Origin: Candidatus Babeliaceae bacterium
Lineage (GTDB): Bacteria; Babelota; Babeliae; Babelales; Babelaceae
Reading direction: 5' to 3'
Assembly: GCA_016933915.1 (NCBI GenBank)
Contig: JAFFZZ010000069.1
Span: 71-64,070, forward strand
DNA: 64,000 nt
Shown here: piece by piece, positions 1 through 64,000 of the stretch
Layout: every line of letters starts with the position of its first letter
Position numbering within the stretch: the stretch's first letter is position 1
Translations under genes and position numbers: made by a program
The notes under the pieces: model-generated
Seen by the model: only the letters and a program-made list of their open reading frames with translations
The model's database searches: none
What the model was told of the DNA's origin: nothing

Positions 1-9041: not shown

Positions 9042-10988
9042 ATGCGCAAAAAGTTTTATGTGACCACACCAATCTATTATGTTAATGCACGACCGCATCT
9101 CGGTTCGCTTTACACCACGGTTCTTGCTGACGTTTTAGCTCGTTGGCAACGTATGTGTGGCAAAGAAGTATTTTTTTTGACTGGTACTGATGAGCATGGT
9201 CAAAAGGTTGCTGAAGCTGCTTCGGAGATGCGCATGGATCCGAAAGCTTTTGTTGACACACTGGTCCCAGCATTTAAAAATTTATGGGAGTTGTATACTA
9301 TCTCCTATAGCCATTTTGTGCGAACGACTGATCCTGAACATATCCGTGCGGTGGAGCGTTGGCTTCTGCTCATGATGGAGAAAGGCGATGTCTATAAAGC
9401 CCTTTACGAAGGATGGTACGATACCTCACAAGAAGCATTTTTAACCGAAAAAGATCTGCAATTTGATAAGGAAAATGAGCCGCCCGTGTCCCTTCTTTCT
9501 GGGCGTCGAGCACGTTGGGTGACTGATAGTTGTTATTTTTTTAAATTGTCTGTTTACCAAGAGCGACTGCTTGCGTTTTATCGCGACAATCCTCACTTTG
9601 TAACGCCGGCGGAGCGTTTGCAAGAAGTTATTTCGTTTGTTGAGTCTGGGTTGAAAGATATTTGTATCTCTCGTTCGCGGGAGCAGGTGTCATGGGGTAT
9701 TCCTTTCCCTGGCGATGAGGGTCAGGTGACCTATGTTTGGGCCGATGCACTTAATAACTATCTCTCCGCAATTGGGTGGGGCGATGAGAAAAAGCGCAAA
9801 GAATTTGAGTTTTGGTGGCCAGCCGATATGCAGTTAATGGCCAAGGATATTTTCCGCTTTCATGCCATTTTTTGGCCTGCATTTTTAATGGCAACGGATC
9901 TTGAGATGCCGAAAAAATTGCTGGTGCATGGTTGGATTACTGTCGATGGTCAAAAGATGTCGAAGTCGTTGGGAAATGTTGTAGATCCGGTTATGCTTGC
10001 CGAGAACTATTCCGTTGATTCAGTACGTTATTACTTGACGCGATATCTTGCTATAACGCAGGATGCGGATTTTAGTCATGCAGACCTTGAGCATCGCATT
10101 AATACTGACCTGGCAAATGATCTTGGTAATTTGCTCAATAGGATGCTCGTTTTAGCAGAGAAGAATGATTGTATGACGATACAGCCGGTTGCCGAATGGG
10201 GTGCGGCTGAACAGTCTTTGCAGGCAATGGCGCGCGAAATAATCGGTGTTGTTGGTGCGCAACTTGAGCGAGGATTTTTCCATCTTGCGTATGGAGAAGT
10301 CAACCGTTTGGTGAGTGCCATTAATAGTTATTTTCACGGGCAGGAACCGTGGAAAAAAGCGGCTACTGATCGTTCTCGTTTTGAGCAGATTATTGCGGCG
10401 ACATGCGGCGCTTTAGCTACAGTAGGGGCGCTGTTCTGGCCGGTAATGCCGATGACCATGGAGAAGATGGGGGCAGCGCTGGGTATTTCACTCGATGCCA
10501 CTATTGGGTCTGCGTTGTTTGAAGAAAAACTTTGGCGTCGAACGTTTAATTTGACGCGTATAGAACCTCTTTTTGCGAAGATTGAACAAAAAACTTCTGC
10601 GGAGAAAAAGTGTATGGAAGTTGCAAAAGAGGCTATTGTTGCCGAAGAAAAAGAGCGCAGTGAAATTACCATAGATGATTTTGTGCGTGTTGAATTGAAG
10701 GTGGGAACCATCATGCAGGTTGAAGATCTTCCTCGCGCTGAAAAGATTTATAAGATGACGGTTGATTTTGGTGACGGAGACGTTCGCATTATTTGCGCGG
10801 GTATTAAAAAACAGTGCAAGTCTACTGATCTTGAAGGCCGCAAAGCTGTTTTCGTTGCTAATTTAAAGCCGCGTCAGCTGATGGGGATTATGTCGCACGG
10901 GATGCTTCTGACGGCGGCAGACAGTGAAGGTAAACCGTTGCCCGTGATGGTTGATGAATCGGTACCAAATGGAACGCGCCTCAAGTAA
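9042..10988 (+). CDS. metG: Methionine--tRNA ligase with C-terminal tRNA-binding (Trbp111/EMAP-like) domain
   Basis: N-terminus TTPIYYVNARPHLGSLYT (HIGH-type motif), KMSKSLGNVVDP, and the C-terminal segment VELKVGTIMQVEDLPRAEKIYKMTVDFG. Confidence 0.95.
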   Translation: MRKKFYVTTPIYYVNARPHLGSLYTTVLADVLARWQRMCGKEVFFLTGTDEHGQKVAEAASEMRMDPKAFVDTLVPAFKNLWELYTISYSHFVRTTDPEHIRAVERWLLLMMEKGDVYKALYEGWYDTSQEAFLTEKDLQFDKENEPPVSLLSGRRARWVTDSCYFFKLSVYQERLLAFYRDNPHFVTPAERLQEVISFVESGLKDICISRSREQVSWGIPFPGDEGQVTYVWADALNNYLSAIGWGDEKKRKEFEFWWPADMQLMAKDIFRFHAIFWPAFLMATDLEMPKKLLVHGWITVDGQKMSKSLGNVVDPVMLAENYSVDSVRYYLTRYLAITQDADFSHADLEHRINTDLANDLGNLLNRMLVLAEKNDCMTIQPVAEWGAAEQSLQAMAREIIGVVGAQLERGFFHLAYGEVNRLVSAINSYFHGQEPWKKAATDRSRFEQIIAATCGALATVGALFWPVMPMTMEKMGAALGISLDATIGSALFEEKLWRRTFNLTRIEPLFAKIEQKTSAEKKCMEVAKEAIVAEEKERSEITIDDFVRVELKVGTIMQVEDLPRAEKIYKMTVDFGDGDVRIICAGIKKQCKSTDLEGRKAVFVANLKPRQLMGIMSHGMLLTAADSEGKPLPVMVDESVPNGTRLK

Positions 10989-11025
10989 TTGAGGCGCGAA
11001 AGTAACAGATGATTTTGGGGTGTGT

Positions 11026-14000
11026 TTACACTTTTTTGTATAGTTCATAAAGTGAACAAACTGACATATCGACACCTTTTGCAGTAGTTTCTTCATTAAG
11101 TTCTGTAGGAAAAAGTCGGAATAGTACCCCGTACCCCATCCCAGAGTTTTCGTAGAAGAACTGTTTTTTATAATCTGCTTCGCTTGGAAAGAAGATAAGT
11201 CCGGGTCGAGGGAGCTTGTCGTTACTTTCGCGTAACGTTGAGATGTTTTTCTCAATTGTCTGGATGAGGTCATTAACCTCTTTCTTTTTTGTTTGATCTC
11301 GTGAAATGATCGATTTGCCTATTGTTCGGTAATGTGCGATAGCTTTTTCCAGCGTTGGGTTGACCGTATCCTTAATAAATTTGTCTTGGAGCTGAGATAA
11401 TTTACTGCTTTGTATGCTCAATGGGTAACCATTTTGTTTCATCTCTTTGTTGATAATCTTAAACGTCTTTTGCCATAGATTTTCGAGCTTTGCATATGAT
11501 TCTTTGAGACGGTTAATTCGCGCACCATCATCTTTAAATCGTTTGGCATCTTTTTTAATTGCGAGGCAATAGTTGTATAGGGTTCCTTTGAGTGAAGTGA
11601 GTCTATTTTTGATCTCCTTATCTTCGGTTGAGCCGGGCCAGACGTAGCGGAGTTGTGTGATGCAGAAACAACCAATAAATCCTAATGTATCACCCGCTGC
11701 TTCGATAAACTGGTTAGCAATGCTTACGCCAACTTCTTTTTTAATAGTATCTTGCGATGGAGCTTTCGTTATTTGTTTTAGAAGTTTTATGCCGTCTTTT
11801 TTTACGATGTTAGCAAGTTCTTTTTCTGCATTAGTGAGGAAATTTTCGAATATTTTTTTTATCTTAGAATGGAAAGCAGCCCGTTCATCTGTCGGATAGA
11901 CACCGTTCTCCTCTTTAAGAAGTAGTGTTATTGAAATGGGGGTAAAGTAGCGGGGTTGTTTGCCGAGGATTTTGCGTGCATATTCCCATCGCGCCTGAGA
12001 GTCTTTTTTTTGTAATGTTTCAATATGCGTAATGAGATTTTTTATGCAAGAAATATCTTTATGCTTTTGGCATAATGTGTACAATTTATCAAGCTCTCGA
12101 TCAAGGAGTTTGACTGCTTGGTTTTTTTGGTTTGTATCATTATGTTCTTCACCTTCAACATCAATGACTTCATATTCGCCCAACGGATTGTTTGGGTCAA
12201 TAACTTTTATGGTTTCTTTGTATTGTCCTTTGGAAAATAACCCAGCGAGATGCGTGACCCGTTGTAGTTGGCGATAGATAGCATTTGTTTCTTTGTCAAA
12301 GAATAGAAGCGTGTGTTCAATTTTTTCTGGTGTAATGATAATTTCATTACCAACGCGGAGATAAAGCTGATCAAAATCTGCTTCTAGTTTTTTAATAAAA
12401 GCGAGACATTTGTTAAAGTTTTCAGAATTTAATGAGGCCCTGTTTGTAAGAAGCCAAGAGACAGCCGCTTGGTACATGGCGTTGATACTTTCTTGAGCAT
12501 AGTCCTTCTTTCCAGGGAAGAGCTTATTGAATTCGTCCTTTATATCTACTGGCACGTGCTCTTTGTTGTTGTATGAAGAATCGTCCTCACTTTCAGTGAC
12601 GCCTACTTTTGCACCTAGTCGCCAAAATTTTGATTCCACGGCATGCCACAAATGTTGCGGTGTATCTTTAACTTGGCATCCTTTTCGTTCGAATTTAAAC
12701 CACGTTTCACCGGTTCCAGGGTTGACGTACCCGAGTATATGTTCAAATTTACCGAGGATATTTTCGGTAAATCCGGTACGCGACGGTTTGATGTCGATAC
12801 CAAAACTTTGCGGCAGATTTTTTGTGTGTGTGCTGGCGCGCCAATAAGCATATTTGTTGCTGGCGAACCAATGTTTTGCTTTAGGATCTCCTAGCTCAAG
12901 CCCACTGGCGGCGATAAGGTCGAGATAGCAGGTGAGTAACTTGCCGAATAATGGATCGGTCACGTGGAAAGTGCCCTCTCTGAAGGCGCATTCTTTAATT
13001 TTCCCATCCTCTGTTTGACGTTGTTGAGTTGAGCAGAAGTAGTAGAACATGCCGATATCGCAAATTTCTCGTAATAATGCTTGGCGAGTGCTTTCAAGTT
13101 CATCTTTATCAAGCAGTTTTTTCTCTATGCTTTGTTTGATGAGTCTTTGTGCATTGCTATAGGTCGATTGATATGTTTTTTTATCTGTTGACCGCCATCC
13201 TGCTAAAATCTGACTTTTTGCCTCTTCTGACACATTTTGGGTTTTTTCTGGTGTGACGTATTTAGGATCAAAACTTGCCAAAAGAATATCGTTTATTCTT
13301 CCTTCTATGGTACGAGTGCTTTCGCTTTCATCATCTGTTTCATCGACGTGGATGATCATTTTTTTCTTGCCAACTGTTTTCTGATCATGTAGCTGGCGGC
13401 CAGAAGATAGATTTACCAGTTTGTCTTTCAAGAGATCGTTGGCATATTGTAACTTTTGCTGCCGATTTCCTCTTAACTCAAGGGAAAAAGTTAATTTTCC
13501 TGTTTCTGGATCTTGTAAGAAACGTATAGTTTTTAGATTCTTGCCGATCTTTTCATCTATGTTGATTTCTAGGTGAATCTTCTCGTTGGATGCATGAGGA
13601 TCGGTGATTAAAGTAATATAACTGCGGAGCAGTTTTTCTAAAGTGTGGTCATTTAAAAAGCCTTTCACTAGCCCTTTATTTGAAACTTGAAGTGACTCCG
13701 GTGCAACGTTCCCATTACCGATTTGTTGCAATCTAAATTGTTCTGTTTTTATGTTTGATAGGGTAATTTTGATAATCGTGTAGAGAAGATCTTTTTCAAT
13801 AGACGCATATGTTTGGTTATCGATTTTTATTTTGTGTTCAATGAGTTGCTTGACGCGCTCTGATAACAGAGTTGCTTTTGCATACAGCTCATTATTTTTC
13901 CATCCAAGTGGGGAAAATTCTTGCTCAACAATAGATTGTTTATTACTTTTTTTTTCAGGAATTATGTTGGGAATGTTTTCTTTGGTATCTTCATCGTTTG

Positions 14001-14343
14001 AGTCGTCATTCCTACTTATTACCGCACAGTTTATTTCTTTGTTTATGCCCTTATCATCTTGTTCATTTAAAGGAGCAGTCCAAATATTGGTGTAATACTG
14101 ATAGGCGAGCAGACTGCCAATTCCAAGCGCAAGGGTGAAAAAGGTAGCACTTGAATATGGGTGTTGATGAAGAAATCCTTTAAATTTTCCTACATTGCTT
14201 ATCTGTGCTGAAATGTTGTTGAGTGGTTGATTTTTAACAAAGGTAACCGAAGTTTGGTTATGCGCAGAAACGGGTGCGGCAACAAAGCTACAGATTATGA
14301 GTAAAGAGATGGTGCGGTAAAAGATTGGTATGGTCTTTTTCAT
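11026..14343 (-). CDS. Large secreted/membrane-anchored protein, orphan family (paralog of 14460-16217)
   Basis: The track ORF starts at a GTG (14361). I prefer the ATG at 14343, which follows the SD AGGGGGA. Signal peptide MKKTIPIFYRTISLLIICSFVAAPVSA, then a second hydrophobic segment after an HPY motif. A ~400-aa core is shared with the neighbouring gene (FYYFCST, EGTFH, HWF-SN-YAYWRASTH, LGKFEH, GETW-K-ERKGC, GNE-IITPEK). Confidence 0.8.
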   Translation of the reverse strand: MKKTIPIFYRTISLLIICSFVAAPVSAHNQTSVTFVKNQPLNNISAQISNVGKFKGFLHQHPYSSATFFTLALGIGSLLAYQYYTNIWTAPLNEQDDKGINKEINCAVISRNDDSNDEDTKENIPNIIPEKKSNKQSIVEQEFSPLGWKNNELYAKATLLSERVKQLIEHKIKIDNQTYASIEKDLLYTIIKITLSNIKTEQFRLQQIGNGNVAPESLQVSNKGLVKGFLNDHTLEKLLRSYITLITDPHASNEKIHLEINIDEKIGKNLKTIRFLQDPETGKLTFSLELRGNRQQKLQYANDLLKDKLVNLSSGRQLHDQKTVGKKKMIIHVDETDDESESTRTIEGRINDILLASFDPKYVTPEKTQNVSEEAKSQILAGWRSTDKKTYQSTYSNAQRLIKQSIEKKLLDKDELESTRQALLREICDIGMFYYFCSTQQRQTEDGKIKECAFREGTFHVTDPLFGKLLTCYLDLIAASGLELGDPKAKHWFASNKYAYWRASTHTKNLPQSFGIDIKPSRTGFTENILGKFEHILGYVNPGTGETWFKFERKGCQVKDTPQHLWHAVESKFWRLGAKVGVTESEDDSSYNNKEHVPVDIKDEFNKLFPGKKDYAQESINAMYQAAVSWLLTNRASLNSENFNKCLAFIKKLEADFDQLYLRVGNEIIITPEKIEHTLLFFDKETNAIYRQLQRVTHLAGLFSKGQYKETIKVIDPNNPLGEYEVIDVEGEEHNDTNQKNQAVKLLDRELDKLYTLCQKHKDISCIKNLITHIETLQKKDSQARWEYARKILGKQPRYFTPISITLLLKEENGVYPTDERAAFHSKIKKIFENFLTNAEKELANIVKKDGIKLLKQITKAPSQDTIKKEVGVSIANQFIEAAGDTLGFIGCFCITQLRYVWPGSTEDKEIKNRLTSLKGTLYNYCLAIKKDAKRFKDDGARINRLKESYAKLENLWQKTFKIINKEMKQNGYPLSIQSSKLSQLQDKFIKDTVNPTLEKAIAHYRTIGKSIISRDQTKKKEVNDLIQTIEKNISTLRESNDKLPRPGLIFFPSEADYKKQFFYENSGMGYGVLFRLFPTELNEETTAKGVDMSVCSLYELYKKV

Positions 14344-14414
14344 GTTTCCCCCTAAAGGCACGTTTTTTATTTTTTAAATTTTTTCAAAAATCACTGACAG
14401 TTCGGGCTCCTTTT

Positions 14415-14442
14415 ATTATGCCAGAGTTTTTCTGCTTGTCAA
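14415..14442 (-). promoter_or_regulatory. Sigma70-type promoter for 11026-14343
   Basis: On the minus strand: TTGACA (14442-14437), a 16-nt spacer, then CATAAT (14420-14415). This lies ~70 nt upstream of the ATG. Confidence 0.5.
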
Positions 14443-14459
14443 TATCGCGCCTATCACAC

Positions 14460-16217
14460 TTATTTCTTTGCGCGCAAAGCTGATGCAGACGTGAAATTTA
14501 TGGTTTGGTGGGCAAATAAATTGTGGGAGTTTTCCCAGTATGTTGGTTTTTGAAGCCGTAATGCGACGCATTCATTAATAATTTTTTGAAGAGTTTTGCC
14601 GTTTGCTGCTTTATTTTCGCCGTTATTTTTGGTGCAGGTACATGTTTCTTGTATTTTCTCCAGCTCACCATCCATTAGTCTGACCGCTTCTGCATATAAT
14701 TGTTCTTCACTTTTGTCTGAGTTCGTGTTGTTTTGATGGTGTGGGTTGAGCTGCTGAATAATAATGCTATATTTCCCCAGTTTTAATAATTTCATCTGCA
14801 AAAAAAGTTGTCTTAGGTGCTGGTGCAGAGGGTGTGTTTTATTATCGAAATAGAGCAGCTCTCGCTCGAGTTTTTCGGGGGTAATAATGACTTCATTCCC
14901 TGTGCGAATTGAGATGTAATCATAGAGGATTTCAATAAGAACCGCAAAATCAAGGCGTTGGGTAAAGGGTGGGGTGCTTATGAGATTTCTTTTTTCACGG
15001 AGCCAGCGAATTGTATGGGCGTAGATATTGCCGATTTTTGTCCCTGATTTTTGATCGGGAAAAAGTGCTGTGAACTCGCGAGCGAGAAAATAAGGAACGA
15101 GTTCTTCGTTTTGCTCGGGAAGATCATCTCGGTTGTCTACGATTTCGAATTTCGTTGCAACGAAACGCCAGGTTGCCGCTTGTACAGCATGCTTAAAATG
15201 AATAATGGCGTTTTTTATACCGTAGCAGCCTTTGCGTTCAAGCTTAAGCCATGTTTCGCCGGTGTCAGGGTTGACGTAACAGAGTAAATGTTCGAATTTG
15301 CCGAGGAGCGGGGCATCAAAACCATCACGTTTTGGAGATATTTCGATTCCGAGTCCCTGCGGGAACTCTTTATGCGTGCTGGCGCGCCAGTATGCATACT
15401 CATTACTTCCAAACCAGTGGTTGCCGTTGGGTTTGCCGAGTTGGTGGCCATATGCTTCGATAAGTTGTTGATAGCAGGTAATGAGTTTCCCAAAAGATGG
15501 TTCAGTAATATGGAAGGTTCCCTCAACAAAACCGAGTTCTTTGATAATGGTGATTCCGCTCCGGTCTTTTATAACGCGTGGTGCGGTTGAGCAAAAATAG
15601 TAGAAGAGTGTTATTTTGCAGATAATCTGTAAAAGCGTTTTTCTTGTTTCTTCTCTTTGGTCATCGCTTTTATCGATTGGCTGGTTGTTTTGATGTGCCG
15701 CTATAATTTTTTGAGCGTCATGATACGATTTAAACAGCTTGCTTTCTAGATTATTTTCCAGCATCGCTTGTATGAATTTTGCTCCATCATTGAGAAGGCT
15801 TTGTGACTCTGTCCCGACAAGGTCAACACTACTTGGTGAGGAGACGTAATTTTCATCAAGACTCTGACGAAGGATAGAGCCAATTTTTTGCCAGATAGGG
15901 GTTGCTTCGGATCGTTGTTGATTTGTATTGCTGAAAAAAATGTGCGGATTCTTTTGGATCGTAAGTTGATGCGGTTCTGTACGCCACCAACAGAGCTTTG
16001 AGAGGATGTTTGGCTTTACGAGTAAAAGTGCTAAGGCCGAGGTGCTGATGACGCCGTAAGGATGACCCTTAACAAATTTGACAACTTTTGATGAAAACGA
16101 GCCAGAACTTTTTGATTCTTTATGCTCTGTGTTTAAGGGGTAACCCTTTGTTATGCCAGTAAATGCGATAGAAAAGGCATATATGCCATAACACATAAAA
16201 CGGATATGTCTTTTCAT
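14460..16217 (-). CDS. Secreted/membrane-anchored protein, orphan family (shorter paralog of 11026-14343)
   Basis: 585-aa ORF with a hydrophobic N-terminus, the same VKFVKGHPY motif followed by a hydrophobic segment, and a core collinear with its neighbour (LFYYFCST ... ERKGC ... GNEVIITPEKLE). Confidence 0.8.
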   Translation of the reverse strand: MKRHIRFMCYGIYAFSIAFTGITKGYPLNTEHKESKSSGSFSSKVVKFVKGHPYGVISTSALALLLVKPNILSKLCWWRTEPHQLTIQKNPHIFFSNTNQQRSEATPIWQKIGSILRQSLDENYVSSPSSVDLVGTESQSLLNDGAKFIQAMLENNLESKLFKSYHDAQKIIAAHQNNQPIDKSDDQREETRKTLLQIICKITLFYYFCSTAPRVIKDRSGITIIKELGFVEGTFHITEPSFGKLITCYQQLIEAYGHQLGKPNGNHWFGSNEYAYWRASTHKEFPQGLGIEISPKRDGFDAPLLGKFEHLLCYVNPDTGETWLKLERKGCYGIKNAIIHFKHAVQAATWRFVATKFEIVDNRDDLPEQNEELVPYFLAREFTALFPDQKSGTKIGNIYAHTIRWLREKRNLISTPPFTQRLDFAVLIEILYDYISIRTGNEVIITPEKLERELLYFDNKTHPLHQHLRQLFLQMKLLKLGKYSIIIQQLNPHHQNNTNSDKSEEQLYAEAVRLMDGELEKIQETCTCTKNNGENKAANGKTLQKIINECVALRLQKPTYWENSHNLFAHQTINFTSASALRAKK

Positions 16218-16327
16218 ATTTTTTTGACCTGTTTTTTATACAAAATTTCAGGCTATTTAATAAAAACCTAGATATAGGATCTCACAAAACGGTTGTTTTG
16301 TCAATTTGGGCTGACGAAAAGTGCCGG

Positions 16328-18574
16328 TTATTCGCTATCTTTTTGTCTGTAACCGCATTCCTTTGAAGCACAGATGAACTCTGTTGTACCCGATCGATCC
16401 GTTTTTTTCAATAGGTACGGTGCTTTGCATTTTGGACAGGTAGTTTCAACGATATCCCCCGGAATGGAAAACTTGCATTTTGGGTATGTAGAACAGCACC
16501 AGAAGACGCGTCCTTTCCAGTTTCGTTTAACCAGTGGGCCTTTGCCACAGGCGGGACACAAAAATGTGGTCTTCTCCTGGTGAATATATTTACATTCAGG
16601 GTAACCAGAGCATGAGATGAATGGTCCGTATCGCCCTACCCGTTTTTGAAGAGGTTTACCACATTGCGGGCATTTTTCTTTAAGAAGTTCAGGTTCTTTC
16701 TTTTCAAGAATTTTTATTGAGCCATCTTCGGTACGTTCAAAATTGGCTGAAAAGGTACATTCTGGGTAACCCTTACAGCCGAGGAAACTTCCTGTTTTAC
16801 CGAATCGAATGACGAGTTTGTGTTTTCCACATGCCGGACAAGTGATATTTGTCTCTTCAGCTTGCTTCTCCCTAGTTATTCCGGCAAAAGCTTTAAGTGC
16901 TTTGGAAAAATCTTTGTAAAATTCGCGCAATACTTTGTCGCGCTCCATTTTTCCTTGCGCAACCTTGTCGAGATCTTCTTCCATATTGGCGGTAAATGAG
17001 ATGTTCATGATGGTTGGTAAGTTTTCATCGAGTAAACGGGTGACGGCCATCCCCAATTCTGTTGGTACAAAGCGCTTTTTGTTATCAAGCGTTGTGTATT
17101 CACGTAATTGAATTGTTTTGAGAATAGTGGCGTAAGTACTTGGGCGACCGATGCCATCTTTTTCCATTTCTTTCACAAGTGAAGCTTCAGTAAATCGTGG
17201 TGGTGGTTGTGTAAAGTGTTGTTTAGGTTCGATTTTCTCAAGTCCGAGAACCATTTTTTCTGTGATGGTACTGGGGAGTGTCGGGGTTCCCTTTTTGTCT
17301 TCATCTTCATCGGCGGCATAGACCTTTAGAAAACCGTCAAAGAGAAGGGTAGAACCGGTGACTTTGAAGAGATACGGACCGCCTTCAATGTTCACTTGTC
17401 GTTGAGCATATTGTGCTGCCTTCATTTGACAGGCAACAAAACGACGCCAAATAAGTTCATAGAGTTTGAATAGTTCTGCGGGGACATATGGCTTTATCTG
17501 GGTGGGTGTGATAGTTACATCCACGGGTCTTATAGCCTCGTGAGCATCTTGTCCTTTTGCAGTGCTATAGACAAGTGATTTTGGCGGGAGATATTCCTTG
17601 CCAAAATGTTTGTCTATATGTTGTCGTAATTGTTTGATGGCGCTTTCTGCTATGCGCAGCGAGTCAGTTCTCATATAGGTGATAAGTGCCGTTGGGTTTG
17701 CATTTCCCAATTCAACACCCTCATATAACTTTTGTGCTACGGTCATTGTTTTTTGTACGGAAAAACCGAGTCGATTGTAGGCCGCTTGCTGCAATGTACT
17801 CGTCATGAATGGGGCAGGTGCTTTTTTCTGCCGTTTTGAATCTTTAATGCCGGTAACAGTGAATTGTTGTGGTTTGATATCATCAACAAATTTTGTAGCG
17901 GTTTTGCTGTCTGGTATGGAGATTTTTTTGCCTTTGAACTGAACAAGTTCAGCATTGAATGGCTTGCCAGCAGCGTCAAATACTCCTTCAATGCTCCAAT
18001 ATTCTTCGGGCTTGAAGCTGCGAATCTCTTCTTCTCGCATGCAGATAAGCTTAAGCGCGACCGATTGAACACGTCCTGCCGATAGACCCTTGGCGATTTT
18101 TCGCCAGAGAACCGGAGAGACCTCATAGCCAACCCACCGATCAAGAATACGACGAGCCTGTTGCGCGGCGACCTTCTGTTCATCAATAACGGTTGGATGT
18201 CGGAGAGCCTCCTCTATGGCAGATTGAGTTATCTCGTTAAAGGTGATGCGGTGAATTATATCGGGATTTTCCACCACCTTTTCAATTTCCTGAGCGACAT
18301 GCCATGCAATAATCTCACCTTCTCGGTCAGGGTCTGGCGCGAGATAAATTTCATTTGCTTGTGAAGCTGCCTTGCAGATGTCGGCAATAACCTTATCTTT
18401 TTTTTCCAAAGGAACGTAGTCAATAACAATAGAGCCATTAATCGTAACCCCTAATTTTTTCTTTGGGAGGTCCTTAATATGGCCCAGTGTCGACATGATG
18501 CGAAACTGTTTGCCGAGAAATTTCCCGATCGTCTTTATTTTCGCCGGAGATTCGACAATGAGGAGTTTTTTCAT
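16328..18574 (-). CDS. topA: DNA topoisomerase I
   Basis: Toprim N-terminus MKKLLIVESPAKIKTIGKFLG, DPDREGE, the active-site region ITYMRTDS, and C-terminal C4 zinc-ribbon repeats (CPACGK...CKGYPEC, CPQCGK...CSGYPEC). Confidence 0.95.
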   Translation of the reverse strand: MKKLLIVESPAKIKTIGKFLGKQFRIMSTLGHIKDLPKKKLGVTINGSIVIDYVPLEKKDKVIADICKAASQANEIYLAPDPDREGEIIAWHVAQEIEKVVENPDIIHRITFNEITQSAIEEALRHPTVIDEQKVAAQQARRILDRWVGYEVSPVLWRKIAKGLSAGRVQSVALKLICMREEEIRSFKPEEYWSIEGVFDAAGKPFNAELVQFKGKKISIPDSKTATKFVDDIKPQQFTVTGIKDSKRQKKAPAPFMTSTLQQAAYNRLGFSVQKTMTVAQKLYEGVELGNANPTALITYMRTDSLRIAESAIKQLRQHIDKHFGKEYLPPKSLVYSTAKGQDAHEAIRPVDVTITPTQIKPYVPAELFKLYELIWRRFVACQMKAAQYAQRQVNIEGGPYLFKVTGSTLLFDGFLKVYAADEDEDKKGTPTLPSTITEKMVLGLEKIEPKQHFTQPPPRFTEASLVKEMEKDGIGRPSTYATILKTIQLREYTTLDNKKRFVPTELGMAVTRLLDENLPTIMNISFTANMEEDLDKVAQGKMERDKVLREFYKDFSKALKAFAGITREKQAEETNITCPACGKHKLVIRFGKTGSFLGCKGYPECTFSANFERTEDGSIKILEKKEPELLKEKCPQCGKPLQKRVGRYGPFISCSGYPECKYIHQEKTTFLCPACGKGPLVKRNWKGRVFWCCSTYPKCKFSIPGDIVETTCPKCKAPYLLKKTDRSGTTEFICASKECGYRQKDSE

Positions 18575-18759
18575 ATCGTTTAATGAGTTAGAGGGTTTAT
18601 CTGTTATCCTTTATTCTCTTTTAGCATAAAGGTTGTATTTTCAAAAAGTCAAATGGTTTTTCCGTTGGCAGTAAGCTATGAGGGATTAGATCACTTAAGA
18701 TATGATAGACTGGCGGCAAAGTGAATTATCTTTTTTATCTTGCTTGAGGAGCGGCGACG

Positions 18760-19443
18760 ATGAATCAACTGTTATCAAGAGTGGTTCGTAACCGAGTTAA
18801 AGCACTTTTTTTAGATCTCTGGAAGGAACGTTGGTTTTATCAGTTTCTTCTTCTTTTCCTTGTAATTAAGCCTTGTTCTTTTACCGGGTACCTCTATCCA
18901 TTTTTTGTTCCTCTGTTGGCTGGTGGATGGCTTTTGGAGGTTGCTGAAGCAGGACGCCCCGCGATCTGGTCTTTCCGAGAAAGGGTTTCTTGGTCGCGTC
19001 GTAGCAGTAAGCAAATTATACTTTGGATTATTCTCAGTGGGATTGGTTTTGTTGCTGGTTGGCCCGTTTTGTTCCATATATTACTGGTACCATTCATTTT
19101 CTTTATCTTCTTTTTTTTAGAAGCGCGTAATGAGTTGAGTGACTACTTTGCTGGGGTCAAATTTTTGACGTTACTGATTATGCCAAGGTCGGCTATTGCC
19201 GGTTGGATACGGTTGACGGTTTTGGGCTGTTGGTTGGTAAGTGCTTTTATTGGATACCAGCTTTTATTTATTGTTGAATCAGTTCTTTATCCATGGTGGG
19301 CACGTCTTGTTTGCGCGGTGGGATCGCTCTCCATTGTTACACCCCTGGTTGTTCTTGCGTGTAGTTTTGTGTATAGTTTCGTTTCTGTCTATTATTATTC
19401 AGCAATTTATGGATTGGCTGCAGGAAGCAATAAGAAGGATTAA
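18760..19443 (+). CDS. Polytopic inner-membrane protein, unknown function
   Basis: 227-aa ORF with ~6 hydrophobic helices and no recognisable motif. Confidence 0.55.
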   Translation: MNQLLSRVVRNRVKALFLDLWKERWFYQFLLLFLVIKPCSFTGYLYPFFVPLLAGGWLLEVAEAGRPAIWSFRERVSWSRRSSKQIILWIILSGIGFVAGWPVLFHILLVPFIFFIFFFLEARNELSDYFAGVKFLTLLIMPRSAIAGWIRLTVLGCWLVSAFIGYQLLFIVESVLYPWWARLVCAVGSLSIVTPLVVLACSFVYSFVSVYYYSAIYGLAAGSNKKD

Positions 19444-19445
19444 GA

Positions 19446-19946
19446 TTATATGGCGTTGCTGAAATGTACTTCTAGGTCAGCGTAAATACCGCGTCTGACA
19501 GTAAGAGGCTGGGTGAAGTAGTAGTCGATAATAAGGTTGCCGATATTCGAATGATATTTTTCCCAGCCATTTTTCCATTCACCGGAGCTGCCGATTTTTA
19601 CCCGTTTGCCTTCGCGGTCGATTATGAGCGGTATGCGTTGATTGTTAAGTTTGATGGTGACGAGGCACTCATGATTACGGGTACATTTGCCGAGTCGCGT
19701 GTGATTTAAAATGAGTTTCCGTTCGCCAGAATTTACTATGGTTGAGTTGGAGCTATTGTTATTGATATGTCCTTGTTTGCAATAGGTGAGATAGAGAGGG
19801 TAGGGGGAATTATTAGTAAAATAGACGTCTGTAGTAGTCCACCCAGCTTTAAGAATGCCAGGGGTTCCGAAGATGAACAATCCGAATAATGCGATTCGAA
19901 GCAGGAATTCGCTTGCAAGCTGGTTTTCTTTGGCGTTCATCTCCAT
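19446..19946 (-). CDS. Small exported protein, unknown function
   Basis: 166-aa ORF with a signal-anchor (LLRIALFGLFIFGTPGILKA) followed by a sequence that looks beta-rich. Confidence 0.5.
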   Translation of the reverse strand: MEMNAKENQLASEFLLRIALFGLFIFGTPGILKAGWTTTDVYFTNNSPYPLYLTYCKQGHINNNSSNSTIVNSGERKLILNHTRLGKCTRNHECLVTIKLNNQRIPLIIDREGKRVKIGSSGEWKNGWEKYHSNIGNLIIDYYFTQPLTVRRGIYADLEVHFSNAI

Positions 19947-20065
19947 CTTCTAAACTCCATTTTTTGAAAAAATTTAGTTTTTTGCCTGGATGTTTTATTT
20001 TCAGTTTCATATTTATTTTAGATGCTTTGGGAATGGAGCTGCAAGAGATTGATGAGATTTTGGTG

Positions 20066-20095
20066 CAAAAAGAGGCGGGCAACCATCCCGCCTCT
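20066..20095 (-). terminator. Rho-independent terminator after 20139-20840
   Basis: On the minus strand: AGAGGCGGG, a 7-nt loop, CCCGCCTCT, then TTTTT. The 9-bp stem is GC-rich. Confidence 0.7.
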
Positions 20096-20138
20096 TTAAG
20101 TGATTAATTCGTTCAGAGGTTTTCTATAACAGTGTTGG

Positions 20139-20840
20139 TTAGTCTAAAAACTTCCTGTAGTCTATTTTTTGCTGTAATTTCTCACAGGGAGAAGAAAACG
20201 ACTGAGCATCAAGGATGATATTCCGCAACTCAGCTCCTACCAAGGATTCGTCTGTGTTTAATATTGTTTTTGCGTAATCGATCTTTTGAGCAAGCCTGTC
20301 TTTGACTTCTTGTGGGACTGAGCCGTCCATGATGAATTCGTTTTTAACAATTTTCCCTGACTTGTCTTTACAATATATTTTTGAAATTGCCTGAATATCA
20401 TTCATTGTTTTTTCAAGAACGATTACATAGTAATATTTACGTAATGGTTGAATGGTTGCTTCGTAAGCTTTTTCCGATATGTCTTTTCCCAAAGCCCATG
20501 TTTTTTTAGCGAGTAAACCGGTTCTTTGTGCAATGGTTCGGCTCCAAGAATCTTCCGGAAGCTTTTCGTAAAATGTGTTACAGATACCGCTGATTGTGTA
20601 AGCGCCAGTAATGAGTATGGTAGGGGTGAGTACGAACGGGTTTTTTATGAAATTGAATAACGCGTTACTTGTTCCTTGCGCAATCATCATGGATGCTTTG
20701 TATCCTTCAATACCAGCGTTGATTCCTGCCTTAAGTCCGCGATGGAAGCCGTTTGTGATAAGAGCCATGTTGCCTGCGTGTGCGGAATATCCTGCACAAA
20801 GGGACATGAGCGTACAAAATAAAAGAAATTGTTTTTTCAT
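20139..20840 (-). CDS. Exported protein with second hydrophobic segment, unknown function
   Basis: Signal peptide MKKQFLLFCTLMSLCAGYSAHA. A second hydrophobic stretch FVLTPTILITGAYTISGI is followed by FYEKLPED. Confidence 0.6.
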   Translation of the reverse strand: MKKQFLLFCTLMSLCAGYSAHAGNMALITNGFHRGLKAGINAGIEGYKASMMIAQGTSNALFNFIKNPFVLTPTILITGAYTISGICNTFYEKLPEDSWSRTIAQRTGLLAKKTWALGKDISEKAYEATIQPLRKYYYVIVLEKTMNDIQAISKIYCKDKSGKIVKNEFIMDGSVPQEVKDRLAQKIDYAKTILNTDESLVGAELRNIILDAQSFSSPCEKLQQKIDYRKFLD

Positions 20841-20895
20841 GTTTTTAATCCTTATTTTTTGATAGTTGGGTTGATTTTAAATGGAGCTGAAGGCC

Positions 20896-21720
20896 TTAGT
20901 TGAAGAGCTTGTTTTCGATTTCTTTAGCGAACTTCTCTTTTTCTTCTTCGCTACTGTGGATTTCTTCCCCATATTTATTAACATTTATGGCGACAACCCA
21001 ATTTTTGATGTTAATGTCTTTAGGTTTATCGATCTTTTCAATATTGGTATTTTTGAATAGATCATCGAATGCACATGCGAGACTATTTCTATGCCCGTTA
21101 AGCTCTTTTTCGATTTCTTCGAGATTAGCCGTTTGGAAGAGACATTTAATAAGAGCGATTTCATTCATGCATGCGACAATTTTCTTTGTGTACGCGTCCA
21201 CCTGCCCGATAGTAAGATCGGTGTCCCCATTTCCATAAATTTTGAAAAGCAAATCAAGTTCTTTATCCAGAATTTCTTTAAGCTTTGGGATGGCATTTGC
21301 CTCTTCTGTTCGATAATTTGGGTTGTTTTGTGAAGCCTCTATTTCTTTACGTAAAGTATTACTTAACGCCTCGAATTGCTTCTTTGCCCACCAGATACGA
21401 ATTTGTGTTGCTGGTACTGCGGCGCCGTTACATATAGTCCCCACGATTGTCTTTTTCTGTTCAGGGGTAAGTTTATCATAGAGATAACTTGCCCCAATAC
21501 TCAGTCCGGCAACAATACTAAGGGTAATACCACTTATGAGTGATGTTTTGAGAAGTTTGCTTCCTGTTGTTGCGTTCTTGAAAGATGGGATGATCCCAAC
21601 AGCATTGATTGTTTGAATGTTTTTAGGAGTAAGGCCAGTTTTTTCCATTGCGCTTGCTGATGATATGCTGCCAAGTAAGATACAGATAGCTGCGATAGAA
21701 CTTATAATTTCTTTTTTCAT
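20896..21720 (-). CDS. Exported protein with second hydrophobic segment, distant paralog of 20139-20840
   Basis: Signal peptide MKKEIISSIAAICILLGSISSASA. A second hydrophobic stretch LISGITLSIVAGLSIGA is followed by LYDKLTPEQ, giving the same layout as its neighbour. Confidence 0.6.
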   Translation of the reverse strand: MKKEIISSIAAICILLGSISSASAMEKTGLTPKNIQTINAVGIIPSFKNATTGSKLLKTSLISGITLSIVAGLSIGASYLYDKLTPEQKKTIVGTICNGAAVPATQIRIWWAKKQFEALSNTLRKEIEASQNNPNYRTEEANAIPKLKEILDKELDLLFKIYGNGDTDLTIGQVDAYTKKIVACMNEIALIKCLFQTANLEEIEKELNGHRNSLACAFDDLFKNTNIEKIDKPKDINIKNWVVAINVNKYGEEIHSSEEEKEKFAKEIENKLFN

Positions 21721-21799
21721 AGTTAACTCTTCCGTTTTTTAACCGATTTTTATTCAAATAGAAACTTGCATGGATTTCGGTTTCGTTTAACACACAAAA

Positions 21800-21828
21800 A
21801 GTGTAAGTCGGAAATTGTTTTTTGTCAA
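21800..21828 (-). promoter_or_regulatory. Sigma70-type promoter for 20896-21720
   Basis: On the minus strand: TTGACA (21828-21823), a 17-nt spacer, then TACACT (21805-21800). Confidence 0.45.
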
Positions 21829-21879
21829 AAACCCGGGTGGTGGAATTAGATTAGGCTCTATCCGGAAATTATTCTGACC

Positions 21880-22061
21880 TTAAATGCGAACGTATATCCC
21901 ACTCACCGTTCGCCCTGAATGTAGTCCCACAGGGGCGTAATCGAACGGGTTGCGAACGCATATATTCCCTTTACTCCCGCTCGTATCCATTCGACTCCGT
22001 TAGGACGAACGGGAATGGCAATCAGCGCCGCTACACGATAAACGGGATGGTTTAAAAACCA
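21880..22061. other. GC-rich structured non-coding island (candidate ncRNA or regulatory element); also carries an unconvincing 67-aa ORF
   Basis: 21901-21960 is 35/60 G+C, against a visibly AT-richer surrounding. CGAACG(G) occurs four times (21887, 21942, 21953, 22006) and its complement twice (CCGTTCGC at 21906; shorter CCGTT at 21997), allowing mutually exclusive helices. The hexamer falls in different codon phases of the 21903-22106 ORF. Confidence 0.3.
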
Positions 22062-22124
22062 TTTGCTGACATCTTTTCTTTTTAAAGTAATTTTCGGACA
22101 GAGCATAATGCTTGTGAGATGCTC

Positions 22125-22159
22125 AAAAAAGGGGAGGAGCCGCTGGACGCAGCTCCCCT
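22125..22159 (-). terminator. Rho-independent terminator after lon and the lipoprotein gene
   Basis: On the minus strand: GGGGAGCTGC, loop GTCCA, GCGGCTCCTCCCC (one bulge), then TTTTTT. Confidence 0.55.
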
Positions 22160-22182
22160 TACAGAACTGAATTGGGTTGTTT

Positions 22183-22383
22183 TTACTTAACCATTGGTGC
22201 TGGTGCCGGTGCCGCTGGAGTTGGGGTTGGTGCTGGTGCTGCTTGCGGCATTGGTGCTGGTTCTGGGGCAGGAGCGGGAGCTGGTGTAGGTGTTGGGGCT
22301 GAGGTTGGTGCTTTTTTTAGCCAGCCGCAACCAGTAAGAATGCCGAGAGAGAGGAGTAACATACAGAACGAAAGCTTCTTCAT
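22183..22383 (-). CDS. Small Pro/Ala-rich lipoprotein
   Basis: The ATG at 22383 follows an AAGGA SD. MKKLSFCMLLLSLGILTGC contains a lipobox (LTGC). The mature part is APTPTPAPAPAPEPAP... It starts 45 nt downstream of the lon stop and a terminator follows. Confidence 0.7.
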   Translation of the reverse strand: MKKLSFCMLLLSLGILTGCGWLKKAPTSAPTPTPAPAPAPEPAPMPQAAPAPTPTPAAPAPAPMVK

Positions 22384-22427
22384 TTGAAGTCCTTCTTTAA
22401 AAATTAAACTGATAAAATGTAACAAAT

Positions 22428-24836
22428 CTAGGCTCGAACAAATGGATTTTGCTCAAGAGCATTTTCCAAAACTTCGTCCATAGTGTTTACATATATAATC
22501 TTGAGATTACCCTTCTTGTCAATCTCTTCTACGATTTTAATACCCTCTTCGCGGTTTTCTAGTGGGACTAGAACGGTCTTCGCGCCATATTGTTGTGCTG
22601 CAATCAATTTTTCCTTCAATCCGCCAATCGGAAGTACCCGGCCGCTTAATGTAATTTCACCGGTCATGGCAACGCGTGTTTTGAGTGGTATTTTGGTGCA
22701 TACCGAAACGAGAGCAGAACACATAGTAATTCCTGCCGAGGGACCATCCTTAGGTGTTGCTCCTTCAGGGACGTGTAGGTGGAAATCGTTATCCTTGAAT
22801 ATGTTTTTTGCGAGACCCATTCGTTCGCTTCGTGAACGAACAAAACTGAGTGCGGCCTGCGCTGATTCGCGCATAACATCTCCAAGTTGCCCGGTGATGG
22901 TCATTTCACCTTTGCCGGGCATGGCGAGCGCTTCAACTTCAAGTACATCGCCACCCATTTCCGTCCAGGCGAGGCCGACAGCGCGTCCAACGCGAATTTC
23001 CGTTTTTTCCAATTGGCGCATGCGGAATGGAGGGATGCCGAGCCATTCGTGACATTGGGGTTCGGTTATTTTTACTAACGGGTGCTCAGCTATTGGAGCA
23101 GCATTAGCAGCTTCAGAAGCAGCGCACTTTTTACCTTTTTTGGGGACGAGAATATGACGAATGACATTCCGGACCATTTTCGCTAGTTTTTGTTCAAGCT
23201 GACGTACTCCAGCCTCTTTTGTGTAATCATTAATGATGAGCTGTAGTATTTTTTTGGGAAGCGAGAATGATTTTTCATGAACACCATACTCATGAAGAAT
23301 TTTAGGAATGAGGTGTTGTTGCGCGATATTCATCTTTTCTTCTGCAGTGTATCCCGAAAGGTTGATAATCTCCATGCGGTCGAAGAGCGGGTAAGGGATT
23401 CCCTCTGGATGGTTTGCGGTGGTAATGAACATTACGCGTGAGAGGTCGTATCCGACCTCGAGAAAGTTGTCCACAAACGCTTTGTTTTGTTCTGGGTCCA
23501 GGGCCTCAAGAAGCGCCGCTGCCGGGTCTCCATTCGTGTCATTAGTTAACTTATCTATTTCGTCAAGCAAGATGACAGGGTTGACTGTTTTAACTGTTGA
23601 TAGGCCTTGTATGATTTTGCCTGGCATGGCGCCAATGTATGTACGCCTGTGGCCGCGAATTTCGGCCTCATCGTGAGTTCCACCGAGCGAGATTCGAACA
23701 AACTCTCGGCCTAGTGCTAACGCGATAGATCGAGCAAGTGATGTTTTTCCAACACCAGGAGGGCCGACTAAACATAAAATAGGTGATCTTTTTAAATCGG
23801 GATTAAATTTTTTAGCGGCAATAAATTCGAGAATTCGCTCTTTGACTTTTGCAAGACCGTAATGGTCGCGATCAAGCTGGGCTTCTGCCTGCTTTAAGCT
23901 AATCCGATCTTTAGCCTGTTGGTACCACGGGAGCGTTAGGATCCAGTCAATATACGTTCTGCTAACGGTGCTTTCAGCTGACATTGGCTGCATCTGCTCA
24001 AGACGTCGGATTTCGCGTTCTACCTTTTGGGCGACAGCTTCAGGTAGGTGGGCAAGAATCACTCGTTCGCGAAGTGCTGCAAGATCGGCATGCATATCAT
24101 CGCGCCCGAGTTCTTTATGGATGGCTTTAATCTGCTCGTTGAGGTAGTATTCTCGCTGATTTTTTTCTACCTGGGATTGAACTTGATCTCGAATGCGAGT
24201 TTCTGTTTTAAGAATGTCTATCTCTCGTTCAATGAATCCGTAAAGCTTATGGAGCCGCTCTTTGAGGTTGATGGATTCAAGCAGTGCTTGTCTGTCTTGG
24301 AAGCTAAACCCGCTGTGTATAGCCATAGTGTCGGCTGCATCGGATACGTTGTTAATATTGTTTACGTGGGCGAGTATTGTTGATGGGATTTCATTGCTTA
24401 TCTGAACATACTGTTTGTAGCGTGACCGTACCTGGCGCCATAAAGCCTGGGCTTCAATATCGTTTTCTTCCTCTATAGTGGGAAGGTCAGCGATATTGGC
24501 GAGCCAAAGATCGTTTTGGTCTTCGCTTGAGAGTATTTTGACGCGTCCTATCCCCTCGAGAAGCACTTTAACTGCGCCTTTTGGGGCTTGCATGACCTGC
24601 AAAATGCTTGCACGAGCTCCAACGGTAAATAGATCTGTTGGTTGTACCTCTTCAATCAGGGAATCGCGTTGGGCGGCTACACAAAGTTCACGATTGCCGT
24701 CAAGAGCTACTTTAAGCGCTTGGATCGATCGCTCGCGACCAATGATAAGTGGTACTATGCTCTTAGGGAGCAATACAATATTTTTAAGGGGGAGTAACGG
24801 TAATGAATGCACTTTTTTCTCTGTTTTCTCTGTCAT
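22428..24836 (-). CDS. lon: ATP-dependent Lon protease
   Basis: LON N-terminal domain (LPLLPLKNIVLLP), Walker A GPPGVGKTSLARSIA, catalytic Ser context PKDGPSAGITMC, and Lys in GGLKEK. Confidence 0.95.
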   Translation of the reverse strand: MTEKTEKKVHSLPLLPLKNIVLLPKSIVPLIIGRERSIQALKVALDGNRELCVAAQRDSLIEEVQPTDLFTVGARASILQVMQAPKGAVKVLLEGIGRVKILSSEDQNDLWLANIADLPTIEEENDIEAQALWRQVRSRYKQYVQISNEIPSTILAHVNNINNVSDAADTMAIHSGFSFQDRQALLESINLKERLHKLYGFIEREIDILKTETRIRDQVQSQVEKNQREYYLNEQIKAIHKELGRDDMHADLAALRERVILAHLPEAVAQKVEREIRRLEQMQPMSAESTVSRTYIDWILTLPWYQQAKDRISLKQAEAQLDRDHYGLAKVKERILEFIAAKKFNPDLKRSPILCLVGPPGVGKTSLARSIALALGREFVRISLGGTHDEAEIRGHRRTYIGAMPGKIIQGLSTVKTVNPVILLDEIDKLTNDTNGDPAAALLEALDPEQNKAFVDNFLEVGYDLSRVMFITTANHPEGIPYPLFDRMEIINLSGYTAEEKMNIAQQHLIPKILHEYGVHEKSFSLPKKILQLIINDYTKEAGVRQLEQKLAKMVRNVIRHILVPKKGKKCAASEAANAAPIAEHPLVKITEPQCHEWLGIPPFRMRQLEKTEIRVGRAVGLAWTEMGGDVLEVEALAMPGKGEMTITGQLGDVMRESAQAALSFVRSRSERMGLAKNIFKDNDFHLHVPEGATPKDGPSAGITMCSALVSVCTKIPLKTRVAMTGEITLSGRVLPIGGLKEKLIAAQQYGAKTVLVPLENREEGIKIVEEIDKKGNLKIIYVNTMDEVLENALEQNPFVRA

Positions 24837-24909
24837 AAAGCTCTCACTTCCAATTTTTCAGTAATTATCTTTTAGTCTAGCATGTCTAACTTTTAGAGTA
24901 AAATATGCT

Positions 24910-24938
24910 TTTACAAAAGGAATTCTCTTCTTTATACT
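24910..24938 (+). promoter_or_regulatory. Sigma70-type promoter for the first NTT gene
   Basis: TTTACA (24910-24915), a 17-nt spacer, then TATACT (24933-24938). The predicted transcription start is only a few nt before the ATG at 24948. Confidence 0.55.
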
Positions 24939-24947
24939 GGGGATAAT

Positions 24948-26420
24948 ATGATGTTACGCATCGTTTTATTCTTTGAAAGGAACATGGTTTCTATGAGTAT
25001 GTATTTATGGGCGCTCTTGGCCGCTATTCCGGTGGTGGGAATTCTCTATGCGACAGGGCTTTTGCAAAAACTCTTTAGGCTGATTTATGGGGACTTTGAG
25101 CCTGCGGAGCGCAATAAGTTCCTTCTCTACGGAACGCTTTTCTTCTTTATTATCGGTATTTACTGGTCTCTCCGTTGTGTCAAAGATGCTATTTTTAGTT
25201 CTTTTATTGGGGCGGATTACATTTGGCAGGCAAAGATTCTTTCGATGTTCGTTGTTTTCCCCATTGTAATTTTGTACAGCTATCTCGTCGATCTTTTTCC
25301 ACGGCATCGTCTCTTTTATGCCCTATCGGTTATCTACTCCACTCTTTTTGTTGGGCTTTCATGGTTTTTGACGAATGAAAGCTATGGTGTTTACGCACCT
25401 CAGGGGGCTCGCTGGAGACTTCTTGGATGGGTGTCATACATTGTTATAGAAAGCTTTGGGTCTTTGCTTCCTGCGCTCTTTTATTCGTTTATGGCTGATA
25501 CGACAACGCCAGAATCAGGTAAAAAGGGCTTCTTTATAACAGCAACTTTTGCACAGGTCGGTGCCATTATTGGCTCCGGTGTTGTTGCGGTGCGTAGTGC
25601 CTGCTGGGGCGTTCCATTCTGTGTTCGGCTTGCTGGTTTTGCTGTTTTGGCAATTATTCCTGTGGTTGCGTTTATTAATTGGGCAATTCCAAAAGCAGCT
25701 CTTGCTGGGTATCAGGCAAAAGGGGAAGAGAAAACTAAAGCTGGTTTCTGGGAGGGCGTGCGCCTTCTTGTCACGCAACCATACTTGCTCGGTATTTTTG
25801 TTGTGGTCTTTTCTTTTGAGGCTGTAGTTACCATTATGGATCTTCAATTTAAGATCTTTATTGGCCAGGCAACAAAAGCGGGTGGTGCGAGTGCATTTGC
25901 AGGAATTGCTGGCGGGTTTGGCACCATGGTAAGTACTGTTGCGCTGATTTCCCTTCTTCTTGGTATTGGTAATATCGGTCGTAAGATTGGTATACGCCTT
26001 TCGCTTGCATTGATACCGGTGCTTATCGCGGGTGGTGTTGTATTAATGTATTTTGCTTCCGGTTCACCACAAGCGCTTTGGTATGCGTTCTGGGTTTGTG
26101 TCTTTGCCAAAGCGATTAACTATGCGTTGGGGCAGCCATCGAAAGAACAGCTGTATATTCCGACATCGAAAGATGCCAAGTATAAATCTAAAGCGCTCCT
26201 TGAGATGTTTGGCGGCCGCTCGTCAAAAGCGAGTGGTGCTGCGGTGATGGGCTTAAAGCAGTGGATGGATAAGGCTTCTGCGCTTGCAGGCTCTGTGGGG
26301 CATGGTTTGTTCTTTATTACGGCGGCCTCCCTGGGCGTCTGTGCCTTCTGGTTTGCTGTTGCCTTGTATTTAGGTAAGAGAAACAGGCAGGCGGTTGAAC
26401 GCAACGAAGTGGTCTGTTAA
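24948..26420 (+). CDS. ATP/ADP (nucleotide) translocase, NTT/Tlc family, copy 1
   Basis: Polytopic ~12-TM protein with family-typical blocks (RNKFLLYGTLFFFIIGIYWSLRCVKD, AKILSMFVVFPIVILYSYLVDLFPRHRLFY, KEQLYIPTSKDAKYKSKA). The start is uncertain: 24948 would be near-leaderless, and 24984 is an alternative. Confidence 0.85.
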   Translation: MMLRIVLFFERNMVSMSMYLWALLAAIPVVGILYATGLLQKLFRLIYGDFEPAERNKFLLYGTLFFFIIGIYWSLRCVKDAIFSSFIGADYIWQAKILSMFVVFPIVILYSYLVDLFPRHRLFYALSVIYSTLFVGLSWFLTNESYGVYAPQGARWRLLGWVSYIVIESFGSLLPALFYSFMADTTTPESGKKGFFITATFAQVGAIIGSGVVAVRSACWGVPFCVRLAGFAVLAIIPVVAFINWAIPKAALAGYQAKGEEKTKAGFWEGVRLLVTQPYLLGIFVVVFSFEAVVTIMDLQFKIFIGQATKAGGASAFAGIAGGFGTMVSTVALISLLLGIGNIGRKIGIRLSLALIPVLIAGGVVLMYFASGSPQALWYAFWVCVFAKAINYALGQPSKEQLYIPTSKDAKYKSKALLEMFGGRSSKASGAAVMGLKQWMDKASALAGSVGHGLFFITAASLGVCAFWFAVALYLGKRNRQAVERNEVVC

Positions 26421-26428
26421 TGAAATTA

Positions 26429-26468
26429 GGGGCTGGTAAATGTAACGTTACCAGCCCCTCTCTGTTTT
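26429..26468 (+). terminator. Rho-independent terminator between the two NTT genes
   Basis: GGGGCTGGTAA (26429-26439), an 8-nt loop, TTACCAGCCCC (26448-26458), then TCTCTGTTTT. Confidence 0.7.
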
Positions 26469-26519
26469 AGAAGAGCGATAAAAAGAGATTTAATATAATT
26501 AGTGGGAGGGCGACACGGT

Positions 26520-27935
26520 ATGAAAAATCAGGAACGAAAGATTGCCAATTCGGGGATATGGAGCGATTCGATTGAATTACGTAAGTTTCTGATTTTGGCG
26601 GCGGTTTTCTTTTTGGTGATTGGTGGGTACACCGTTATCAAAGAGCTCAAGGACTTTGTCTTCATTAATATCGTTGGCTTGCGGGAATTAAATTATGCCA
26701 AAATGCTTTCGATGGTCGTTTTGATTCCTCTCGTTTTTCTCTATTCTCGCTTTGTTGATTTGTTGCGTCGGCACCAGCTTATCTATCTCTACTCTATTAT
26801 TTATGGGTTGGGGGGTATCATTTTTGCGTACTTCTTGGGGCATCCGACGATTGGGCTTGCGAATACGATGCAAAGTTCTTCGCGGCTTTTTGGCTGGTTC
26901 TTTTATTTTTTTATCGAAGGGTATCAGCCTTTTGTGATAAGTCTTATCTGGGCGTTTGTGAACTCTATCACCAGGGCTGAGGATGTTCAAAATGGGTATG
27001 TGGTGGTGACAGCGAGTTCAAAAATTGGTGGTGCCTTAACTGCTGCGCTTGCCTGGTTTTACCTGAATAGTCGTTATGTCTCTTGTGAACCAATGTCTGT
27101 GGGGAGCTATCAGCTTATTATGGTTGCCGCTTCCTGCATGTTGCTTTTGGTGCCTTTTGTCATCTTTTTTCTTATGAAAAAAATTCCGGCATCCCATATG
27201 CATGGGTATGAGGCGGTGTATAAATTTGAAAAGAAGCATGAGAAGGAATTGAAAAAACAGGAGGGTAGTTTGAAAGAGAACTTAGTGAGTATGTTCTCCG
27301 GACTCTATATTCTTTTTCGTTATCCCTACTTACTTGGCGTGTTTGGCATGATCTTCTTTTGGGAGATTGTGAATGTTATTTTTAACTTCATCCGCCTTTC
27401 AGTTGGACAGGCGGCAGCGCATACGCCAACAGAGTTCTGTGCCTTTTTGTATGGGCAGATTTGTCTTTTCCATCTTGTTGGACTGGTGTTCGTCTTGTTG
27501 GGGACAAGGAATTTTATCCGTTGGTTTGGCGAGCGTAAAAGCTTGATTGCTGTTCCGCTGTTGATTGGTGCGGTAATTTGTTATTACCTTACGGTTCGAA
27601 CTGCTACGGCAGCTGCATTGGCATATATTGTGTTGAGGGCTATTAATTATGCCTTTGCTTATCCGCTTCGCGAAAGTCTCTATATCCCAACTACTAAGGC
27701 GGCGAAGTTCAAGACTAAGTCTTGGATTGACGGCTTTGGCGCCAAGCTTTCGAAGTCATTCGGCAGTTGCTACAACATTATAGTAAGCTCGGTTGCTTCA
27801 TCTCTTCTTTTCTCAGTGCATATTGTCTTTTTTGCCGGTGTCATTGGGTTGTGGACGTTGGTTGCCAACTGGCTTGGCAGGCGATTCGAGACAGCTGTTA
27901 AGAATAATGAGGTTATTGGAGTTGAAGAAATATAG
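26520..27935 (+). CDS. ATP/ADP (nucleotide) translocase, NTT/Tlc family, copy 2
   Basis: The ATG at 26520 follows the SD GGGAGGG (the track starts at a GTG, 26502). The protein is collinear with copy 1 (LRKFLILAAVFFLVIGGYTVIKELKD, AKMLSMVVLIPLVFLYSRFVDLLRRHQLIY, RESLYIPTTKAAKFKTKS). Confidence 0.85.
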   Translation: MKNQERKIANSGIWSDSIELRKFLILAAVFFLVIGGYTVIKELKDFVFINIVGLRELNYAKMLSMVVLIPLVFLYSRFVDLLRRHQLIYLYSIIYGLGGIIFAYFLGHPTIGLANTMQSSSRLFGWFFYFFIEGYQPFVISLIWAFVNSITRAEDVQNGYVVVTASSKIGGALTAALAWFYLNSRYVSCEPMSVGSYQLIMVAASCMLLLVPFVIFFLMKKIPASHMHGYEAVYKFEKKHEKELKKQEGSLKENLVSMFSGLYILFRYPYLLGVFGMIFFWEIVNVIFNFIRLSVGQAAAHTPTEFCAFLYGQICLFHLVGLVFVLLGTRNFIRWFGERKSLIAVPLLIGAVICYYLTVRTATAAALAYIVLRAINYAFAYPLRESLYIPTTKAAKFKTKSWIDGFGAKLSKSFGSCYNIIVSSVASSLLFSVHIVFFAGVIGLWTLVANWLGRRFETAVKNNEVIGVEEI

Positions 27936-28050
27936 GGTTGGTGTACACTTTAGATAGTTTTTGTATATCCGCTGCGACATAAAAACGGGTGGCTGCTGAT
28001 TTTTTTCAATATCAGGCCGTGTTGTAGCTCAGTAACCCGCGAGGTTTTTC

Positions 28051-29052
28051 ATGGTTGATTTAAAGAAATTGATTCAAAATGGTGTGCAGTTTGGTCATCA
28101 GACCTGGCGTTGGTCACCACTTATGGCGCCTTACATTTGGGGCGAAAAGAATGGTGTTCATCTTATAGATGTTTCAAAAACAGCCCTGCAGCTTGATCGC
28201 GCTGCACGTTTTTTAGAAGGTGTTGCTGCTGAAGGAAAGCAGATACTGTGGGTTGGCACCAAAAAATCTGCGCAAAATGCAGTTCACGCTGCTGCAGAAT
28301 CTCTTAAATGTCCATACGTAGTAAATCGTTGGATTGGTGGTACATTATCTAACTTTTCTCAGGTTAAAAAATCGGTGACCAAGTTGCTTCATTTTGAAGA
28401 TGTTATCGATAAAGCAGAGAAGTATTCGTATACCAAAAAAGAGTTTGGTATGTTCCAGAAGTTGGTGAATCGCCTCGAGAAAAACGTTGGTGGCATTAAA
28501 TCGCTTACTTGGCCAGTGGGGGCCGTAGTGGTTATTGATGCTAAAAAAGAGTCAACGGCTGTTCGTGAAGCATTTACGATGGGCATTCCGGTGGTTGCTT
28601 TAGTTGATACAATTGGGTGGCCTCGCGATGTTGTTGTTGATTACCTTATTCCGGGGAATGACGACGCTGCTCGTGCGGTGAGCGTTATTGTCGCAGAATT
28701 GTCTGACGCCATAGCGCGCGGTCGAGAGCTTGCGCGTGCAAGAAAGGCCGAGAAGACTGCTGCTGAAGAGGCCGCTGCTCTTGAAGCTTCTGCTGAAATT
28801 GGTGAGGCAGGTATTTTGCTTGATGAAGGCGAGGAAGCGGAAGCTGGAAAGAAACGTGGCGCTCAGCGAAGGACTGCAAAGATTGTGGCGCCTGGGGAAG
28901 AAGTTGACGGAGAAGTGTCGCACAAAAAAGGCGAGCGTAAGCCTGCTCCCGCTGCATCCCGTTCGTCCTCTGCTCTTCGTCGTCGTTTGCCAGCGCAGAA
29001 AAAAGGTGACGCTAAAAAGTCTACTGAGAAAAAAGCTGATAGAGCTTCGTAA
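28051..29052 (+). CDS. rpsB: 30S ribosomal protein S2 with ~100-aa charged C-terminal extension
   Basis: LIQNGVQFGHQTWRWSPLMAPYIWGEKNGVHLIDV, then VDTIGWPRDVVVDYLIPGNDDA. The tail is rich in E/A/K/R. Confidence 0.95.
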   Translation: MVDLKKLIQNGVQFGHQTWRWSPLMAPYIWGEKNGVHLIDVSKTALQLDRAARFLEGVAAEGKQILWVGTKKSAQNAVHAAAESLKCPYVVNRWIGGTLSNFSQVKKSVTKLLHFEDVIDKAEKYSYTKKEFGMFQKLVNRLEKNVGGIKSLTWPVGAVVVIDAKKESTAVREAFTMGIPVVALVDTIGWPRDVVVDYLIPGNDDAARAVSVIVAELSDAIARGRELARARKAEKTAAEEAAALEASAEIGEAGILLDEGEEAEAGKKRGAQRRTAKIVAPGEEVDGEVSHKKGERKPAPAASRSSSALRRRLPAQKKGDAKKSTEKKADRAS

Positions 29053-29062
29053 CAGTTATTGC

Positions 29063-29154
29063 GGAGAGGTGTCCGAGTGGTTGAAGGAGCACGATTGGAA
29101 ATCGTGTATGTCCCGTAAGGGGCATCGGGGGTTCGAATCCCCCTCTCTCCACCA
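29063..29154 (+). tRNA. tRNA-Ser (anticodon GGA)
   Basis: Cloverleaf read by hand: acceptor GGAGAGG/TCTCTCC, anticodon stem CACGA/TCGTG with loop TTGGAAA, a long class-II variable arm, T-arm GGGGG-TTCGAAT-CCCCC, and an encoded CCA. Confidence 0.9.
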
Positions 29155-29160
29155 GAAAAT

Positions 29161-29245
29161 AGGGAAGCCCGTAAGAGGTCGTCGCAGAATCTGTCAGGTC
29201 CGAAAGGAAGCAGCAGGGGCGATCAACTCTGTACAGGCTTCTCTT
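29161..29245 (+). ncRNA. ffs: Signal recognition particle RNA (4.5S-type)
   Basis: GTCAGGTCCGAAAGGAAGCAGC (29193-29214) matches the conserved SRP RNA domain IV, which in E. coli 4.5S reads GUCAGGUCCGGAAGGAAGCAGC. The flanks AGGGAAGCC and GGCTTCTC close a long hairpin and a T5 run follows. It sits directly upstream of dnaX, as in Bacillus subtilis. Confidence 0.8.
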
Positions 29246-29276
29246 TTTAAAGATGCGCTTTTGTAAGGAATGATTA

Positions 29277-30992
29277 ATGGAACAGCAGGTGCAACTTAAT
29301 CTTGCCCGAAAGTGGCGATCGAAGACCTTTGGCGAAATTGTTGGGCAACGTCTGGTGGTAGAAACATTAACTGCCGGGCTTCGAAAAGGATTTTTTTTTC
29401 CTGTCTATCTTTTGACAGGAATGCGTGGTACTGGAAAAACAAGTGTTGGCCGTATCTTTGGGGCGGCGATTAATTGTCGTCGTTTTGAAGATTTCCAGCG
29501 TGGTGAACTTAGTAACGCTGAATTTCCATGTCAATGCTGTGATTCCTGTCTTGCTATGGGGAATGGTTCGCATCCTGATTTTATTGAGATTGATGCTGCT
29601 TCGCATACCGGTGTTGATCATGTACGTCAGATTGTCGATGAAGCTGCTTTTTTACCGGTGATGGGGCGCTGGAAAGTTTATCTTATTGATGAAGTGCATA
29701 TGCTTAGTAAGGCGGCATCCAATGCGTTTTTAAAAGTTTTAGAAGAGCCGCCGGCTTCAGCGCTTTTTTTGTTAGCTACTACTGATCATCATAAAATTCT
29801 CGAGACTGTCAGGTCTCGCAGTTTTCAGCTTTTTTTCGAATCGATTGCACCAGTAGAGATGAGCACGTATCTAGCTATGATTTGTGGTCGAGAAGGGATT
29901 ACCTTTGATGAAGCTGGATTGTCATTGGTGGCGAAACGGAGTGGCGGTGCACTTCGGGATGCATTAAATTTGATTGAACGAGCTCGCTTCCTACCGCACG
30001 GGGTAACCGCGTCGGGTATACGACAGATATGTAATGATATTGATGATGAACAGGTTGTTACTTTACTTGAATGTCTCGGGCGAGGTATTTCATCACCGGA
30101 TCTGTTTGATTTTTTGAAAGAGAATAGGTTTGACTCCTATCGTCCAGCGCTTATATGGGAACGTTTGGTTGAAGGGCTGCGTGTTTTTTTGTGGGCGCGT
30201 TATGATCGTTATACGGAGACGTATGCGGTAAGCAACGATCGCATAGCTGCTGTGGCGGGACTTTTCTCTGTTGATGAGTTGATTGATCTTTTAGATCTTT
30301 TTTACCGATCTGAGCCTCTTTTTATTAAGACATCTGCGCAACAAGTAGTTTTGGAGCGGCTGCTTTTAGGGGTAATAGCACGGTGTAATCGCCCGGTTGT
30401 TGTGCGAGAGTCTAAATCTGAATCTGATATTTCGGAGGTAGGCGTTTCGTTGGCGCCGAAGAAAGAGATAAAGGAAGAGCGGCGAACGGTTGCGCAAAAT
30501 CCATGGCAAGATTTCTTGCATTTGGTGAATAAGATGGATGGTGATCCTTTGGTACGAACGGTTTTGTCGCAAGGCGAGTGCACATTGTGGGATGATGGGA
30601 TGGTAAGAGTTACTTTCCCTAAAAAATTTCATCTCTATCAAGAACAGCTGGTGTTACGTCGTTCTTGGTGGCAGCCTCTTTTAGAAAAAGTTTTTGGAGT
30701 TGGGGCAACGCTCGTTCCTGATTTTTCGGGTGATGTGATAGCCCGTTCTTCTGAACAACGAGACGCTAGTGAATTTCCTGCTCAGCGGCAGACGACGGGA
30801 TCTCCGTCAGTAAATCGTGAGCAACGGATATCTTATCCACGGCGTTCATCTGAGTTTGCTAAAAAACCTAAGGTTCTGAGAAAGTCCGAAGTGGTAGTTC
30901 CCGGTGAAGGTGAGGAGTGGCGGCAGGCGCGTGCGTTAGCGGAATTATTTCCCGGAACGATAACGGTGTTACAGGAAGGTGGCTATGAATAA
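29277..30992 (+). CDS. dnaX: DNA polymerase III subunit gamma/tau
   Basis: WRSKTFGEIVGQ, Walker A GMRGTGKTSVGRIFG, zinc module CQCCDSC, and Walker B LIDEVHMLS. Confidence 0.9.
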   Translation: MEQQVQLNLARKWRSKTFGEIVGQRLVVETLTAGLRKGFFFPVYLLTGMRGTGKTSVGRIFGAAINCRRFEDFQRGELSNAEFPCQCCDSCLAMGNGSHPDFIEIDAASHTGVDHVRQIVDEAAFLPVMGRWKVYLIDEVHMLSKAASNAFLKVLEEPPASALFLLATTDHHKILETVRSRSFQLFFESIAPVEMSTYLAMICGREGITFDEAGLSLVAKRSGGALRDALNLIERARFLPHGVTASGIRQICNDIDDEQVVTLLECLGRGISSPDLFDFLKENRFDSYRPALIWERLVEGLRVFLWARYDRYTETYAVSNDRIAAVAGLFSVDELIDLLDLFYRSEPLFIKTSAQQVVLERLLLGVIARCNRPVVVRESKSESDISEVGVSLAPKKEIKEERRTVAQNPWQDFLHLVNKMDGDPLVRTVLSQGECTLWDDGMVRVTFPKKFHLYQEQLVLRRSWWQPLLEKVFGVGATLVPDFSGDVIARSSEQRDASEFPAQRQTTGSPSVNREQRISYPRRSSEFAKKPKVLRKSEVVVPGEGEEWRQARALAELFPGTITVLQEGGYE

Positions 30993-32289
30993 GGTGGTCA
31001 TTGTCGGACGTATGAATGTTGGTAAGTCGACGCTTTTTAATCGTCTGTCAACGCACGTTAAGAGTATGACTTTTGATTATGAAGGGGTGACTCGTGATAT
31101 CCTCAGAGATGATGTTTCGTGGCGAGGATATACCTTTGAACTTATCGATACTGGTGGTATCACTATTGAAAAGCCGGATGCCCCCCTCGTTCAAGAGGTG
31201 CGAGATCGAGCTTTGCAACAGATTAACGACGCAGATGTCGTTTTGTTTGTTGTTGATGGCATTGCAGGAGTGACCGCTGCTGATCAAGAGCTGAGCGCAC
31301 TTTTGCGGAAGCGTTCGCGACGTACTTTTTTAGTGATTAATAAAGCTGATGCAAAAGTAACGCAAGAAAATATCCCTGAGTTTTATCAGCTCTATCATGA
31401 GCGTATGTTTCCTATTTCAGCACTCCATGGGACTGGGATCAATGATTTACTCGATGCGGTTGTTGAGCTGTTTCCTGCTGTTCCTGAATCCGTTGGTACG
31501 GAAGAAACGCCGGCTTACCGCGTTGTCCTTCTTGGGAGACCAAATGTGGGGAAATCATCCCTTCTTAATCAGTTGGTGAAAGAAGAACGGGCATTGGTTT
31601 CAGAAATTCCGGGTACTACTCGTGAGCCGCTCTCCGAGCGAATTTCGTTTTATAAGGAGATGTTGCAGTTGACCGATACTCCGGGGATTCGGCGTCAGCG
31701 TGCGGTAGAAAAGGGTCTTGAGTCACTTATGGTGAAAAGTTCTTTTCGTGCGTTGAAGGATGCTGATATTGTCCTTCTTCTTGTCGATGCCTCTGAAGCA
31801 CGCCTTGTTGATCAAGAGTTGAAACTTGCATTTTATGCTTTTGCAGACATGCACAAAGCGCTTATTTTGCTTGTAAATAAAACTGATCTTCTTGACGGTG
31901 AGAAGCAAAAGGAGTTGGACGCATCTTTTGAACGCTATCCACATCTGATGAAGAAGATTGAAAAACTTTCTATCTCATGCAAAACAGGAAAGAATGTAGG
32001 ACGAGTATTGCCTCTAGTAAAAAAAGTATGGGAGCGTATGACTCAACAGTTTCCGCCTGAGGAGTTGACACGTGTCATTATAGGTTCTTTGCGGTCGGTG
32101 CCTCTGGTAAAGAGCGAGCAGCGTTTGCAGGTTTTTACTGTTGAGCAGGTTGGTGTAGCTCCAATTACGATAAAGATGCGCGTAAATTATCCCCGCTTTT
32201 TTGAGACCTCTGAATTGAATTTTTTTGAAAATGTTTTGCGCCGGCACTATAGCTTAGTAAGTGCACCGATACGTTTTATCATTGTCTGA
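30985..32289 (+). CDS. der: Ribosome-associated GTPase Der (EngA)
   Basis: Two G domains (GRMNVGKSTLFN and GRPNVGKSSLLN), each with DTGG/DTPG and NKAD/NKTD motifs. The ATG at 30985 follows the SD AGGAAGG and overlaps the dnaX stop. Confidence 0.9.
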   Translation: MNKVVIVGRMNVGKSTLFNRLSTHVKSMTFDYEGVTRDILRDDVSWRGYTFELIDTGGITIEKPDAPLVQEVRDRALQQINDADVVLFVVDGIAGVTAADQELSALLRKRSRRTFLVINKADAKVTQENIPEFYQLYHERMFPISALHGTGINDLLDAVVELFPAVPESVGTEETPAYRVVLLGRPNVGKSSLLNQLVKEERALVSEIPGTTREPLSERISFYKEMLQLTDTPGIRRQRAVEKGLESLMVKSSFRALKDADIVLLLVDASEARLVDQELKLAFYAFADMHKALILLVNKTDLLDGEKQKELDASFERYPHLMKKIEKLSISCKTGKNVGRVLPLVKKVWERMTQQFPPEELTRVIIGSLRSVPLVKSEQRLQVFTVEQVGVAPITIKMRVNYPRFFETSELNFFENVLRRHYSLVSAPIRFIIV

Positions 32290-32363
32290 TCACAACTATT
32301 AGTGAACCATGGTATATTGCACATGTTATTGGTCGCATTATTCCCTGCAAAGGAGGGTTTTCC

Positions 32364-32765
32364 ATGCAAAAAAAGATAACTTTTGTTGGTCGAGAACATG
32401 ATCCAGTTTTGGATAATCACATTGAAGAACAGCTGGGGAGACTCGAACGTTTTTTAAAACATGAGAAAGATCCTGTTTTTATCGATATGGTCGTTGAGTT
32501 TCATGAGCGGCATCAGTTCAACAAGGTTTCCATTCGTATTAAAACGCCGCATTATAGTTGTTATGCAGAACATGAGGGTCCCGATGTCTTCCTCGAAATC
32601 AATGAGGTAGTAGGACGGGTATATGAACAACTTCGTAATGAAAAGGAAAAGCTTGTTGATACACACCGGCATGGGTGCGGTAAGGAGTGTCGCACTGCCT
32701 ATTTCCAAGAAGATGTTCTCGAGATTGACGAGGAGATCATAGAGAATGAGCTCAAAGAGGATTAA
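32364..32765 (+). CDS. hpf: Ribosome hibernation promoting factor (short HPF/RaiA family)
   Basis: The SD AAAGGAGGG precedes it. The pattern I-x-G...LERF...V-V-F...V-I-I...A-H...D-F-L-I-E-V...EQLRNEKEKL matches the S30AE fold signature. The tail is acidic. Confidence 0.7.
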   Translation: MQKKITFVGREHDPVLDNHIEEQLGRLERFLKHEKDPVFIDMVVEFHERHQFNKVSIRIKTPHYSCYAEHEGPDVFLEINEVVGRVYEQLRNEKEKLVDTHRHGCGKECRTAYFQEDVLEIDEEIIENELKED

Positions 32766-32767
32766 TC

Positions 32768-34195
32768 TTAGGCGTATGAGCGAACAAGCTCGCTAAATTC
32801 TTCAGGCGTCATAGCGGCTACCTCGCTTCCCCATCGAGCTATTACTCTTTCATCTGTTGGATCTATCAGGAGGAGCGTTGGGTAGCCCTTGACGTCAAAT
32901 TTTTTATGAAGAGCATTGTTGACGCTATTTGAGGTGTCGGTTCCGTCAATGTTCACAAAGGTGATGTTTCGCAAGAGTGAACGTACCTTTTTATTACCGA
33001 TAATATTTTTTGCGATTGCTTTGCACGATGAACACCAGTCGGCACCAAAATCAATGATGAGTAAATGATGCTCTTCTTGTGCGAATGTTCGTGCTTCTAG
33101 GTACGATTCCCTTGTCTCAAGAAACATATTTTTTTCTGCAGATTGAAGATAGGAACGGTATGCGTTCAAGAATGGAAGAAATGCCCCCGTAATGAGCAAG
33201 AACCCAATGATAATTCGGTAGCCACGCACCCATTTTGAGATGAGTTTGTTGCGTGATTCGGTGAGGTAGAACATGCCGACTGCTATCATGGTGCAGCCGA
33301 TGAGAATGAGAAGTACGGTGAGTGGTACGATCGGTACAAGATAATAAAAACACATACTCAAGAGCATTATACCGAAGAGTTTTTTTACTTCAACCATCCA
33401 GAATCCTGCGCGTGGCATAAGTTGTAAAGCATTAGAAAAGGTGCCGATAATGAGAAGCGGAATACCGAGACCAATGCCAAAGACGAAAAGTAGGAGGAAA
33501 CCTGAAAGCTTGCTACCGATGGTTGCAACAATTCCGAGAAGCAATATAAGTCCTGGTGAAAGGCATGGTGATGCAACTGTTCCGCTAATTGCACCAAATA
33601 TAAACGCTGAGATTAAAGAACCGTTTACCGTTGTTTCGTTGCTACTCTGCATGAAACGTGGCACATGGAGCTCGACGATGCCAAGCATGGTAAGTGCCAT
33701 GTATCCTAAGAAGAGAACAAGAAAGAGGACGAACCAGACATTTCCGAGGAGTGCACCGAATTGTGTACTTCCCATAGCTGCCAAGAGCCCGAGTACGGCG
33801 AACGTTGTAGCGATCCCGGTAGTATAAGCAAGAGCTAAGAAGAAATTGCGAGCGAGAGATTTGCTGGCCGTTGTTTGTAGTATACCGACAGTGATGGGTA
33901 CCATTGGGTAGATGCATGGTGTGAGACTCATGAGGATACCGAGTAAAAAGGTGAAGAGGAGTCGCACCCATGGGGAGCGTGCTTTTTCAACAAAATTAGA
34001 GATAGTTGATTTAAATGTGGCAAAGGTTTTATCAAGAGTGTTGCATGCTGCTTGAAAAAATGAGGATTCACCGTTTTCTGAGACAAGTATTTTACAGAGT
34101 GGTTTTTCTACGGATGGTTTGGCGTTGCAGTGATGAGTGCTCAGGCCGATTACCAGGATTGCAGGAATGATTATAGCGAGGAATATTTTTTTCAT
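32768..34195 (-). CDS. dsbD: Thiol:disulfide interchange protein DsbD (CcdA-type membrane core plus C-terminal thioredoxin)
   Basis: Membrane Cys motifs LTPCIYPMVP and ASPCLSPGL, and a C-terminal thioredoxin motif DFGADWCSSCK. The track ORF runs to 34264. I prefer the ATG at 34195 (MKKIFLAIIIPAILVIG signal peptide), but this start is uncertain. Confidence 0.8.
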   Translation of the reverse strand: MKKIFLAIIIPAILVIGLSTHHCNAKPSVEKPLCKILVSENGESSFFQAACNTLDKTFATFKSTISNFVEKARSPWVRLLFTFLLGILMSLTPCIYPMVPITVGILQTTASKSLARNFFLALAYTTGIATTFAVLGLLAAMGSTQFGALLGNVWFVLFLVLFLGYMALTMLGIVELHVPRFMQSSNETTVNGSLISAFIFGAISGTVASPCLSPGLILLLGIVATIGSKLSGFLLLFVFGIGLGIPLLIIGTFSNALQLMPRAGFWMVEVKKLFGIMLLSMCFYYLVPIVPLTVLLILIGCTMIAVGMFYLTESRNKLISKWVRGYRIIIGFLLITGAFLPFLNAYRSYLQSAEKNMFLETRESYLEARTFAQEEHHLLIIDFGADWCSSCKAIAKNIIGNKKVRSLLRNITFVNIDGTDTSNSVNNALHKKFDVKGYPTLLLIDPTDERVIARWGSEVAAMTPEEFSELVRSYA

Positions 34196-34272
34196 AGGGT
34201 CCATCATTGTAAGTAAGGGGGTTGCACTATCAGAGATTTTTAGTACGATAAAATTACTTTTCATATTGTTAT

Positions 34273-34348
34273 GGGGCTGTAGCTCAGTTGGTAGAGCGCA
34301 CGGATGGCATTCGTGAGGTCACCGGTTCGATCCCGGTCAGCTCCACCA
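34273..34348 (+). tRNA. tRNA-Ala (anticodon GGC)
   Basis: 76 nt. Acceptor GGGGCTG/CAGCTCC includes the G3:U70 Ala identity pair. D-arm GCTCAGTTGGTAGAGC, anticodon loop ATGGCAT, T-arm CCGGTTCGATCCCGG, and an encoded CCA. Confidence 0.92.
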
Positions 34349-34353
34349 GTCTT

Positions 34354-35229
34354 TTATTCTTCCTTAATGCTAATTTTTCCGCGTACCGATTCAAGAACAA
34401 TTGTTGATGCAAGGTAATCCGTTGTGTTGCTATGCGCGCCAAGCATGCCTTGAATTTGATTCCAAAAATGTTTCTTTGATTTGTTGTTGAGTCGCATAGT
34501 CATTGGTTTCAGCGTGATGTGTTGATCGGTTGTTATGGTTCCTTTGACGCTGTGGGCGTTGAGGGTTGCGCGAGTTTTTTTGGGTATGATGAGTGTTATT
34601 TTTTCTAGCGCGTCGATGAAAATACTGGAGTTGGCAGGAAGTCGTACAAGTGATGCTTTGACTGATCCTTGTGGGGCACGTGCGGTAATGCCGCCTTGCA
34701 TTTCTTCGAGGGTGATAGATCCCTGATTGGTGCGTATATTAGTATCGCCAGGTATTCCTTTTATAGCGATATGCCCACGGCCCTGATCGATGTTGAGTGT
34801 AGTTGATGCAGAAGTATTGGTTGGTATATCCAGAGCAATTGCTACATACGCTGGTGCCTGATCATTAAGAGATTTGACTTCTATAGAAAGAACGCTTCCA
34901 TCGTGATGGGTAACAATTTTAGTCTGCTTGAGTTGGTCTTCGGAACCTTTTTTAACAGTTGTTACCTTTGTGTATGCTGCAGGCCCAGTTGCTCCTTGAG
35001 TGCCAATAATAGTTATATCCCCTTCTTTGTTTTTTATATTGATGACACTGTTGGTTGGCAAAAGAAATTTTTGTTCGAGAGTGTCTTTTTTAGATCTGCT
35101 AAAAAAACCGGTTGCTCTTTCCCACATATCACCCATGAAAGATGATGCGGAGAGTGGCGTACATAACGTAAAAATTGTCAGCATGAGCATGAACCGTACC
35201 CCGCATAGTCGATTACATTTTTGTATCAT
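34354..35229 (-). CDS. Exported beta-rich protein, possibly DUF4097/adhesin-like
   Basis: The ATG at 35229 follows the SD GGAG. Signal peptide MIQKCNRLCGVRFMLMLTIFTLCTPLSA. Repetitive short beta-strand segments are present (GDITIIG, GHIAIKG, GSITLEE, GSVKASL, GTITTDQ). The family assignment is tentative. Confidence 0.5.
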   Translation of the reverse strand: MIQKCNRLCGVRFMLMLTIFTLCTPLSASSFMGDMWERATGFFSRSKKDTLEQKFLLPTNSVINIKNKEGDITIIGTQGATGPAAYTKVTTVKKGSEDQLKQTKIVTHHDGSVLSIEVKSLNDQAPAYVAIALDIPTNTSASTTLNIDQGRGHIAIKGIPGDTNIRTNQGSITLEEMQGGITARAPQGSVKASLVRLPANSSIFIDALEKITLIIPKKTRATLNAHSVKGTITTDQHITLKPMTMRLNNKSKKHFWNQIQGMLGAHSNTTDYLASTIVLESVRGKISIKEE

Positions 35230-35337
35230 AGGAGTTCTCCACGAAAAGAAAATGGGTTTTTCATGATCAATTAGTGTAAACAAATCATCGTTTTTCGTAT
35301 ACTCGTCTTATAAAAGCCGTGGTAAAGGAGTATTTTT

Positions 35338-36768
35338 ATGCGTAACCGTCCGTTGACACCTCTTGAATGCGAGCGTCTCGGTGGACTTTTAAAGAGTGAT
35401 TCGCTTTGGGATGCTGTTGTGGCCCGTATCCAAATGGCGGGGGGGCGAATTTTTTTGGTGGGTGGACTTGTACGTGACCTTATTCTTGGTCGCCAATTGA
35501 AAGATATCGATGTTGAGGTTCATCATCTTTCGCTTGCTCAGCTCAAAGAGATTTTAGAATCGTTTGCTCCGGCGCAAGAGGTGGGCAAAAGTTTTGGGGT
35601 TTTGAAGTGGCGGGGAATTGATTGGGCGTTGCCGCGTTCCGACGGGCCAGGAAGGAAGCCTGCGGTGGCAGTTGATCCTGAAATGTCTATTGAAAAAGCA
35701 TTGGAGCGGCGTGATCTGACGATGAATGCTATGGCAATAGATGTTGCGCATGATGAACTCATAGATCTCTTTGGCGGGGAGGCTGATCTTGCAGCTGGGC
35801 GCCTTCGCGTGACTAATTCTACTCGTTTTGTTGAAGATCCACTTCGTTTTTTTCGAGTGATGCAATTTATTGGACGTTTTGATCTTGAGCCCGATAATGA
35901 GCTTGATGACCTTTGCAAGAAAATGGATATCTCATCGCTTTCACAGGAACGAATTTACATTGAGTACGAAAAGCTTTTATTGCTTTCTCGTGCACCATCA
36001 CGGGGGTTTCGATGGTTGAAGAAGATTGAAAGATTAGATGAAATACTGCCTGAGCTCGGTGCCACTGTTTCCATTGAACAGCCGCTTCGCTGGCATCCTG
36101 AAGGGGTTGTCTTTGAACATATTATGCAGGTGGTTGATGCTGCTGCTCAGCAGCGAGGACTTCCCGTTGAGCAACGTAAATTGTTACTTTATGGCGCACT
36201 TGCGCATGATCTTGGAAAGGTTGAAGCTACTAAACGACTTCCGGATGGTCGATTGACGGCGCAGGGGCACGAAGAAGTTGGCGTTTCGATAGCGCGTACT
36301 TTGCTGCGGCGGATGACCGGAGATAAAGATTTTATTAAATCTGTTCTCATTATTGTACGCCACCATATGGCACCAGGAATCTTTGTTAAAAACAATGCGC
36401 GTCCAGCTGCCTATAAAAGGTTAGCTCTTAAGATATATCCTCTCTCTATCTGGTTGCTTGCTACATTTGGGCGTGCGGATTTAGCAGGTCGGAATCCTGT
36501 CAGCAACGATCCATTGCCGGGGCCATTTCCTGTTGTCGATGAGTTTGAGGAAAAAGCTGACGCCATCGGTGTTCTTTTTGGGCCTGAAGAGCCGGTATTG
36601 CGAGGAAGCGATTTTATTGATTTTGTTTCTGAAGGGCCTTTGCTTGGTGATATGATTCGGCGGGCATACGAGATACAGATTGCTGAAAATTGTACGGAGG
36701 CGGCTATTCTAAAGAAACGTGTTGTGCAAGAATATATTGGTAAGCTGTTTCCGGATCAAAAGGGTTAA
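35338..36768 (+). CDS. cca: CCA-adding tRNA nucleotidyltransferase with HD domain
   Basis: GGLVRDLILGRQLKDIDVEV (the GG-x-VRD...D-x-D polymerase-beta motif), RDLTMNAMA, and the HD region LAHDLGK. Confidence 0.85.
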   Translation: MRNRPLTPLECERLGGLLKSDSLWDAVVARIQMAGGRIFLVGGLVRDLILGRQLKDIDVEVHHLSLAQLKEILESFAPAQEVGKSFGVLKWRGIDWALPRSDGPGRKPAVAVDPEMSIEKALERRDLTMNAMAIDVAHDELIDLFGGEADLAAGRLRVTNSTRFVEDPLRFFRVMQFIGRFDLEPDNELDDLCKKMDISSLSQERIYIEYEKLLLLSRAPSRGFRWLKKIERLDEILPELGATVSIEQPLRWHPEGVVFEHIMQVVDAAAQQRGLPVEQRKLLLYGALAHDLGKVEATKRLPDGRLTAQGHEEVGVSIARTLLRRMTGDKDFIKSVLIIVRHHMAPGIFVKNNARPAAYKRLALKIYPLSIWLLATFGRADLAGRNPVSNDPLPGPFPVVDEFEEKADAIGVLFGPEEPVLRGSDFIDFVSEGPLLGDMIRRAYEIQIAENCTEAAILKKRVVQEYIGKLFPDQKG

Positions 36769-36795
36769 AGATACAGAAAGGGAAGGTGGAGATAC

Positions 36796-37488
36796 ATGAA
36801 ACCAGTTACGCCTGTTGCGCATTCATTATGGGATGTTATTATAACCTCAAGCGTCCTTAGTAAAATTATTTTAGTAGGGGCATCGATTGTCCTTATTTTA
36901 TGTTTTTTTATTTTTATTTATAAAATGTTGGTACTTCAGGAAAAGAGACGAAGACTTGCGCGTGCGATGGAATCGTTGCAGGAAGCCTCCTCTTTTAATG
37001 AGTTGCTTAATCTGGGGGCAACGCTTGGTGGTACTGCCGCAGGGTGGCTTATTAGCTACGGTTTGAAAGCGGTAAAAGCGATTTTGCAACACGGCGGTGA
37101 AGCAAAAACAAAAATGTCGGCAGCTGAGGCAGTTATTTTTCAAGAGGTAATGGAACAAGGGGTAGGTGAGATTGCCCATAAAGAATATGCGTATCTGCCG
37201 GTCTTATCGGTAAGCGCAGCGGTGGCGCCATTAGTTGGTCTTTTTGGTACCATTTCTGGACTCATTCAAGCATTTATCGTTGTCGGGCAAGAACGGAGTA
37301 CCGATATTACAGCAATTGCTCCTGGTATTGCTGAGGCGTTGATTACCACTTTTGCTGGATTGGTGGTCGCTATCCCGGCTTTTGTTATGTATCATTATCT
37401 TTTGAATGCGGTGCGTGATTTTGAGCGACAGCTCGTTGCCTTTGAATATCAGTTTGAATGGTTTGTAAAGCGATTGCTTGTCGAATAG
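36796..37488 (+). CDS. tolQ: TolQ/ExbB-family proton channel
   Basis: Three TM segments and the MotA_ExbB signature IAPGIAEALITTFAGLVVAIPAFVMYHYL. It is first in a tolQRAB-order cluster. Confidence 0.8.
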   Translation: MKPVTPVAHSLWDVIITSSVLSKIILVGASIVLILCFFIFIYKMLVLQEKRRRLARAMESLQEASSFNELLNLGATLGGTAAGWLISYGLKAVKAILQHGGEAKTKMSAAEAVIFQEVMEQGVGEIAHKEYAYLPVLSVSAAVAPLVGLFGTISGLIQAFIVVGQERSTDITAIAPGIAEALITTFAGLVVAIPAFVMYHYLLNAVRDFERQLVAFEYQFEWFVKRLLVE

Positions 37489-37496
37489 GGGGCGTA

Positions 37497-37910
37497 ATGA
37501 GAAGGCGTAGATTGTTTACGATTCCTGGGGAAGAGCCCCAGATAACGTTAACTCCGCTCATTGATACGGTTCTCGTATTACTGATCACCTTCATGATAGC
37601 AATGCCGGTGATGCATAATATCTTAAATATTGAGTTGCCAAGCAGTTCATCGGATGATGCGCAAGGCGATAAATTACAGGGAGTCACCGTATTCCTGGAT
37701 AGAGACCGCCACCTATGGGTCAATGAGAAAGAGATTGCCCGTGCAGATTTGACACCAGAAGTTGAGCGTATTTTAGGCGCTGCTCGGGATCAGGTTGTTA
37801 TCGTGAAGGCCGATAGGCTTGTTCCGTACGGTGAGGTGGCTGGAATTGTCGATGATATCAAATACCTCGGTGGAGTGCACTATGTCGCTCTTGCAACGGA
37901 GCATGCATGA
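37497..37910 (+). CDS. tolR: TolR/ExbD-family protein
   Basis: The ATG at 37497 follows the SD AGGGGG. ITLTPLIDTVLVLLITFM is the ExbD TM signature. Confidence 0.8.
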   Translation: MRRRRLFTIPGEEPQITLTPLIDTVLVLLITFMIAMPVMHNILNIELPSSSSDDAQGDKLQGVTVFLDRDRHLWVNEKEIARADLTPEVERILGAARDQVVIVKADRLVPYGEVAGIVDDIKYLGGVHYVALATEHA

Positions 37911-38970
37911 TTTTGAGCGAGAAGCTCGTTTAAATGCGCTTTCCTGGGCATTTGCTTTGTATATGGCGATACTCTGGGGGTTGCTTTCTCTTTATGATTG
38001 GCGTGCCGATGTAGTAGTTGTACGGTTGGGACGTCGTTTATCACCCGCTTCTGTTCGTCTTACTTCTGGTAGTAAAAAGGAGAAAAGGCTTCTTCGTGAG
38101 AAAGGTGGGGGGCCGCATACGGGAAGAAAGCGTGGGAATGACCGGCGTAAGTTGCAAGAAAAATCGAGCGAAACAGAAATAGCAAAGAAGCGGCGGGCGG
38201 CGGAGCGAGAAGCAAAACGTCTTCGTGTCGAGCATGAGAAGTTGATGCGTGAACGTGAAGAGGCTAAAAAACGTGCATACGCTGTTCGCGAGCGGGAGCG
38301 AATGCAACAACGTGAGAAAGCAGCGCAGCAAAGGGCTGCCATTGAAAAAGAGCGCAAAGAGCAGGAGAGAGTCCGAGTAGCAGCGGCTCAGAAAAAACGA
38401 GAAGCTGAACGCCAAAAAATAAGAATGAAAGAGCAGTGTCGCGTTGCCGAAGAGGCACGTAAAGCGGAAGAGCGACGAAAATTGGTTACACAAAAAAAGT
38501 CGCGAGAAAAACAATTACAAAAGGCTACGCCCCCTAAAGAAGAGCTTCCTGTTGCTTCGGAAGATATTGATGAAAAGATCGTTGATTTAGAAAAGCGCAT
38601 TGTTGAGGTGGAAGAGACTGCTTCGGTTCAAGATTACAATGAAGAAACGGGCGGTGATGACTCTAGCGAAGAAGTCGTTACTCTTGGTGAAGATGCCGAC
38701 GGGGGAGAACTTTCGCGAGATGTTGCAGCGCTAATGCATGCCCTGGAGCGCGTATGGCGTCCGCCACGTGGACTAAGTGCACATCTTGCCGTAAGTGCTC
38801 GGGTGACGCTCGGAGGAAAAGGTACCGTTACTGAGGTGGTGCTTGAGAAAGAATCAGGAGTTCTTGCTTTTGATATGGCGGCGCGTGCGGCTTTGTGGCG
38901 GGTAACGTATCCAACGGGATTCTGGGGTAAATCGATAATCATCGTTTTTGGTGGCACCAGCAAAAAGTAG
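37882..38970 (+). CDS. TolA-like protein (TM anchor, long Lys/Glu/Arg-rich helix, TonB/TolA-type C-terminal domain)
   Basis: TM segment LSWAFALYMAILWGLLSLY, ~200 aa of charged repeats (EKERKEQERVRVAAAQKKREAERQK), and a C-terminus VSARVTLGGKGTVTEVVLEKESGVLAFDMAARAAL. The start is either 37882 or 37903 (the latter overlaps the tolR stop). Confidence 0.6.
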   Translation: MSLLQRSMHDFEREARLNALSWAFALYMAILWGLLSLYDWRADVVVVRLGRRLSPASVRLTSGSKKEKRLLREKGGGPHTGRKRGNDRRKLQEKSSETEIAKKRRAAEREAKRLRVEHEKLMREREEAKKRAYAVRERERMQQREKAAQQRAAIEKERKEQERVRVAAAQKKREAERQKIRMKEQCRVAEEARKAEERRKLVTQKKSREKQLQKATPPKEELPVASEDIDEKIVDLEKRIVEVEETASVQDYNEETGGDDSSEEVVTLGEDADGGELSRDVAALMHALERVWRPPRGLSAHLAVSARVTLGGKGTVTEVVLEKESGVLAFDMAARAALWRVTYPTGFWGKSIIIVFGGTSKK

Positions 38971-38975
38971 GGGGC

Positions 38976-40319
38976 TTGATGCGTGCGATTAGACAAATGC
39001 TTTTTTTAGGGGTGATTGCCGGCAGTTTTGCTGTGGCCGATGAATTGGTGATTCATGTCCCAAATCGACTTGATGGTTACAAAGATAGTGGTTGCCTTGA
39101 ACAAAAGGTAGCTTCTATGCGAATGTATCTCGGATATTGGCATCAAGGTCTTGTGGGAGCCAGCAGAAAATTTGCGTATGATCTTCGGGATTGCCTTCAA
39201 TTTGACAACCTTTTTGATGTTGAGTTGGATGCTCTGTCGAGTGCACCTGCCACGAAAGAAGCGATAACCGGACTTTTTTCGGGTGGGTTTGATGCTGCTC
39301 TTTTTATTGGGTATGACGGCGGTGACGAGAAGGCTGTTGAATGGCGGCTGTATGATACTCGGCAGGGAGCAATGATTGCGGGGCGTCGACTGGTGATAAA
39401 AGGTGATGAGCATGAAGCGGTGCTTGCGGTAGCTGAAATGGTGGTCAAGGGGCTCATGGGTGAAGCACCGCCGTTTTTATCGAAGATTGCCTTCGTTGAA
39501 AAAAAGAAGGGGGGGCGAGGAGCAGCTGTTCTTTCGGTTATTGGTGTCGACGGCAAAGGAATGCGCAAAATATTTGAGTCGTCGAGTCCTCTTGTTAGTC
39601 CGGTTTGGTTTCCTGATGGCAAAAAGCCGTTTGTAATTCTGTCGCAGTTCACCAGGAAAAATGTTTCTTTTGTTGGTGTTGATATGGCGGGAAAGCGGTA
39701 TCCATTGCACATCGTAAGTACCAATGCTTCGAAAAAGAAGTCGGGTGAAGGAACCTATGTGGGTCTTTCCTATGGAAATTCGGTTGCAGACGTAGCATTT
39801 GGAAGATCGGGTAAGATATGGCGGTATCATCCCGCTACTGGGGCAGAGCAGCTTAATGTTGGAAGTTTTCGTGTTTGTGCTTCTCCTAACTTGCTTCCTG
39901 ATGGCAGTATTATATTTTGTGCTGATGGTAAAATATATTTGTTTGACGTTCAGGAAAAAAAATCGCGTCTTTTGGTTGGTGGTGGCTTTTGCGTTGGACC
40001 TTCTTATACGCATAGTGAGCAATCTGTTGTTTTTTCAAAGCGAGTGAATCGGGTTATGCAGCTTTTTCTTCATAATTTGAGGACGGGGGAAACGCGACAA
40101 CTGACTCATGATTCTGGTAATAAAATTGATCCGAGTTGGTCACCCTGTGGGCAATACGTAGCATTCGCCTGGGAACAGGGGCCTCGTTGTCGTATCGGAG
40201 TTTTAAGCATTCGGTCAAGTCAGAGAAAAAATCCGTACTGGCTGGTGACTCCAGGGAATCTCTGTTGTATTAGTCCGTCTTGGTCTCCTCGATTTGAAGG
40301 AGGGCTTTTCCTCCCTTGA
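38976..40319 (+). CDS. tolB: TolB periplasmic beta-propeller protein
   Basis: Signal peptide MMRAIRQMLFLGVIAGSFAVA and propeller repeats (VSPVWFPDGK, ASPNLLPDGS, DPSWSPCGQYVAF, ISPSWSP). Its position after tolQRA supports the call. Confidence 0.75.
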   Translation: MMRAIRQMLFLGVIAGSFAVADELVIHVPNRLDGYKDSGCLEQKVASMRMYLGYWHQGLVGASRKFAYDLRDCLQFDNLFDVELDALSSAPATKEAITGLFSGGFDAALFIGYDGGDEKAVEWRLYDTRQGAMIAGRRLVIKGDEHEAVLAVAEMVVKGLMGEAPPFLSKIAFVEKKKGGRGAAVLSVIGVDGKGMRKIFESSSPLVSPVWFPDGKKPFVILSQFTRKNVSFVGVDMAGKRYPLHIVSTNASKKKSGEGTYVGLSYGNSVADVAFGRSGKIWRYHPATGAEQLNVGSFRVCASPNLLPDGSIIFCADGKIYLFDVQEKKSRLLVGGGFCVGPSYTHSEQSVVFSKRVNRVMQLFLHNLRTGETRQLTHDSGNKIDPSWSPCGQYVAFAWEQGPRCRIGVLSIRSSQRKNPYWLVTPGNLCCISPSWSPRFEGGLFLP

Positions 40320-40324
40320 ATTAT

Positions 40325-40354
40325 TCGACAAGTCCGTAGATTTAATGTTATACT
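40325..40354 (+). promoter_or_regulatory. Sigma70-type promoter for ftsH
   Basis: TCGACA (40325-40330), an 18-nt spacer, then TATACT (40349-40354). Confidence 0.45.
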
Positions 40355-40420
40355 TTCAGTGAGATGATCTATCTGAAATGAAAAAAGTGAGTAAGTTTTA
40401 ACAAATTACAGGTTTTTTCT

Positions 40421-43048
40421 ATGAAAATGAAAAATAAATGGGGGAAGCTGAAAGGCTCCCCACGCAATATCCTGATATTTCTGGCCTTTTTCGCCGCGAG
40501 TCTTTTTGTACTGACTCGACTTGCTGAGCAGGGGCAGGGAACTAAACCTCTCTCATATTCCGAATTTTTGGCTAGCGTTGAGCGCGGAGAGGTTGAATCT
40601 GTCCACGTAGCCGGTTCTCAGGCATTTGGCAAATTGAAAGATGGTAAGCGTTTTGAGGCTACTATTGCTGAAAACCCGAAAAACTGGGATCTCTTGCGGG
40701 AGCACAAGGTGGCGTTTTCGGTAGCTGAACCTGAAGGCTCCTTTGGGTTTGGGTATCTCTTTGTCATTCTTGTTGTTGGCGCTGTTCTCCTTCTTATCTG
40801 GTACGGTATTCGTCAGATTCGTGGTTCCGGTGGTTCGAGTGATATTTTTGATATCAAGAAGAGCAAGGCGCGTATGTTCCTACCGGCCCAGGTCAAGGTA
40901 AAATTCGATGATGTTGCTGGGGCTGATGAGGCGAAGCAAGAGTTGCAGGATATTGTTGATTTTCTTAAAAATCCATTAAAGTACCGAAAGCTTGGTGCCG
41001 AGCTGCCACGAGGGATTCTTCTTGTTGGTGAGCCTGGTAATGGTAAAACGCTTCTCGCCAAAGCTGTTGCTGGAGAGGCAAACTGTCCCTTTTTCAGTGT
41101 AACCGGATCTGATTTTATAGAGGTTTTCGTGGGGGTGGGTGCAGCTCGTATACGTGACCTCTTTAATGAGGCGCGAAAACATGCGCCATGTATTGTCTTT
41201 GTCGATGAGATTGATGCCATAGGCCGACGCCGTGGTAGCGGTCTCGGCGGTGGTCATGATGAGCGTGAGCATGCATTGAATCAGCTTTTGACTGAGATGG
41301 ACGGGTTTGCAAGTGCCGATACCCCGATAATAGTTATTGCAGCAACAAATATGCCAAGTGTTCTCGATCGTGCCCTTCTCCGTTCTGGCCGTTTTGACCG
41401 GCGGGTAACAGTGCCGTTTCCTGATGAACAGGCGCGACGACGTCTCGTTGAGATTTATACTCGTAAAGTTCAGCTTGCACCTGACGTTGATGTGGACAAG
41501 ATTGTTAAAGAGAGTGCTGGTTTTAGCGGCTCTGATCTCACCAACTGTGTGAATCAGGCGGCAATAAATGCTTCGAAGAATGGGCGAGATCAGGTGACGC
41601 AGGAAGACTTTAACGTTGCTTTTAATAAGTTGATTGAATCGCAAAAAGCGAGCCGCAACGAGCATAAAACAACCGGTGAAGAAGAGGGTACGGCGCGTGT
41701 TTATATGCCTTCTCAGATCAAAGTTAGGTTTTCTGATGTTGCTGGTGCCGAAGAGGCTAAGGAAGAGCTTTGCGATTTTATCGATTATTTGAAAGACCCG
41801 GAAAAGTATAAAAAAATTGGTGCAAAATTAACTAAGGGGATTCTCTTAGTTGGTGATCCGGGTAACGGGAAGACGTTGCTTGCCCGTGCGGTTGCGGGGG
41901 AAGCTGGCCGTCCATTCTTTAGTGCAAGTGGTTCCGAGTTTATCGAAAAGTATGTTGGGGTGGGTGCGGCGCGAGTTCGTGATCTTTTTGCGCAGGCACG
42001 TCGTCTTGCACCAAGCATCATTTTTATTGATGAGATAGATGCTATTGGTCGCCGCCGTGATGGCGATGGTGGTCATATGGAGCATAGCCAGACGCTTAAT
42101 CAGCTTCTTACTGAAATGGATGGTTTTGAGACCTCCGGCGCGTCGGTTATTGTGATGGCCGCGACAAACCGTCCTGATGTCCTTGATAAAGCTTTAACGC
42201 GTGCTGGACGATTTGATCGTCAGGTTAACGTGCCGTATCCAGATTTGAATGCCCGTAAAGGGATTCTTGATATTCATGTTCGTGGGGTAAAGCTTGCGGA
42301 AGAGGCAGATCTTGAGAAGATTGCTCGGGGAACTTCTGGTTTCAGTGGTGCTGATCTTGAAAATCTGGTTAATGAAGCTGCGATTAATGCTATCCGCGGG
42401 AATCGTGAAGAGATTGTTATGGCGGATTTTGAAGAGGCGCGAGATAAGATTTTGATGGGTAAACGCTCGAAATCGATGATTCAAACACCTGAAGATTTGC
42501 AGGCGACGGCTTACCATGAGGCTGGCCATGCATTGATGACGCTCTTGCAGCCGGATGTGACGGATCCGTTGCATAAAGTAACCATTGCGCCGCGGGGTAG
42601 AGCGCTCGGTTTTTCTGCAAGTTTGCCTGAGCGTGACCGGTATGCTCATAGCAAGGAAGAGCTTGTTGCTAAGATTATGGTTATGTTAGGTGGCCGTATT
42701 GGAGAAGAAATTGGTATTGGGCGGCAATTTACGGGGGTAACCTCTGATTTTGCGCGAGCGTCTGATATGGCGCGACGTATGGTGCGTGAGTATGGTATGT
42801 CGGAGACGTTGGGGCCCGTCTCGTACGTCAATAAGGGCGATTATTCGGAGGAAACTGCATCTAAAGTTGATGAAGAAGTGCGGCTCTTGCTTATTCGCTG
42901 CTATGAGCAAGCGAAGTCGATGATTATGACCAACAAAGATAAGTTGGAAAAGTTGACTCAGGCGCTTCTCGCCAAAGAGACGCTTGAAGCGGATGAGATA
43001 TATGACCTTTTGGGTATTGCTCCGCGAACGTATCATAAGTTGGCGTAA
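40421..43048 (+). CDS. ftsH: FtsH-family membrane metalloprotease with duplicated AAA+ module (TM-peri-TM-AAA-AAA-M41)
   Basis: Two TM segments are present. AAA-1 spans aa ~155-410 ([24 protein letters not shown]). AAA-2 spans aa ~428-680 ([24 protein letters not shown]). The zinc site HEAGH lies at nt 42515-42529. The whole is one uninterrupted 875-aa ORF. Confidence 0.9.
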
Positions 43049-43134
43049 GTTAAAAAGATCGAATTGAAAAATATATTGGTTGTTGTACAATGAAAGAACT
43101 TAGACAGTAAAGTTACGTTGAGGATAGGAATAGC

Positions 43135-43338
43135 ATGTCACACATCTGTGCCTGTTGCGGTAAGCGGCCACGCGTTGTCAACAACGTAAGCCACGCACAT
43201 AATAAAGTTAAAAAATGGGTGTACCCAAATGTGCATCGTATGCGCTTTGTTTTTTCCGATGATCCATCGGGCAAAGTTCATGTTGGGGCGGTTTGCACCA
43301 AATGTCGTAAGTGCAACCATGTCCGCAAAGTACTCTAA
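43135..43338 (+). CDS. rpmB: 50S ribosomal protein L28
   Basis: MSHICACCGKRPRVVNNVSHAHNKVKKWVYPNV matches the L28 N-terminal signature. Confidence 0.9.
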   Translation: MSHICACCGKRPRVVNNVSHAHNKVKKWVYPNVHRMRFVFSDDPSGKVHVGAVCTKCRKCNHVRKVL

Positions 43339-43354
43339 GTAGAGAAGGGTTCGC

Positions 43355-43636
43355 ATGGCAAATACAAAATCTGCTAAAAAAAATATTCGTAAAAACGAAA
43401 AGCGTCGTTTAGTTAATATAGCGCGTCAGACAGCCTTGAAGACTGCAGTTAAGAAGGTTTCTGCCGCCCTTGAAACAGGCGCAAAAAAGTTGTCGCTCGA
43501 TGAGCTTTTGAGCTCAGCGGCTTCGCAACTTGGTCGTGCCAAAGGTAAAGGTACCATTCACGCAAATGCTGCGGCGCGCAAAATAAGCCGCTTGGCGAAG
43601 AAGGTCGCTCAAGCACAGCGTAGTACTGGGGCGTAA
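43355..43636 (+). CDS. rpsT: 30S ribosomal protein S20
   Basis: MANTKSAKKNIRKNEKRRLVNIARQTALKTAVKKV matches the S20 signature. Confidence 0.9.
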   Translation: MANTKSAKKNIRKNEKRRLVNIARQTALKTAVKKVSAALETGAKKLSLDELLSSAASQLGRAKGKGTIHANAAARKISRLAKKVAQAQRSTGA

Positions 43637-43754
43637 ATACAGTTCTTGTGCTTTTGACTCAGTAGCCGTTTACTTTCTTCAAAACAACTTCTTCATCGAA
43701 GCAAAAGGAGTCTGTGGCGAAGGAGTTAGCGAGCAAAGACGATCAAAATTGAAA

Positions 43755-43787
43755 AGAGCTCCCGTTAATCGCGGGAGCTCTTTTTTT
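43755..43787. terminator. Bidirectional rho-independent terminator between rpsT and the PBP2 gene
   Basis: AAAA, AGAGCTCCCG (43755-43764), a 7-nt loop, CGGGAGCTCT (43772-43781), then TTTTTT. The A-run on one side and the T-run on the other serve both convergent genes. Confidence 0.75.
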
Positions 43788-43817
43788 GTTGGCTTTTACG
43801 GTTTTTCTTATTTTGTC

Positions 43818-45665
43818 TTAATCAGGGATTTTTTGTCCAATATTTGTCAGGACAGCGTCGATTTCTTTCAGTGTTTTTTCTTTCCCGCCTGAAGAGAGGA
43901 AGGTTGTCTGAGAAGAACGAATAGTATGGTTTTCAATGGGAGGTTTTTGGGCTTTTTTTTCAGCTTGTTTTTTATATTCAGTGAAGAATTTTTTGGCCAA
44001 AGCCGTTGCTACCCGTGATGAGCCGGTGTTTTCTATAAGAATGACAAGGACGATTGGTTGGTTATTTTTATAGCTGCCGTATCCAGCGAACCAACCGTGC
44101 GGTAGGAATTTTTTGCCCTGTGTCTCTCTGTTTAAAATTGTCGTCTGTGCTGTTCCTGTTTTTGCATATAACTCAAAGTCTGTAAGGGAGCTCAATGCAT
44201 AACCCGTACCCCTTTTTATCATCTGGCTCATTGATTTCATGAGAAACTTTCGTGTTCGGGGTGATAGGGTAACTGGTTGTTTATCAATAGATTCTTCGAG
44301 CAGGATCCGTGGACGAACAAGTGATCCGGTACAGATTGCTCCAGTCATTCGTGCAATCTGAAGCGGGGTGACGAGGGTGTAACTTTGGCCAATTGCTACC
44401 TGCATTGTTTCACCTTTCCACCATGATTGACGAAATTTTTTTCGTTTCCATGCTGCTGTTGGAATCAAGCCTCTGCCCTCGGCAAAGAGGATCCCTGTTG
44501 GGGATCCGAGTCCTAGTTGCTGTGCGTAGCGAGCGAGAATGTCTACCGAGAGTCGTTTTCCGATTTCATAACAAGGAATATTACATGAGACAGCGAGGGC
44601 GGTGTATGGATCGAGAGTGCCATGCCCTGCGCGGCGATTACAATGGTAGATACGCCCCCCGTACTCTATACTTCCGGTGCAATTCCAGCATGTCCCTTGC
44701 TCAAAGACGACATTCTCTTCAAGCCCCGCTGCCATGGTTACCAGCTTGAAAAGCGATGCGGGCGGGTAACTACTGAGAGCTCGGTTGATGAAAGGCCGCT
44801 TTCTTTTACACTGTTCCCACGTATCAATACTAATAGGTCCAATGAACATATTTGGATCAAATGTTGGGCGCGATATCATTGCGAGAATGTCACCACAGAG
44901 TGGATCCATAACGATGATGGCACCATCTTGCTCCTCATCCATAAGTCTCTCTACGATGAGTTGAAGATCGAAATCGATGGTTGTTTGTAATGGTCGTCCC
45001 GCTTGTGCTGCTTCTACTTCACGAGAAATCAAAAGTTTGCCGCATGAGTTGACCATATTTTCGCGGGCACCTGGTTGTCCTCGTAATTGTTCTTCGAATA
45101 GCTTTTCGAGACCGAGTGTTCCTGCTCGATGGTGTTCAGTATCTCTGAAATAACCAAGGATGTGGCTTGCAACTGTCCCGTGGGGATAATAACGAGTTGC
45201 TGTTGTTACGACTGCAAGATTGGCGCAGGCCGGGAATTGCTCCATGATGATACCAAGGCGTTCAAATGAGAGATCTTCGATAAGTGTGTACTCTTTACAA
45301 CGTCCTTCAGCTTCAAGGAGATCGTTGTCGCCAAGAAGGGAAATGTTGAGTACTCGTTCAATCGAACGGAGAAGTTCAAGTTGATCATTCGATAATTTTT
45401 TTTTACCGGTACCGCGCCAAACAAGACGCGCTACCGGACGGTTGGTGGCAAGAAGACGACCATGACGATCTAGAATAGCACCACGTGGTGAGGTGATTTT
45501 TTCATATCGAAGAAAGTTGCGGCGGCTATGCTTACGAAATGTATCGGCGTGATAAATCTGAAAATATACGAGTGCAAGTCCTATTGAGGTGCAGAGAATG
45601 ATTATGAAGAGTCCGATAAGGCGGAGCCGATTTTTGACCAGATAGGTTGGTGGCAATCTTTTCAT
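43818..45665 (-). CDS. mrdA: Penicillin-binding protein 2-type peptidoglycan D,D-transpeptidase (PBP2/FtsI family)
   Basis: N-terminal TM anchor, PRGAILDRHGRLLATNRP, and the transpeptidase motifs SLFK (SxxK), SCN (SxN) and KTGTA. I cannot separate PBP2 from FtsI by eye. Confidence 0.75.
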   Translation of the reverse strand: MKRLPPTYLVKNRLRLIGLFIIILCTSIGLALVYFQIYHADTFRKHSRRNFLRYEKITSPRGAILDRHGRLLATNRPVARLVWRGTGKKKLSNDQLELLRSIERVLNISLLGDNDLLEAEGRCKEYTLIEDLSFERLGIIMEQFPACANLAVVTTATRYYPHGTVASHILGYFRDTEHHRAGTLGLEKLFEEQLRGQPGARENMVNSCGKLLISREVEAAQAGRPLQTTIDFDLQLIVERLMDEEQDGAIIVMDPLCGDILAMISRPTFDPNMFIGPISIDTWEQCKRKRPFINRALSSYPPASLFKLVTMAAGLEENVVFEQGTCWNCTGSIEYGGRIYHCNRRAGHGTLDPYTALAVSCNIPCYEIGKRLSVDILARYAQQLGLGSPTGILFAEGRGLIPTAAWKRKKFRQSWWKGETMQVAIGQSYTLVTPLQIARMTGAICTGSLVRPRILLEESIDKQPVTLSPRTRKFLMKSMSQMIKRGTGYALSSLTDFELYAKTGTAQTTILNRETQGKKFLPHGWFAGYGSYKNNQPIVLVILIENTGSSRVATALAKKFFTEYKKQAEKKAQKPPIENHTIRSSQTTFLSSGGKEKTLKEIDAVLTNIGQKIPD

Positions 45666-46498
45666 CGAAGATAGCGCTCCGTGCTAATGCGGGTTGTATG
45701 ACCGAGTAATTTTTGCACTGTTGCGAGATCTGCCCCTTGTTCAAGAAGATGAGTTGCGAATGAGTGGCGGAGTATCTGGGGGGTGAGCCTTTGCTTTGGA
45801 AGAAGTTTGCCGAATGCGTTACAAATACGTTGAATAGATCGCGCCGTTAGTGGTTCACCGCGTTGGTTTAAGAATAGAAATTCTTCATTGCTTTCAGGAT
45901 GAGGTCGTTCTTTGATGAGATAATGAGTAAGCTGTTCCGCTGCTTTGGGTCCAAAGAATACTGTTCGTGGTGTACGCCTACCAGAGCGAATAAGTAGTGT
46001 CTTTTGTGCGATATCAAGATTTATCAGCTGCAAGTTGGCAAGTTCTGCGCTTTTTATACCGGTGGCATACAAAAGTTCAAGAATAGATTTATCGCGATGT
46101 GGGACATTGGTTGGGAGTTGATCATCTGGAATTTGATCGAGAATAAGTACAAGGGAGTGAATTGAAATAATTTCAGGTTTTTTAGCGGGAACCAGGGGCC
46201 GTGCGAGTGCTGTTTTTTGGTCAGGTTGCACGAAGAGTAGGAATGAGTTGAGACATGAAGTTTTGCGTGCGATAGTGCTAGCTTTCATTTTGCTGCGTAC
46301 GAGCTCTTTTTTGTAAAGTGTAAATGTTTTAACAAATGGAAGTTTTGTTTTTTTTTCTGTTTCTTTGTTTTGCCAAAATCTAAAGAAAAGTGTCAGGTCG
46401 GCTTCATATGCGCGACACGTGTGTGTCGATCTCCCTTGATTTTCTTTGAGAAAGTGAATAAATGGAGAAATGGATTGCAGCAACGTTTCCTGTTCCAT
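45662..46498 (-). CDS. Tyrosine recombinase, XerC/XerD family
   Basis: N-terminal SAM-like segment FLKENQGRSTHTCRAYEADLTLFF. Catalytic C-terminus RHSFATHLLEQGADLATVQKLLGH...TERYLR. Its stop overlaps the PBP2 start by 4 nt. Confidence 0.8.
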   Translation of the reverse strand: MEQETLLQSISPFIHFLKENQGRSTHTCRAYEADLTLFFRFWQNKETEKKTKLPFVKTFTLYKKELVRSKMKASTIARKTSCLNSFLLFVQPDQKTALARPLVPAKKPEIISIHSLVLILDQIPDDQLPTNVPHRDKSILELLYATGIKSAELANLQLINLDIAQKTLLIRSGRRTPRTVFFGPKAAEQLTHYLIKERPHPESNEEFLFLNQRGEPLTARSIQRICNAFGKLLPKQRLTPQILRHSFATHLLEQGADLATVQKLLGHTTRISTERYLR

Positions 46499-46614
46499 TG
46501 TGCCTCCGGAGCTAGCGAATACATCAGGTTATTACTAAGCAAGCGTAACAATTTTTATTCTGTGCAGAAATAGTTTTTAATTACTTTCACTTAACTTTTT
46601 TAATATACAATTGT

Positions 46615-47298
46615 ATGAGGCCGACTGAAATAAATAATGAAAGGGAATGTGGCGTGAAAAACAAAGGTGTTCATCTTCTTGATTGTATGCAAAAGCTTGT
46701 GGCTTTATATCCACAGCCGCTTGTGGTCAGGCTTGTAAAGGAGAATGCCTCACCATTCCTTGTTCTGTTGGCAACTATACTTAGTTCACGATCGCGTGAC
46801 ATAGTTATCGAAAAGGTTGTTGTACAATTGCGGCAGTATGTTGCTACACCAGAGGATATAATTCAGATGCAGATGGATACGCTTGAAAGTATAATTAGGC
46901 CGGTTGGTCTCTATCGAACAAAAGCACGTGCCGTGCGTTCTCTTTCAAAAGAAATTGGGGAGCGGTTTGGTGGCGTAGTCCCGTCGGTTGAAAAAGATCT
47001 CCTTTCGCTACCTGGTGTTGGTTTGAAAACAGCACACCTGGTACAGGCTGAGGTTTTTGGTATCCCTGCAGTTTGTGTTGACACACATGTTTCTCGTATT
47101 GCGCGGCACCTGGGATTAACTAAAGGGACAGATCCTATTGCTGTCGAGAGAGATTTGCGATGTTTTTTTCCAGAAGATCTATGGATTATGGTTAACCGTA
47201 TTTTTGTTCCCTGGGGCCAGTTTATTTGTCCACCGCGATCAAGAAAATGTTGTTGTAGGGATGCTCTTGCTAGGCAATGTGGAACTTATCCCGTTTAG
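46615..47298 (+). CDS. nth: Endonuclease III (DNA glycosylase/AP lyase)
   Basis: HhH-GPD motif LLSLPGVGLKTAHLV, VDTHVSRIARHLGL, and a C-terminal Cys cluster CPPRSRKCCCRDALARQC whose spacing is not canonical. Confidence 0.8.
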   Translation: MRPTEINNERECGVKNKGVHLLDCMQKLVALYPQPLVVRLVKENASPFLVLLATILSSRSRDIVIEKVVVQLRQYVATPEDIIQMQMDTLESIIRPVGLYRTKARAVRSLSKEIGERFGGVVPSVEKDLLSLPGVGLKTAHLVQAEVFGIPAVCVDTHVSRIARHLGLTKGTDPIAVERDLRCFFPEDLWIMVNRIFVPWGQFICPPRSRKCCCRDALARQCGTYPV

Positions 47299-48689
47299 TG
47301 AGATCGTGACAGATTTTTTTGTTGTGTAAGTTTTTCAGCAAGCTCAATAAAATGCAACCCTCGTTCTTCATAATTTTTGTAGAGGTCAAAGCTTGTACCA
47401 CCAGGTGAAAGAAGGATACATGAGCCGGGTTTTGCATAGCCGAGAATTGCGCTGAGTGCTGACTCTAAATCAGGATACGTGTGTGCATAGAAACCCTCTT
47501 TTTTGCATGTTGCACAGAGTGTCTCTCCTTCGCTACCAAAACAGGTTATTGAGGCGCATTCAGCAAGTGGCGCAAGGTATGGAGAACGGTCGACTCCTTT
47601 GCTGAGGCCTCCAAGGAGTAGATGTATTGGTTGTGGACGCAGTTGGTTAACCGCCGCTAGTGTTGCTTCCATAATCGTTGATTTCGAATCGTTGTAAAAA
47701 TCAATACCGTTAATATGAGCGAAACAAGCAAGTCTATTGTTAGGAAGCGAGAGCTTTGGTGATCCGTACTTAATAATATGGGGAACATCTTGTCCTAAAA
47801 GATCAAGAGCCGCTGCGAGAATGAGCCAATTCGTACGATAGGAGAGTCCAGGAATCTGTATAGCATCGAGAATGGTGGATGTTTCTAGGAGAATTTTTTT
47901 GTTGATTGATCCTTCTGGGGTGAAATAGAAGCAGCTTTCACCGGGTTGAAGCAGGGTGTTGTCATTTACCTCTGTCAATGAAAACCATGCGTAACGGGGA
48001 GGCAATGCCTGTTCTTCGTGTGTTTGCCGGATAAAATGAGCTATTTCGATGGGGGCGAGAATTGTTTGACCCTGCGTCTGGTGCCGGGTAATAAACATCT
48101 TTGCATTTCGGTACGTCTCTAAATTTTCATGTCGGTCGAGATGATTGGGGTAAAGATTGGTCCAAATGGCGAGGTTTGGTGCAAAAAAGAGTGCGCGTTC
48201 CAGCTGAAAGCTTGAGAGCTCAAGTATTGCATAGTCAAATTCGGTGCGCCGGGCAAGAAGATCGAGCATCCCTACACCGATATTTCCTCCCGTTGCGACG
48301 CGGTGGCAACTGGAGGCGAGAAGGTGCGAAAGAAAGGTTGTTATGGTAGTTTTGCCGAGTGAGCCAGTGATTCCAATAATAGGCTTTTGCCATCCGTGAT
48401 AGAAGAGGTCAACCTCGGTGAAAATGGTTGGCATTTGATTGATAAATGGTGCTATATCGATTCCAGGACTGGGAATGATAATATCATTTGCGGCAAAGAA
48501 TGCTGTTCGTTCGTCAGGATCCCGGAAGGATCTTCCCGACAGATTTTTAAGTTCGCGAGCAAGTTGCTCTTCCGGTTCTGTGCGATCGAGAACCGAGAGG
48601 TGGCATTTAAATTGTGAGAGATACGAAAGGGCGGCGCGGCCTGAGACGCCGAGGCCCCAGATGCCTATACGCTTGTCGGTTAAATCCAT
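47295..48689 (-). CDS. murD: UDP-N-acetylmuramoylalanine--D-glutamate ligase
   Basis: N-terminal Rossmann IGIWGLGVSGRAALSYL, P-loop ITGSLGKTTITTFLSHLL, and Mur-ligase length and layout. Confidence 0.8.
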   Translation of the reverse strand: MDLTDKRIGIWGLGVSGRAALSYLSQFKCHLSVLDRTEPEEQLARELKNLSGRSFRDPDERTAFFAANDIIIPSPGIDIAPFINQMPTIFTEVDLFYHGWQKPIIGITGSLGKTTITTFLSHLLASSCHRVATGGNIGVGMLDLLARRTEFDYAILELSSFQLERALFFAPNLAIWTNLYPNHLDRHENLETYRNAKMFITRHQTQGQTILAPIEIAHFIRQTHEEQALPPRYAWFSLTEVNDNTLLQPGESCFYFTPEGSINKKILLETSTILDAIQIPGLSYRTNWLILAAALDLLGQDVPHIIKYGSPKLSLPNNRLACFAHINGIDFYNDSKSTIMEATLAAVNQLRPQPIHLLLGGLSKGVDRSPYLAPLAECASITCFGSEGETLCATCKKEGFYAHTYPDLESALSAILGYAKPGSCILLSPGGTSFDLYKNYEERGLHFIELAEKLTQQKNLSRSH

Positions 48690-48754
48690 ATGGGTTAAAC
48701 TAAATAGCCGGTTAAAGGACCAAAAAATACTCTATCAGACAGTAAGGATAGCTC

Positions 48755-51571
48755 ATGGATGCCAAAAAGTCATCTGCGGCGAAGATGGCCGATTTTAAGG
48801 AGTCTCTCAATCTTCCCCGTACCGATTTCCCGCTCCGCGCAGATGCTTGCATTAATGACCCCATTATGCTTGAGCGCTGGGAGAAGGAAAAGCTCTATGA
48901 GCGAGCGATGAGGTGCCATGAAGGCGCCTCGCGCTTTGTCCTTCATGATGGCCCCCCTTATGCGAATGGACACATCCATTTGGGGCATGCCTATAATAAA
49001 ATTCTCAAGGATATTCTTGCCAAAGCGCGGCGTATGAGTGGGATGCAGGTTCCTCTGGTTCCCGGTTGGGATTGTCATGGTCTTCCTATTGAGCATCGAG
49101 TAAAACAGGAAAATCCAACGCTTACGGGGACTGCGCTTAAAGCGGCGTGTCGAGAGTCTGCATATACCTGGATTAATATCCAGCGCTCTGAATTCAAGCG
49201 TTTGGGTATTTTAATGGATTGGGAGCATCCATATATTACGATGGCTCCGCGGTATGAGGCAGCTATTTTGCGTTCATTTGGCAAGCTTGTACGAGGTGGT
49301 TTTGTCGAGCGAAAAAACAAGACTGTTCCCTGGTGCCCACATTGCCAAACGGCTCTTGCGGCTGCAGAGATTGAATATCAGGATCGAGAAGATCCGTCTC
49401 TTTTTATCAAGTTCAAAGTTACTTCAGAAACAGCGCAAAAACTTGGACTAACTGATAAGCCCGTATCATTTCTTATCTGGACGACAACGCCGTGGACGAT
49501 CCCGTTAAACCGTGCTGTTCTCCTGCGTCCGGGGGCTGCTTATAAGGTTATTGAGTATAACGGGGAGTACCTGGTTTTGGGGGCCGAGCGGGTTGCTTCA
49601 GTGATTACTGGGCGGGGGCTTGGCTCTGATTTAACCGTAAAAAAAGTGATTCCTTCAGAGATGCTTGCAGGAGAATTGCTCTGGCATCCCATTGATTTCG
49701 ATCGTCAGGTGCCGGTTATTCTTGATCAGTCAGTTGGTCTTGATGAAGGTACTGCGTGTGTGCATTGTGCGCCAGGGTGTGGCCCCGTGGATTATGAGGT
49801 CGGAATAAAAAACAATCTCGAAATATATTCACCGGTAACAGCAGATGGTCGGTATTCGGTTGGTATAGTTCCTGCAGAACTTCAGGGAAAAACAATAGCT
49901 GAGGGGCAAAAATGGGTAACGGAATATGTAAAAAAAACGGCAATGTTGTTTGCTGAAACTCGTATTATACATAGTTATCCGCACTGTTGGCGTTGCCGTA
50001 AAGGCCTTATTTTCCGTGCGACACCGCAATGGTTTTGCAATCTTGCGCATGACCACGTTAAAGAGAGGGCGCTTGCCGCTATTGAGAAAATAGATTTTAT
50101 GCCGTCGCAGGCAAAAAATTTCCTACGAGCTACTATCGAAAGTCGTCTTGAATGGTGCCTCTCGCGCCAGCGACTGTGGGGAGTTCCTATTCCGGCGTTG
50201 GTTTCAGGTGATCAAACAACTGCTCTTATCACAGAAAAATTAATTTCTTTTGTTGCTGATCATGTTGAGAAAGAAGGTGTTGAGTTTTGGGATCGTATTT
50301 CGCTTGACGAGCTTGTTAAAGCTGATGTTGTTCCCGCTGATGCGGTTGCTGCTGGTTACAGAAAAGAGACCGATATTATTGATGTCTGGTTTGATTCTGG
50401 CGTGAGTCATACAGCGGTGCTGCTTCTTAATCCAGAGCTCCATTTTCCTGCTGATCTCTATCTTGAGGGTGTCGATCAACATCGGGGTTGGTTCCAGAGT
50501 TCACTTCTGACAAGTATCATTTTGCATGATGAAGCGCCGATGAAGGCGATCATGACGCATGGGTTTACCGTTGATGATCAGGGACGTAAGATGTCCAAAT
50601 CGCTGGGGAACGTGGTTGCTCCGGAAGAACTCATTGAGAAGGTGGGAACTGATGGATTACGGCTTTGGGTTGCAAGCATAGGCAATGAGGGTGATGCGGT
50701 AGTTTCAAAAGTTCTTATAGAACATGTGTCACTTGTGTATCGAAAAATTCGTAACACGTGTCGCTTCTTGTTGCAGAATCTCTATGACTTTTCCATTGAA
50801 CGCGATGCGGTATCATTTGAGCATTGTTCGGCGATTGATAGGTATGCTCTCTATCAGTTGATGCGCCTGCAAGAGCGTGTTTTGGAAGTGTATAAACAGG
50901 GGAATGTGACGGCCATTTTTCATCTATTGAATGATTTTTGTACGGTCGATATGAGCGCCTTTTATGGGGATGTAGCAAAAGATTGTCTCTATTGTAACAA
51001 AGCCGATAGTCAGGAGCGGCGCGCAGTGCAGACGGTTTTCTGGCGTATCCTTGATACGTTGGCGAAACTTATGGCACCTATCTTATCCTTTACGGCAGAG
51101 CAGCTTTCTGATTATTACCAGACCGATAAGAAAGAGTCGATTCATCTTCAATGTTTTGCAGATCATGCAGCATTACGCCGTCTTTTTGCAGCAGTTGATA
51201 CCGTTGCCTATGAAAAACAATGGGCGTTGGTGAAAGAAATTCGCTCTGTGGTTTTGAAGCTGATTGAAGAGCAGCGGGCCGCGGGGCTTGTCAAGCATTC
51301 ACTTGATGCTGCAGTTGATCTCTTTATTGATGATATGTCCCGTCTTTCAATAATTGAAGAGAAAGAACTCGAACGCTTTTTCGCTACTGTTTTTATTGTT
51401 TCACGAGTACGGCTTATCCCTTCACCAGAAGGGCTTGTCGTTACACCGGTTGCTGGTGTATTGGCTAAGGTAACGGCAGCGTCGGGAACGAGATGTCCTC
51501 GTTGCTGGCAGTGGCACGAGCAGGATTGCGTTCTCTGTAAACGTTGCGCCTTGGTAGTTGATGCGGACTAG
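48755..51571 (+). CDS. ileS: Isoleucine--tRNA ligase
   Basis: PPYANGHIHLGHAYNKILKD (HIGH motif), KMSKSLGNVV, and a C-terminal zinc motif CPRCWQWH...CKRC. Confidence 0.95.
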   Translation: MDAKKSSAAKMADFKESLNLPRTDFPLRADACINDPIMLERWEKEKLYERAMRCHEGASRFVLHDGPPYANGHIHLGHAYNKILKDILAKARRMSGMQVPLVPGWDCHGLPIEHRVKQENPTLTGTALKAACRESAYTWINIQRSEFKRLGILMDWEHPYITMAPRYEAAILRSFGKLVRGGFVERKNKTVPWCPHCQTALAAAEIEYQDREDPSLFIKFKVTSETAQKLGLTDKPVSFLIWTTTPWTIPLNRAVLLRPGAAYKVIEYNGEYLVLGAERVASVITGRGLGSDLTVKKVIPSEMLAGELLWHPIDFDRQVPVILDQSVGLDEGTACVHCAPGCGPVDYEVGIKNNLEIYSPVTADGRYSVGIVPAELQGKTIAEGQKWVTEYVKKTAMLFAETRIIHSYPHCWRCRKGLIFRATPQWFCNLAHDHVKERALAAIEKIDFMPSQAKNFLRATIESRLEWCLSRQRLWGVPIPALVSGDQTTALITEKLISFVADHVEKEGVEFWDRISLDELVKADVVPADAVAAGYRKETDIIDVWFDSGVSHTAVLLLNPELHFPADLYLEGVDQHRGWFQSSLLTSIILHDEAPMKAIMTHGFTVDDQGRKMSKSLGNVVAPEELIEKVGTDGLRLWVASIGNEGDAVVSKVLIEHVSLVYRKIRNTCRFLLQNLYDFSIERDAVSFEHCSAIDRYALYQLMRLQERVLEVYKQGNVTAIFHLLNDFCTVDMSAFYGDVAKDCLYCNKADSQERRAVQTVFWRILDTLAKLMAPILSFTAEQLSDYYQTDKKESIHLQCFADHAALRRLFAAVDTVAYEKQWALVKEIRSVVLKLIEEQRAAGLVKHSLDAAVDLFIDDMSRLSIIEEKELERFFATVFIVSRVRLIPSPEGLVVTPVAGVLAKVTAASGTRCPRCWQWHEQDCVLCKRCALVVDAD

Positions 51572-53523
51572 CTTTTCATTGGCTGTGCAATCTGAGCGAG
51601 GCTGTTTGCGAGTTTGTGCATAATGAGTTGTTCGTAACGTTCCTTAGGGGAAAGTTCGGCTTTTACCAGTTCCTTTATTCTGCTGATTGAGGTATTTAAA
51701 ATTGATTGTTCCTCTGGTGGGAGTAGATCTGCTTTAATATCTTTAAGCAGTTGTGCTAATTTCGCTTTCTTAAGGGTATTCAGAGCATTTCCTGGGTCTG
51801 TTGGTAATTCATTTTCCTTTTGATAGACATAGTGTTTGGAGTAATCCATCTCTTTTTCTTTTCCGGTCGTTGTATCTATTTCAGCGGGATAATGTGATTC
51901 TTTGAGATTTAAAAACGTAAATTGGCCTTTAAAATCTTTCGTTACTAATGTGTCGATGATAAATACTTTATCTTCGCCTGTCATGATCATCTGAAATGAT
52001 TCGGGGACAATCTCACTGAATTTCCAGTCCTTTGCATTGATCTCTTTGATGTGATGAACAGCGGTTCGTGGAATGAGCGAGATAAAGTGCGGCGGAATTT
52101 TTGCTCCTGTTGGTCGTGGAATGATGAGTTTAAAAGGTATCTCTGCTGCTTCAAGTGTAATGACAGCTGGCAGCATTTTTTGGCCCGTCTTTATGCCCTT
52201 TTTGATTTTTTCTTGTGACTGTGCAAAAAAGTCCCTGACATTAAGATCACGTCCATGGCTCTTTGCTAACACTTTTCCGATTTTAACCATACAACCTTCA
52301 GGAGATTCGAGCAATGACATCCATTCACGGCCAGGAAATCTAATGGAGGGAATGTGTGAAAAGCGTTCTAGGAGGTAGATTTGATCATCAGGATTAGCAG
52401 CTTCAGCCCAAACATCATAATCGGTATAGAGGGGCGCGATTGTGCCTATAAGGTTGAAGAATGAGTATTTTTTTGGGTTATTGAAAAATTCTTTGAAATT
52501 GGGTGAAAAAGTGGCGGTCGTGAAGGCAGATGTTGGCGTGCTTGTTGAAGTGAGCGACATTATTGGGTAGTTATATGTTTCACCGAGAAGATCTTTGCGA
52601 TCACTTCTGGTTGCTTCCAGCACGTTTATGTCTGCCCCGTAACAGGTGTTGAAAATGAAAAGATAGGTAAAGATTTTATTGTTGAAAAAATTAAGAAGTT
52701 TCTTAAAATCTGAGATGTAGAATCCGGCGATTATACCTTTAAAACCAGCTTTTCCGATGGCCTCACGTGCTTTTTGGTCGATTCCGGTTGCTATGTATTG
52801 GGCATATTTATAGTCAAAAAGTTGCTGAGCATCTTTCGGTGTACGGCGATAGTCGCCATGATCATTGAGGTAAATAAGCCAGACCGGCTCTTTAAATTTT
52901 TTTTCTATAATCTCTTCGGTATAATCTTTATGCGTCATGAAAATGTTTTGTAGACATTCAAAAAATTCATTGGCAAAAGGTGTTAGGAGCGTTCGTGGCT
53001 CACCTCTTTTTATTTCAATGAAAAATTGAGACGTCATTGAAATAGGCGCTACTTCTCTTTTAATGTCTTTGATTACTGCCGGGGAGGGATGGTCTATTTT
53101 AAGGCCGAGAATGATCTCACGTTTGGTGAAAGCACCCACCTTATCGGTTGATGTTGCTTTGATATCGGTGAGATATGTTTTGGGAATGAGTAGGAAAAAA
53201 TGTTCCGAAGCTTTAAATGCAAGCCAGTTGTCTAGAAATGTTTCATTACCTTTTTCAATCAAAAATTTTCTTGTGTCAAAGAGAATGTTTGCACTCACCA
53301 GAAGCGGTGCCGCTTGTTGCTCGATAAAGAAAGAGACTGAATTTTCGACAAAGCACTCTGTGTTTTCCTCTTGCCCCATGCTTGGAAATATGCCGATACC
53401 ACGAATTGGAGCATCGGGAAATGGGTGCAATGGTTTTATGGAAGAAGGAATTGTTTTTGTTGGTAAAGAGATGGCGTATGTAATGAGTATGAGTCCCGTA
53501 AAAAGGAGGGAGACTTTTTTCAT
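51568..53523 (-). CDS. Secreted orphan protein with candidate clan-CD-like His-Gly/Cys dyad (paralog of 53608-55461)
   Basis: The ATG at 53523 follows the SD GGAAAG (the track ORF runs to 53574). Signal peptide MKKVSLLFTGLILITYAISLP. WLIYLNDHG has its His codon at 52860-52858, and YLFIFNTCYG has its Cys codon at 52644-52642. It is collinear over its full length with its neighbour. Confidence 0.75.
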   Translation of the reverse strand: MKKVSLLFTGLILITYAISLPTKTIPSSIKPLHPFPDAPIRGIGIFPSMGQEENTECFVENSVSFFIEQQAAPLLVSANILFDTRKFLIEKGNETFLDNWLAFKASEHFFLLIPKTYLTDIKATSTDKVGAFTKREIILGLKIDHPSPAVIKDIKREVAPISMTSQFFIEIKRGEPRTLLTPFANEFFECLQNIFMTHKDYTEEIIEKKFKEPVWLIYLNDHGDYRRTPKDAQQLFDYKYAQYIATGIDQKAREAIGKAGFKGIIAGFYISDFKKLLNFFNNKIFTYLFIFNTCYGADINVLEATRSDRKDLLGETYNYPIMSLTSTSTPTSAFTTATFSPNFKEFFNNPKKYSFFNLIGTIAPLYTDYDVWAEAANPDDQIYLLERFSHIPSIRFPGREWMSLLESPEGCMVKIGKVLAKSHGRDLNVRDFFAQSQEKIKKGIKTGQKMLPAVITLEAAEIPFKLIIPRPTGAKIPPHFISLIPRTAVHHIKEINAKDWKFSEIVPESFQMIMTGEDKVFIIDTLVTKDFKGQFTFLNLKESHYPAEIDTTTGKEKEMDYSKHYVYQKENELPTDPGNALNTLKKAKLAQLLKDIKADLLPPEEQSILNTSISRIKELVKAELSPKERYEQLIMHKLANSLAQIAQPMKS

Positions 53524-53607
53524 AATAAACTTTCCGCGCTCAGACCAATTCACTTTGATGAATAAGATATCCAAAGAAAATGTTTGATGGCAATAGATTT
53601 GGTTCTG

Positions 53608-55461
53608 TTAGTGGCGAGTTATATATGCTCCGATTTTGTTGGTAGCGCTCCTAAAGAGAGTGAAAAATGTTTTGGTTGCCGACGTACATATTTCGGCTAG
53701 AGGGTCCCTGAAAAAGTTGCGACGTCGATGCCTTCTGCTTTGCTGAATCTCTTTGAGCAGTGTTTGAGCTTTTTCGATATATTTTTTGTACGCCCTTTTT
53801 TTCTTGGTGATTATTCGTGTGGGATCTTCGATGAAAAATGCACCTGCCTTTTCATCGTTATAGGCGATGAAGAGATGTGTAGCATCACCATTCTCGGTGT
53901 GTGAAGGCCTGAGATTAAAGAAGATGCAGCGCCCTTCGAAATCTTTGACGTGTAATCTTTCAACAACGAATATTTTGTCTTCGCCAGTATTTGGCATTGT
54001 GAATGCTTTTTTAATTTCTTTCAGGCTCCAGTCAGGTGCTATTATTGCAGAGAACGAATGAACTGCTGATCCAGGTGAGAGAGAGATGAATTGTGGTAAT
54101 TCATCTCGTTTCCCCGTGCGTTCAATAGTAAGAGGACAGGTGATTTTTTGTGTCTGAAGAGTAATGACAGCGGGAAGTGTTTCATCGATCCGTGAAATAC
54201 TGAGAGGATTTCCCCGCTGTTTACATACGGTCTTTTTGCTGATGGAGAAAATAGTGGCATCTGGCGATTCGATTAGTTCGATCCAGTTGCGATTAGGAAA
54301 TTTAATGCAAGGAATTTGTGGTGAGCTGTCCTGGCGGGATAGATCAAAATCTTCCCACTCTTCTTGGTCATCATAAAACGAGGTTATCGTTTTAATAAGA
54401 TTAAGATAGTTACGACAATCAAAGCGTGTTTTTGGACTTATATTTGATGGTTTTTTAGCGGATGCAGCTTTAAAAAATCTCTCATAGTCTGGTGCGCCAA
54501 GTTGCCAGACGGGTGTGCTCGTTGCGGTAAAGGCGATGATGGGAAAACGGTAATTTTCAAGAGTTTTTCCATTGTTCGACCAATCTTGGAGAAAATCGTG
54601 CAGGTTTTCTCCGCCGCTAAAGCAGGATGTGAAGACTGTCGCAGCAGTATTTATCTGCTTGTTGCAGAAGGCTAGAAGCTCTTTTACTTCAGATGGACAC
54701 ATTCCACTGAGTGAGCCAGAGACCTCATCGATATCTGTTTCTTCTGGATTGTCGTGCCAGATGATGCATCTGTTTTCGTGAATAATGGTAGCAAGTTCTG
54801 AATGTGGGGTTCCGTGTGCATCGGCAAGAATGAGCCATTGAGGCTTTTCGAAGTTAGACGGAATATCACCAATTTTTTGCGCTGTTGCATAATCGTTATT
54901 GGTAACAAAAAGGTTTGGAAGTTGCGCGATAAGCTCGCCTATAGCGGGGGTATGTTTTTCCCATGTGTTAAGATTTTCGTTGTACTTAAGAAGTGGTGTT
55001 GCAGGAATCCTTGTTCTGAATGTTTTTTTATCGCTTCGTTCTGTCTCGTCGAGAGTAGTATAATGGTCAATTTTTAGCCCAAGGATTAGTTCACGTTTAC
55101 TAAGGCCTGAAACGAGTTGTTCTGTTTTATCAGATACTATGAGATGTGATGGGACAACTAACACAAACATATCGGTTATTTTGTATATCTTCCAGTCTTC
55201 AAGGTCATCTGTGAGAGAGGGGGTGATGCTGAGCGCATTGTACAATAAATTGTTGCTGATGACTGCTGGCGCTGATTCCGATCTAATAAATGCTGGGATT
55301 GCCTGGTAAGAAAAAGGAAGCGAATCATCATGTACCTTTTCTGTGTAATCGACAAAGAACGCTATGCCTCGACTAGCAACAGGCTGAATCTTTTTACGTG
55401 TTGCTTGTGCTGGCACGCAAAAGAAATAGAGAATGGTAAGGGTAATAAGATACCGCTGCAT
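53608..55461 (-). CDS. Secreted orphan protein with candidate clan-CD-like His-Gly/Cys dyad (paralog of 51568-53523)
   Basis: Signal peptide MQRYLITLTILYFFCVPAQA. WLILADAHG has its His codon at 54816-54814, and ATVFTSCFSG has its Cys codon at 54624-54622. Blocks shared with the paralog: KRE-ILGLKIDH, TSTP, LPAVITL, FISL-P-(T/S)AVH, GEDK-F. Confidence 0.75.
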   Translation of the reverse strand: MQRYLITLTILYFFCVPAQATRKKIQPVASRGIAFFVDYTEKVHDDSLPFSYQAIPAFIRSESAPAVISNNLLYNALSITPSLTDDLEDWKIYKITDMFVLVVPSHLIVSDKTEQLVSGLSKRELILGLKIDHYTTLDETERSDKKTFRTRIPATPLLKYNENLNTWEKHTPAIGELIAQLPNLFVTNNDYATAQKIGDIPSNFEKPQWLILADAHGTPHSELATIIHENRCIIWHDNPEETDIDEVSGSLSGMCPSEVKELLAFCNKQINTAATVFTSCFSGGENLHDFLQDWSNNGKTLENYRFPIIAFTATSTPVWQLGAPDYERFFKAASAKKPSNISPKTRFDCRNYLNLIKTITSFYDDQEEWEDFDLSRQDSSPQIPCIKFPNRNWIELIESPDATIFSISKKTVCKQRGNPLSISRIDETLPAVITLQTQKITCPLTIERTGKRDELPQFISLSPGSAVHSFSAIIAPDWSLKEIKKAFTMPNTGEDKIFVVERLHVKDFEGRCIFFNLRPSHTENGDATHLFIAYNDEKAGAFFIEDPTRIITKKKRAYKKYIEKAQTLLKEIQQSRRHRRRNFFRDPLAEICTSATKTFFTLFRSATNKIGAYITRH

Positions 55462-55516
55462 GTTTTTTCAATAACCTTATTTTTATTTTATTTTTTTGAG
55501 CATTTCTTTTTATTTT

Positions 55517-57805
55517 TTATGTGGCAGGTGTCTCCGTTGGCGTAGTTTTTGCTTCTGTTTTTAATTCAGATCCGGATAATTTTTCTTTTTTCTCCCCCCC
55601 TTTTCCAGGGTGATAGGTGAAGAAGCTTTTGAGGCTGTCAACATTTCGCATAAGCGTTGAAATATTTGTTTGAGCCTCTCGTATTTTGGGATCTGTTAGT
55701 TTGGAGCTGCCGAGAGCTCCTGCTAGTGCCTCTAAATTATCTCGCTTTTCAAATTCATCGGTTAGTTTGTCGTATGCTTCGAGTTCTTTGTCGGTTGGTG
55801 GCTCACGAAGAATATTGATTATTTTGATAAGATTCTGAGCTGTATCAGACGCTTTTTTCAGAGCTAACCCTTCGGTGAGAGTTGAGATCTCTTTTTCGGA
55901 TATTTTTTCTCGAGGTTTAACGGCTGCTTTTTTGGGTTCGACAGATAATCCCGGTTTTTCTTCAAGTTCTTCTTCGGTAAGTTCGTGAGGGAGTTCTTTA
56001 AACCCTTCGGCACGAAGCTTCTTTGCTTCTTCAGTGTCAGCGTCGGGTTTTTTTTCGGTCTTCGCCTCTTCTTTATCTGGAGTTGCCTCCTCAACTTTTT
56101 CTTTTTCTGTTAGCGTCGTTGGTTCTGCGGATCGGATGCGGGTAATCAATTTTTGTGTCTCGGGGTTTTCAAGGCTTTTTTTTGCAGACTTTATATTTTT
56201 GGTGAGATCTTGGAGCATTTGATGGACTGAGCGTGTATCAACTTTTTGTGCGCGTTCTGCACGTTTTGTTTTTGATTCAACGTGAACAGGCTTTTCTGCC
56301 TTTGATTTTTTATCGGGTTCTGTGGGCTTTTGACCAGGTGCTGTGCTTTTTAAATGATTGTCTGTGTGTGGTGATTCTAGTGAAGGTTGTTCTGCAGATG
56401 GAAGCCATGAGGGATATCCGCCATATCCGTTAAAAAAGTTAGAATTGGGTACTGTTTCTGGCACATGATAATATGGGTCGAGACGTCCGGTTGAAAGCTT
56501 TATAGGTCTCGTACTTAAAAGTTTTTCTCGTTCTTGGAGGCGAGCGTTTTCCATTTCTTCCATCGCTTCCTTTTGCTTTAAGGCTTCTGGTTCGTACTGA
56601 CGAATAATGTTTTCCACCGTGGTGAGAAGCGCAAAGATATATTTTCCGAGTTCAGTGACCAAATTTTCTGTTCGATCGTAGGTAATACGATATTGTTCAA
56701 TACGTTCCTGATCTTTCGCTTGAATGATACGATCAGCCTGTTCACGCATTTTCGGATCTCTACCGATTTCATTCCACGCTTCTACGATCTCTGTTCGTGC
56801 AATGTCCGCTTTGAGCATTTCTCGTGTAATGTCTTCTTCCGAAGCATCTTCTGCTTCCAGTTTTTTTGCTACCTTTTCAGGGTCATGCTTTTTGAGAAGT
56901 GCCTCGTACGCAATTTTTATCTCTTCGTCTGATGCGCGAGGTGATACACCGAGAGTTTCGTATGGTGTCTTAAGTTCTTCTTCGGGTGCTTCGACTACCG
57001 GTGCGGTGACCCGTGGTTCTCGTTTGGTGAGTGCTCGAGAGAGTTCACTCAATGTATCTCGTATTTTGGCATAGGAGTTTTGTGCAAGGCGCGTGTGAAA
57101 CTCACTCTTATTTATAGCGGTAAGTAAAAATCGAAGTGTCTGAATTTCAAGGAGTGCTGGTCGGGTTGCGATAAAGATTGTGTCATCAACTGTTTTGAGA
57201 ATGAGAGAGTCAAGATGATAAATAATAGTATCAAGAAGTTCTTTGACGAGTTTAATTGTTTCTGGCGCTGGTTTTTCAGGAATAGAAGCGGCGCCACCGT
57301 CGTCATTTTCGGTTGTAATGGGCGATGGGATCATCTTTTTGGGACGCGGTAAAGACGGCGGCTTTTGGAAAGAAGGTGCCGCTGTTGGTTGCGGCACTGG
57401 GGCTGTAGGTTGATAAAGAGATGGTGGAGCTGCTTGTGCAATTTCTTCTACTTTGCTTTCAACACGCTTTTGTTCTTCCGGGGTAAGCGATCCTATCATG
57501 TTTTCACCGATTTTTGCCGCTTGTTCAAGAAGTTCTGGCGGTGCGTTGCGGATGAATTCTTCCATCTGACGCATCATTTCAGGGTTTTTTTTCAATTCTT
57601 CTAATTCATTGACAAGTTGGTCAACATCGAAAGCAGGCATGTTACTCGGATCAAATGCTGGCCCAAGTCCTCCAGGGGTTGCAGGCATAGGTCCCATAGG
57701 CATGGGGTTGCCGGATATAGGGAATCCCCCCATACAATTCATAATACAGGTGTTTCCCAATATAAGAACGAGAGAAAGCTGAGATAATCTCTTCATCATC
57801 TTCAT
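55517..57805 (-). CDS. Secreted Pro-rich/charged protein with divergent J-domain-like segment (HPD replaced by HDP)
   Basis: The ATG at 57805 follows AAAGG (the track ORF runs to 57919). Signal peptide MKMMKRLSQLSLVLILGNTCIMNC. Nt 56735-56971 encode TPYETLGVSPRASDEEIKIAYEALLKKHDPEK...EIVEAWNEIGRDPKMREQ. Confidence 0.7.
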   Translation of the reverse strand: MKMMKRLSQLSLVLILGNTCIMNCMGGFPISGNPMPMGPMPATPGGLGPAFDPSNMPAFDVDQLVNELEELKKNPEMMRQMEEFIRNAPPELLEQAAKIGENMIGSLTPEEQKRVESKVEEIAQAAPPSLYQPTAPVPQPTAAPSFQKPPSLPRPKKMIPSPITTENDDGGAASIPEKPAPETIKLVKELLDTIIYHLDSLILKTVDDTIFIATRPALLEIQTLRFLLTAINKSEFHTRLAQNSYAKIRDTLSELSRALTKREPRVTAPVVEAPEEELKTPYETLGVSPRASDEEIKIAYEALLKKHDPEKVAKKLEAEDASEEDITREMLKADIARTEIVEAWNEIGRDPKMREQADRIIQAKDQERIEQYRITYDRTENLVTELGKYIFALLTTVENIIRQYEPEALKQKEAMEEMENARLQEREKLLSTRPIKLSTGRLDPYYHVPETVPNSNFFNGYGGYPSWLPSAEQPSLESPHTDNHLKSTAPGQKPTEPDKKSKAEKPVHVESKTKRAERAQKVDTRSVHQMLQDLTKNIKSAKKSLENPETQKLITRIRSAEPTTLTEKEKVEEATPDKEEAKTEKKPDADTEEAKKLRAEGFKELPHELTEEELEEKPGLSVEPKKAAVKPREKISEKEISTLTEGLALKKASDTAQNLIKIINILREPPTDKELEAYDKLTDEFEKRDNLEALAGALGSSKLTDPKIREAQTNISTLMRNVDSLKSFFTYHPGKGGEKKEKLSGSELKTEAKTTPTETPAT

Positions 57806-57906
57806 TTTAAGACCTTTTTGCATGCTGCCAAACTGCTTGCTTTTGACGATACTGTTGTTTTCGTTACGATGGAAGCATATCATGCCATCACGTGTTAAGG
57901 AGACCA

Positions 57907-59199
57907 ATGACAATAACATCCTCTAAACTATCGCTTAAAAAATACGTTTTGTCAATACCAGGGGCGCGTTTTGTTCTCCTTGGGATCTCTGGGATTGCTT
58001 ATGGGGCGTCGTTCACCTGGTGTTGGTTTTTATTTTGGCTTATGGTGCCAGCATTCGTGGCTTTAGGATGGCTTTTTGTTGATAAAAGAATGTCTTTTGG
58101 TGAGGCGTTCTGGTGGGGAGCGTGTGCATTTGCCCCCCGGGTTTTTGGGGTATTTTCTGCATTGGTCCGCTCGCTAGGAATGTCATGGTGGCTCACTTTA
58201 GGTGCCAGCACTCTTTTTTCTGCATATTTGGTGGTTCAGGTTGCTTTGGTTATCACTGCCGGTGCTTGGTTGGCACAGCACGGGAAACGTTTTTTTCGTC
58301 TGATAACTTTTTTCGGCGTCTTGTTTTTAATGCACTGGTGGTTGGTCTCTGGGCTCTTTTGGGTCTTTGGGGCATTTGAAGGAGACGCGACATCTCACCC
58401 TTTGGTACCGTGGTTTTGTGGTTGTGCTGGTCGATTGGTTGGAACGCGTGGAGTTCCCCAGCATATTTTGCGTTTTGCGGTGGTGCGTCTTCCGTTTAAG
58501 CCGTTGGCCACTGTTTGTGAAGTTGAACATCTCGACTTTTTATCTCGGAGTATTGCGCAGCTTGCTGTAGAAAAACCTGAGGTTTCAGTCATTCTGTTAC
58601 CTGAATCATCTCTTCCATACTGTTTGAATACGCATTCTTCCTCTATGGCAGCATTGTCGCTTTTGAGCGAAAGGAAGGCGCTTGTTTTTAGTGGGCACCG
58701 GCAAGAGGGTGACTCTGTTTCGAGTTGTTGTTATTTTTTTAATGGCGGGCAACTTTCAAGTTGGTGTGAAAAATACCATCTTATGTTTTTTGTGGAGCGT
58801 GCTCCAGCACTTTTTGGTTTGCCGCTACCTTGTTCTATAGGTCATCTGATAGGGATTGATGATTTCTTTGTTCCGGGTAAACGGGAGCGGGTTCCCTTTG
58901 TTGTTTCTGGGCTATCCGGCGAACCAGTGTCATTGCTTTATCCGTTAATCTGTTCAGAGCTTTTCATGACTAATCAGATAGCATCTGTTCCTTCGACAAA
59001 TTGTGCCGCTGTTGCGCTGGTGAACGATGCTTGGTTCGCCGGGTCCGCGCAGCCGGATCTTATGTTTGGACTTGCCCTTTTAAAGGCCTGGTGGTATCAA
59101 AAAGATCTTTTTTATGTGGGGTATCGCTATGCGACGTACATTTGTGGGAGGGGGTTAAGGCGCTCTGCCCATCTTGCCGTATATTCCGATTTACGTTGA
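57907..59199 (+). CDS. lnt: Apolipoprotein N-acyltransferase
   Basis: The ATG at 57907 follows the SD AAGGAG (the track starts at a GTG, 57892). The N-terminus is polytopic. The C-terminal CN-hydrolase domain carries VILLPESS (Glu), EKYHLMFFVERAP (Lys) and YPLICSELF (Cys). Confidence 0.65.
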   Translation: MTITSSKLSLKKYVLSIPGARFVLLGISGIAYGASFTWCWFLFWLMVPAFVALGWLFVDKRMSFGEAFWWGACAFAPRVFGVFSALVRSLGMSWWLTLGASTLFSAYLVVQVALVITAGAWLAQHGKRFFRLITFFGVLFLMHWWLVSGLFWVFGAFEGDATSHPLVPWFCGCAGRLVGTRGVPQHILRFAVVRLPFKPLATVCEVEHLDFLSRSIAQLAVEKPEVSVILLPESSLPYCLNTHSSSMAALSLLSERKALVFSGHRQEGDSVSSCCYFFNGGQLSSWCEKYHLMFFVERAPALFGLPLPCSIGHLIGIDDFFVPGKRERVPFVVSGLSGEPVSLLYPLICSELFMTNQIASVPSTNCAAVALVNDAWFAGSAQPDLMFGLALLKAWWYQKDLFYVGYRYATYICGRGLRRSAHLAVYSDLR

Positions 59200-59260
59200 T
59201 AGATCGGCATTTTCCTCTATACTGAAACGCTATGCTACTATTATCTGAAGGAGTTACTTT

Positions 59261-59710
59261 ATGAAAATTTTCCTTACTGAAGATGTGTTACAGGTTGGCA
59301 AAGCCGGTGCCATCGTTAATGTATCCGATGGCTTTGCGCGTAATTATCTTTTACCGCGTAAATTGGGCATTGAGGTGCATGCGGGAAATGAGAAAGAGTT
59401 TGCTCGTAGATTGCAAAAGATTGAGCAGCGTGTGGAAGTTGCCAAGACAAAAACCTCGTCTCTTGCTGACCGTATTAAGTCGGTAGCGATTACGATTAAA
59501 AGGCGCATGCACGATGATGGAAAACTTTACGGTTCTATTAGTGAGCAGGAAGTTGTAGATGCTCTTGCTGGTTCTGGTATAACGATTTCAAAGGACAAGG
59601 TTGTTTTTGATAAGTCGATTAAAGCGAAGGGTGTTCACGAAGTTACCATCCGTCTCAGCTCTACGTTACAGCCAACGTGCACAGTACGTGTTGTGCCAGT
59701 TGAAGGGTAA
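59261..59710 (+). CDS. rplI: 50S ribosomal protein L9
   Basis: MKIFLTEDVLQVGKAGAIVNVSDGFARNYLLPRKLG matches the L9 N-terminal signature. The SD GAAGGAG lies upstream. Confidence 0.9.
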   Translation: MKIFLTEDVLQVGKAGAIVNVSDGFARNYLLPRKLGIEVHAGNEKEFARRLQKIEQRVEVAKTKTSSLADRIKSVAITIKRRMHDDGKLYGSISEQEVVDALAGSGITISKDKVVFDKSIKAKGVHEVTIRLSSTLQPTCTVRVVPVEG

Positions 59711-59715
59711 CGATA

Positions 59716-61125
59716 ATGCAGAGACGACGAGCGAGTGAAGATCAATCGGTACACCGTCGTCACCTTGCTGTTGAAAAAGTTGTTGGTAAAAGTTTGCCGG
59801 CGAGCCCAGAGGCGGAGCGGGCTGTTCTTGGTGCGCTTCTCCTGAATGATGAGCATTTAGCGACAGTTGCTGAGATCGTACAGCGCGATGATTTTTATAT
59901 TCCCGCCCACCGTCTTATTATTGAGGCTATGTGGTGTCTTACTGAACAGCATCAGCGTGTTGATCTCATTTCACTTCAAGATGAGCTTGTCAAACGCGGA
60001 TTGCTCGATGAGATTGGTGGCATTGCATATCTTCTCTCATTACAGGACGATATTTCTGCGGTTGGATTGGTAGAACAGCATGCACGGCTTATTAAAGAGA
60101 AGTCGGTTTTACGAGAACTTATCTCATCAGCAACCTCCATTATTGCTCGATGCTATGCACAGAATGAACAGGAACTTGATGCGGTTCTTGATGAAGCTGA
60201 ACGCACTATCTTTGCGTTGTCTAATCGGCGAGCTCCGGCATCATTTGTACAGCTTGATATCTGGCTTAAGCGTACATTTAAGCAGCTCTCTGAAATTAAA
60301 AGCCATAGAAGTGGCGTTACTGGTGTTCCAGCTGGATTTGGCAAACTAGATGAGATGACGAGTGGTTTTCAGCCTGGCGACTTTATTGTTCTTGCGGCAC
60401 GGCCCTCGGTTGGTAAAACGGCCCTTGCGTTGCGTATTGCGCATCACGCCGCTGCCGCAGGTTTTGCGTCAGGGTTTTTCTCCCTTGAGATGAGCGCCGA
60501 GCAGTTGACGCTTCGACTTCTTTCAAGTGAATCTCATGTTCCACATCATGCTATTCGCAATGCTTCTATCTCGTCTGATGAATGGATAGACTTAACACAT
60601 GCTGCAGCTCGATTGGCGGAGGTACCTTTTTTTATTGATGATGCACCGTTGCAGACGATAATGGATCTTCGAGCTAAGGCGCGAAAATTAAAAGCGGAAA
60701 AAAATATACAGCTTTTAGTCATCGATTATTTACAACTTTTGCAAGGACATGGATGGTACGAAAACAGACACCAGGAAGTTTCCGCTATTTCACGAGCGTT
60801 GAAGGCGTTGGCAAAGGAACTTGGGGTTCCGATAATTGCGCTTTCTCAGCTTTCTCGTGCAGTTGATAGTCGCGTTGATAAGCGCCCTTTGTTATCAGAT
60901 CTTCGTGATTCTGGGGCAATTGAGCAAGATGCTGATCTTATTTTGTTTCTTTATCGCGATGTGATTTATAATCCTGAGACGGAAAATCCGAATCTTGCCG
61001 AAGTAATTATTGGGAAGCAGCGTAATGGTCCGACGGGTACCGTGTATCTTAACTTCCACCGCGAATTGACAACATTCGAGGATTTGATGGAGGATGGAAA
61101 TGGGTCGGATAATTCTCGGCATTGA
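59716..61125 (+). CDS. dnaB: Replicative DNA helicase DnaB
   Basis: LPASPEAERAVLGALLLN, Walker A AARPSVGKTALAL, Walker B LLVIDYLQLL, and SQLSRAVD. It follows rplI, as in many bacteria. Confidence 0.95.
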   Translation: MQRRRASEDQSVHRRHLAVEKVVGKSLPASPEAERAVLGALLLNDEHLATVAEIVQRDDFYIPAHRLIIEAMWCLTEQHQRVDLISLQDELVKRGLLDEIGGIAYLLSLQDDISAVGLVEQHARLIKEKSVLRELISSATSIIARCYAQNEQELDAVLDEAERTIFALSNRRAPASFVQLDIWLKRTFKQLSEIKSHRSGVTGVPAGFGKLDEMTSGFQPGDFIVLAARPSVGKTALALRIAHHAAAAGFASGFFSLEMSAEQLTLRLLSSESHVPHHAIRNASISSDEWIDLTHAAARLAEVPFFIDDAPLQTIMDLRAKARKLKAEKNIQLLVIDYLQLLQGHGWYENRHQEVSAISRALKALAKELGVPIIALSQLSRAVDSRVDKRPLLSDLRDSGAIEQDADLILFLYRDVIYNPETENPNLAEVIIGKQRNGPTGTVYLNFHRELTTFEDLMEDGNGSDNSRH

Positions 61126-61585
61126 CCCCGGTTTTGTGGCGGCGGGGTTCAGCGTCCTTTCTGCGAAGGATCGTTCTCTCGTTTCACTTCATCTTTGTGG
61201 GGCACTGCGTATGCGCTCGTCCGATTCCCTTCCTTTGCGTATTGCACGATTTTACGATTTTTTTTCGAAGCTTATTGTTGAGCATAGTGTGACTCATCTC
61301 GCACTCGAGACTCCCTTTCTAGGGAAGAATGCGCAGAATTTTTTAAAGCTTGGGTATTTGCGTGGGATTCTTATGCTTATCGTCGCACAGCATAATTTGG
61401 TACTTTCAGAATTTTCTCCGCGAGAGGTAAAAGCGGCCCTCACTGGCTTTGGGGGGGCTTCGAAAGAGCAGGTAGCGCGAGTTGTAATGCGCCTCTTTCC
61501 CAAACTTGTTTCGATTGAACGCTTTGATATTTCAGATGCCGTAGCCATATCTCTCTGCGGTCTATGGATTAACAAGGTCGGATAA
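61100..61585 (+). CDS. ruvC: Holliday junction resolvase RuvC
   Basis: MGRIILGIDPG (catalytic Asp), ALETPFLGKN (Glu), and FDISDAVAISLC (Asp). The ATG at 61100 lies 6 nt after GGAGG and overlaps the end of dnaB. Confidence 0.85.
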   Translation: MGRIILGIDPGFVAAGFSVLSAKDRSLVSLHLCGALRMRSSDSLPLRIARFYDFFSKLIVEHSVTHLALETPFLGKNAQNFLKLGYLRGILMLIVAQHNLVLSEFSPREVKAALTGFGGASKEQVARVVMRLFPKLVSIERFDISDAVAISLCGLWINKVG

Positions 61586-62101
61586 TCTTTATTCGTAATC
61601 CGAGGAAGAGCGAGATTTTTTTTATTCGCCACCTACGGTTGGCTCTAAAAAGAAAAAATCTCGCTTCATCATCCAACGGGGTGTCAGGGCCATTTTTTCT
61701 TTTACCTCAACATTTTTACGATCGAGGATTCAACTCTGAAGCGAATATAATTATGGAAAAGAAAGCCAAGTAAGGATCTTGCATTTGGAATAGAGATACC
61801 CTTTGACAAAACGGGGAGAAGGGCTACAGGACCGGATGAAAACCGGAGAAGATTTGTATTCTCAGCGCAAGGTGGATAAGTATTAGAATAAAACCGCCGC
61901 ATTGGTAGGGATACCAACACGGCGGAAAAGGAGAGTAGTAATGAAGCCTTGTTTAAGCGACCCGGAAACCAACACATGGTTTTTTCCAGGCCAACTAAGA
62001 ACAGTATGCCCAAACATTCCCAAATGTCAAACACCTTGCCAGTTTTTCTCTTTTATCTTTGCCGCCGTTTTCGATAAAATTTCACAAAGAAAATTTTTGC
62101 A
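61586..62101. other. 516-nt convergent non-coding region with several strong hairpins (candidate ncRNA; identity unresolved)
   Basis: There is a ~13-bp stem at 61609-61665 (GCGAGATTTTTT / AAAAAATCTCGC). A GNRA-capped hairpin sits at 61894-61925: CCGCCG-CA-TTGGTA-GGGA-TACCAA-CA-CGGCGG. The ORFs at 61702-62034 and 61902-62105 do not look protein-like. Confidence 0.3.
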
Positions 62102-63145
62102 TTAAAGGGTGATGGATGAAAAAGGGTGCTTCTTAAGGGAGTGACGAAGTGTACTGCCCGATGGGGCGGTGAAAATAGCTTGCATCTTTAGTTGAAAAAT
62201 AAGGTTGAGTAGCGAGTTCAAAATGCGATCATCGAAATCTGTCGCAAAATCATCAATGAGGATAATCGGTAAACGTGTGAGAAGGCAAGCTTGGGCAATT
62301 TTAAGGAGAAGGACTATAAGTTTTTGTTGCCCGCGCGAGGCATAGAGGCGAGCAGGTCTTCCCTGCCACAGTATGACAACGTCATCGAGATGTGCTCCGT
62401 AAAGTGAGCGGTGTAACCGAAGCTCTCTGTCCTTGAGGAGAGTTGTCTGTGGTTGTTCCTGGTAGCTTAGTGTCAACGATTGCCGGGAAAGGGGGCCGGC
62501 GAGTTTTTCGCTCAATTTTTTGAGTGTTGACTCCAGTGAAGTAAGGTATGTTTTGCGTATGCCGCGTACTTCTTTTGATATTAGTTCGAGGCGTTCCGTC
62601 CAAATGCTATACGCGGCGTTATCGAGAGATGGTTGCGCAAGAAGGGCGTTCCTTTGGCGCACAATGGTGCGTAAGGAGCGGAGTTGTGCGCTGTATCCTT
62701 GGTTTGCAAGGGTAATTGCTTGATCTAGGAAAAGCCGTCGTTCATCGGGAAATCCCGCAACAAGTTTGAGGTCGTCGCCAATGATAGAGATGCTCCGATA
62801 AGTAGCGAATAAGTCATGGAAAGAAGTGATGGATACACCGTCGCATTTGATAATGCGGCGATTTCCCGTTACAGCAACTGAGAGGTCCCATGTATCATCC
62901 AAATTGTTTGTTCCTTTAAGTTTTATAAAGAATCCTTCATTTTCCCATCGTATTATTTCACGTGGAGCATGGGTACGAAATGATCTGAGGTAGCAAGCGT
63001 AAGCAAGTGCTTCCAAAAGCGCCGTTTTTCCGGTACCATTTGCACCCTCGCAAAGGGTAAACTGCTGAGGAAAGGCACAGTGGATATGCTCAAAGCAGCG
63101 AAAATTACGGAGTTCAACTTCGCTTACATGTAGTTTTTCTTCCAT
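62102..63145 (-). CDS. recF: DNA replication and repair protein RecF
   Basis: VELRNFRCFEH, Walker A EGANGTGKTALLEAL, Walker B PIILIDDF, and position directly downstream of dnaN. Confidence 0.9.
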   Translation of the reverse strand: MEEKLHVSEVELRNFRCFEHIHCAFPQQFTLCEGANGTGKTALLEALAYACYLRSFRTHAPREIIRWENEGFFIKLKGTNNLDDTWDLSVAVTGNRRIIKCDGVSITSFHDLFATYRSISIIGDDLKLVAGFPDERRLFLDQAITLANQGYSAQLRSLRTIVRQRNALLAQPSLDNAAYSIWTERLELISKEVRGIRKTYLTSLESTLKKLSEKLAGPLSRQSLTLSYQEQPQTTLLKDRELRLHRSLYGAHLDDVVILWQGRPARLYASRGQQKLIVLLLKIAQACLLTRLPIILIDDFATDFDDRILNSLLNLIFQLKMQAIFTAPSGSTLRHSLKKHPFSSITL

Positions 63146-63160
63146 CTGAGAAAGCCTTGA

Positions 63161-64000
63161 TCACCTATTCGATTGAGGAGCTACTGGCATGACGAGATAG
63201 CGAATGGTGCAACCGTTTTCTTGCGTTTCACACATAATCGGACGCGTGCTGTTCTTTATGAAAAACTTTAAACGTTGCTGAGAGAAAACCTGGAGTCCGT
63301 CTATAAGATATGGTGCATAAAAACGAACTTCTTGGTCTTCTTCGAGGTTAGCGATTGTAACGGGAATCCGTTCGTCTAATGTACCAACTCCCTTGTTTTC
63401 CATGCGAATGCGAAGATCTTCATGAGTAAACAAAAAACGCGTTGCTAAAAAATTTCCAGAAAGAAGACACGCTGCGCGACGTAAGGCGCGAAGGAGTTGT
63501 GATCGATCAACATTACCTTCAAAAAAGTTGCTGCAATCCATAACGGGACGATAATCGGGAAATGGTTGGGCTATGAGCCGCGTAAAAAAGTTGAAGAGTT
63601 CCCCGGAAAATACAACTTGCCCGTCACAGGTCCCGACAAAAAGGGTCTGACATGAAGTGCTTTCAACTAACTTTTTGAGTTCAAAAATAGCCCGGCGTGG
63701 TAAGAGCCAGGAAAGAGGCTTTTCGTATTGATATTTATCGGTTTGAAGGTTAATAAGAGAGTGGCCATCGGTAGCGGTAAGTCTCAAGCCTTCGGGTGAA
63801 AGCTCAAGTAATAAGCCATTAAGTGCTGGGTTGCTGTTGTTTTGGGGAATAAGAAACATAGTGTGGTCAAGCATCGCAAGAAAGTCGCTCGCGTGCAGAT
63901 GCATAAGATTTTCAATACGTTCTGGAAATGGTGGAAACTCATCAGGGTTTTTAATGTTAAGACGTAAGTCGGCGCCATCTGACTGAAGAACTAGCTGGTT
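63161..64000 (-). CDS. dnaN: DNA polymerase III beta sliding clamp (5' end beyond window end)
   Basis: The track ORF starts at an internal Met (63904). I checked that the frame stays open to position 64000 (NQLVLQSDGADLRLNIKNPDEFPPFPERIENLMHLHA...). The sequence is clamp-like (NGLLLELSPEGLRLTATDGH, YNYLVMP-type C-terminus RYLVMPV). Confidence 0.9.
   Translation of the reverse strand, partial: NQLVLQSDGADLRLNIKNPDEFPPFPERIENLMHLHASDFLAMLDHTMFLIPQNNSNPALNGLLLELSPEGLRLTATDGHSLINLQTDKYQYEKPLSWLLPRRAIFELKKLVESTSCQTLFVGTCDGQVVFSGELFNFFTRLIAQPFPDYRPVMDCSNFFEGNVDRSQLLRALRRAACLLSGNFLATRFLFTHEDLRIRMENKGVGTLDERIPVTIANLEEDQEVRFYAPYLIDGLQVFSQQRLKFFIKNSTRPIMCETQENGCTIRYLVMPVAPQSNR

Follow-up and report, generated by a model that had tools for sequence, protein, structure and literature searches.

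An ancient AAA+ duplication in the housekeeping FtsH of Dependentiae suggests a two-ring membrane-anchored protease

To our knowledge, no membrane-anchored AAA+ protease other than FtsH is found universally in bacteria and organelles, and textbooks and reviews present FtsH as a single-ring machine with weak unfoldase activity. Its AAA domain is oriented with the N-terminus facing the membrane and the lid end facing the protease. Tandem AAA modules are familiar from elsewhere in the classical clade, and every such protein we know of (p97, NSF, Pex1/6, NVL and VAT) stacks its rings. The published description of FtsH as a weak unfoldase (PMC9601784) can be set beside ClpA, whose two rings form a known double-ring protease motor (PMC11570520), and beside archaeal VAT/Cdc48, which can feed the 20S proteasome (PMC6017811).

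The gene described here occupies positions 40421 to 43048 on the forward strand of a 64-kb window (the whole stretch of DNA that was analysed), as an ORF that continues without interruption for 875 aa. Its product is identical to an NCBI protein from a Candidatus Babeliaceae metagenome-assembled genome. Pfam and NCBIfam matches order it as TM1, periplasmic domain, TM2, AAA module 1, linker, AAA module 2 and M41 protease. The first-pass annotation had proposed two full AAA-plus-lid modules ahead of one M41 domain, and this layout was borne out by Pfam matches to FtsH_ext (aa 17-96), AAA (twice), AAA_lid_3 (twice) and Peptidase_M41 (aa 688-862). Both modules were complete in the HMM scan, neither truncated nor degenerate, and all of the motif positions listed in that annotation agreed with our motif search.

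The membrane anchor is that of an ordinary FtsH. TM helix 1 (40457-40528, + strand; aa 13-36) was defined by a Kyte-Doolittle window above 1.6 and corresponds to a helix at 14-37 in the AF2 model; TM helix 2 (40733-40822, +; aa 105-134) was likewise defined by hydropathy, with an AF2 helix at 110-132. Between them lies the periplasmic FtsH_ext domain (40529-40732, +; aa ~37-104), matched by PF06480 at 17-96. These hydropathy segments and the PF06480 match agree with the two helices and periplasmic loop proposed earlier.

AAA module 1 (40868-41650, +; aa 150-410) comprises a pre-AAA strand, large domain and lid, matches Pfam AAA and AAA_lid_3, and has a fold predicted by AF2 at pLDDT ~80-90. 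It contains Walker A (GEPGNGKT, 203-210), a pore loop (FVG, 236-238), Walker B (FVDEID, 260-265), sensor-1 (ATN at 308; N310) and RSGRFDR at 321, with Arg fingers R321/R324. A charged inter-module linker (41651-41692, +; aa 411-424) that includes KTTGEEEGT follows; its pLDDT falls below 50 at 412-423, and it is weakly conserved in the family consensus. AAA module 2 (41693-42469, +; aa 425-683; Pfam) repeats the series with Walker A (GDPGNGKT, 478-485), pore loop (YVG, 511-513), Walker B (FIDEID, 535-540), sensor-1 (ATN at 581; N583) and RAGRFDR at 594 (Arg fingers R594/R597), and its lid carries the hinge glycine G680. The Peptidase M41 domain (42482-43006, +; aa 688-862; PF01434, E 7e-55) contains HEAGH at 699-703 (nt 42515-42529) and E762, the putative third zinc ligand given its position in a GGRxxEE motif.

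Family-level models place the protein within FtsH. TIGR01241 (FtsH_fam) matched in two stretches and reached 1087.9 bits, well above its threshold of 600, and the E. coli-type equivalog NF008004 scored below threshold (853.5 against 1008). The Cdc48 model TIGR01243 also fell below its threshold (474.6 bits against 802.65), with no N-domain in the 875-aa protein, and the ClpX and Lon models scored far under their own cutoffs. The protein has the FtsH traits of a TM anchor with periplasmic domain, classical-clade AAA (here twice) and an M41 domain with HEXXH in the same chain, and departs from FtsH in having two complete AAA-plus-lid modules instead of the single module per protomer of a type I enzyme. 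A tandem pair of AAA modules on one chain is the type II AAA+ trait; the traits of class 1 Hsp100/Clp proteins are absent, as both modules are FtsH-type and do not come from different AAA+ clades.

The two modules are 56-59% identical in amino acids over ~260-280 aa and only 60% identical in nucleotides, and where their residues are identical the codons agree in only 43% of cases; in register, their DNA matches over 27 nt at most, at 78%. The reported offset of 275 aa between equivalent residues holds up to Walker B, beyond which a 2-aa indel reduces it to 273 aa. The reported 57 of 74 identical positions from Walker A to Walker B was slightly too high: our recount gave 54-55 of 74, or 46 of 63 when counted strictly between the two motifs. 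The window is part of a metagenome-assembled genome, and errors of assembly or gene calling could in principle create such an ORF by collapsing or expanding a repeat or by joining two genes. The diverged DNA, which leaves no long repeat, and the recurrence of the same layout in many independent assemblies (three further genomes, L001-L003, and at least 120 protein clusters) led us to reject both an assembly stutter and a gene fusion, and we give an artefact of any kind almost no weight. Also against it, module 1 sequences form a clade of their own (bootstrap 86). The earlier view of an old duplication stands.

That duplication arose within FtsH, as had been suggested. We compared the modules with each other and with L004 (JABJEI01), a more distant relative encoding a 616-aa FtsH with a single AAA module, and with 112 other FtsH AAA modules. 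Module 1, module 2 and L004 were 60-64% mutually identical (fractions of 0.615 for module 1 with module 2, 0.604 for module 1 with L004, and 0.636 for module 2 with L004), against 53-55% to these modules of canonical FtsH. The nearest FtsH sublineage is the same for both modules, which led us to reject a fusion with an AAA domain from another family, such as Cdc48, PAN or katanin. The G[ED]PGNGKT Walker A signature is present in L004 too, but is also found outside the group.

L004 further reveals where the duplication took place. Upstream of the double-AAA gene are TolQ (36796-37488), a TolA-like gene (37819-38970) and a TolB-like gene (38976-40319), all on the + strand; downstream are rpsT (43355-43636, +), PBP2 (43818-45665, -) and a XerC/D-like recombinase (45662-46498, -). 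These Pfam-identified neighbours have the same order in L001-L004, so that the seven-gene neighbourhood TolQ-TolA-TolB-FtsH-rpsT-PBP2-XerCD is common to the double-AAA loci and L004, and the 875-aa protein is orthologous with the housekeeping ftsH locus. The L004 protein also has the family N-terminal domain (97 bits to the family N-terminal HMM). Since the same neighbourhood and the same N-terminal domain accompany a single-AAA FtsH in L004, the duplication occurred in place in the housekeeping gene.

In a neighbor-joining tree, sequences of each module from different genomes grouped together as orthologues. A clade uniting modules 1 and 2 received a bootstrap of only 7-11, and module 2 was paraphyletic with three single-AAA paralogues. 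P0246, P0238 and P0260 were considered as single-AAA Dependentiae orthologues and rejected for their unrelated N-termini and, for P0246, a different locus; they are paralogues whose sequences go back to module 2 plus M41.

Conservation was assessed in 120 double-AAA relatives of the 875-aa protein. In all 120, both modules retain the Walker A lysine, the Walker B DE, the sensor-1 asparagine, both Arg fingers and the inter-subunit D-G-F motif, in line with the earlier statement that both copies keep their catalytic motifs. A pore-loop aromatic was likewise present in both modules of all 120 (F in 118 and Y in 2 for module 1; Y in 104 and F in 16 for module 2), and H699, E700, H703 and E762 of the M41 domain were invariant. 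Module 1 and module 2 were equally conserved, with mean within-family identities of 0.678 and 0.672, respectively. By these measures both modules look active, and they are under equal purifying selection.

The halves of the modules have diverged differently from canonical FtsH. The N-terminal half of module 1 is the nearer to canonical (0.715, versus 0.672 for module 2), and its post-SRH and lid half has drifted (0.563, versus 0.640), module 2 retaining a canonical lid and hinge glycine beside M41. As the drifted half of module 1 no longer adjoins the protease, this divergence fits a stack. It could also be read as a sign that module 1 is an ATPase for regulation or spacing, for example a nucleotide-gated lid, a platform for adaptors or a means of holding the protease away from the membrane, and that only module 2 threads substrate. 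In many type II AAA proteins the role of one ring, for example D2 of NSF or D1 of Pex1/6, is chiefly structural or regulatory; the ClpA D1 ring adds little to grip (PMC11570520); and in three- and four-module proteins of Omnitrophota the RxGR motif and the pore aromatic are often missing from an internal module. In Dependentiae, however, the module 1 pore aromatic is present throughout, its Arg fingers, Walker B and D-G-F are invariant, and it is as conserved as module 2, with the pore-loop half the more canonical of the two. We therefore consider a purely regulatory module 1 improbable.

The double-AAA layout is widely distributed. The clusters, down to 54% identity, came from NCBI, JGI, ENA and Logan assemblies, and the layout was also present on contigs of 0.9-1.3 Mb. 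All of these clusters that carry a taxon name are from Dependentiae, and the two-module FtsH is shared across this phylum. A database search for AAA-AAA-M41 proteins, as proposed in the first-pass annotation, further recovered FtsH with 2, 3, 4 or 6 AAA modules in Omnitrophota, Thermoleophilaceae and Melainabacteria, most such clusters being without a taxon name. Among these were six four-module examples and the Omnitrophota protein P0322, with six AAA modules and a single M41 domain. Modules clustered by lineage in the tree (bootstrap 90 for P0121 with P0133, and 67 for P0127 with P0136), and the multi-AAA FtsH outside Dependentiae are mostly independent duplications, in at least three other phyla. 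Like the protein in the window, they combine a TM anchor, a variable number of AAA modules at a ~270-aa period and one M41 domain; they differ in having other N-termini without FtsH_ext, two to six modules, and internal modules that have often degenerated, in contrast to the two intact modules of Dependentiae. The spacing from one Walker A to the next was 265-275 aa in every independent multi-AAA FtsH, and 275 aa here. In databases these proteins are listed as "FtsH" or "AAA family ATPase", and our full-text literature search found no description of a multi-AAA FtsH. The earlier suggestion that the architecture is undescribed agrees with that search, but the architecture is not peculiar to this genome or phylum.

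We lean towards a model in which the housekeeping FtsH of Dependentiae, following an ancient in-place AAA duplication, forms a hexamer with two stacked, active rings that feed one protease chamber. The tandem duplication would have copied the whole ~270-aa AAA unit of pre-AAA strand, large domain, lid and short linker. As in ordinary FtsH, the M41 ring would hold the membrane-anchored hexamer together; ring 1 would lie under the membrane, where it would engage substrates, and ring 2 on the protease. A polypeptide would then be threaded through the two pores in turn to reach the zinc-protease chamber, and both rings would probably hydrolyse ATP and grip substrate. As in ClpA or p97, two rings may give more grip or processivity to a normally weak unfoldase. 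Lon is encoded within the window and relatives carry extra FtsH paralogues, which makes a need for extra unfolding power speculative and weakens the case for the double ring as a substitute for missing proteases. No further ftsH was found within the 64-kb window.

Stacking is favored by the 275-aa repeat period, which is close to that of p97 D1-D2 (~273 by alignment offsets). The best structural neighbours of the two-module fragment were the stacked type II proteins p97, Cdc48 and NVL, colinear over ~560 columns at ~35% identity. AF2 monomer models of the full-length protein and of fragment 145-690 had pTM values of 0.51 and 0.47, with the relative position of the modules not fixed; the modules of the fragment can be fitted to p97 singly but not as a pair (RMSD ~21 A), so that stacking geometry is not predicted. 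Module 2 plus M41 superposed on substrate-bound AFG3L2 (6nyy_E) with a TM score of 0.88 at 2.7 A.

The same two modules could instead lie side by side, three chains forming one six-module ring in which modules 1 and 2 alternate, flanked by only three M41 domains and six TM helices. FtsH relatives offer a precedent in alternating heterohexamers, namely the m-AAA protease Yta10/Yta12 and the type A/B FtsH of chloroplasts. The disordered linker of ~14-25 aa is not obviously too short to join ring neighbours, as covalently linked ClpX rings reportedly have linkers of about 20 aa. Omnitrophota proteins occur with 2, 3 and 6 modules, numbers that each go evenly into six, and P0322 is more suggestive of a single-chain ring. 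Six is not a multiple of four, however, and the four-module forms fit stacking better than a shared ring. A trimer would also leave half empty the six-fold M41 ring that surrounds the proteolytic chamber, yet M41 is conserved as in normal FtsH; the orientation of the FtsH AAA domain suits head-to-tail stacking; and the classical-clade tandem proteins that stack their rings include p97 and NVL, the fragment's best structural neighbours. On this evidence we regard a shared ring as unlikely and prefer the stacked hexamer.

On the broader proposal we are evenly divided: that FtsH has repeatedly gone from a single ring to several, that the essential housekeeping enzyme of Dependentiae is a true two-tier machine with both rings active, and that forms with two, three, four and six modules make up a natural series. 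If that is so, the origin of type II AAA+ motors and the benefit of an additional ring could be read from this series, in which L004 and other single-ring orthologues would serve as internal controls. A two-ring FtsH within a family reaching six modules would indicate that type II architecture can evolve quickly and repeatedly from type I by tandem duplication. Members with more than two modules would form either taller stacks, of three or more rings, or pseudo-hexamers made of one chain, and we know of neither in any AAA+ protease. Matched single- and double-ring orthologues could be used to test the contribution of a second ring to grip, processivity and membrane-protein extraction. The architecture would also be a shared peculiarity of several little-studied lineages, hidden by current annotation; some of these lineages, Dependentiae and Omnitrophota among them, are host-dependent.

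Compared with canonical FtsH (E. coli 7vhp, T. maritima 7tdo/2ce7) and AFG3L2/YME1, the protein in the window has the same two TM helices and periplasmic domain, and the same classical-clade AAA with SRH, lid, glycine hinge and HEXXH M41 domain in one chain; it differs in the extra ~275-aa AAA-plus-lid module between TM2 and the protease-proximal module. With p97, Cdc48, VAT and NVL it shares two tandem classical-clade AAA modules, a ~20-aa linker and a Walker A spacing of ~273-275 aa. Unlike them, it is membrane-anchored, has no N-domain and carries the protease in the same chain, and both of its modules derive from FtsH and not from the ancient D1/D2 pair. ClpA/ClpC-ClpP, in which a double-ring AAA+ motor leads to a compartmentalised protease (PMC11570520), is a functional analogue of the proposed mechanism. 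The Clp D1 and D2 rings come from different AAA+ clades and act with a separate peptidase in a soluble complex, whereas here two modules of near-identical type are fused to the protease.

The ftsH gene of the window (40421-43048, forward strand) is an uninterrupted ORF of 875 aa, in which Pfam recognizes an FtsH extracellular domain (aa 17-96), two AAA domains, two AAA_lid_3 domains and a single Peptidase_M41 domain (aa 688-862), exactly the two AAA domains and one M41 domain that the first-pass annotation had expected from an HMM scan. Hydropathy places TM helices at aa 13-36 and 105-134. In an NCBIfam comparison, the FtsH model TIGR01241 matched along two stretches and, at 1088 bits, cleared its cutoff of 600, and the Cdc48, PAN, ClpX and Lon models each fell below their own cutoffs. 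All the FtsH motifs that had been claimed were found in place. The two modules share 56-59% protein identity and are offset by 275 aa, as first proposed, becoming 273 aa beyond a 2-aa indel; an earlier count of 57 identical positions among 74 between Walker A and Walker B was lowered to 54-55 of 74.

The two-module ORF is real and not an artefact. DNA identity between the modules is 60%, the same codon is used at only 43% of the residues that are identical between them, and in-register repeats between them extend to 27 nt at most, at 78%. NCBI has the same protein, without a single difference, from a Candidatus Babeliaceae MAG. Its relatives fall into at least 120 distinct clusters at the 90%-identity level (846-925 aa), drawn from NCBI, JGI, ENA and Logan assemblies with contigs of 0.9-1.3 Mb among them; these cover 96-100% of its length at 54-80% identity, and all the clusters with a taxon name belong to Dependentiae, Babeliales or TM6. 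The two-module gene is likewise present in L001-L003, the genomes of three TM6 species representatives. Given this divergence and recurrence, the initial judgement that the repeat is no assembly stutter holds.

Both modules retain their catalytic motifs, as the first reading had it: the Walker A lysine, Walker B D-E, sensor-1 N, both Arg fingers and the D-G-F motif are invariant in each module in 120 of 120 relatives. Both modules of all 120 have an aromatic residue at the pore-loop position (F118/Y2 in module 1, Y104/F16 in module 2), and the HEXXH histidines and glutamate do not vary. Within the family, pairs of sequences average 0.678 identity in module 1 and 0.672 in module 2. Neither AAA copy is decaying, and both are under selection as ATPases. 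A regulatory module 1 that threads no substrate is distinctly unlikely, as it fits poorly with the invariant module 1 pore loop and with conservation equal to that of module 2.

A single-module counterpart occurs in an unclassified marine MAG (JABJEI010000001.1, here L004). Seven genes, encoding TolQ, TolA-like, TolB-like, FtsH, rpsT, PBP2 and XerC/D, share their order between the window and L004:2657-11115; neighbourhood proteins are 30-55% identical to those of the window in L004 and 31-73% in L001-L003. The L004 ftsH (L004:5971-7821) encodes an ordinary 616-aa protein with one AAA module, whose N-terminal TM and periplasmic region scores 97 bits against the family N-terminal HMM, far above other FtsH proteins. 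Identities among module 1, module 2 and the L004 module are 0.60-0.64, versus 0.53-0.55 to 112 canonical FtsH modules. Because these three are closest to one another, we attribute the extra module to tandem duplication within the lineage's housekeeping ftsH, in keeping with the origin within FtsH first suggested; the same identities rule out fusion with another AAA family as the module source. In the tree, the module 1 clade had a bootstrap of 86 and the joint clade 7-11, and L004 may either have split before the duplication or have lost a module afterwards. Its FtsH offers a natural single-ring counterpart for comparison with the two-module form. Divergence between the modules is mosaic: in the N-terminal half (pore loops, Walker B and GGGHDERE loop) module 1 is closer to the canonical consensus (identity 0.715) than module 2 (0.672), in the post-SRH and lid half module 2 (0.640) is closer than module 1 (0.563), and the hinge glycine beside M41 is retained in module 2. 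This two-ATPase variant of a housekeeping FtsH is real, ancient and conserved.

Three single-AAA proteins (P0246, P0238 and P0260) adjoin module 2 in the tree and are closest to the Dependentiae module 2 and M41. Their N-termini are unrelated and signal-peptide-like, and P0246 is encoded elsewhere, at L012:4658-6487, beside a Mur ligase and an H+-pyrophosphatase. They are paralogues, which agrees with the expansion of ATP-dependent Zn proteases in Babela massiliensis reported by Pagnier et al. (PMC4378268), a paper that does not mention a two-AAA FtsH. The window also encodes a complete Lon (22428-24836, reverse strand; LON substrate-binding domain, AAA, Lon_lid and Lon_C), so the organism has another supply of AAA+ protease.

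Elsewhere in the window, two adjacent genes (24948-27935) encode TLC-family ATP/ADP translocases of 490 and 477 aa, a hallmark of energy parasitism among intracellular bacteria. Six large ORFs of 575-1,379 aa (2954-7093, 7161-8888, 11026-14361, 14460-16217, 51568-53574 and 53608-55461) gave no Pfam match at E <= 1e-5. An 800-aa protein (55517-57919, reverse strand) has nothing recognizable apart from an internal DnaJ (J) domain spanning residues 319-359; J-domain proteins specific to the lineage have been noted in Babela (PMC4378268). A tRNA and, immediately after it, the small SRP RNA (29158-29250) occupy 29063-29250, and a second tRNA lies at 34273-34345. The right-hand end (59716-63904) holds dnaB on the forward strand and recF and dnaN on the reverse; the listed dnaN ORF (247 aa) matches well the central and C-terminal beta-clamp domains alone, and the gene may actually begin further upstream. 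All 2-kb bins of the window have a positive GC skew.

The Dependentiae protein is part of a wider, unrecognized set of multi-AAA FtsH proteases. An exhaustive HMMER search covered 1.84 billion representatives, and modules were counted in the best 150: 113 were canonical with one AAA module, 17 carried two AAA modules and M41 (18 under a looser filter), nine carried three and one carried four, and two were AAA-M41-AAA-M41 fusions. The three-module cluster P0121 (also P0271) comes from Thermoleophilaceae MAGs, and the two-module P0167/P0441 (about 1,040 aa) from Melainabacteria. Querying with the four-module P0127 retrieved a large, membrane-anchored Candidatus Omnitrophota family with one M41 (P0127, P0321-P0438); its best 120 matches included proteins with two (67), three (37), four (6) and six (1) modules. 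The six-module P0322 (1861 aa) has modules 45-79% identical among themselves and one M41; internal modules in Omnitrophota often lack the RxGR motif or pore aromatic, and AAA-M41-AAA-M41 fusions of about 1,010-1,025 aa occur as well. A trimer with modules alternating within one ring, the main rival to stacked rings, is suggested by the series of two, three and six modules and by the six-module chain with its single M41; we consider it unlikely, and the four-module forms, which cannot tile a six-membered ring, favour stacking.

Modules cluster within a protein or group in several lineages, with joint-clade bootstraps of 90 for P0121+P0133 (the Thermoleophilaceae group, as expected for a separate origin), 96 for P0137, 97 for P0251, 75 for P0214 and 67 for P0127+P0136, which argues for independent duplications; the Melainabacteria modules formed no joint clade (bootstrap 20). 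Databases name these proteins just "FtsH" or "AAA family ATPase". Full-text literature searches, which do not cover all journals and so may miss an earlier mention, turned up no FtsH described as having two or more AAA modules, matching the first-pass annotation's own unawareness of one, and FtsH is absent from the text of Dependentiae genome papers.

AlphaFold2 folds both modules confidently (mean pLDDT 81) with a disordered linker at 412-423; pTM is 0.51 for the whole protein and 0.47 for the 145-690 fragment, which leaves relative domain placement undefined. Module 2 and M41 superpose on substrate-bound AFG3L2 (TM 0.88, 2.7 A). The assembly is probably a hexamer with two stacked rings, both active: six chains are needed for the six-fold M41 ring, and the mosaic divergence fits a membrane-facing module 1 and a protease-seated module 2. 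In this plausible mechanism, module 1 would still face the membrane and module 2 still sit on the protease, with the second ring adding grip or processivity to an otherwise weak unfoldase, a benefit we infer from the ClpAP and FtsH literature (PMC11570520, PMC9601784). Among E. coli AAA+ proteases, ClpA alone has two AAA+ modules, according to Shih, Sauer and Baker 2024 (PMC11570520). The best structural neighbours of the two-module fragment are all p97, Cdc48 and NVL, colinear over ~560 columns at 35% identity, but only one module fits per superposition (RMSD ~21 A), and the models neither confirm nor refute stacking. The Walker A to Walker A period is 265-275 aa in every multi-AAA FtsH measured, near the D1-D2 period of p97 (roughly 273 aa from alignment offsets), and this shared period favours stacked rings, as does the fact that, to our knowledge, all known tandem AAA proteins of FtsH's clade stack theirs.

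Follow-up and report, generated by a model that had tools for sequence, protein, structure and literature searches.

Two adjacent genes in the window (the whole 64,000-nucleotide stretch of DNA that was analysed) encode paralogous proteins, here gene A and gene B, that are probably Sec-exported cysteine peptidases of clan CD, belong to an unnamed family of obligate intracellular bacteria of the Babeliales/Dependentiae type and are probably directed at the host. By sequence, both fall among the divergent members of a large family that carries no annotation. Judged from its sequences and a predicted fold, this family looks like a new one within clan CD and not like part of any known family. Placement in clan CD is supported at the level of fold and motif. 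We located the following features:

51568-53523, minus strand: gene A, 651 aa, matching the family profile at E 1.6e-280
53458-53523, minus strand: signal-peptide-like N-terminus of gene A, MKKVSLLFTGLILITYAISLPT, by heuristic only
52534-53412, minus strand: caspase/legumain-like alpha/beta domain of gene A, predicted, aa ~38-330
52855-52860, minus strand: His222-Gly223 of gene A, putative catalytic His, directly after strand 214-220 (WLIYLND)
52642-52644, minus strand: Cys294 of gene A, putative nucleophile, directly after strand 285-292 (YLFIFNT)
51904-52356, minus strand: conserved beta-rich C-terminal domain of gene A, aa ~390-540
51571-51795, minus strand: variable helical C-terminal tail of gene A, aa 577-651, without an alignable counterpart in gene B
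53608-55461, minus strand: gene B (P0003), 617 aa, paralog with the architecture of gene A, matching the family profile at E 2.4e-297
55402-55461, minus strand: signal-peptide-like N-terminus of gene B, MQRYLITLTILYFFCVPAQA, with an AXA-type site, by heuristic only
54811-54816, minus strand: His216-Gly217 of gene B, aligned with the gene A His (His codon 54814-54816)
54622-54624, minus strand: Cys280 of gene B, aligned with the gene A Cys
55517-57805, minus strand: J-like gene, context only, 762 aa with a signal-peptide-like N-terminus, upstream of gene B

The open reading frame track gives gene A a TTG start (51568-53574, 668 aa). Its start is likely the ATG at 53523, which is preceded by a Shine-Dalgarno-like GGAAAG and gives a product of 651 aa with the N-terminus MKKVSLL (MKKVSLLFTGLILITYAIS). 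A sequence-only reading of the window had described the two genes as paralogs, and BLASTP bears this out with 29% identity over 562 columns (E 2e-57), pairing His with His and Cys with Cys. The alignment spans residues 12-544 of gene A and 8-521 of gene B. Collinearity over the full length, as that reading had it, is slightly overstated because the C-terminal ~100 residues, which form the helical tails, cannot be aligned. The shared blocks that it quoted (KRE(I/L)ILGLKIDH, TSTP, LPAVITL, FISL.P..AVH and GEDK(V/I)F) were all found at collinear positions in both proteins. Its H216 and C280 of gene B are numbered exactly, and its H239 and C311 of gene A are present and become H222 and C294 when counted from the ATG. 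The gap of 55 nt between gene B and the J-like gene is likewise exact, and the ~85 nt given for the gap between genes A and B is corrected to 84 nt, counted from the gene A ATG.

Both proteins have the clan CD-like His-Gly ... Cys layout that had been proposed for them: His-Gly follows a hydrophobic strand, Cys follows the next hydrophobic strand, and His precedes Cys. The predicted secondary structure of gene A runs from strand 214-220 through H222 (codon 52858-52860) and helices to strand 285-292, C294, a helix and a strand, the two numbered strands stopping two residues ahead of H222 and C294. The same predicted layout (strand-His, helix, strand-Cys, helix, strand) surrounds the dyad of P0066, a compact member of the family. 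We infer that His and Cys lie near each other because a strand-helix-strand connection joins them. Sortases, L,D-transpeptidases and chymotrypsin-like His...Cys folds were considered and rejected, these being beta-barrels or beta-sandwiches as against the predicted strand-helix-strand.

Across 124 aligned members, whose identity to the reference member P0066 is only 19-46%, the His is invariant (124/124), and the following Gly and the Cys are each present in 123 of 124, so that the pattern is more than chance. Conservation of the two residues in homologues had been suggested as a check, and the counts answer it in the affirmative. The family consensus is PxW[AS]IYxxGHG, followed by the Cys in LLxYxSCYAAGxN. 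Typically 36 residues separate His and Cys; the distance is 72 in gene A and 64 in gene B, the window proteins carrying insertions of 28-36 additional residues. Of 50 conserved positions, the two retain 40 and 38, where the family median is 47; both lack the usual Gly before the His, and the conserved acidic residues that follow strand 1 are missing from gene A. In typical members, these acidic residues would, speculatively, point to a specificity for Arg/Lys. Because the window proteins diverge in these ways (lost conserved positions, insertions, no Gly before the His), their activity or specificity may differ from that of typical members, as far as their sequences indicate. One member of the family, P0141, has Trp in place of the Cys, which indicates that pseudo-enzymes do arise in it, and genes A and B encode some of its most divergent members; still, it seems scarcely credible that both window proteins have lost catalysis, with their fold kept for binding only, as each retains the His, the Gly and the Cys along with most of the other conserved positions of the core.

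Because the full model of a window protein gave only faint clan CD matches (PIGK at rank 2, MALT1 at ranks 27 and 45; E 0.41), P0066 was modelled as well, using AlphaFold (pLDDT 88.4, pTM 0.85). A Foldseek search for a caspase-like fold had been proposed earlier, and with the P0066 model 38 of its 50 best PDB matches were clan CD peptidases; no match reaches E 1e-3, the lowest E being 0.012, TM-scores do not exceed 0.44 and the rmsd is large. The clan CD matches include C11, C13, C14, C80 and CHAT chains. Legumain 4nok stands at rank 2 (probability 0.90) and a further legumain match has probability 0.80, alongside PIGK (7w72_K), 5lua, plant asparaginyl endopeptidases, caspases 3, 6, 7, 8 and 11, MALT1 and a Candida metacaspase. 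The SAVED-CHAT protein 8tl0_C (rank 36) and the TcdA cysteine protease domain 3ho6_B (rank 40) are placed lower. Against BFVD, a Tupanvirus protein named "Clostripain" ranks first (probability 0.97, 314 columns, TM 0.39). The P0066 fold matches, all at E 0.012 or above, support a caspase-hemoglobinase alpha/beta/alpha sandwich.

A conoid-ring protein of Toxoplasma heads the PDB matches of P0066, and Sec23/24 trunk domains turn up repeatedly in the Foldseek results. With every E-value above 0.01 and no sequence match in PDB or among the Pfam matches listed, this would suit a His/Cys pattern carried by an alpha/beta domain of a generic Rossmann-like or vWA-like kind, without homology to clan CD, in what would be another thiol enzyme or a binding protein. 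We regard this as very unlikely, since the clan CD entries among the top 50 come from six or more families, the best BFVD match is a clostripain, and the invariant residues fall exactly at clan CD positions, with His before Cys at a spacing of 36. The profile alignment with PIGK argues in the same direction: hhalign set the family His and Cys on the catalytic His164 and Cys206 of human PIGK (pairwise P 7e-4, with a shallow C13 profile), Cys206 being marked by the C206S mutant entry 8imy. When the catalytic domain alone was compared with PIGK, P was 2.2e-3 and the score 28.7; none of 100 shuffles scored above 21.6. The family residues also align with H148 and C189 of legumain, whose score in the shuffle comparison (18.1) lies within the shuffle range. 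The C13 profile remained shallow: the legumain search listed none but vertebrate legumains, with identities of 83% or more to the human sequence used as query, and the hhalign result improved little.

No significant sequence-model match to C13, C14, C11 or CHAT was found among the Pfam matches listed or in the PDB profile search. When 60 members were compared with Pfam at E<=1, clan CD models were absent among the first 25 of the 51 matched families, those listed, PF01650, PF00656, PF03415 and PF12770 each included. The 60-member family profile retrieved no clan CD chain from the PDB sequences at E<=10, legumain and PIGK included, and PDB sequence searches with either window protein gave nothing relevant. 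The closest profile similarity, itself marginal, is to PIGK, a GPI transamidase and not a hydrolase, and the C13 enzymes that dominate the fold matches include several ligases (5h0i, 6idv and 6l4w). Both observations would fit transpeptidases or ligases such as GPI8 or the plant peptide asparaginyl ligases, which have the same fold and dyad and join the cleaved protein to another nucleophile. Such a function is quite unlikely here, given that the similarity to PIGK is limited to ~45 residues around the dyad and that clan CD enzymes are mostly hydrolases; to our knowledge, the other subunits of the GPI transamidase are not to be expected in a bacterium.

The best fold matches to P0066 come from C13 (legumain/asparaginyl endopeptidases and GPI8/PIGK, PF01650), which shares with the family a hydrophobic strand with His-Gly, a short strand, a helix, and a hydrophobic strand leading to Cys and small residues. 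His and Cys stand 36 residues apart in the family and 41-42 in legumain and PIGK, and the Cys motif is S-C-Y-A-A-G as compared with E-A-C-E-S-G in legumain and D-T-C-Q-G-A-S in PIGK. Unlike C13, the family has a subdomain of ~100 residues, with an invariant Gly of its own, inserted between strands 2 and 3; in gene A this part of the alpha/beta domain contains the invariant Gly140 and the motif E-x-x-L-G-L-K-I-D-H. Its C-terminal domain is beta-rich, whereas legumain has a helical prodomain. In gene A, the beta-rich domain has the family-conserved P397, W401, H490 and K519 and may have a regulatory or substrate-binding role. The family also differs from C13 in being bacterial, predicted to be secreted, and multi-copy.

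With C14 (caspases, metacaspases and MALT1), the family has in common the caspase-hemoglobinase fold, as modelled, and the His-Gly ... Cys dyad. The C14 matches to P0066 are lower in rank and shorter in coverage than those to C13, the family lacks a Q-A-C-x-G or D-x-C-H-S-G motif, and it has no sign of processing into large and small subunits. C11 clostripain is represented by the Tupanvirus protein at the top of the viral-library matches, and the family is separate from it by sequence; secreted C11 peptidases have been described in a cultured Dependentiae (PMC6561590). CHAT and C80 (TcdA/MARTX) share the fold class and the order of the dyad with the family and were matched weakly. C80 domains are parts of toxins delivered into host cells. 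Unlike CHAT and C80, the family has no signs of a cyclic-oligonucleotide sensor or of InsP6 binding, and its domain architecture is different.

An exhaustive profile search of cluster representatives uncovered the family, which comprises at least 1075 representatives of 50% identity clusters at E<=1e-3 and 153 at E<=1e-30. A word-indexed homologue search had returned a single real relative (P0002) with one protein, and a profile query adds little to it. Neither window protein matched Pfam or NCBIfam models, family members are called "hypothetical protein" in every source that names them, and we found nothing specific in the literature on this protein family or on clan CD proteases in Dependentiae. 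A GTDB scan with a 10-sequence alignment detected family loci mostly in Babeliales/Dependentiae genome bins, with several copies per bin; the same scan with a 3-sequence alignment found nothing. Tandem copies occur in other bins too, and ankyrin or LRR fusions are present in 3 of 60 members. A search of sequencing runs detected the sequence only in the source sediment metagenome, and in none of the RNA runs.

Signal peptides had been claimed for both window proteins, and their N-termini fit a heuristic, the sole basis of this call, that looks for an n-region and a hydrophobic core; in gene B, the predicted cut falls between MQRYLITLTILYFFCVPAQA and a T. By the same heuristic, 45 of 60 family members have a signal-peptide-like N-terminus. 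A lipoprotein reading was rejected as the lipobox is absent. The type II secretion system is reported to be conserved in TM6 (PMC4776705), and many putative effectors with signal peptides, proteases among them, have been reported from a cultured Dependentiae (PMC6561590). Several copies per bin, tandem duplications and occasional ankyrin or LRR fusions suggest a host-directed effector role. The Sec-type signal is the only export feature evident and there is no sign of passage across the outer membrane, which would also be expected of active clan CD peptidases that process, mature or recycle proteins of the bacterium's own periplasm or surface. PorU is a clan CD enzyme with such an envelope role, in sorting. 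We consider a role in the envelope unlikely, because several divergent copies in a reduced genome bin, tandem duplications, fusions to ankyrin and LRR domains, and paralogs that have diverged as fast as A and B (29% identity) are unexpected for a housekeeping protease.

If A and B are host-directed clan CD peptidases, as we favour, the invariant His of His-Gly would close one central strand and the invariant Cys, in S-C-Y-A-A-G, the next. With the chemistry of legumain, GPI8 and caspases, the His would activate the Cys thiol, which would attack the peptide bond of a substrate seated in the S1 pocket, and an acyl-enzyme would arise and then be hydrolysed. The beta-rich C-terminal domain and the helical tail would probably serve in regulation or in directing the enzyme to its substrates. 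Export would proceed via Sec and then probably via the type II secretion system, and the enzymes would act on proteins of the protist host. Only tentatively do we extend this to a phylum-wide, fast-diversifying effector arsenal of Babelota/Dependentiae, in which members of a new clan CD family, exported through Sec and type II secretion, might act as legumain or caspase mimics, their paralogs cleaving, or ligating in a GPI8-like manner, distinct host proteins such as those of the cell-death or trafficking machinery.

Dependentiae/Babelota, obligate parasites of protists, are widespread, and next to nothing is known of the ways in which they manipulate and digest their hosts. Being very large, predicted to be secreted, multi-copy and equipped with an invariant Cys/His dyad on a caspase/legumain-like predicted fold, the family is a testable candidate for a major effector class of this phylum. 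If confirmed, it would add one more family to clan CD, help the protease annotation of many metagenomic "hypothetical proteins", and offer new specificities for protease and ligase biochemistry.

The J-like gene and genes A and B had been described as a three-gene exported cluster. Their adjacency stands, and a conserved neighbourhood that would mark an operon or functional cluster with the J-like gene was not found: phmmer detected no homologue of the J-like protein in the six-frame open reading frames of 20 other family-bearing loci (0/20). In P0002, the closest homologue, an ankyrin gene lies upstream, where the window has the J-like gene. A phage or viral origin was considered for the window and rejected since bacterial housekeeping genes are present. 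Two TLC ATP/ADP translocases encoded in the window fit an intracellular lifestyle. The window is bacterial chromosome, not virus, and "during infection", as the sequence-only reading put it, therefore refers to infection by a bacterial parasite of protists.

Three consecutive genes on the minus strand contain two paralogs, genes A and B, next to a J-like gene:

55517-57805 (-), J-like gene, 762 aa, first of the three
53608-55461 (-), gene B, 617 aa, second of the three
51568-53523 (-), gene A, 651 aa, third of the three

The sequence-only reading had described A and B as secreted paralogs with a His-Gly...Cys layout, and this observation was confirmed by motifs, BLASTP and N-termini. All motif blocks quoted for the two proteins were found at collinear positions, and both N-termini are Sec-like by a simple charge and hydrophobic-core test, as expected for the signal peptides previously proposed. 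The proteins align with 29% identity (BLASTP, E 2e-57), His pairing with His and Cys with Cys; their collinearity, described as full-length, extends over the 562 aligned columns but not over the final ~100 residues. The length of gene A is counted from an ATG preceded by a Shine-Dalgarno-like GGAAAG. The ORF track begins 17 codons earlier, at a TTG, and the residues formerly numbered H239 and C311 are therefore H222 and C294. These are the only two family copies in the window, and neither matched Pfam, NCBIfam or PDB in sequence searches.

Using gene A, gene B and P0002 (the closest homologue of gene A) as query, an exhaustive HMM search of representatives of 50%-identity clusters identified 1075 family representatives at E<=1e-3 (153 at E<=1e-30). 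Wherever a source gives a member a name, that name is "hypothetical protein", and typical members matched no curated NCBIfam model except for ankyrin repeats in C-terminal extensions. In an alignment of 124 members (19-46% identical to P0066, the reference member), the putative catalytic His is present in all 124, and the following Gly and the Cys in 123 each, which bears out the expected conservation of both residues. The sole Cys exception, P0141, has Trp instead (KSWYFVG) and probably represents a pseudo-enzyme branch within the family. The family consensus reads PxW[AS]IYxxGHG, with the Cys within LLxYxSCYAAGxN and a His-to-Cys spacing of 36 residues. Genes A and B are among the more divergent members: they keep 40 and 38 of 50 conserved positions respectively (family median 47), carry insertions that widen the spacing to 72 and 64 residues, and replace the Gly-His of the family by Asp-His (gene A) and Ala-His (gene B).

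The AlphaFold2 model of gene A (60-member alignment; pLDDT 79.5, pTM 0.81) begins with a strand (40-46), a helix and a second strand (74-77), followed by an inserted subdomain. Strand 214-220 then leads to His222 and, after helices, strand 285-292 leads to Cys294, followed by a helix and strand 321-323; the remainder is a beta-rich domain followed by a helical tail. Foldseek detected no significant PDB match for it, with PIGK (7wld_K) at rank 2 (E 0.41) and MALT1 at ranks 27 and 45. For the compact, typical member P0066, modelled with 124 sequences (pLDDT 88.4, pTM 0.85), clan CD peptidases account by our count for 38 of the 50 best PDB matches. These include legumain (4nok, probability 0.90, E 0.026; 5lua, probability 0.80), PIGK, plant asparaginyl endopeptidases/ligases, caspases 3, 6, 7, 8 and 11, MALT1, metacaspase, SAVED-CHAT and the TcdA cysteine protease domain. 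In a viral library, the best match was "Clostripain [Tupanvirus deep ocean]" (probability 0.97). No match of this model reached E 1e-3 and TM-scores were at most 0.44; with no single significant structural match, the fold evidence therefore lies in the consistency of the match list. Together with the conserved dyad, these matches support the proposed clan CD-like reading at the level of predicted fold and motif.

We also compared the family profile with human legumain and PIGK (sequences verified against PDB chains 4aw9_A and 7w72_K) using hhalign. With legumain, one local alignment placed the His on H148 and the Cys on C189, at a score within noise. With PIGK (pairwise P 7e-4), IYxxGHG fell on IYMTGHG (H164) and SCYAAG on DTCQGAS (C206), so that both dyad residues superpose; by profile, the likeness is confined to this region. 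The catalytic domain alone scored 28.7 against PIGK; 100 shuffles averaged 14.0 and peaked at 21.6. This similarity lends modest but specific support to a clan CD assignment and falls short of family membership.

Signal-peptide-like N-termini were found in 45 of 60 members, ankyrin repeats in two and LRRs in one. P0151, P0021 and others join a protease-like module to C-terminal ankyrin repeats, and the repeats of such fusions weakly match the Legionella Dot/Icm effector models AnkH and AnkY. P0002 is encoded on a soil-metagenome contig together with a TLC translocase and an ankyrin protein. Scanning the GTDB species genomes gave 19 family loci, most from bins labelled Candidatus Babeliales or Dependentiae and four labelled Pseudomonadota or Gammaproteobacteria; several bins contributed two loci apiece. 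Tandem family pairs also occur at four other loci (L004, L012, L016 and L020).

TLC ATP/ADP translocases are a hallmark of energy-parasitic intracellular bacteria, and two are encoded in tandem in the window:

24948-26420 (+), TLC ATP/ADP translocase 1 (Pfam PF03219, E 7e-16)
26502-27935 (+), TLC ATP/ADP translocase 2 (Pfam PF03219, E 6e-14)

The pair identifies the organism as an energy parasite; a tandem translocase duplication has been described in TM6 (PMC4776705).

Our analysis supports the prediction that genes A and B encode exported Cys/His enzymes of clan CD fold in a new family, with legumain and GPI8 as the nearest known folds. From the conserved dyad, signal peptides, paralog expansion, ankyrin/LRR fusions and parasitic lifestyle, we infer that the proteins may perform the chemistry of a clan-CD-type Cys/His enzyme and may be directed at the host. 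This picture fits reports that a type II secretion system is conserved in TM6/Dependentiae (PMC4776705) and that a cultured Dependentiae member encodes many putative effectors with signal peptides, proteases among them (PMC6561590). The family is large and unannotated and would be a new one inside a known clan; the proposal is directly testable.

Of the three-gene exported cluster proposed earlier, adjacency on one strand holds (gaps of 55 nt between the J-like gene and gene B and 84 nt between genes B and A), but a functional link of the J-like gene to A and B is unsupported, its homologue being near family genes in 0 of 20 other loci. No minus-strand terminator-like site was found between the three genes; a weak promoter-like site lies ahead of gene A, which is convergent with ileS at its end. 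The J-like protein has a signal-peptide-like N-terminus, and its J-like domain is above the Pfam threshold (E 7.7e-8), with a long insert ahead of helix III. The signature tripeptide of this domain is H-D-P (KKHDPEK, 56879-56887, minus strand) in place of the canonical H-P-D. If secreted, such a non-canonical protein might act on host Hsp70, or else be inactive. Divergent from this gene is a 435-aa ORF (57892-59199, plus strand) with several long hydrophobic stretches in its translation and no Pfam match at E<=1e-3.

The window derives from a bacterial chromosome, and its sequence was detected only in a sediment metagenome. For translation it encodes the aminoacyl-tRNA synthetases IleRS and MetRS and ribosomal proteins S2 and L9, and for the cell wall a Mur ligase plus a PBP transpeptidase. 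The proteases FtsH and Lon are present, as are replication and recombination proteins: topoisomerase I, DnaB, RuvC, a RecF/SMC-like ATPase (SMC_N match) and the beta and tau/delta' subunits of Pol III. Four large ORFs, 2954-7093 (+, 1379 aa), 7161-8888 (+, 575 aa), 11026-14361 (-, 1111 aa) and 14460-16217 (-, 585 aa), lack Pfam matches, lie outside the gene A/gene B family and could represent additional lineage-specific or effector genes. The FtsH homologue (40421-43048, plus strand, 875 aa) has two AAA stretches before its M41 peptidase domain instead of the usual one. A phage-integrase-family tyrosine recombinase (45662-46498, minus strand), XerC/D-like by domain content, lies amid the housekeeping genes.
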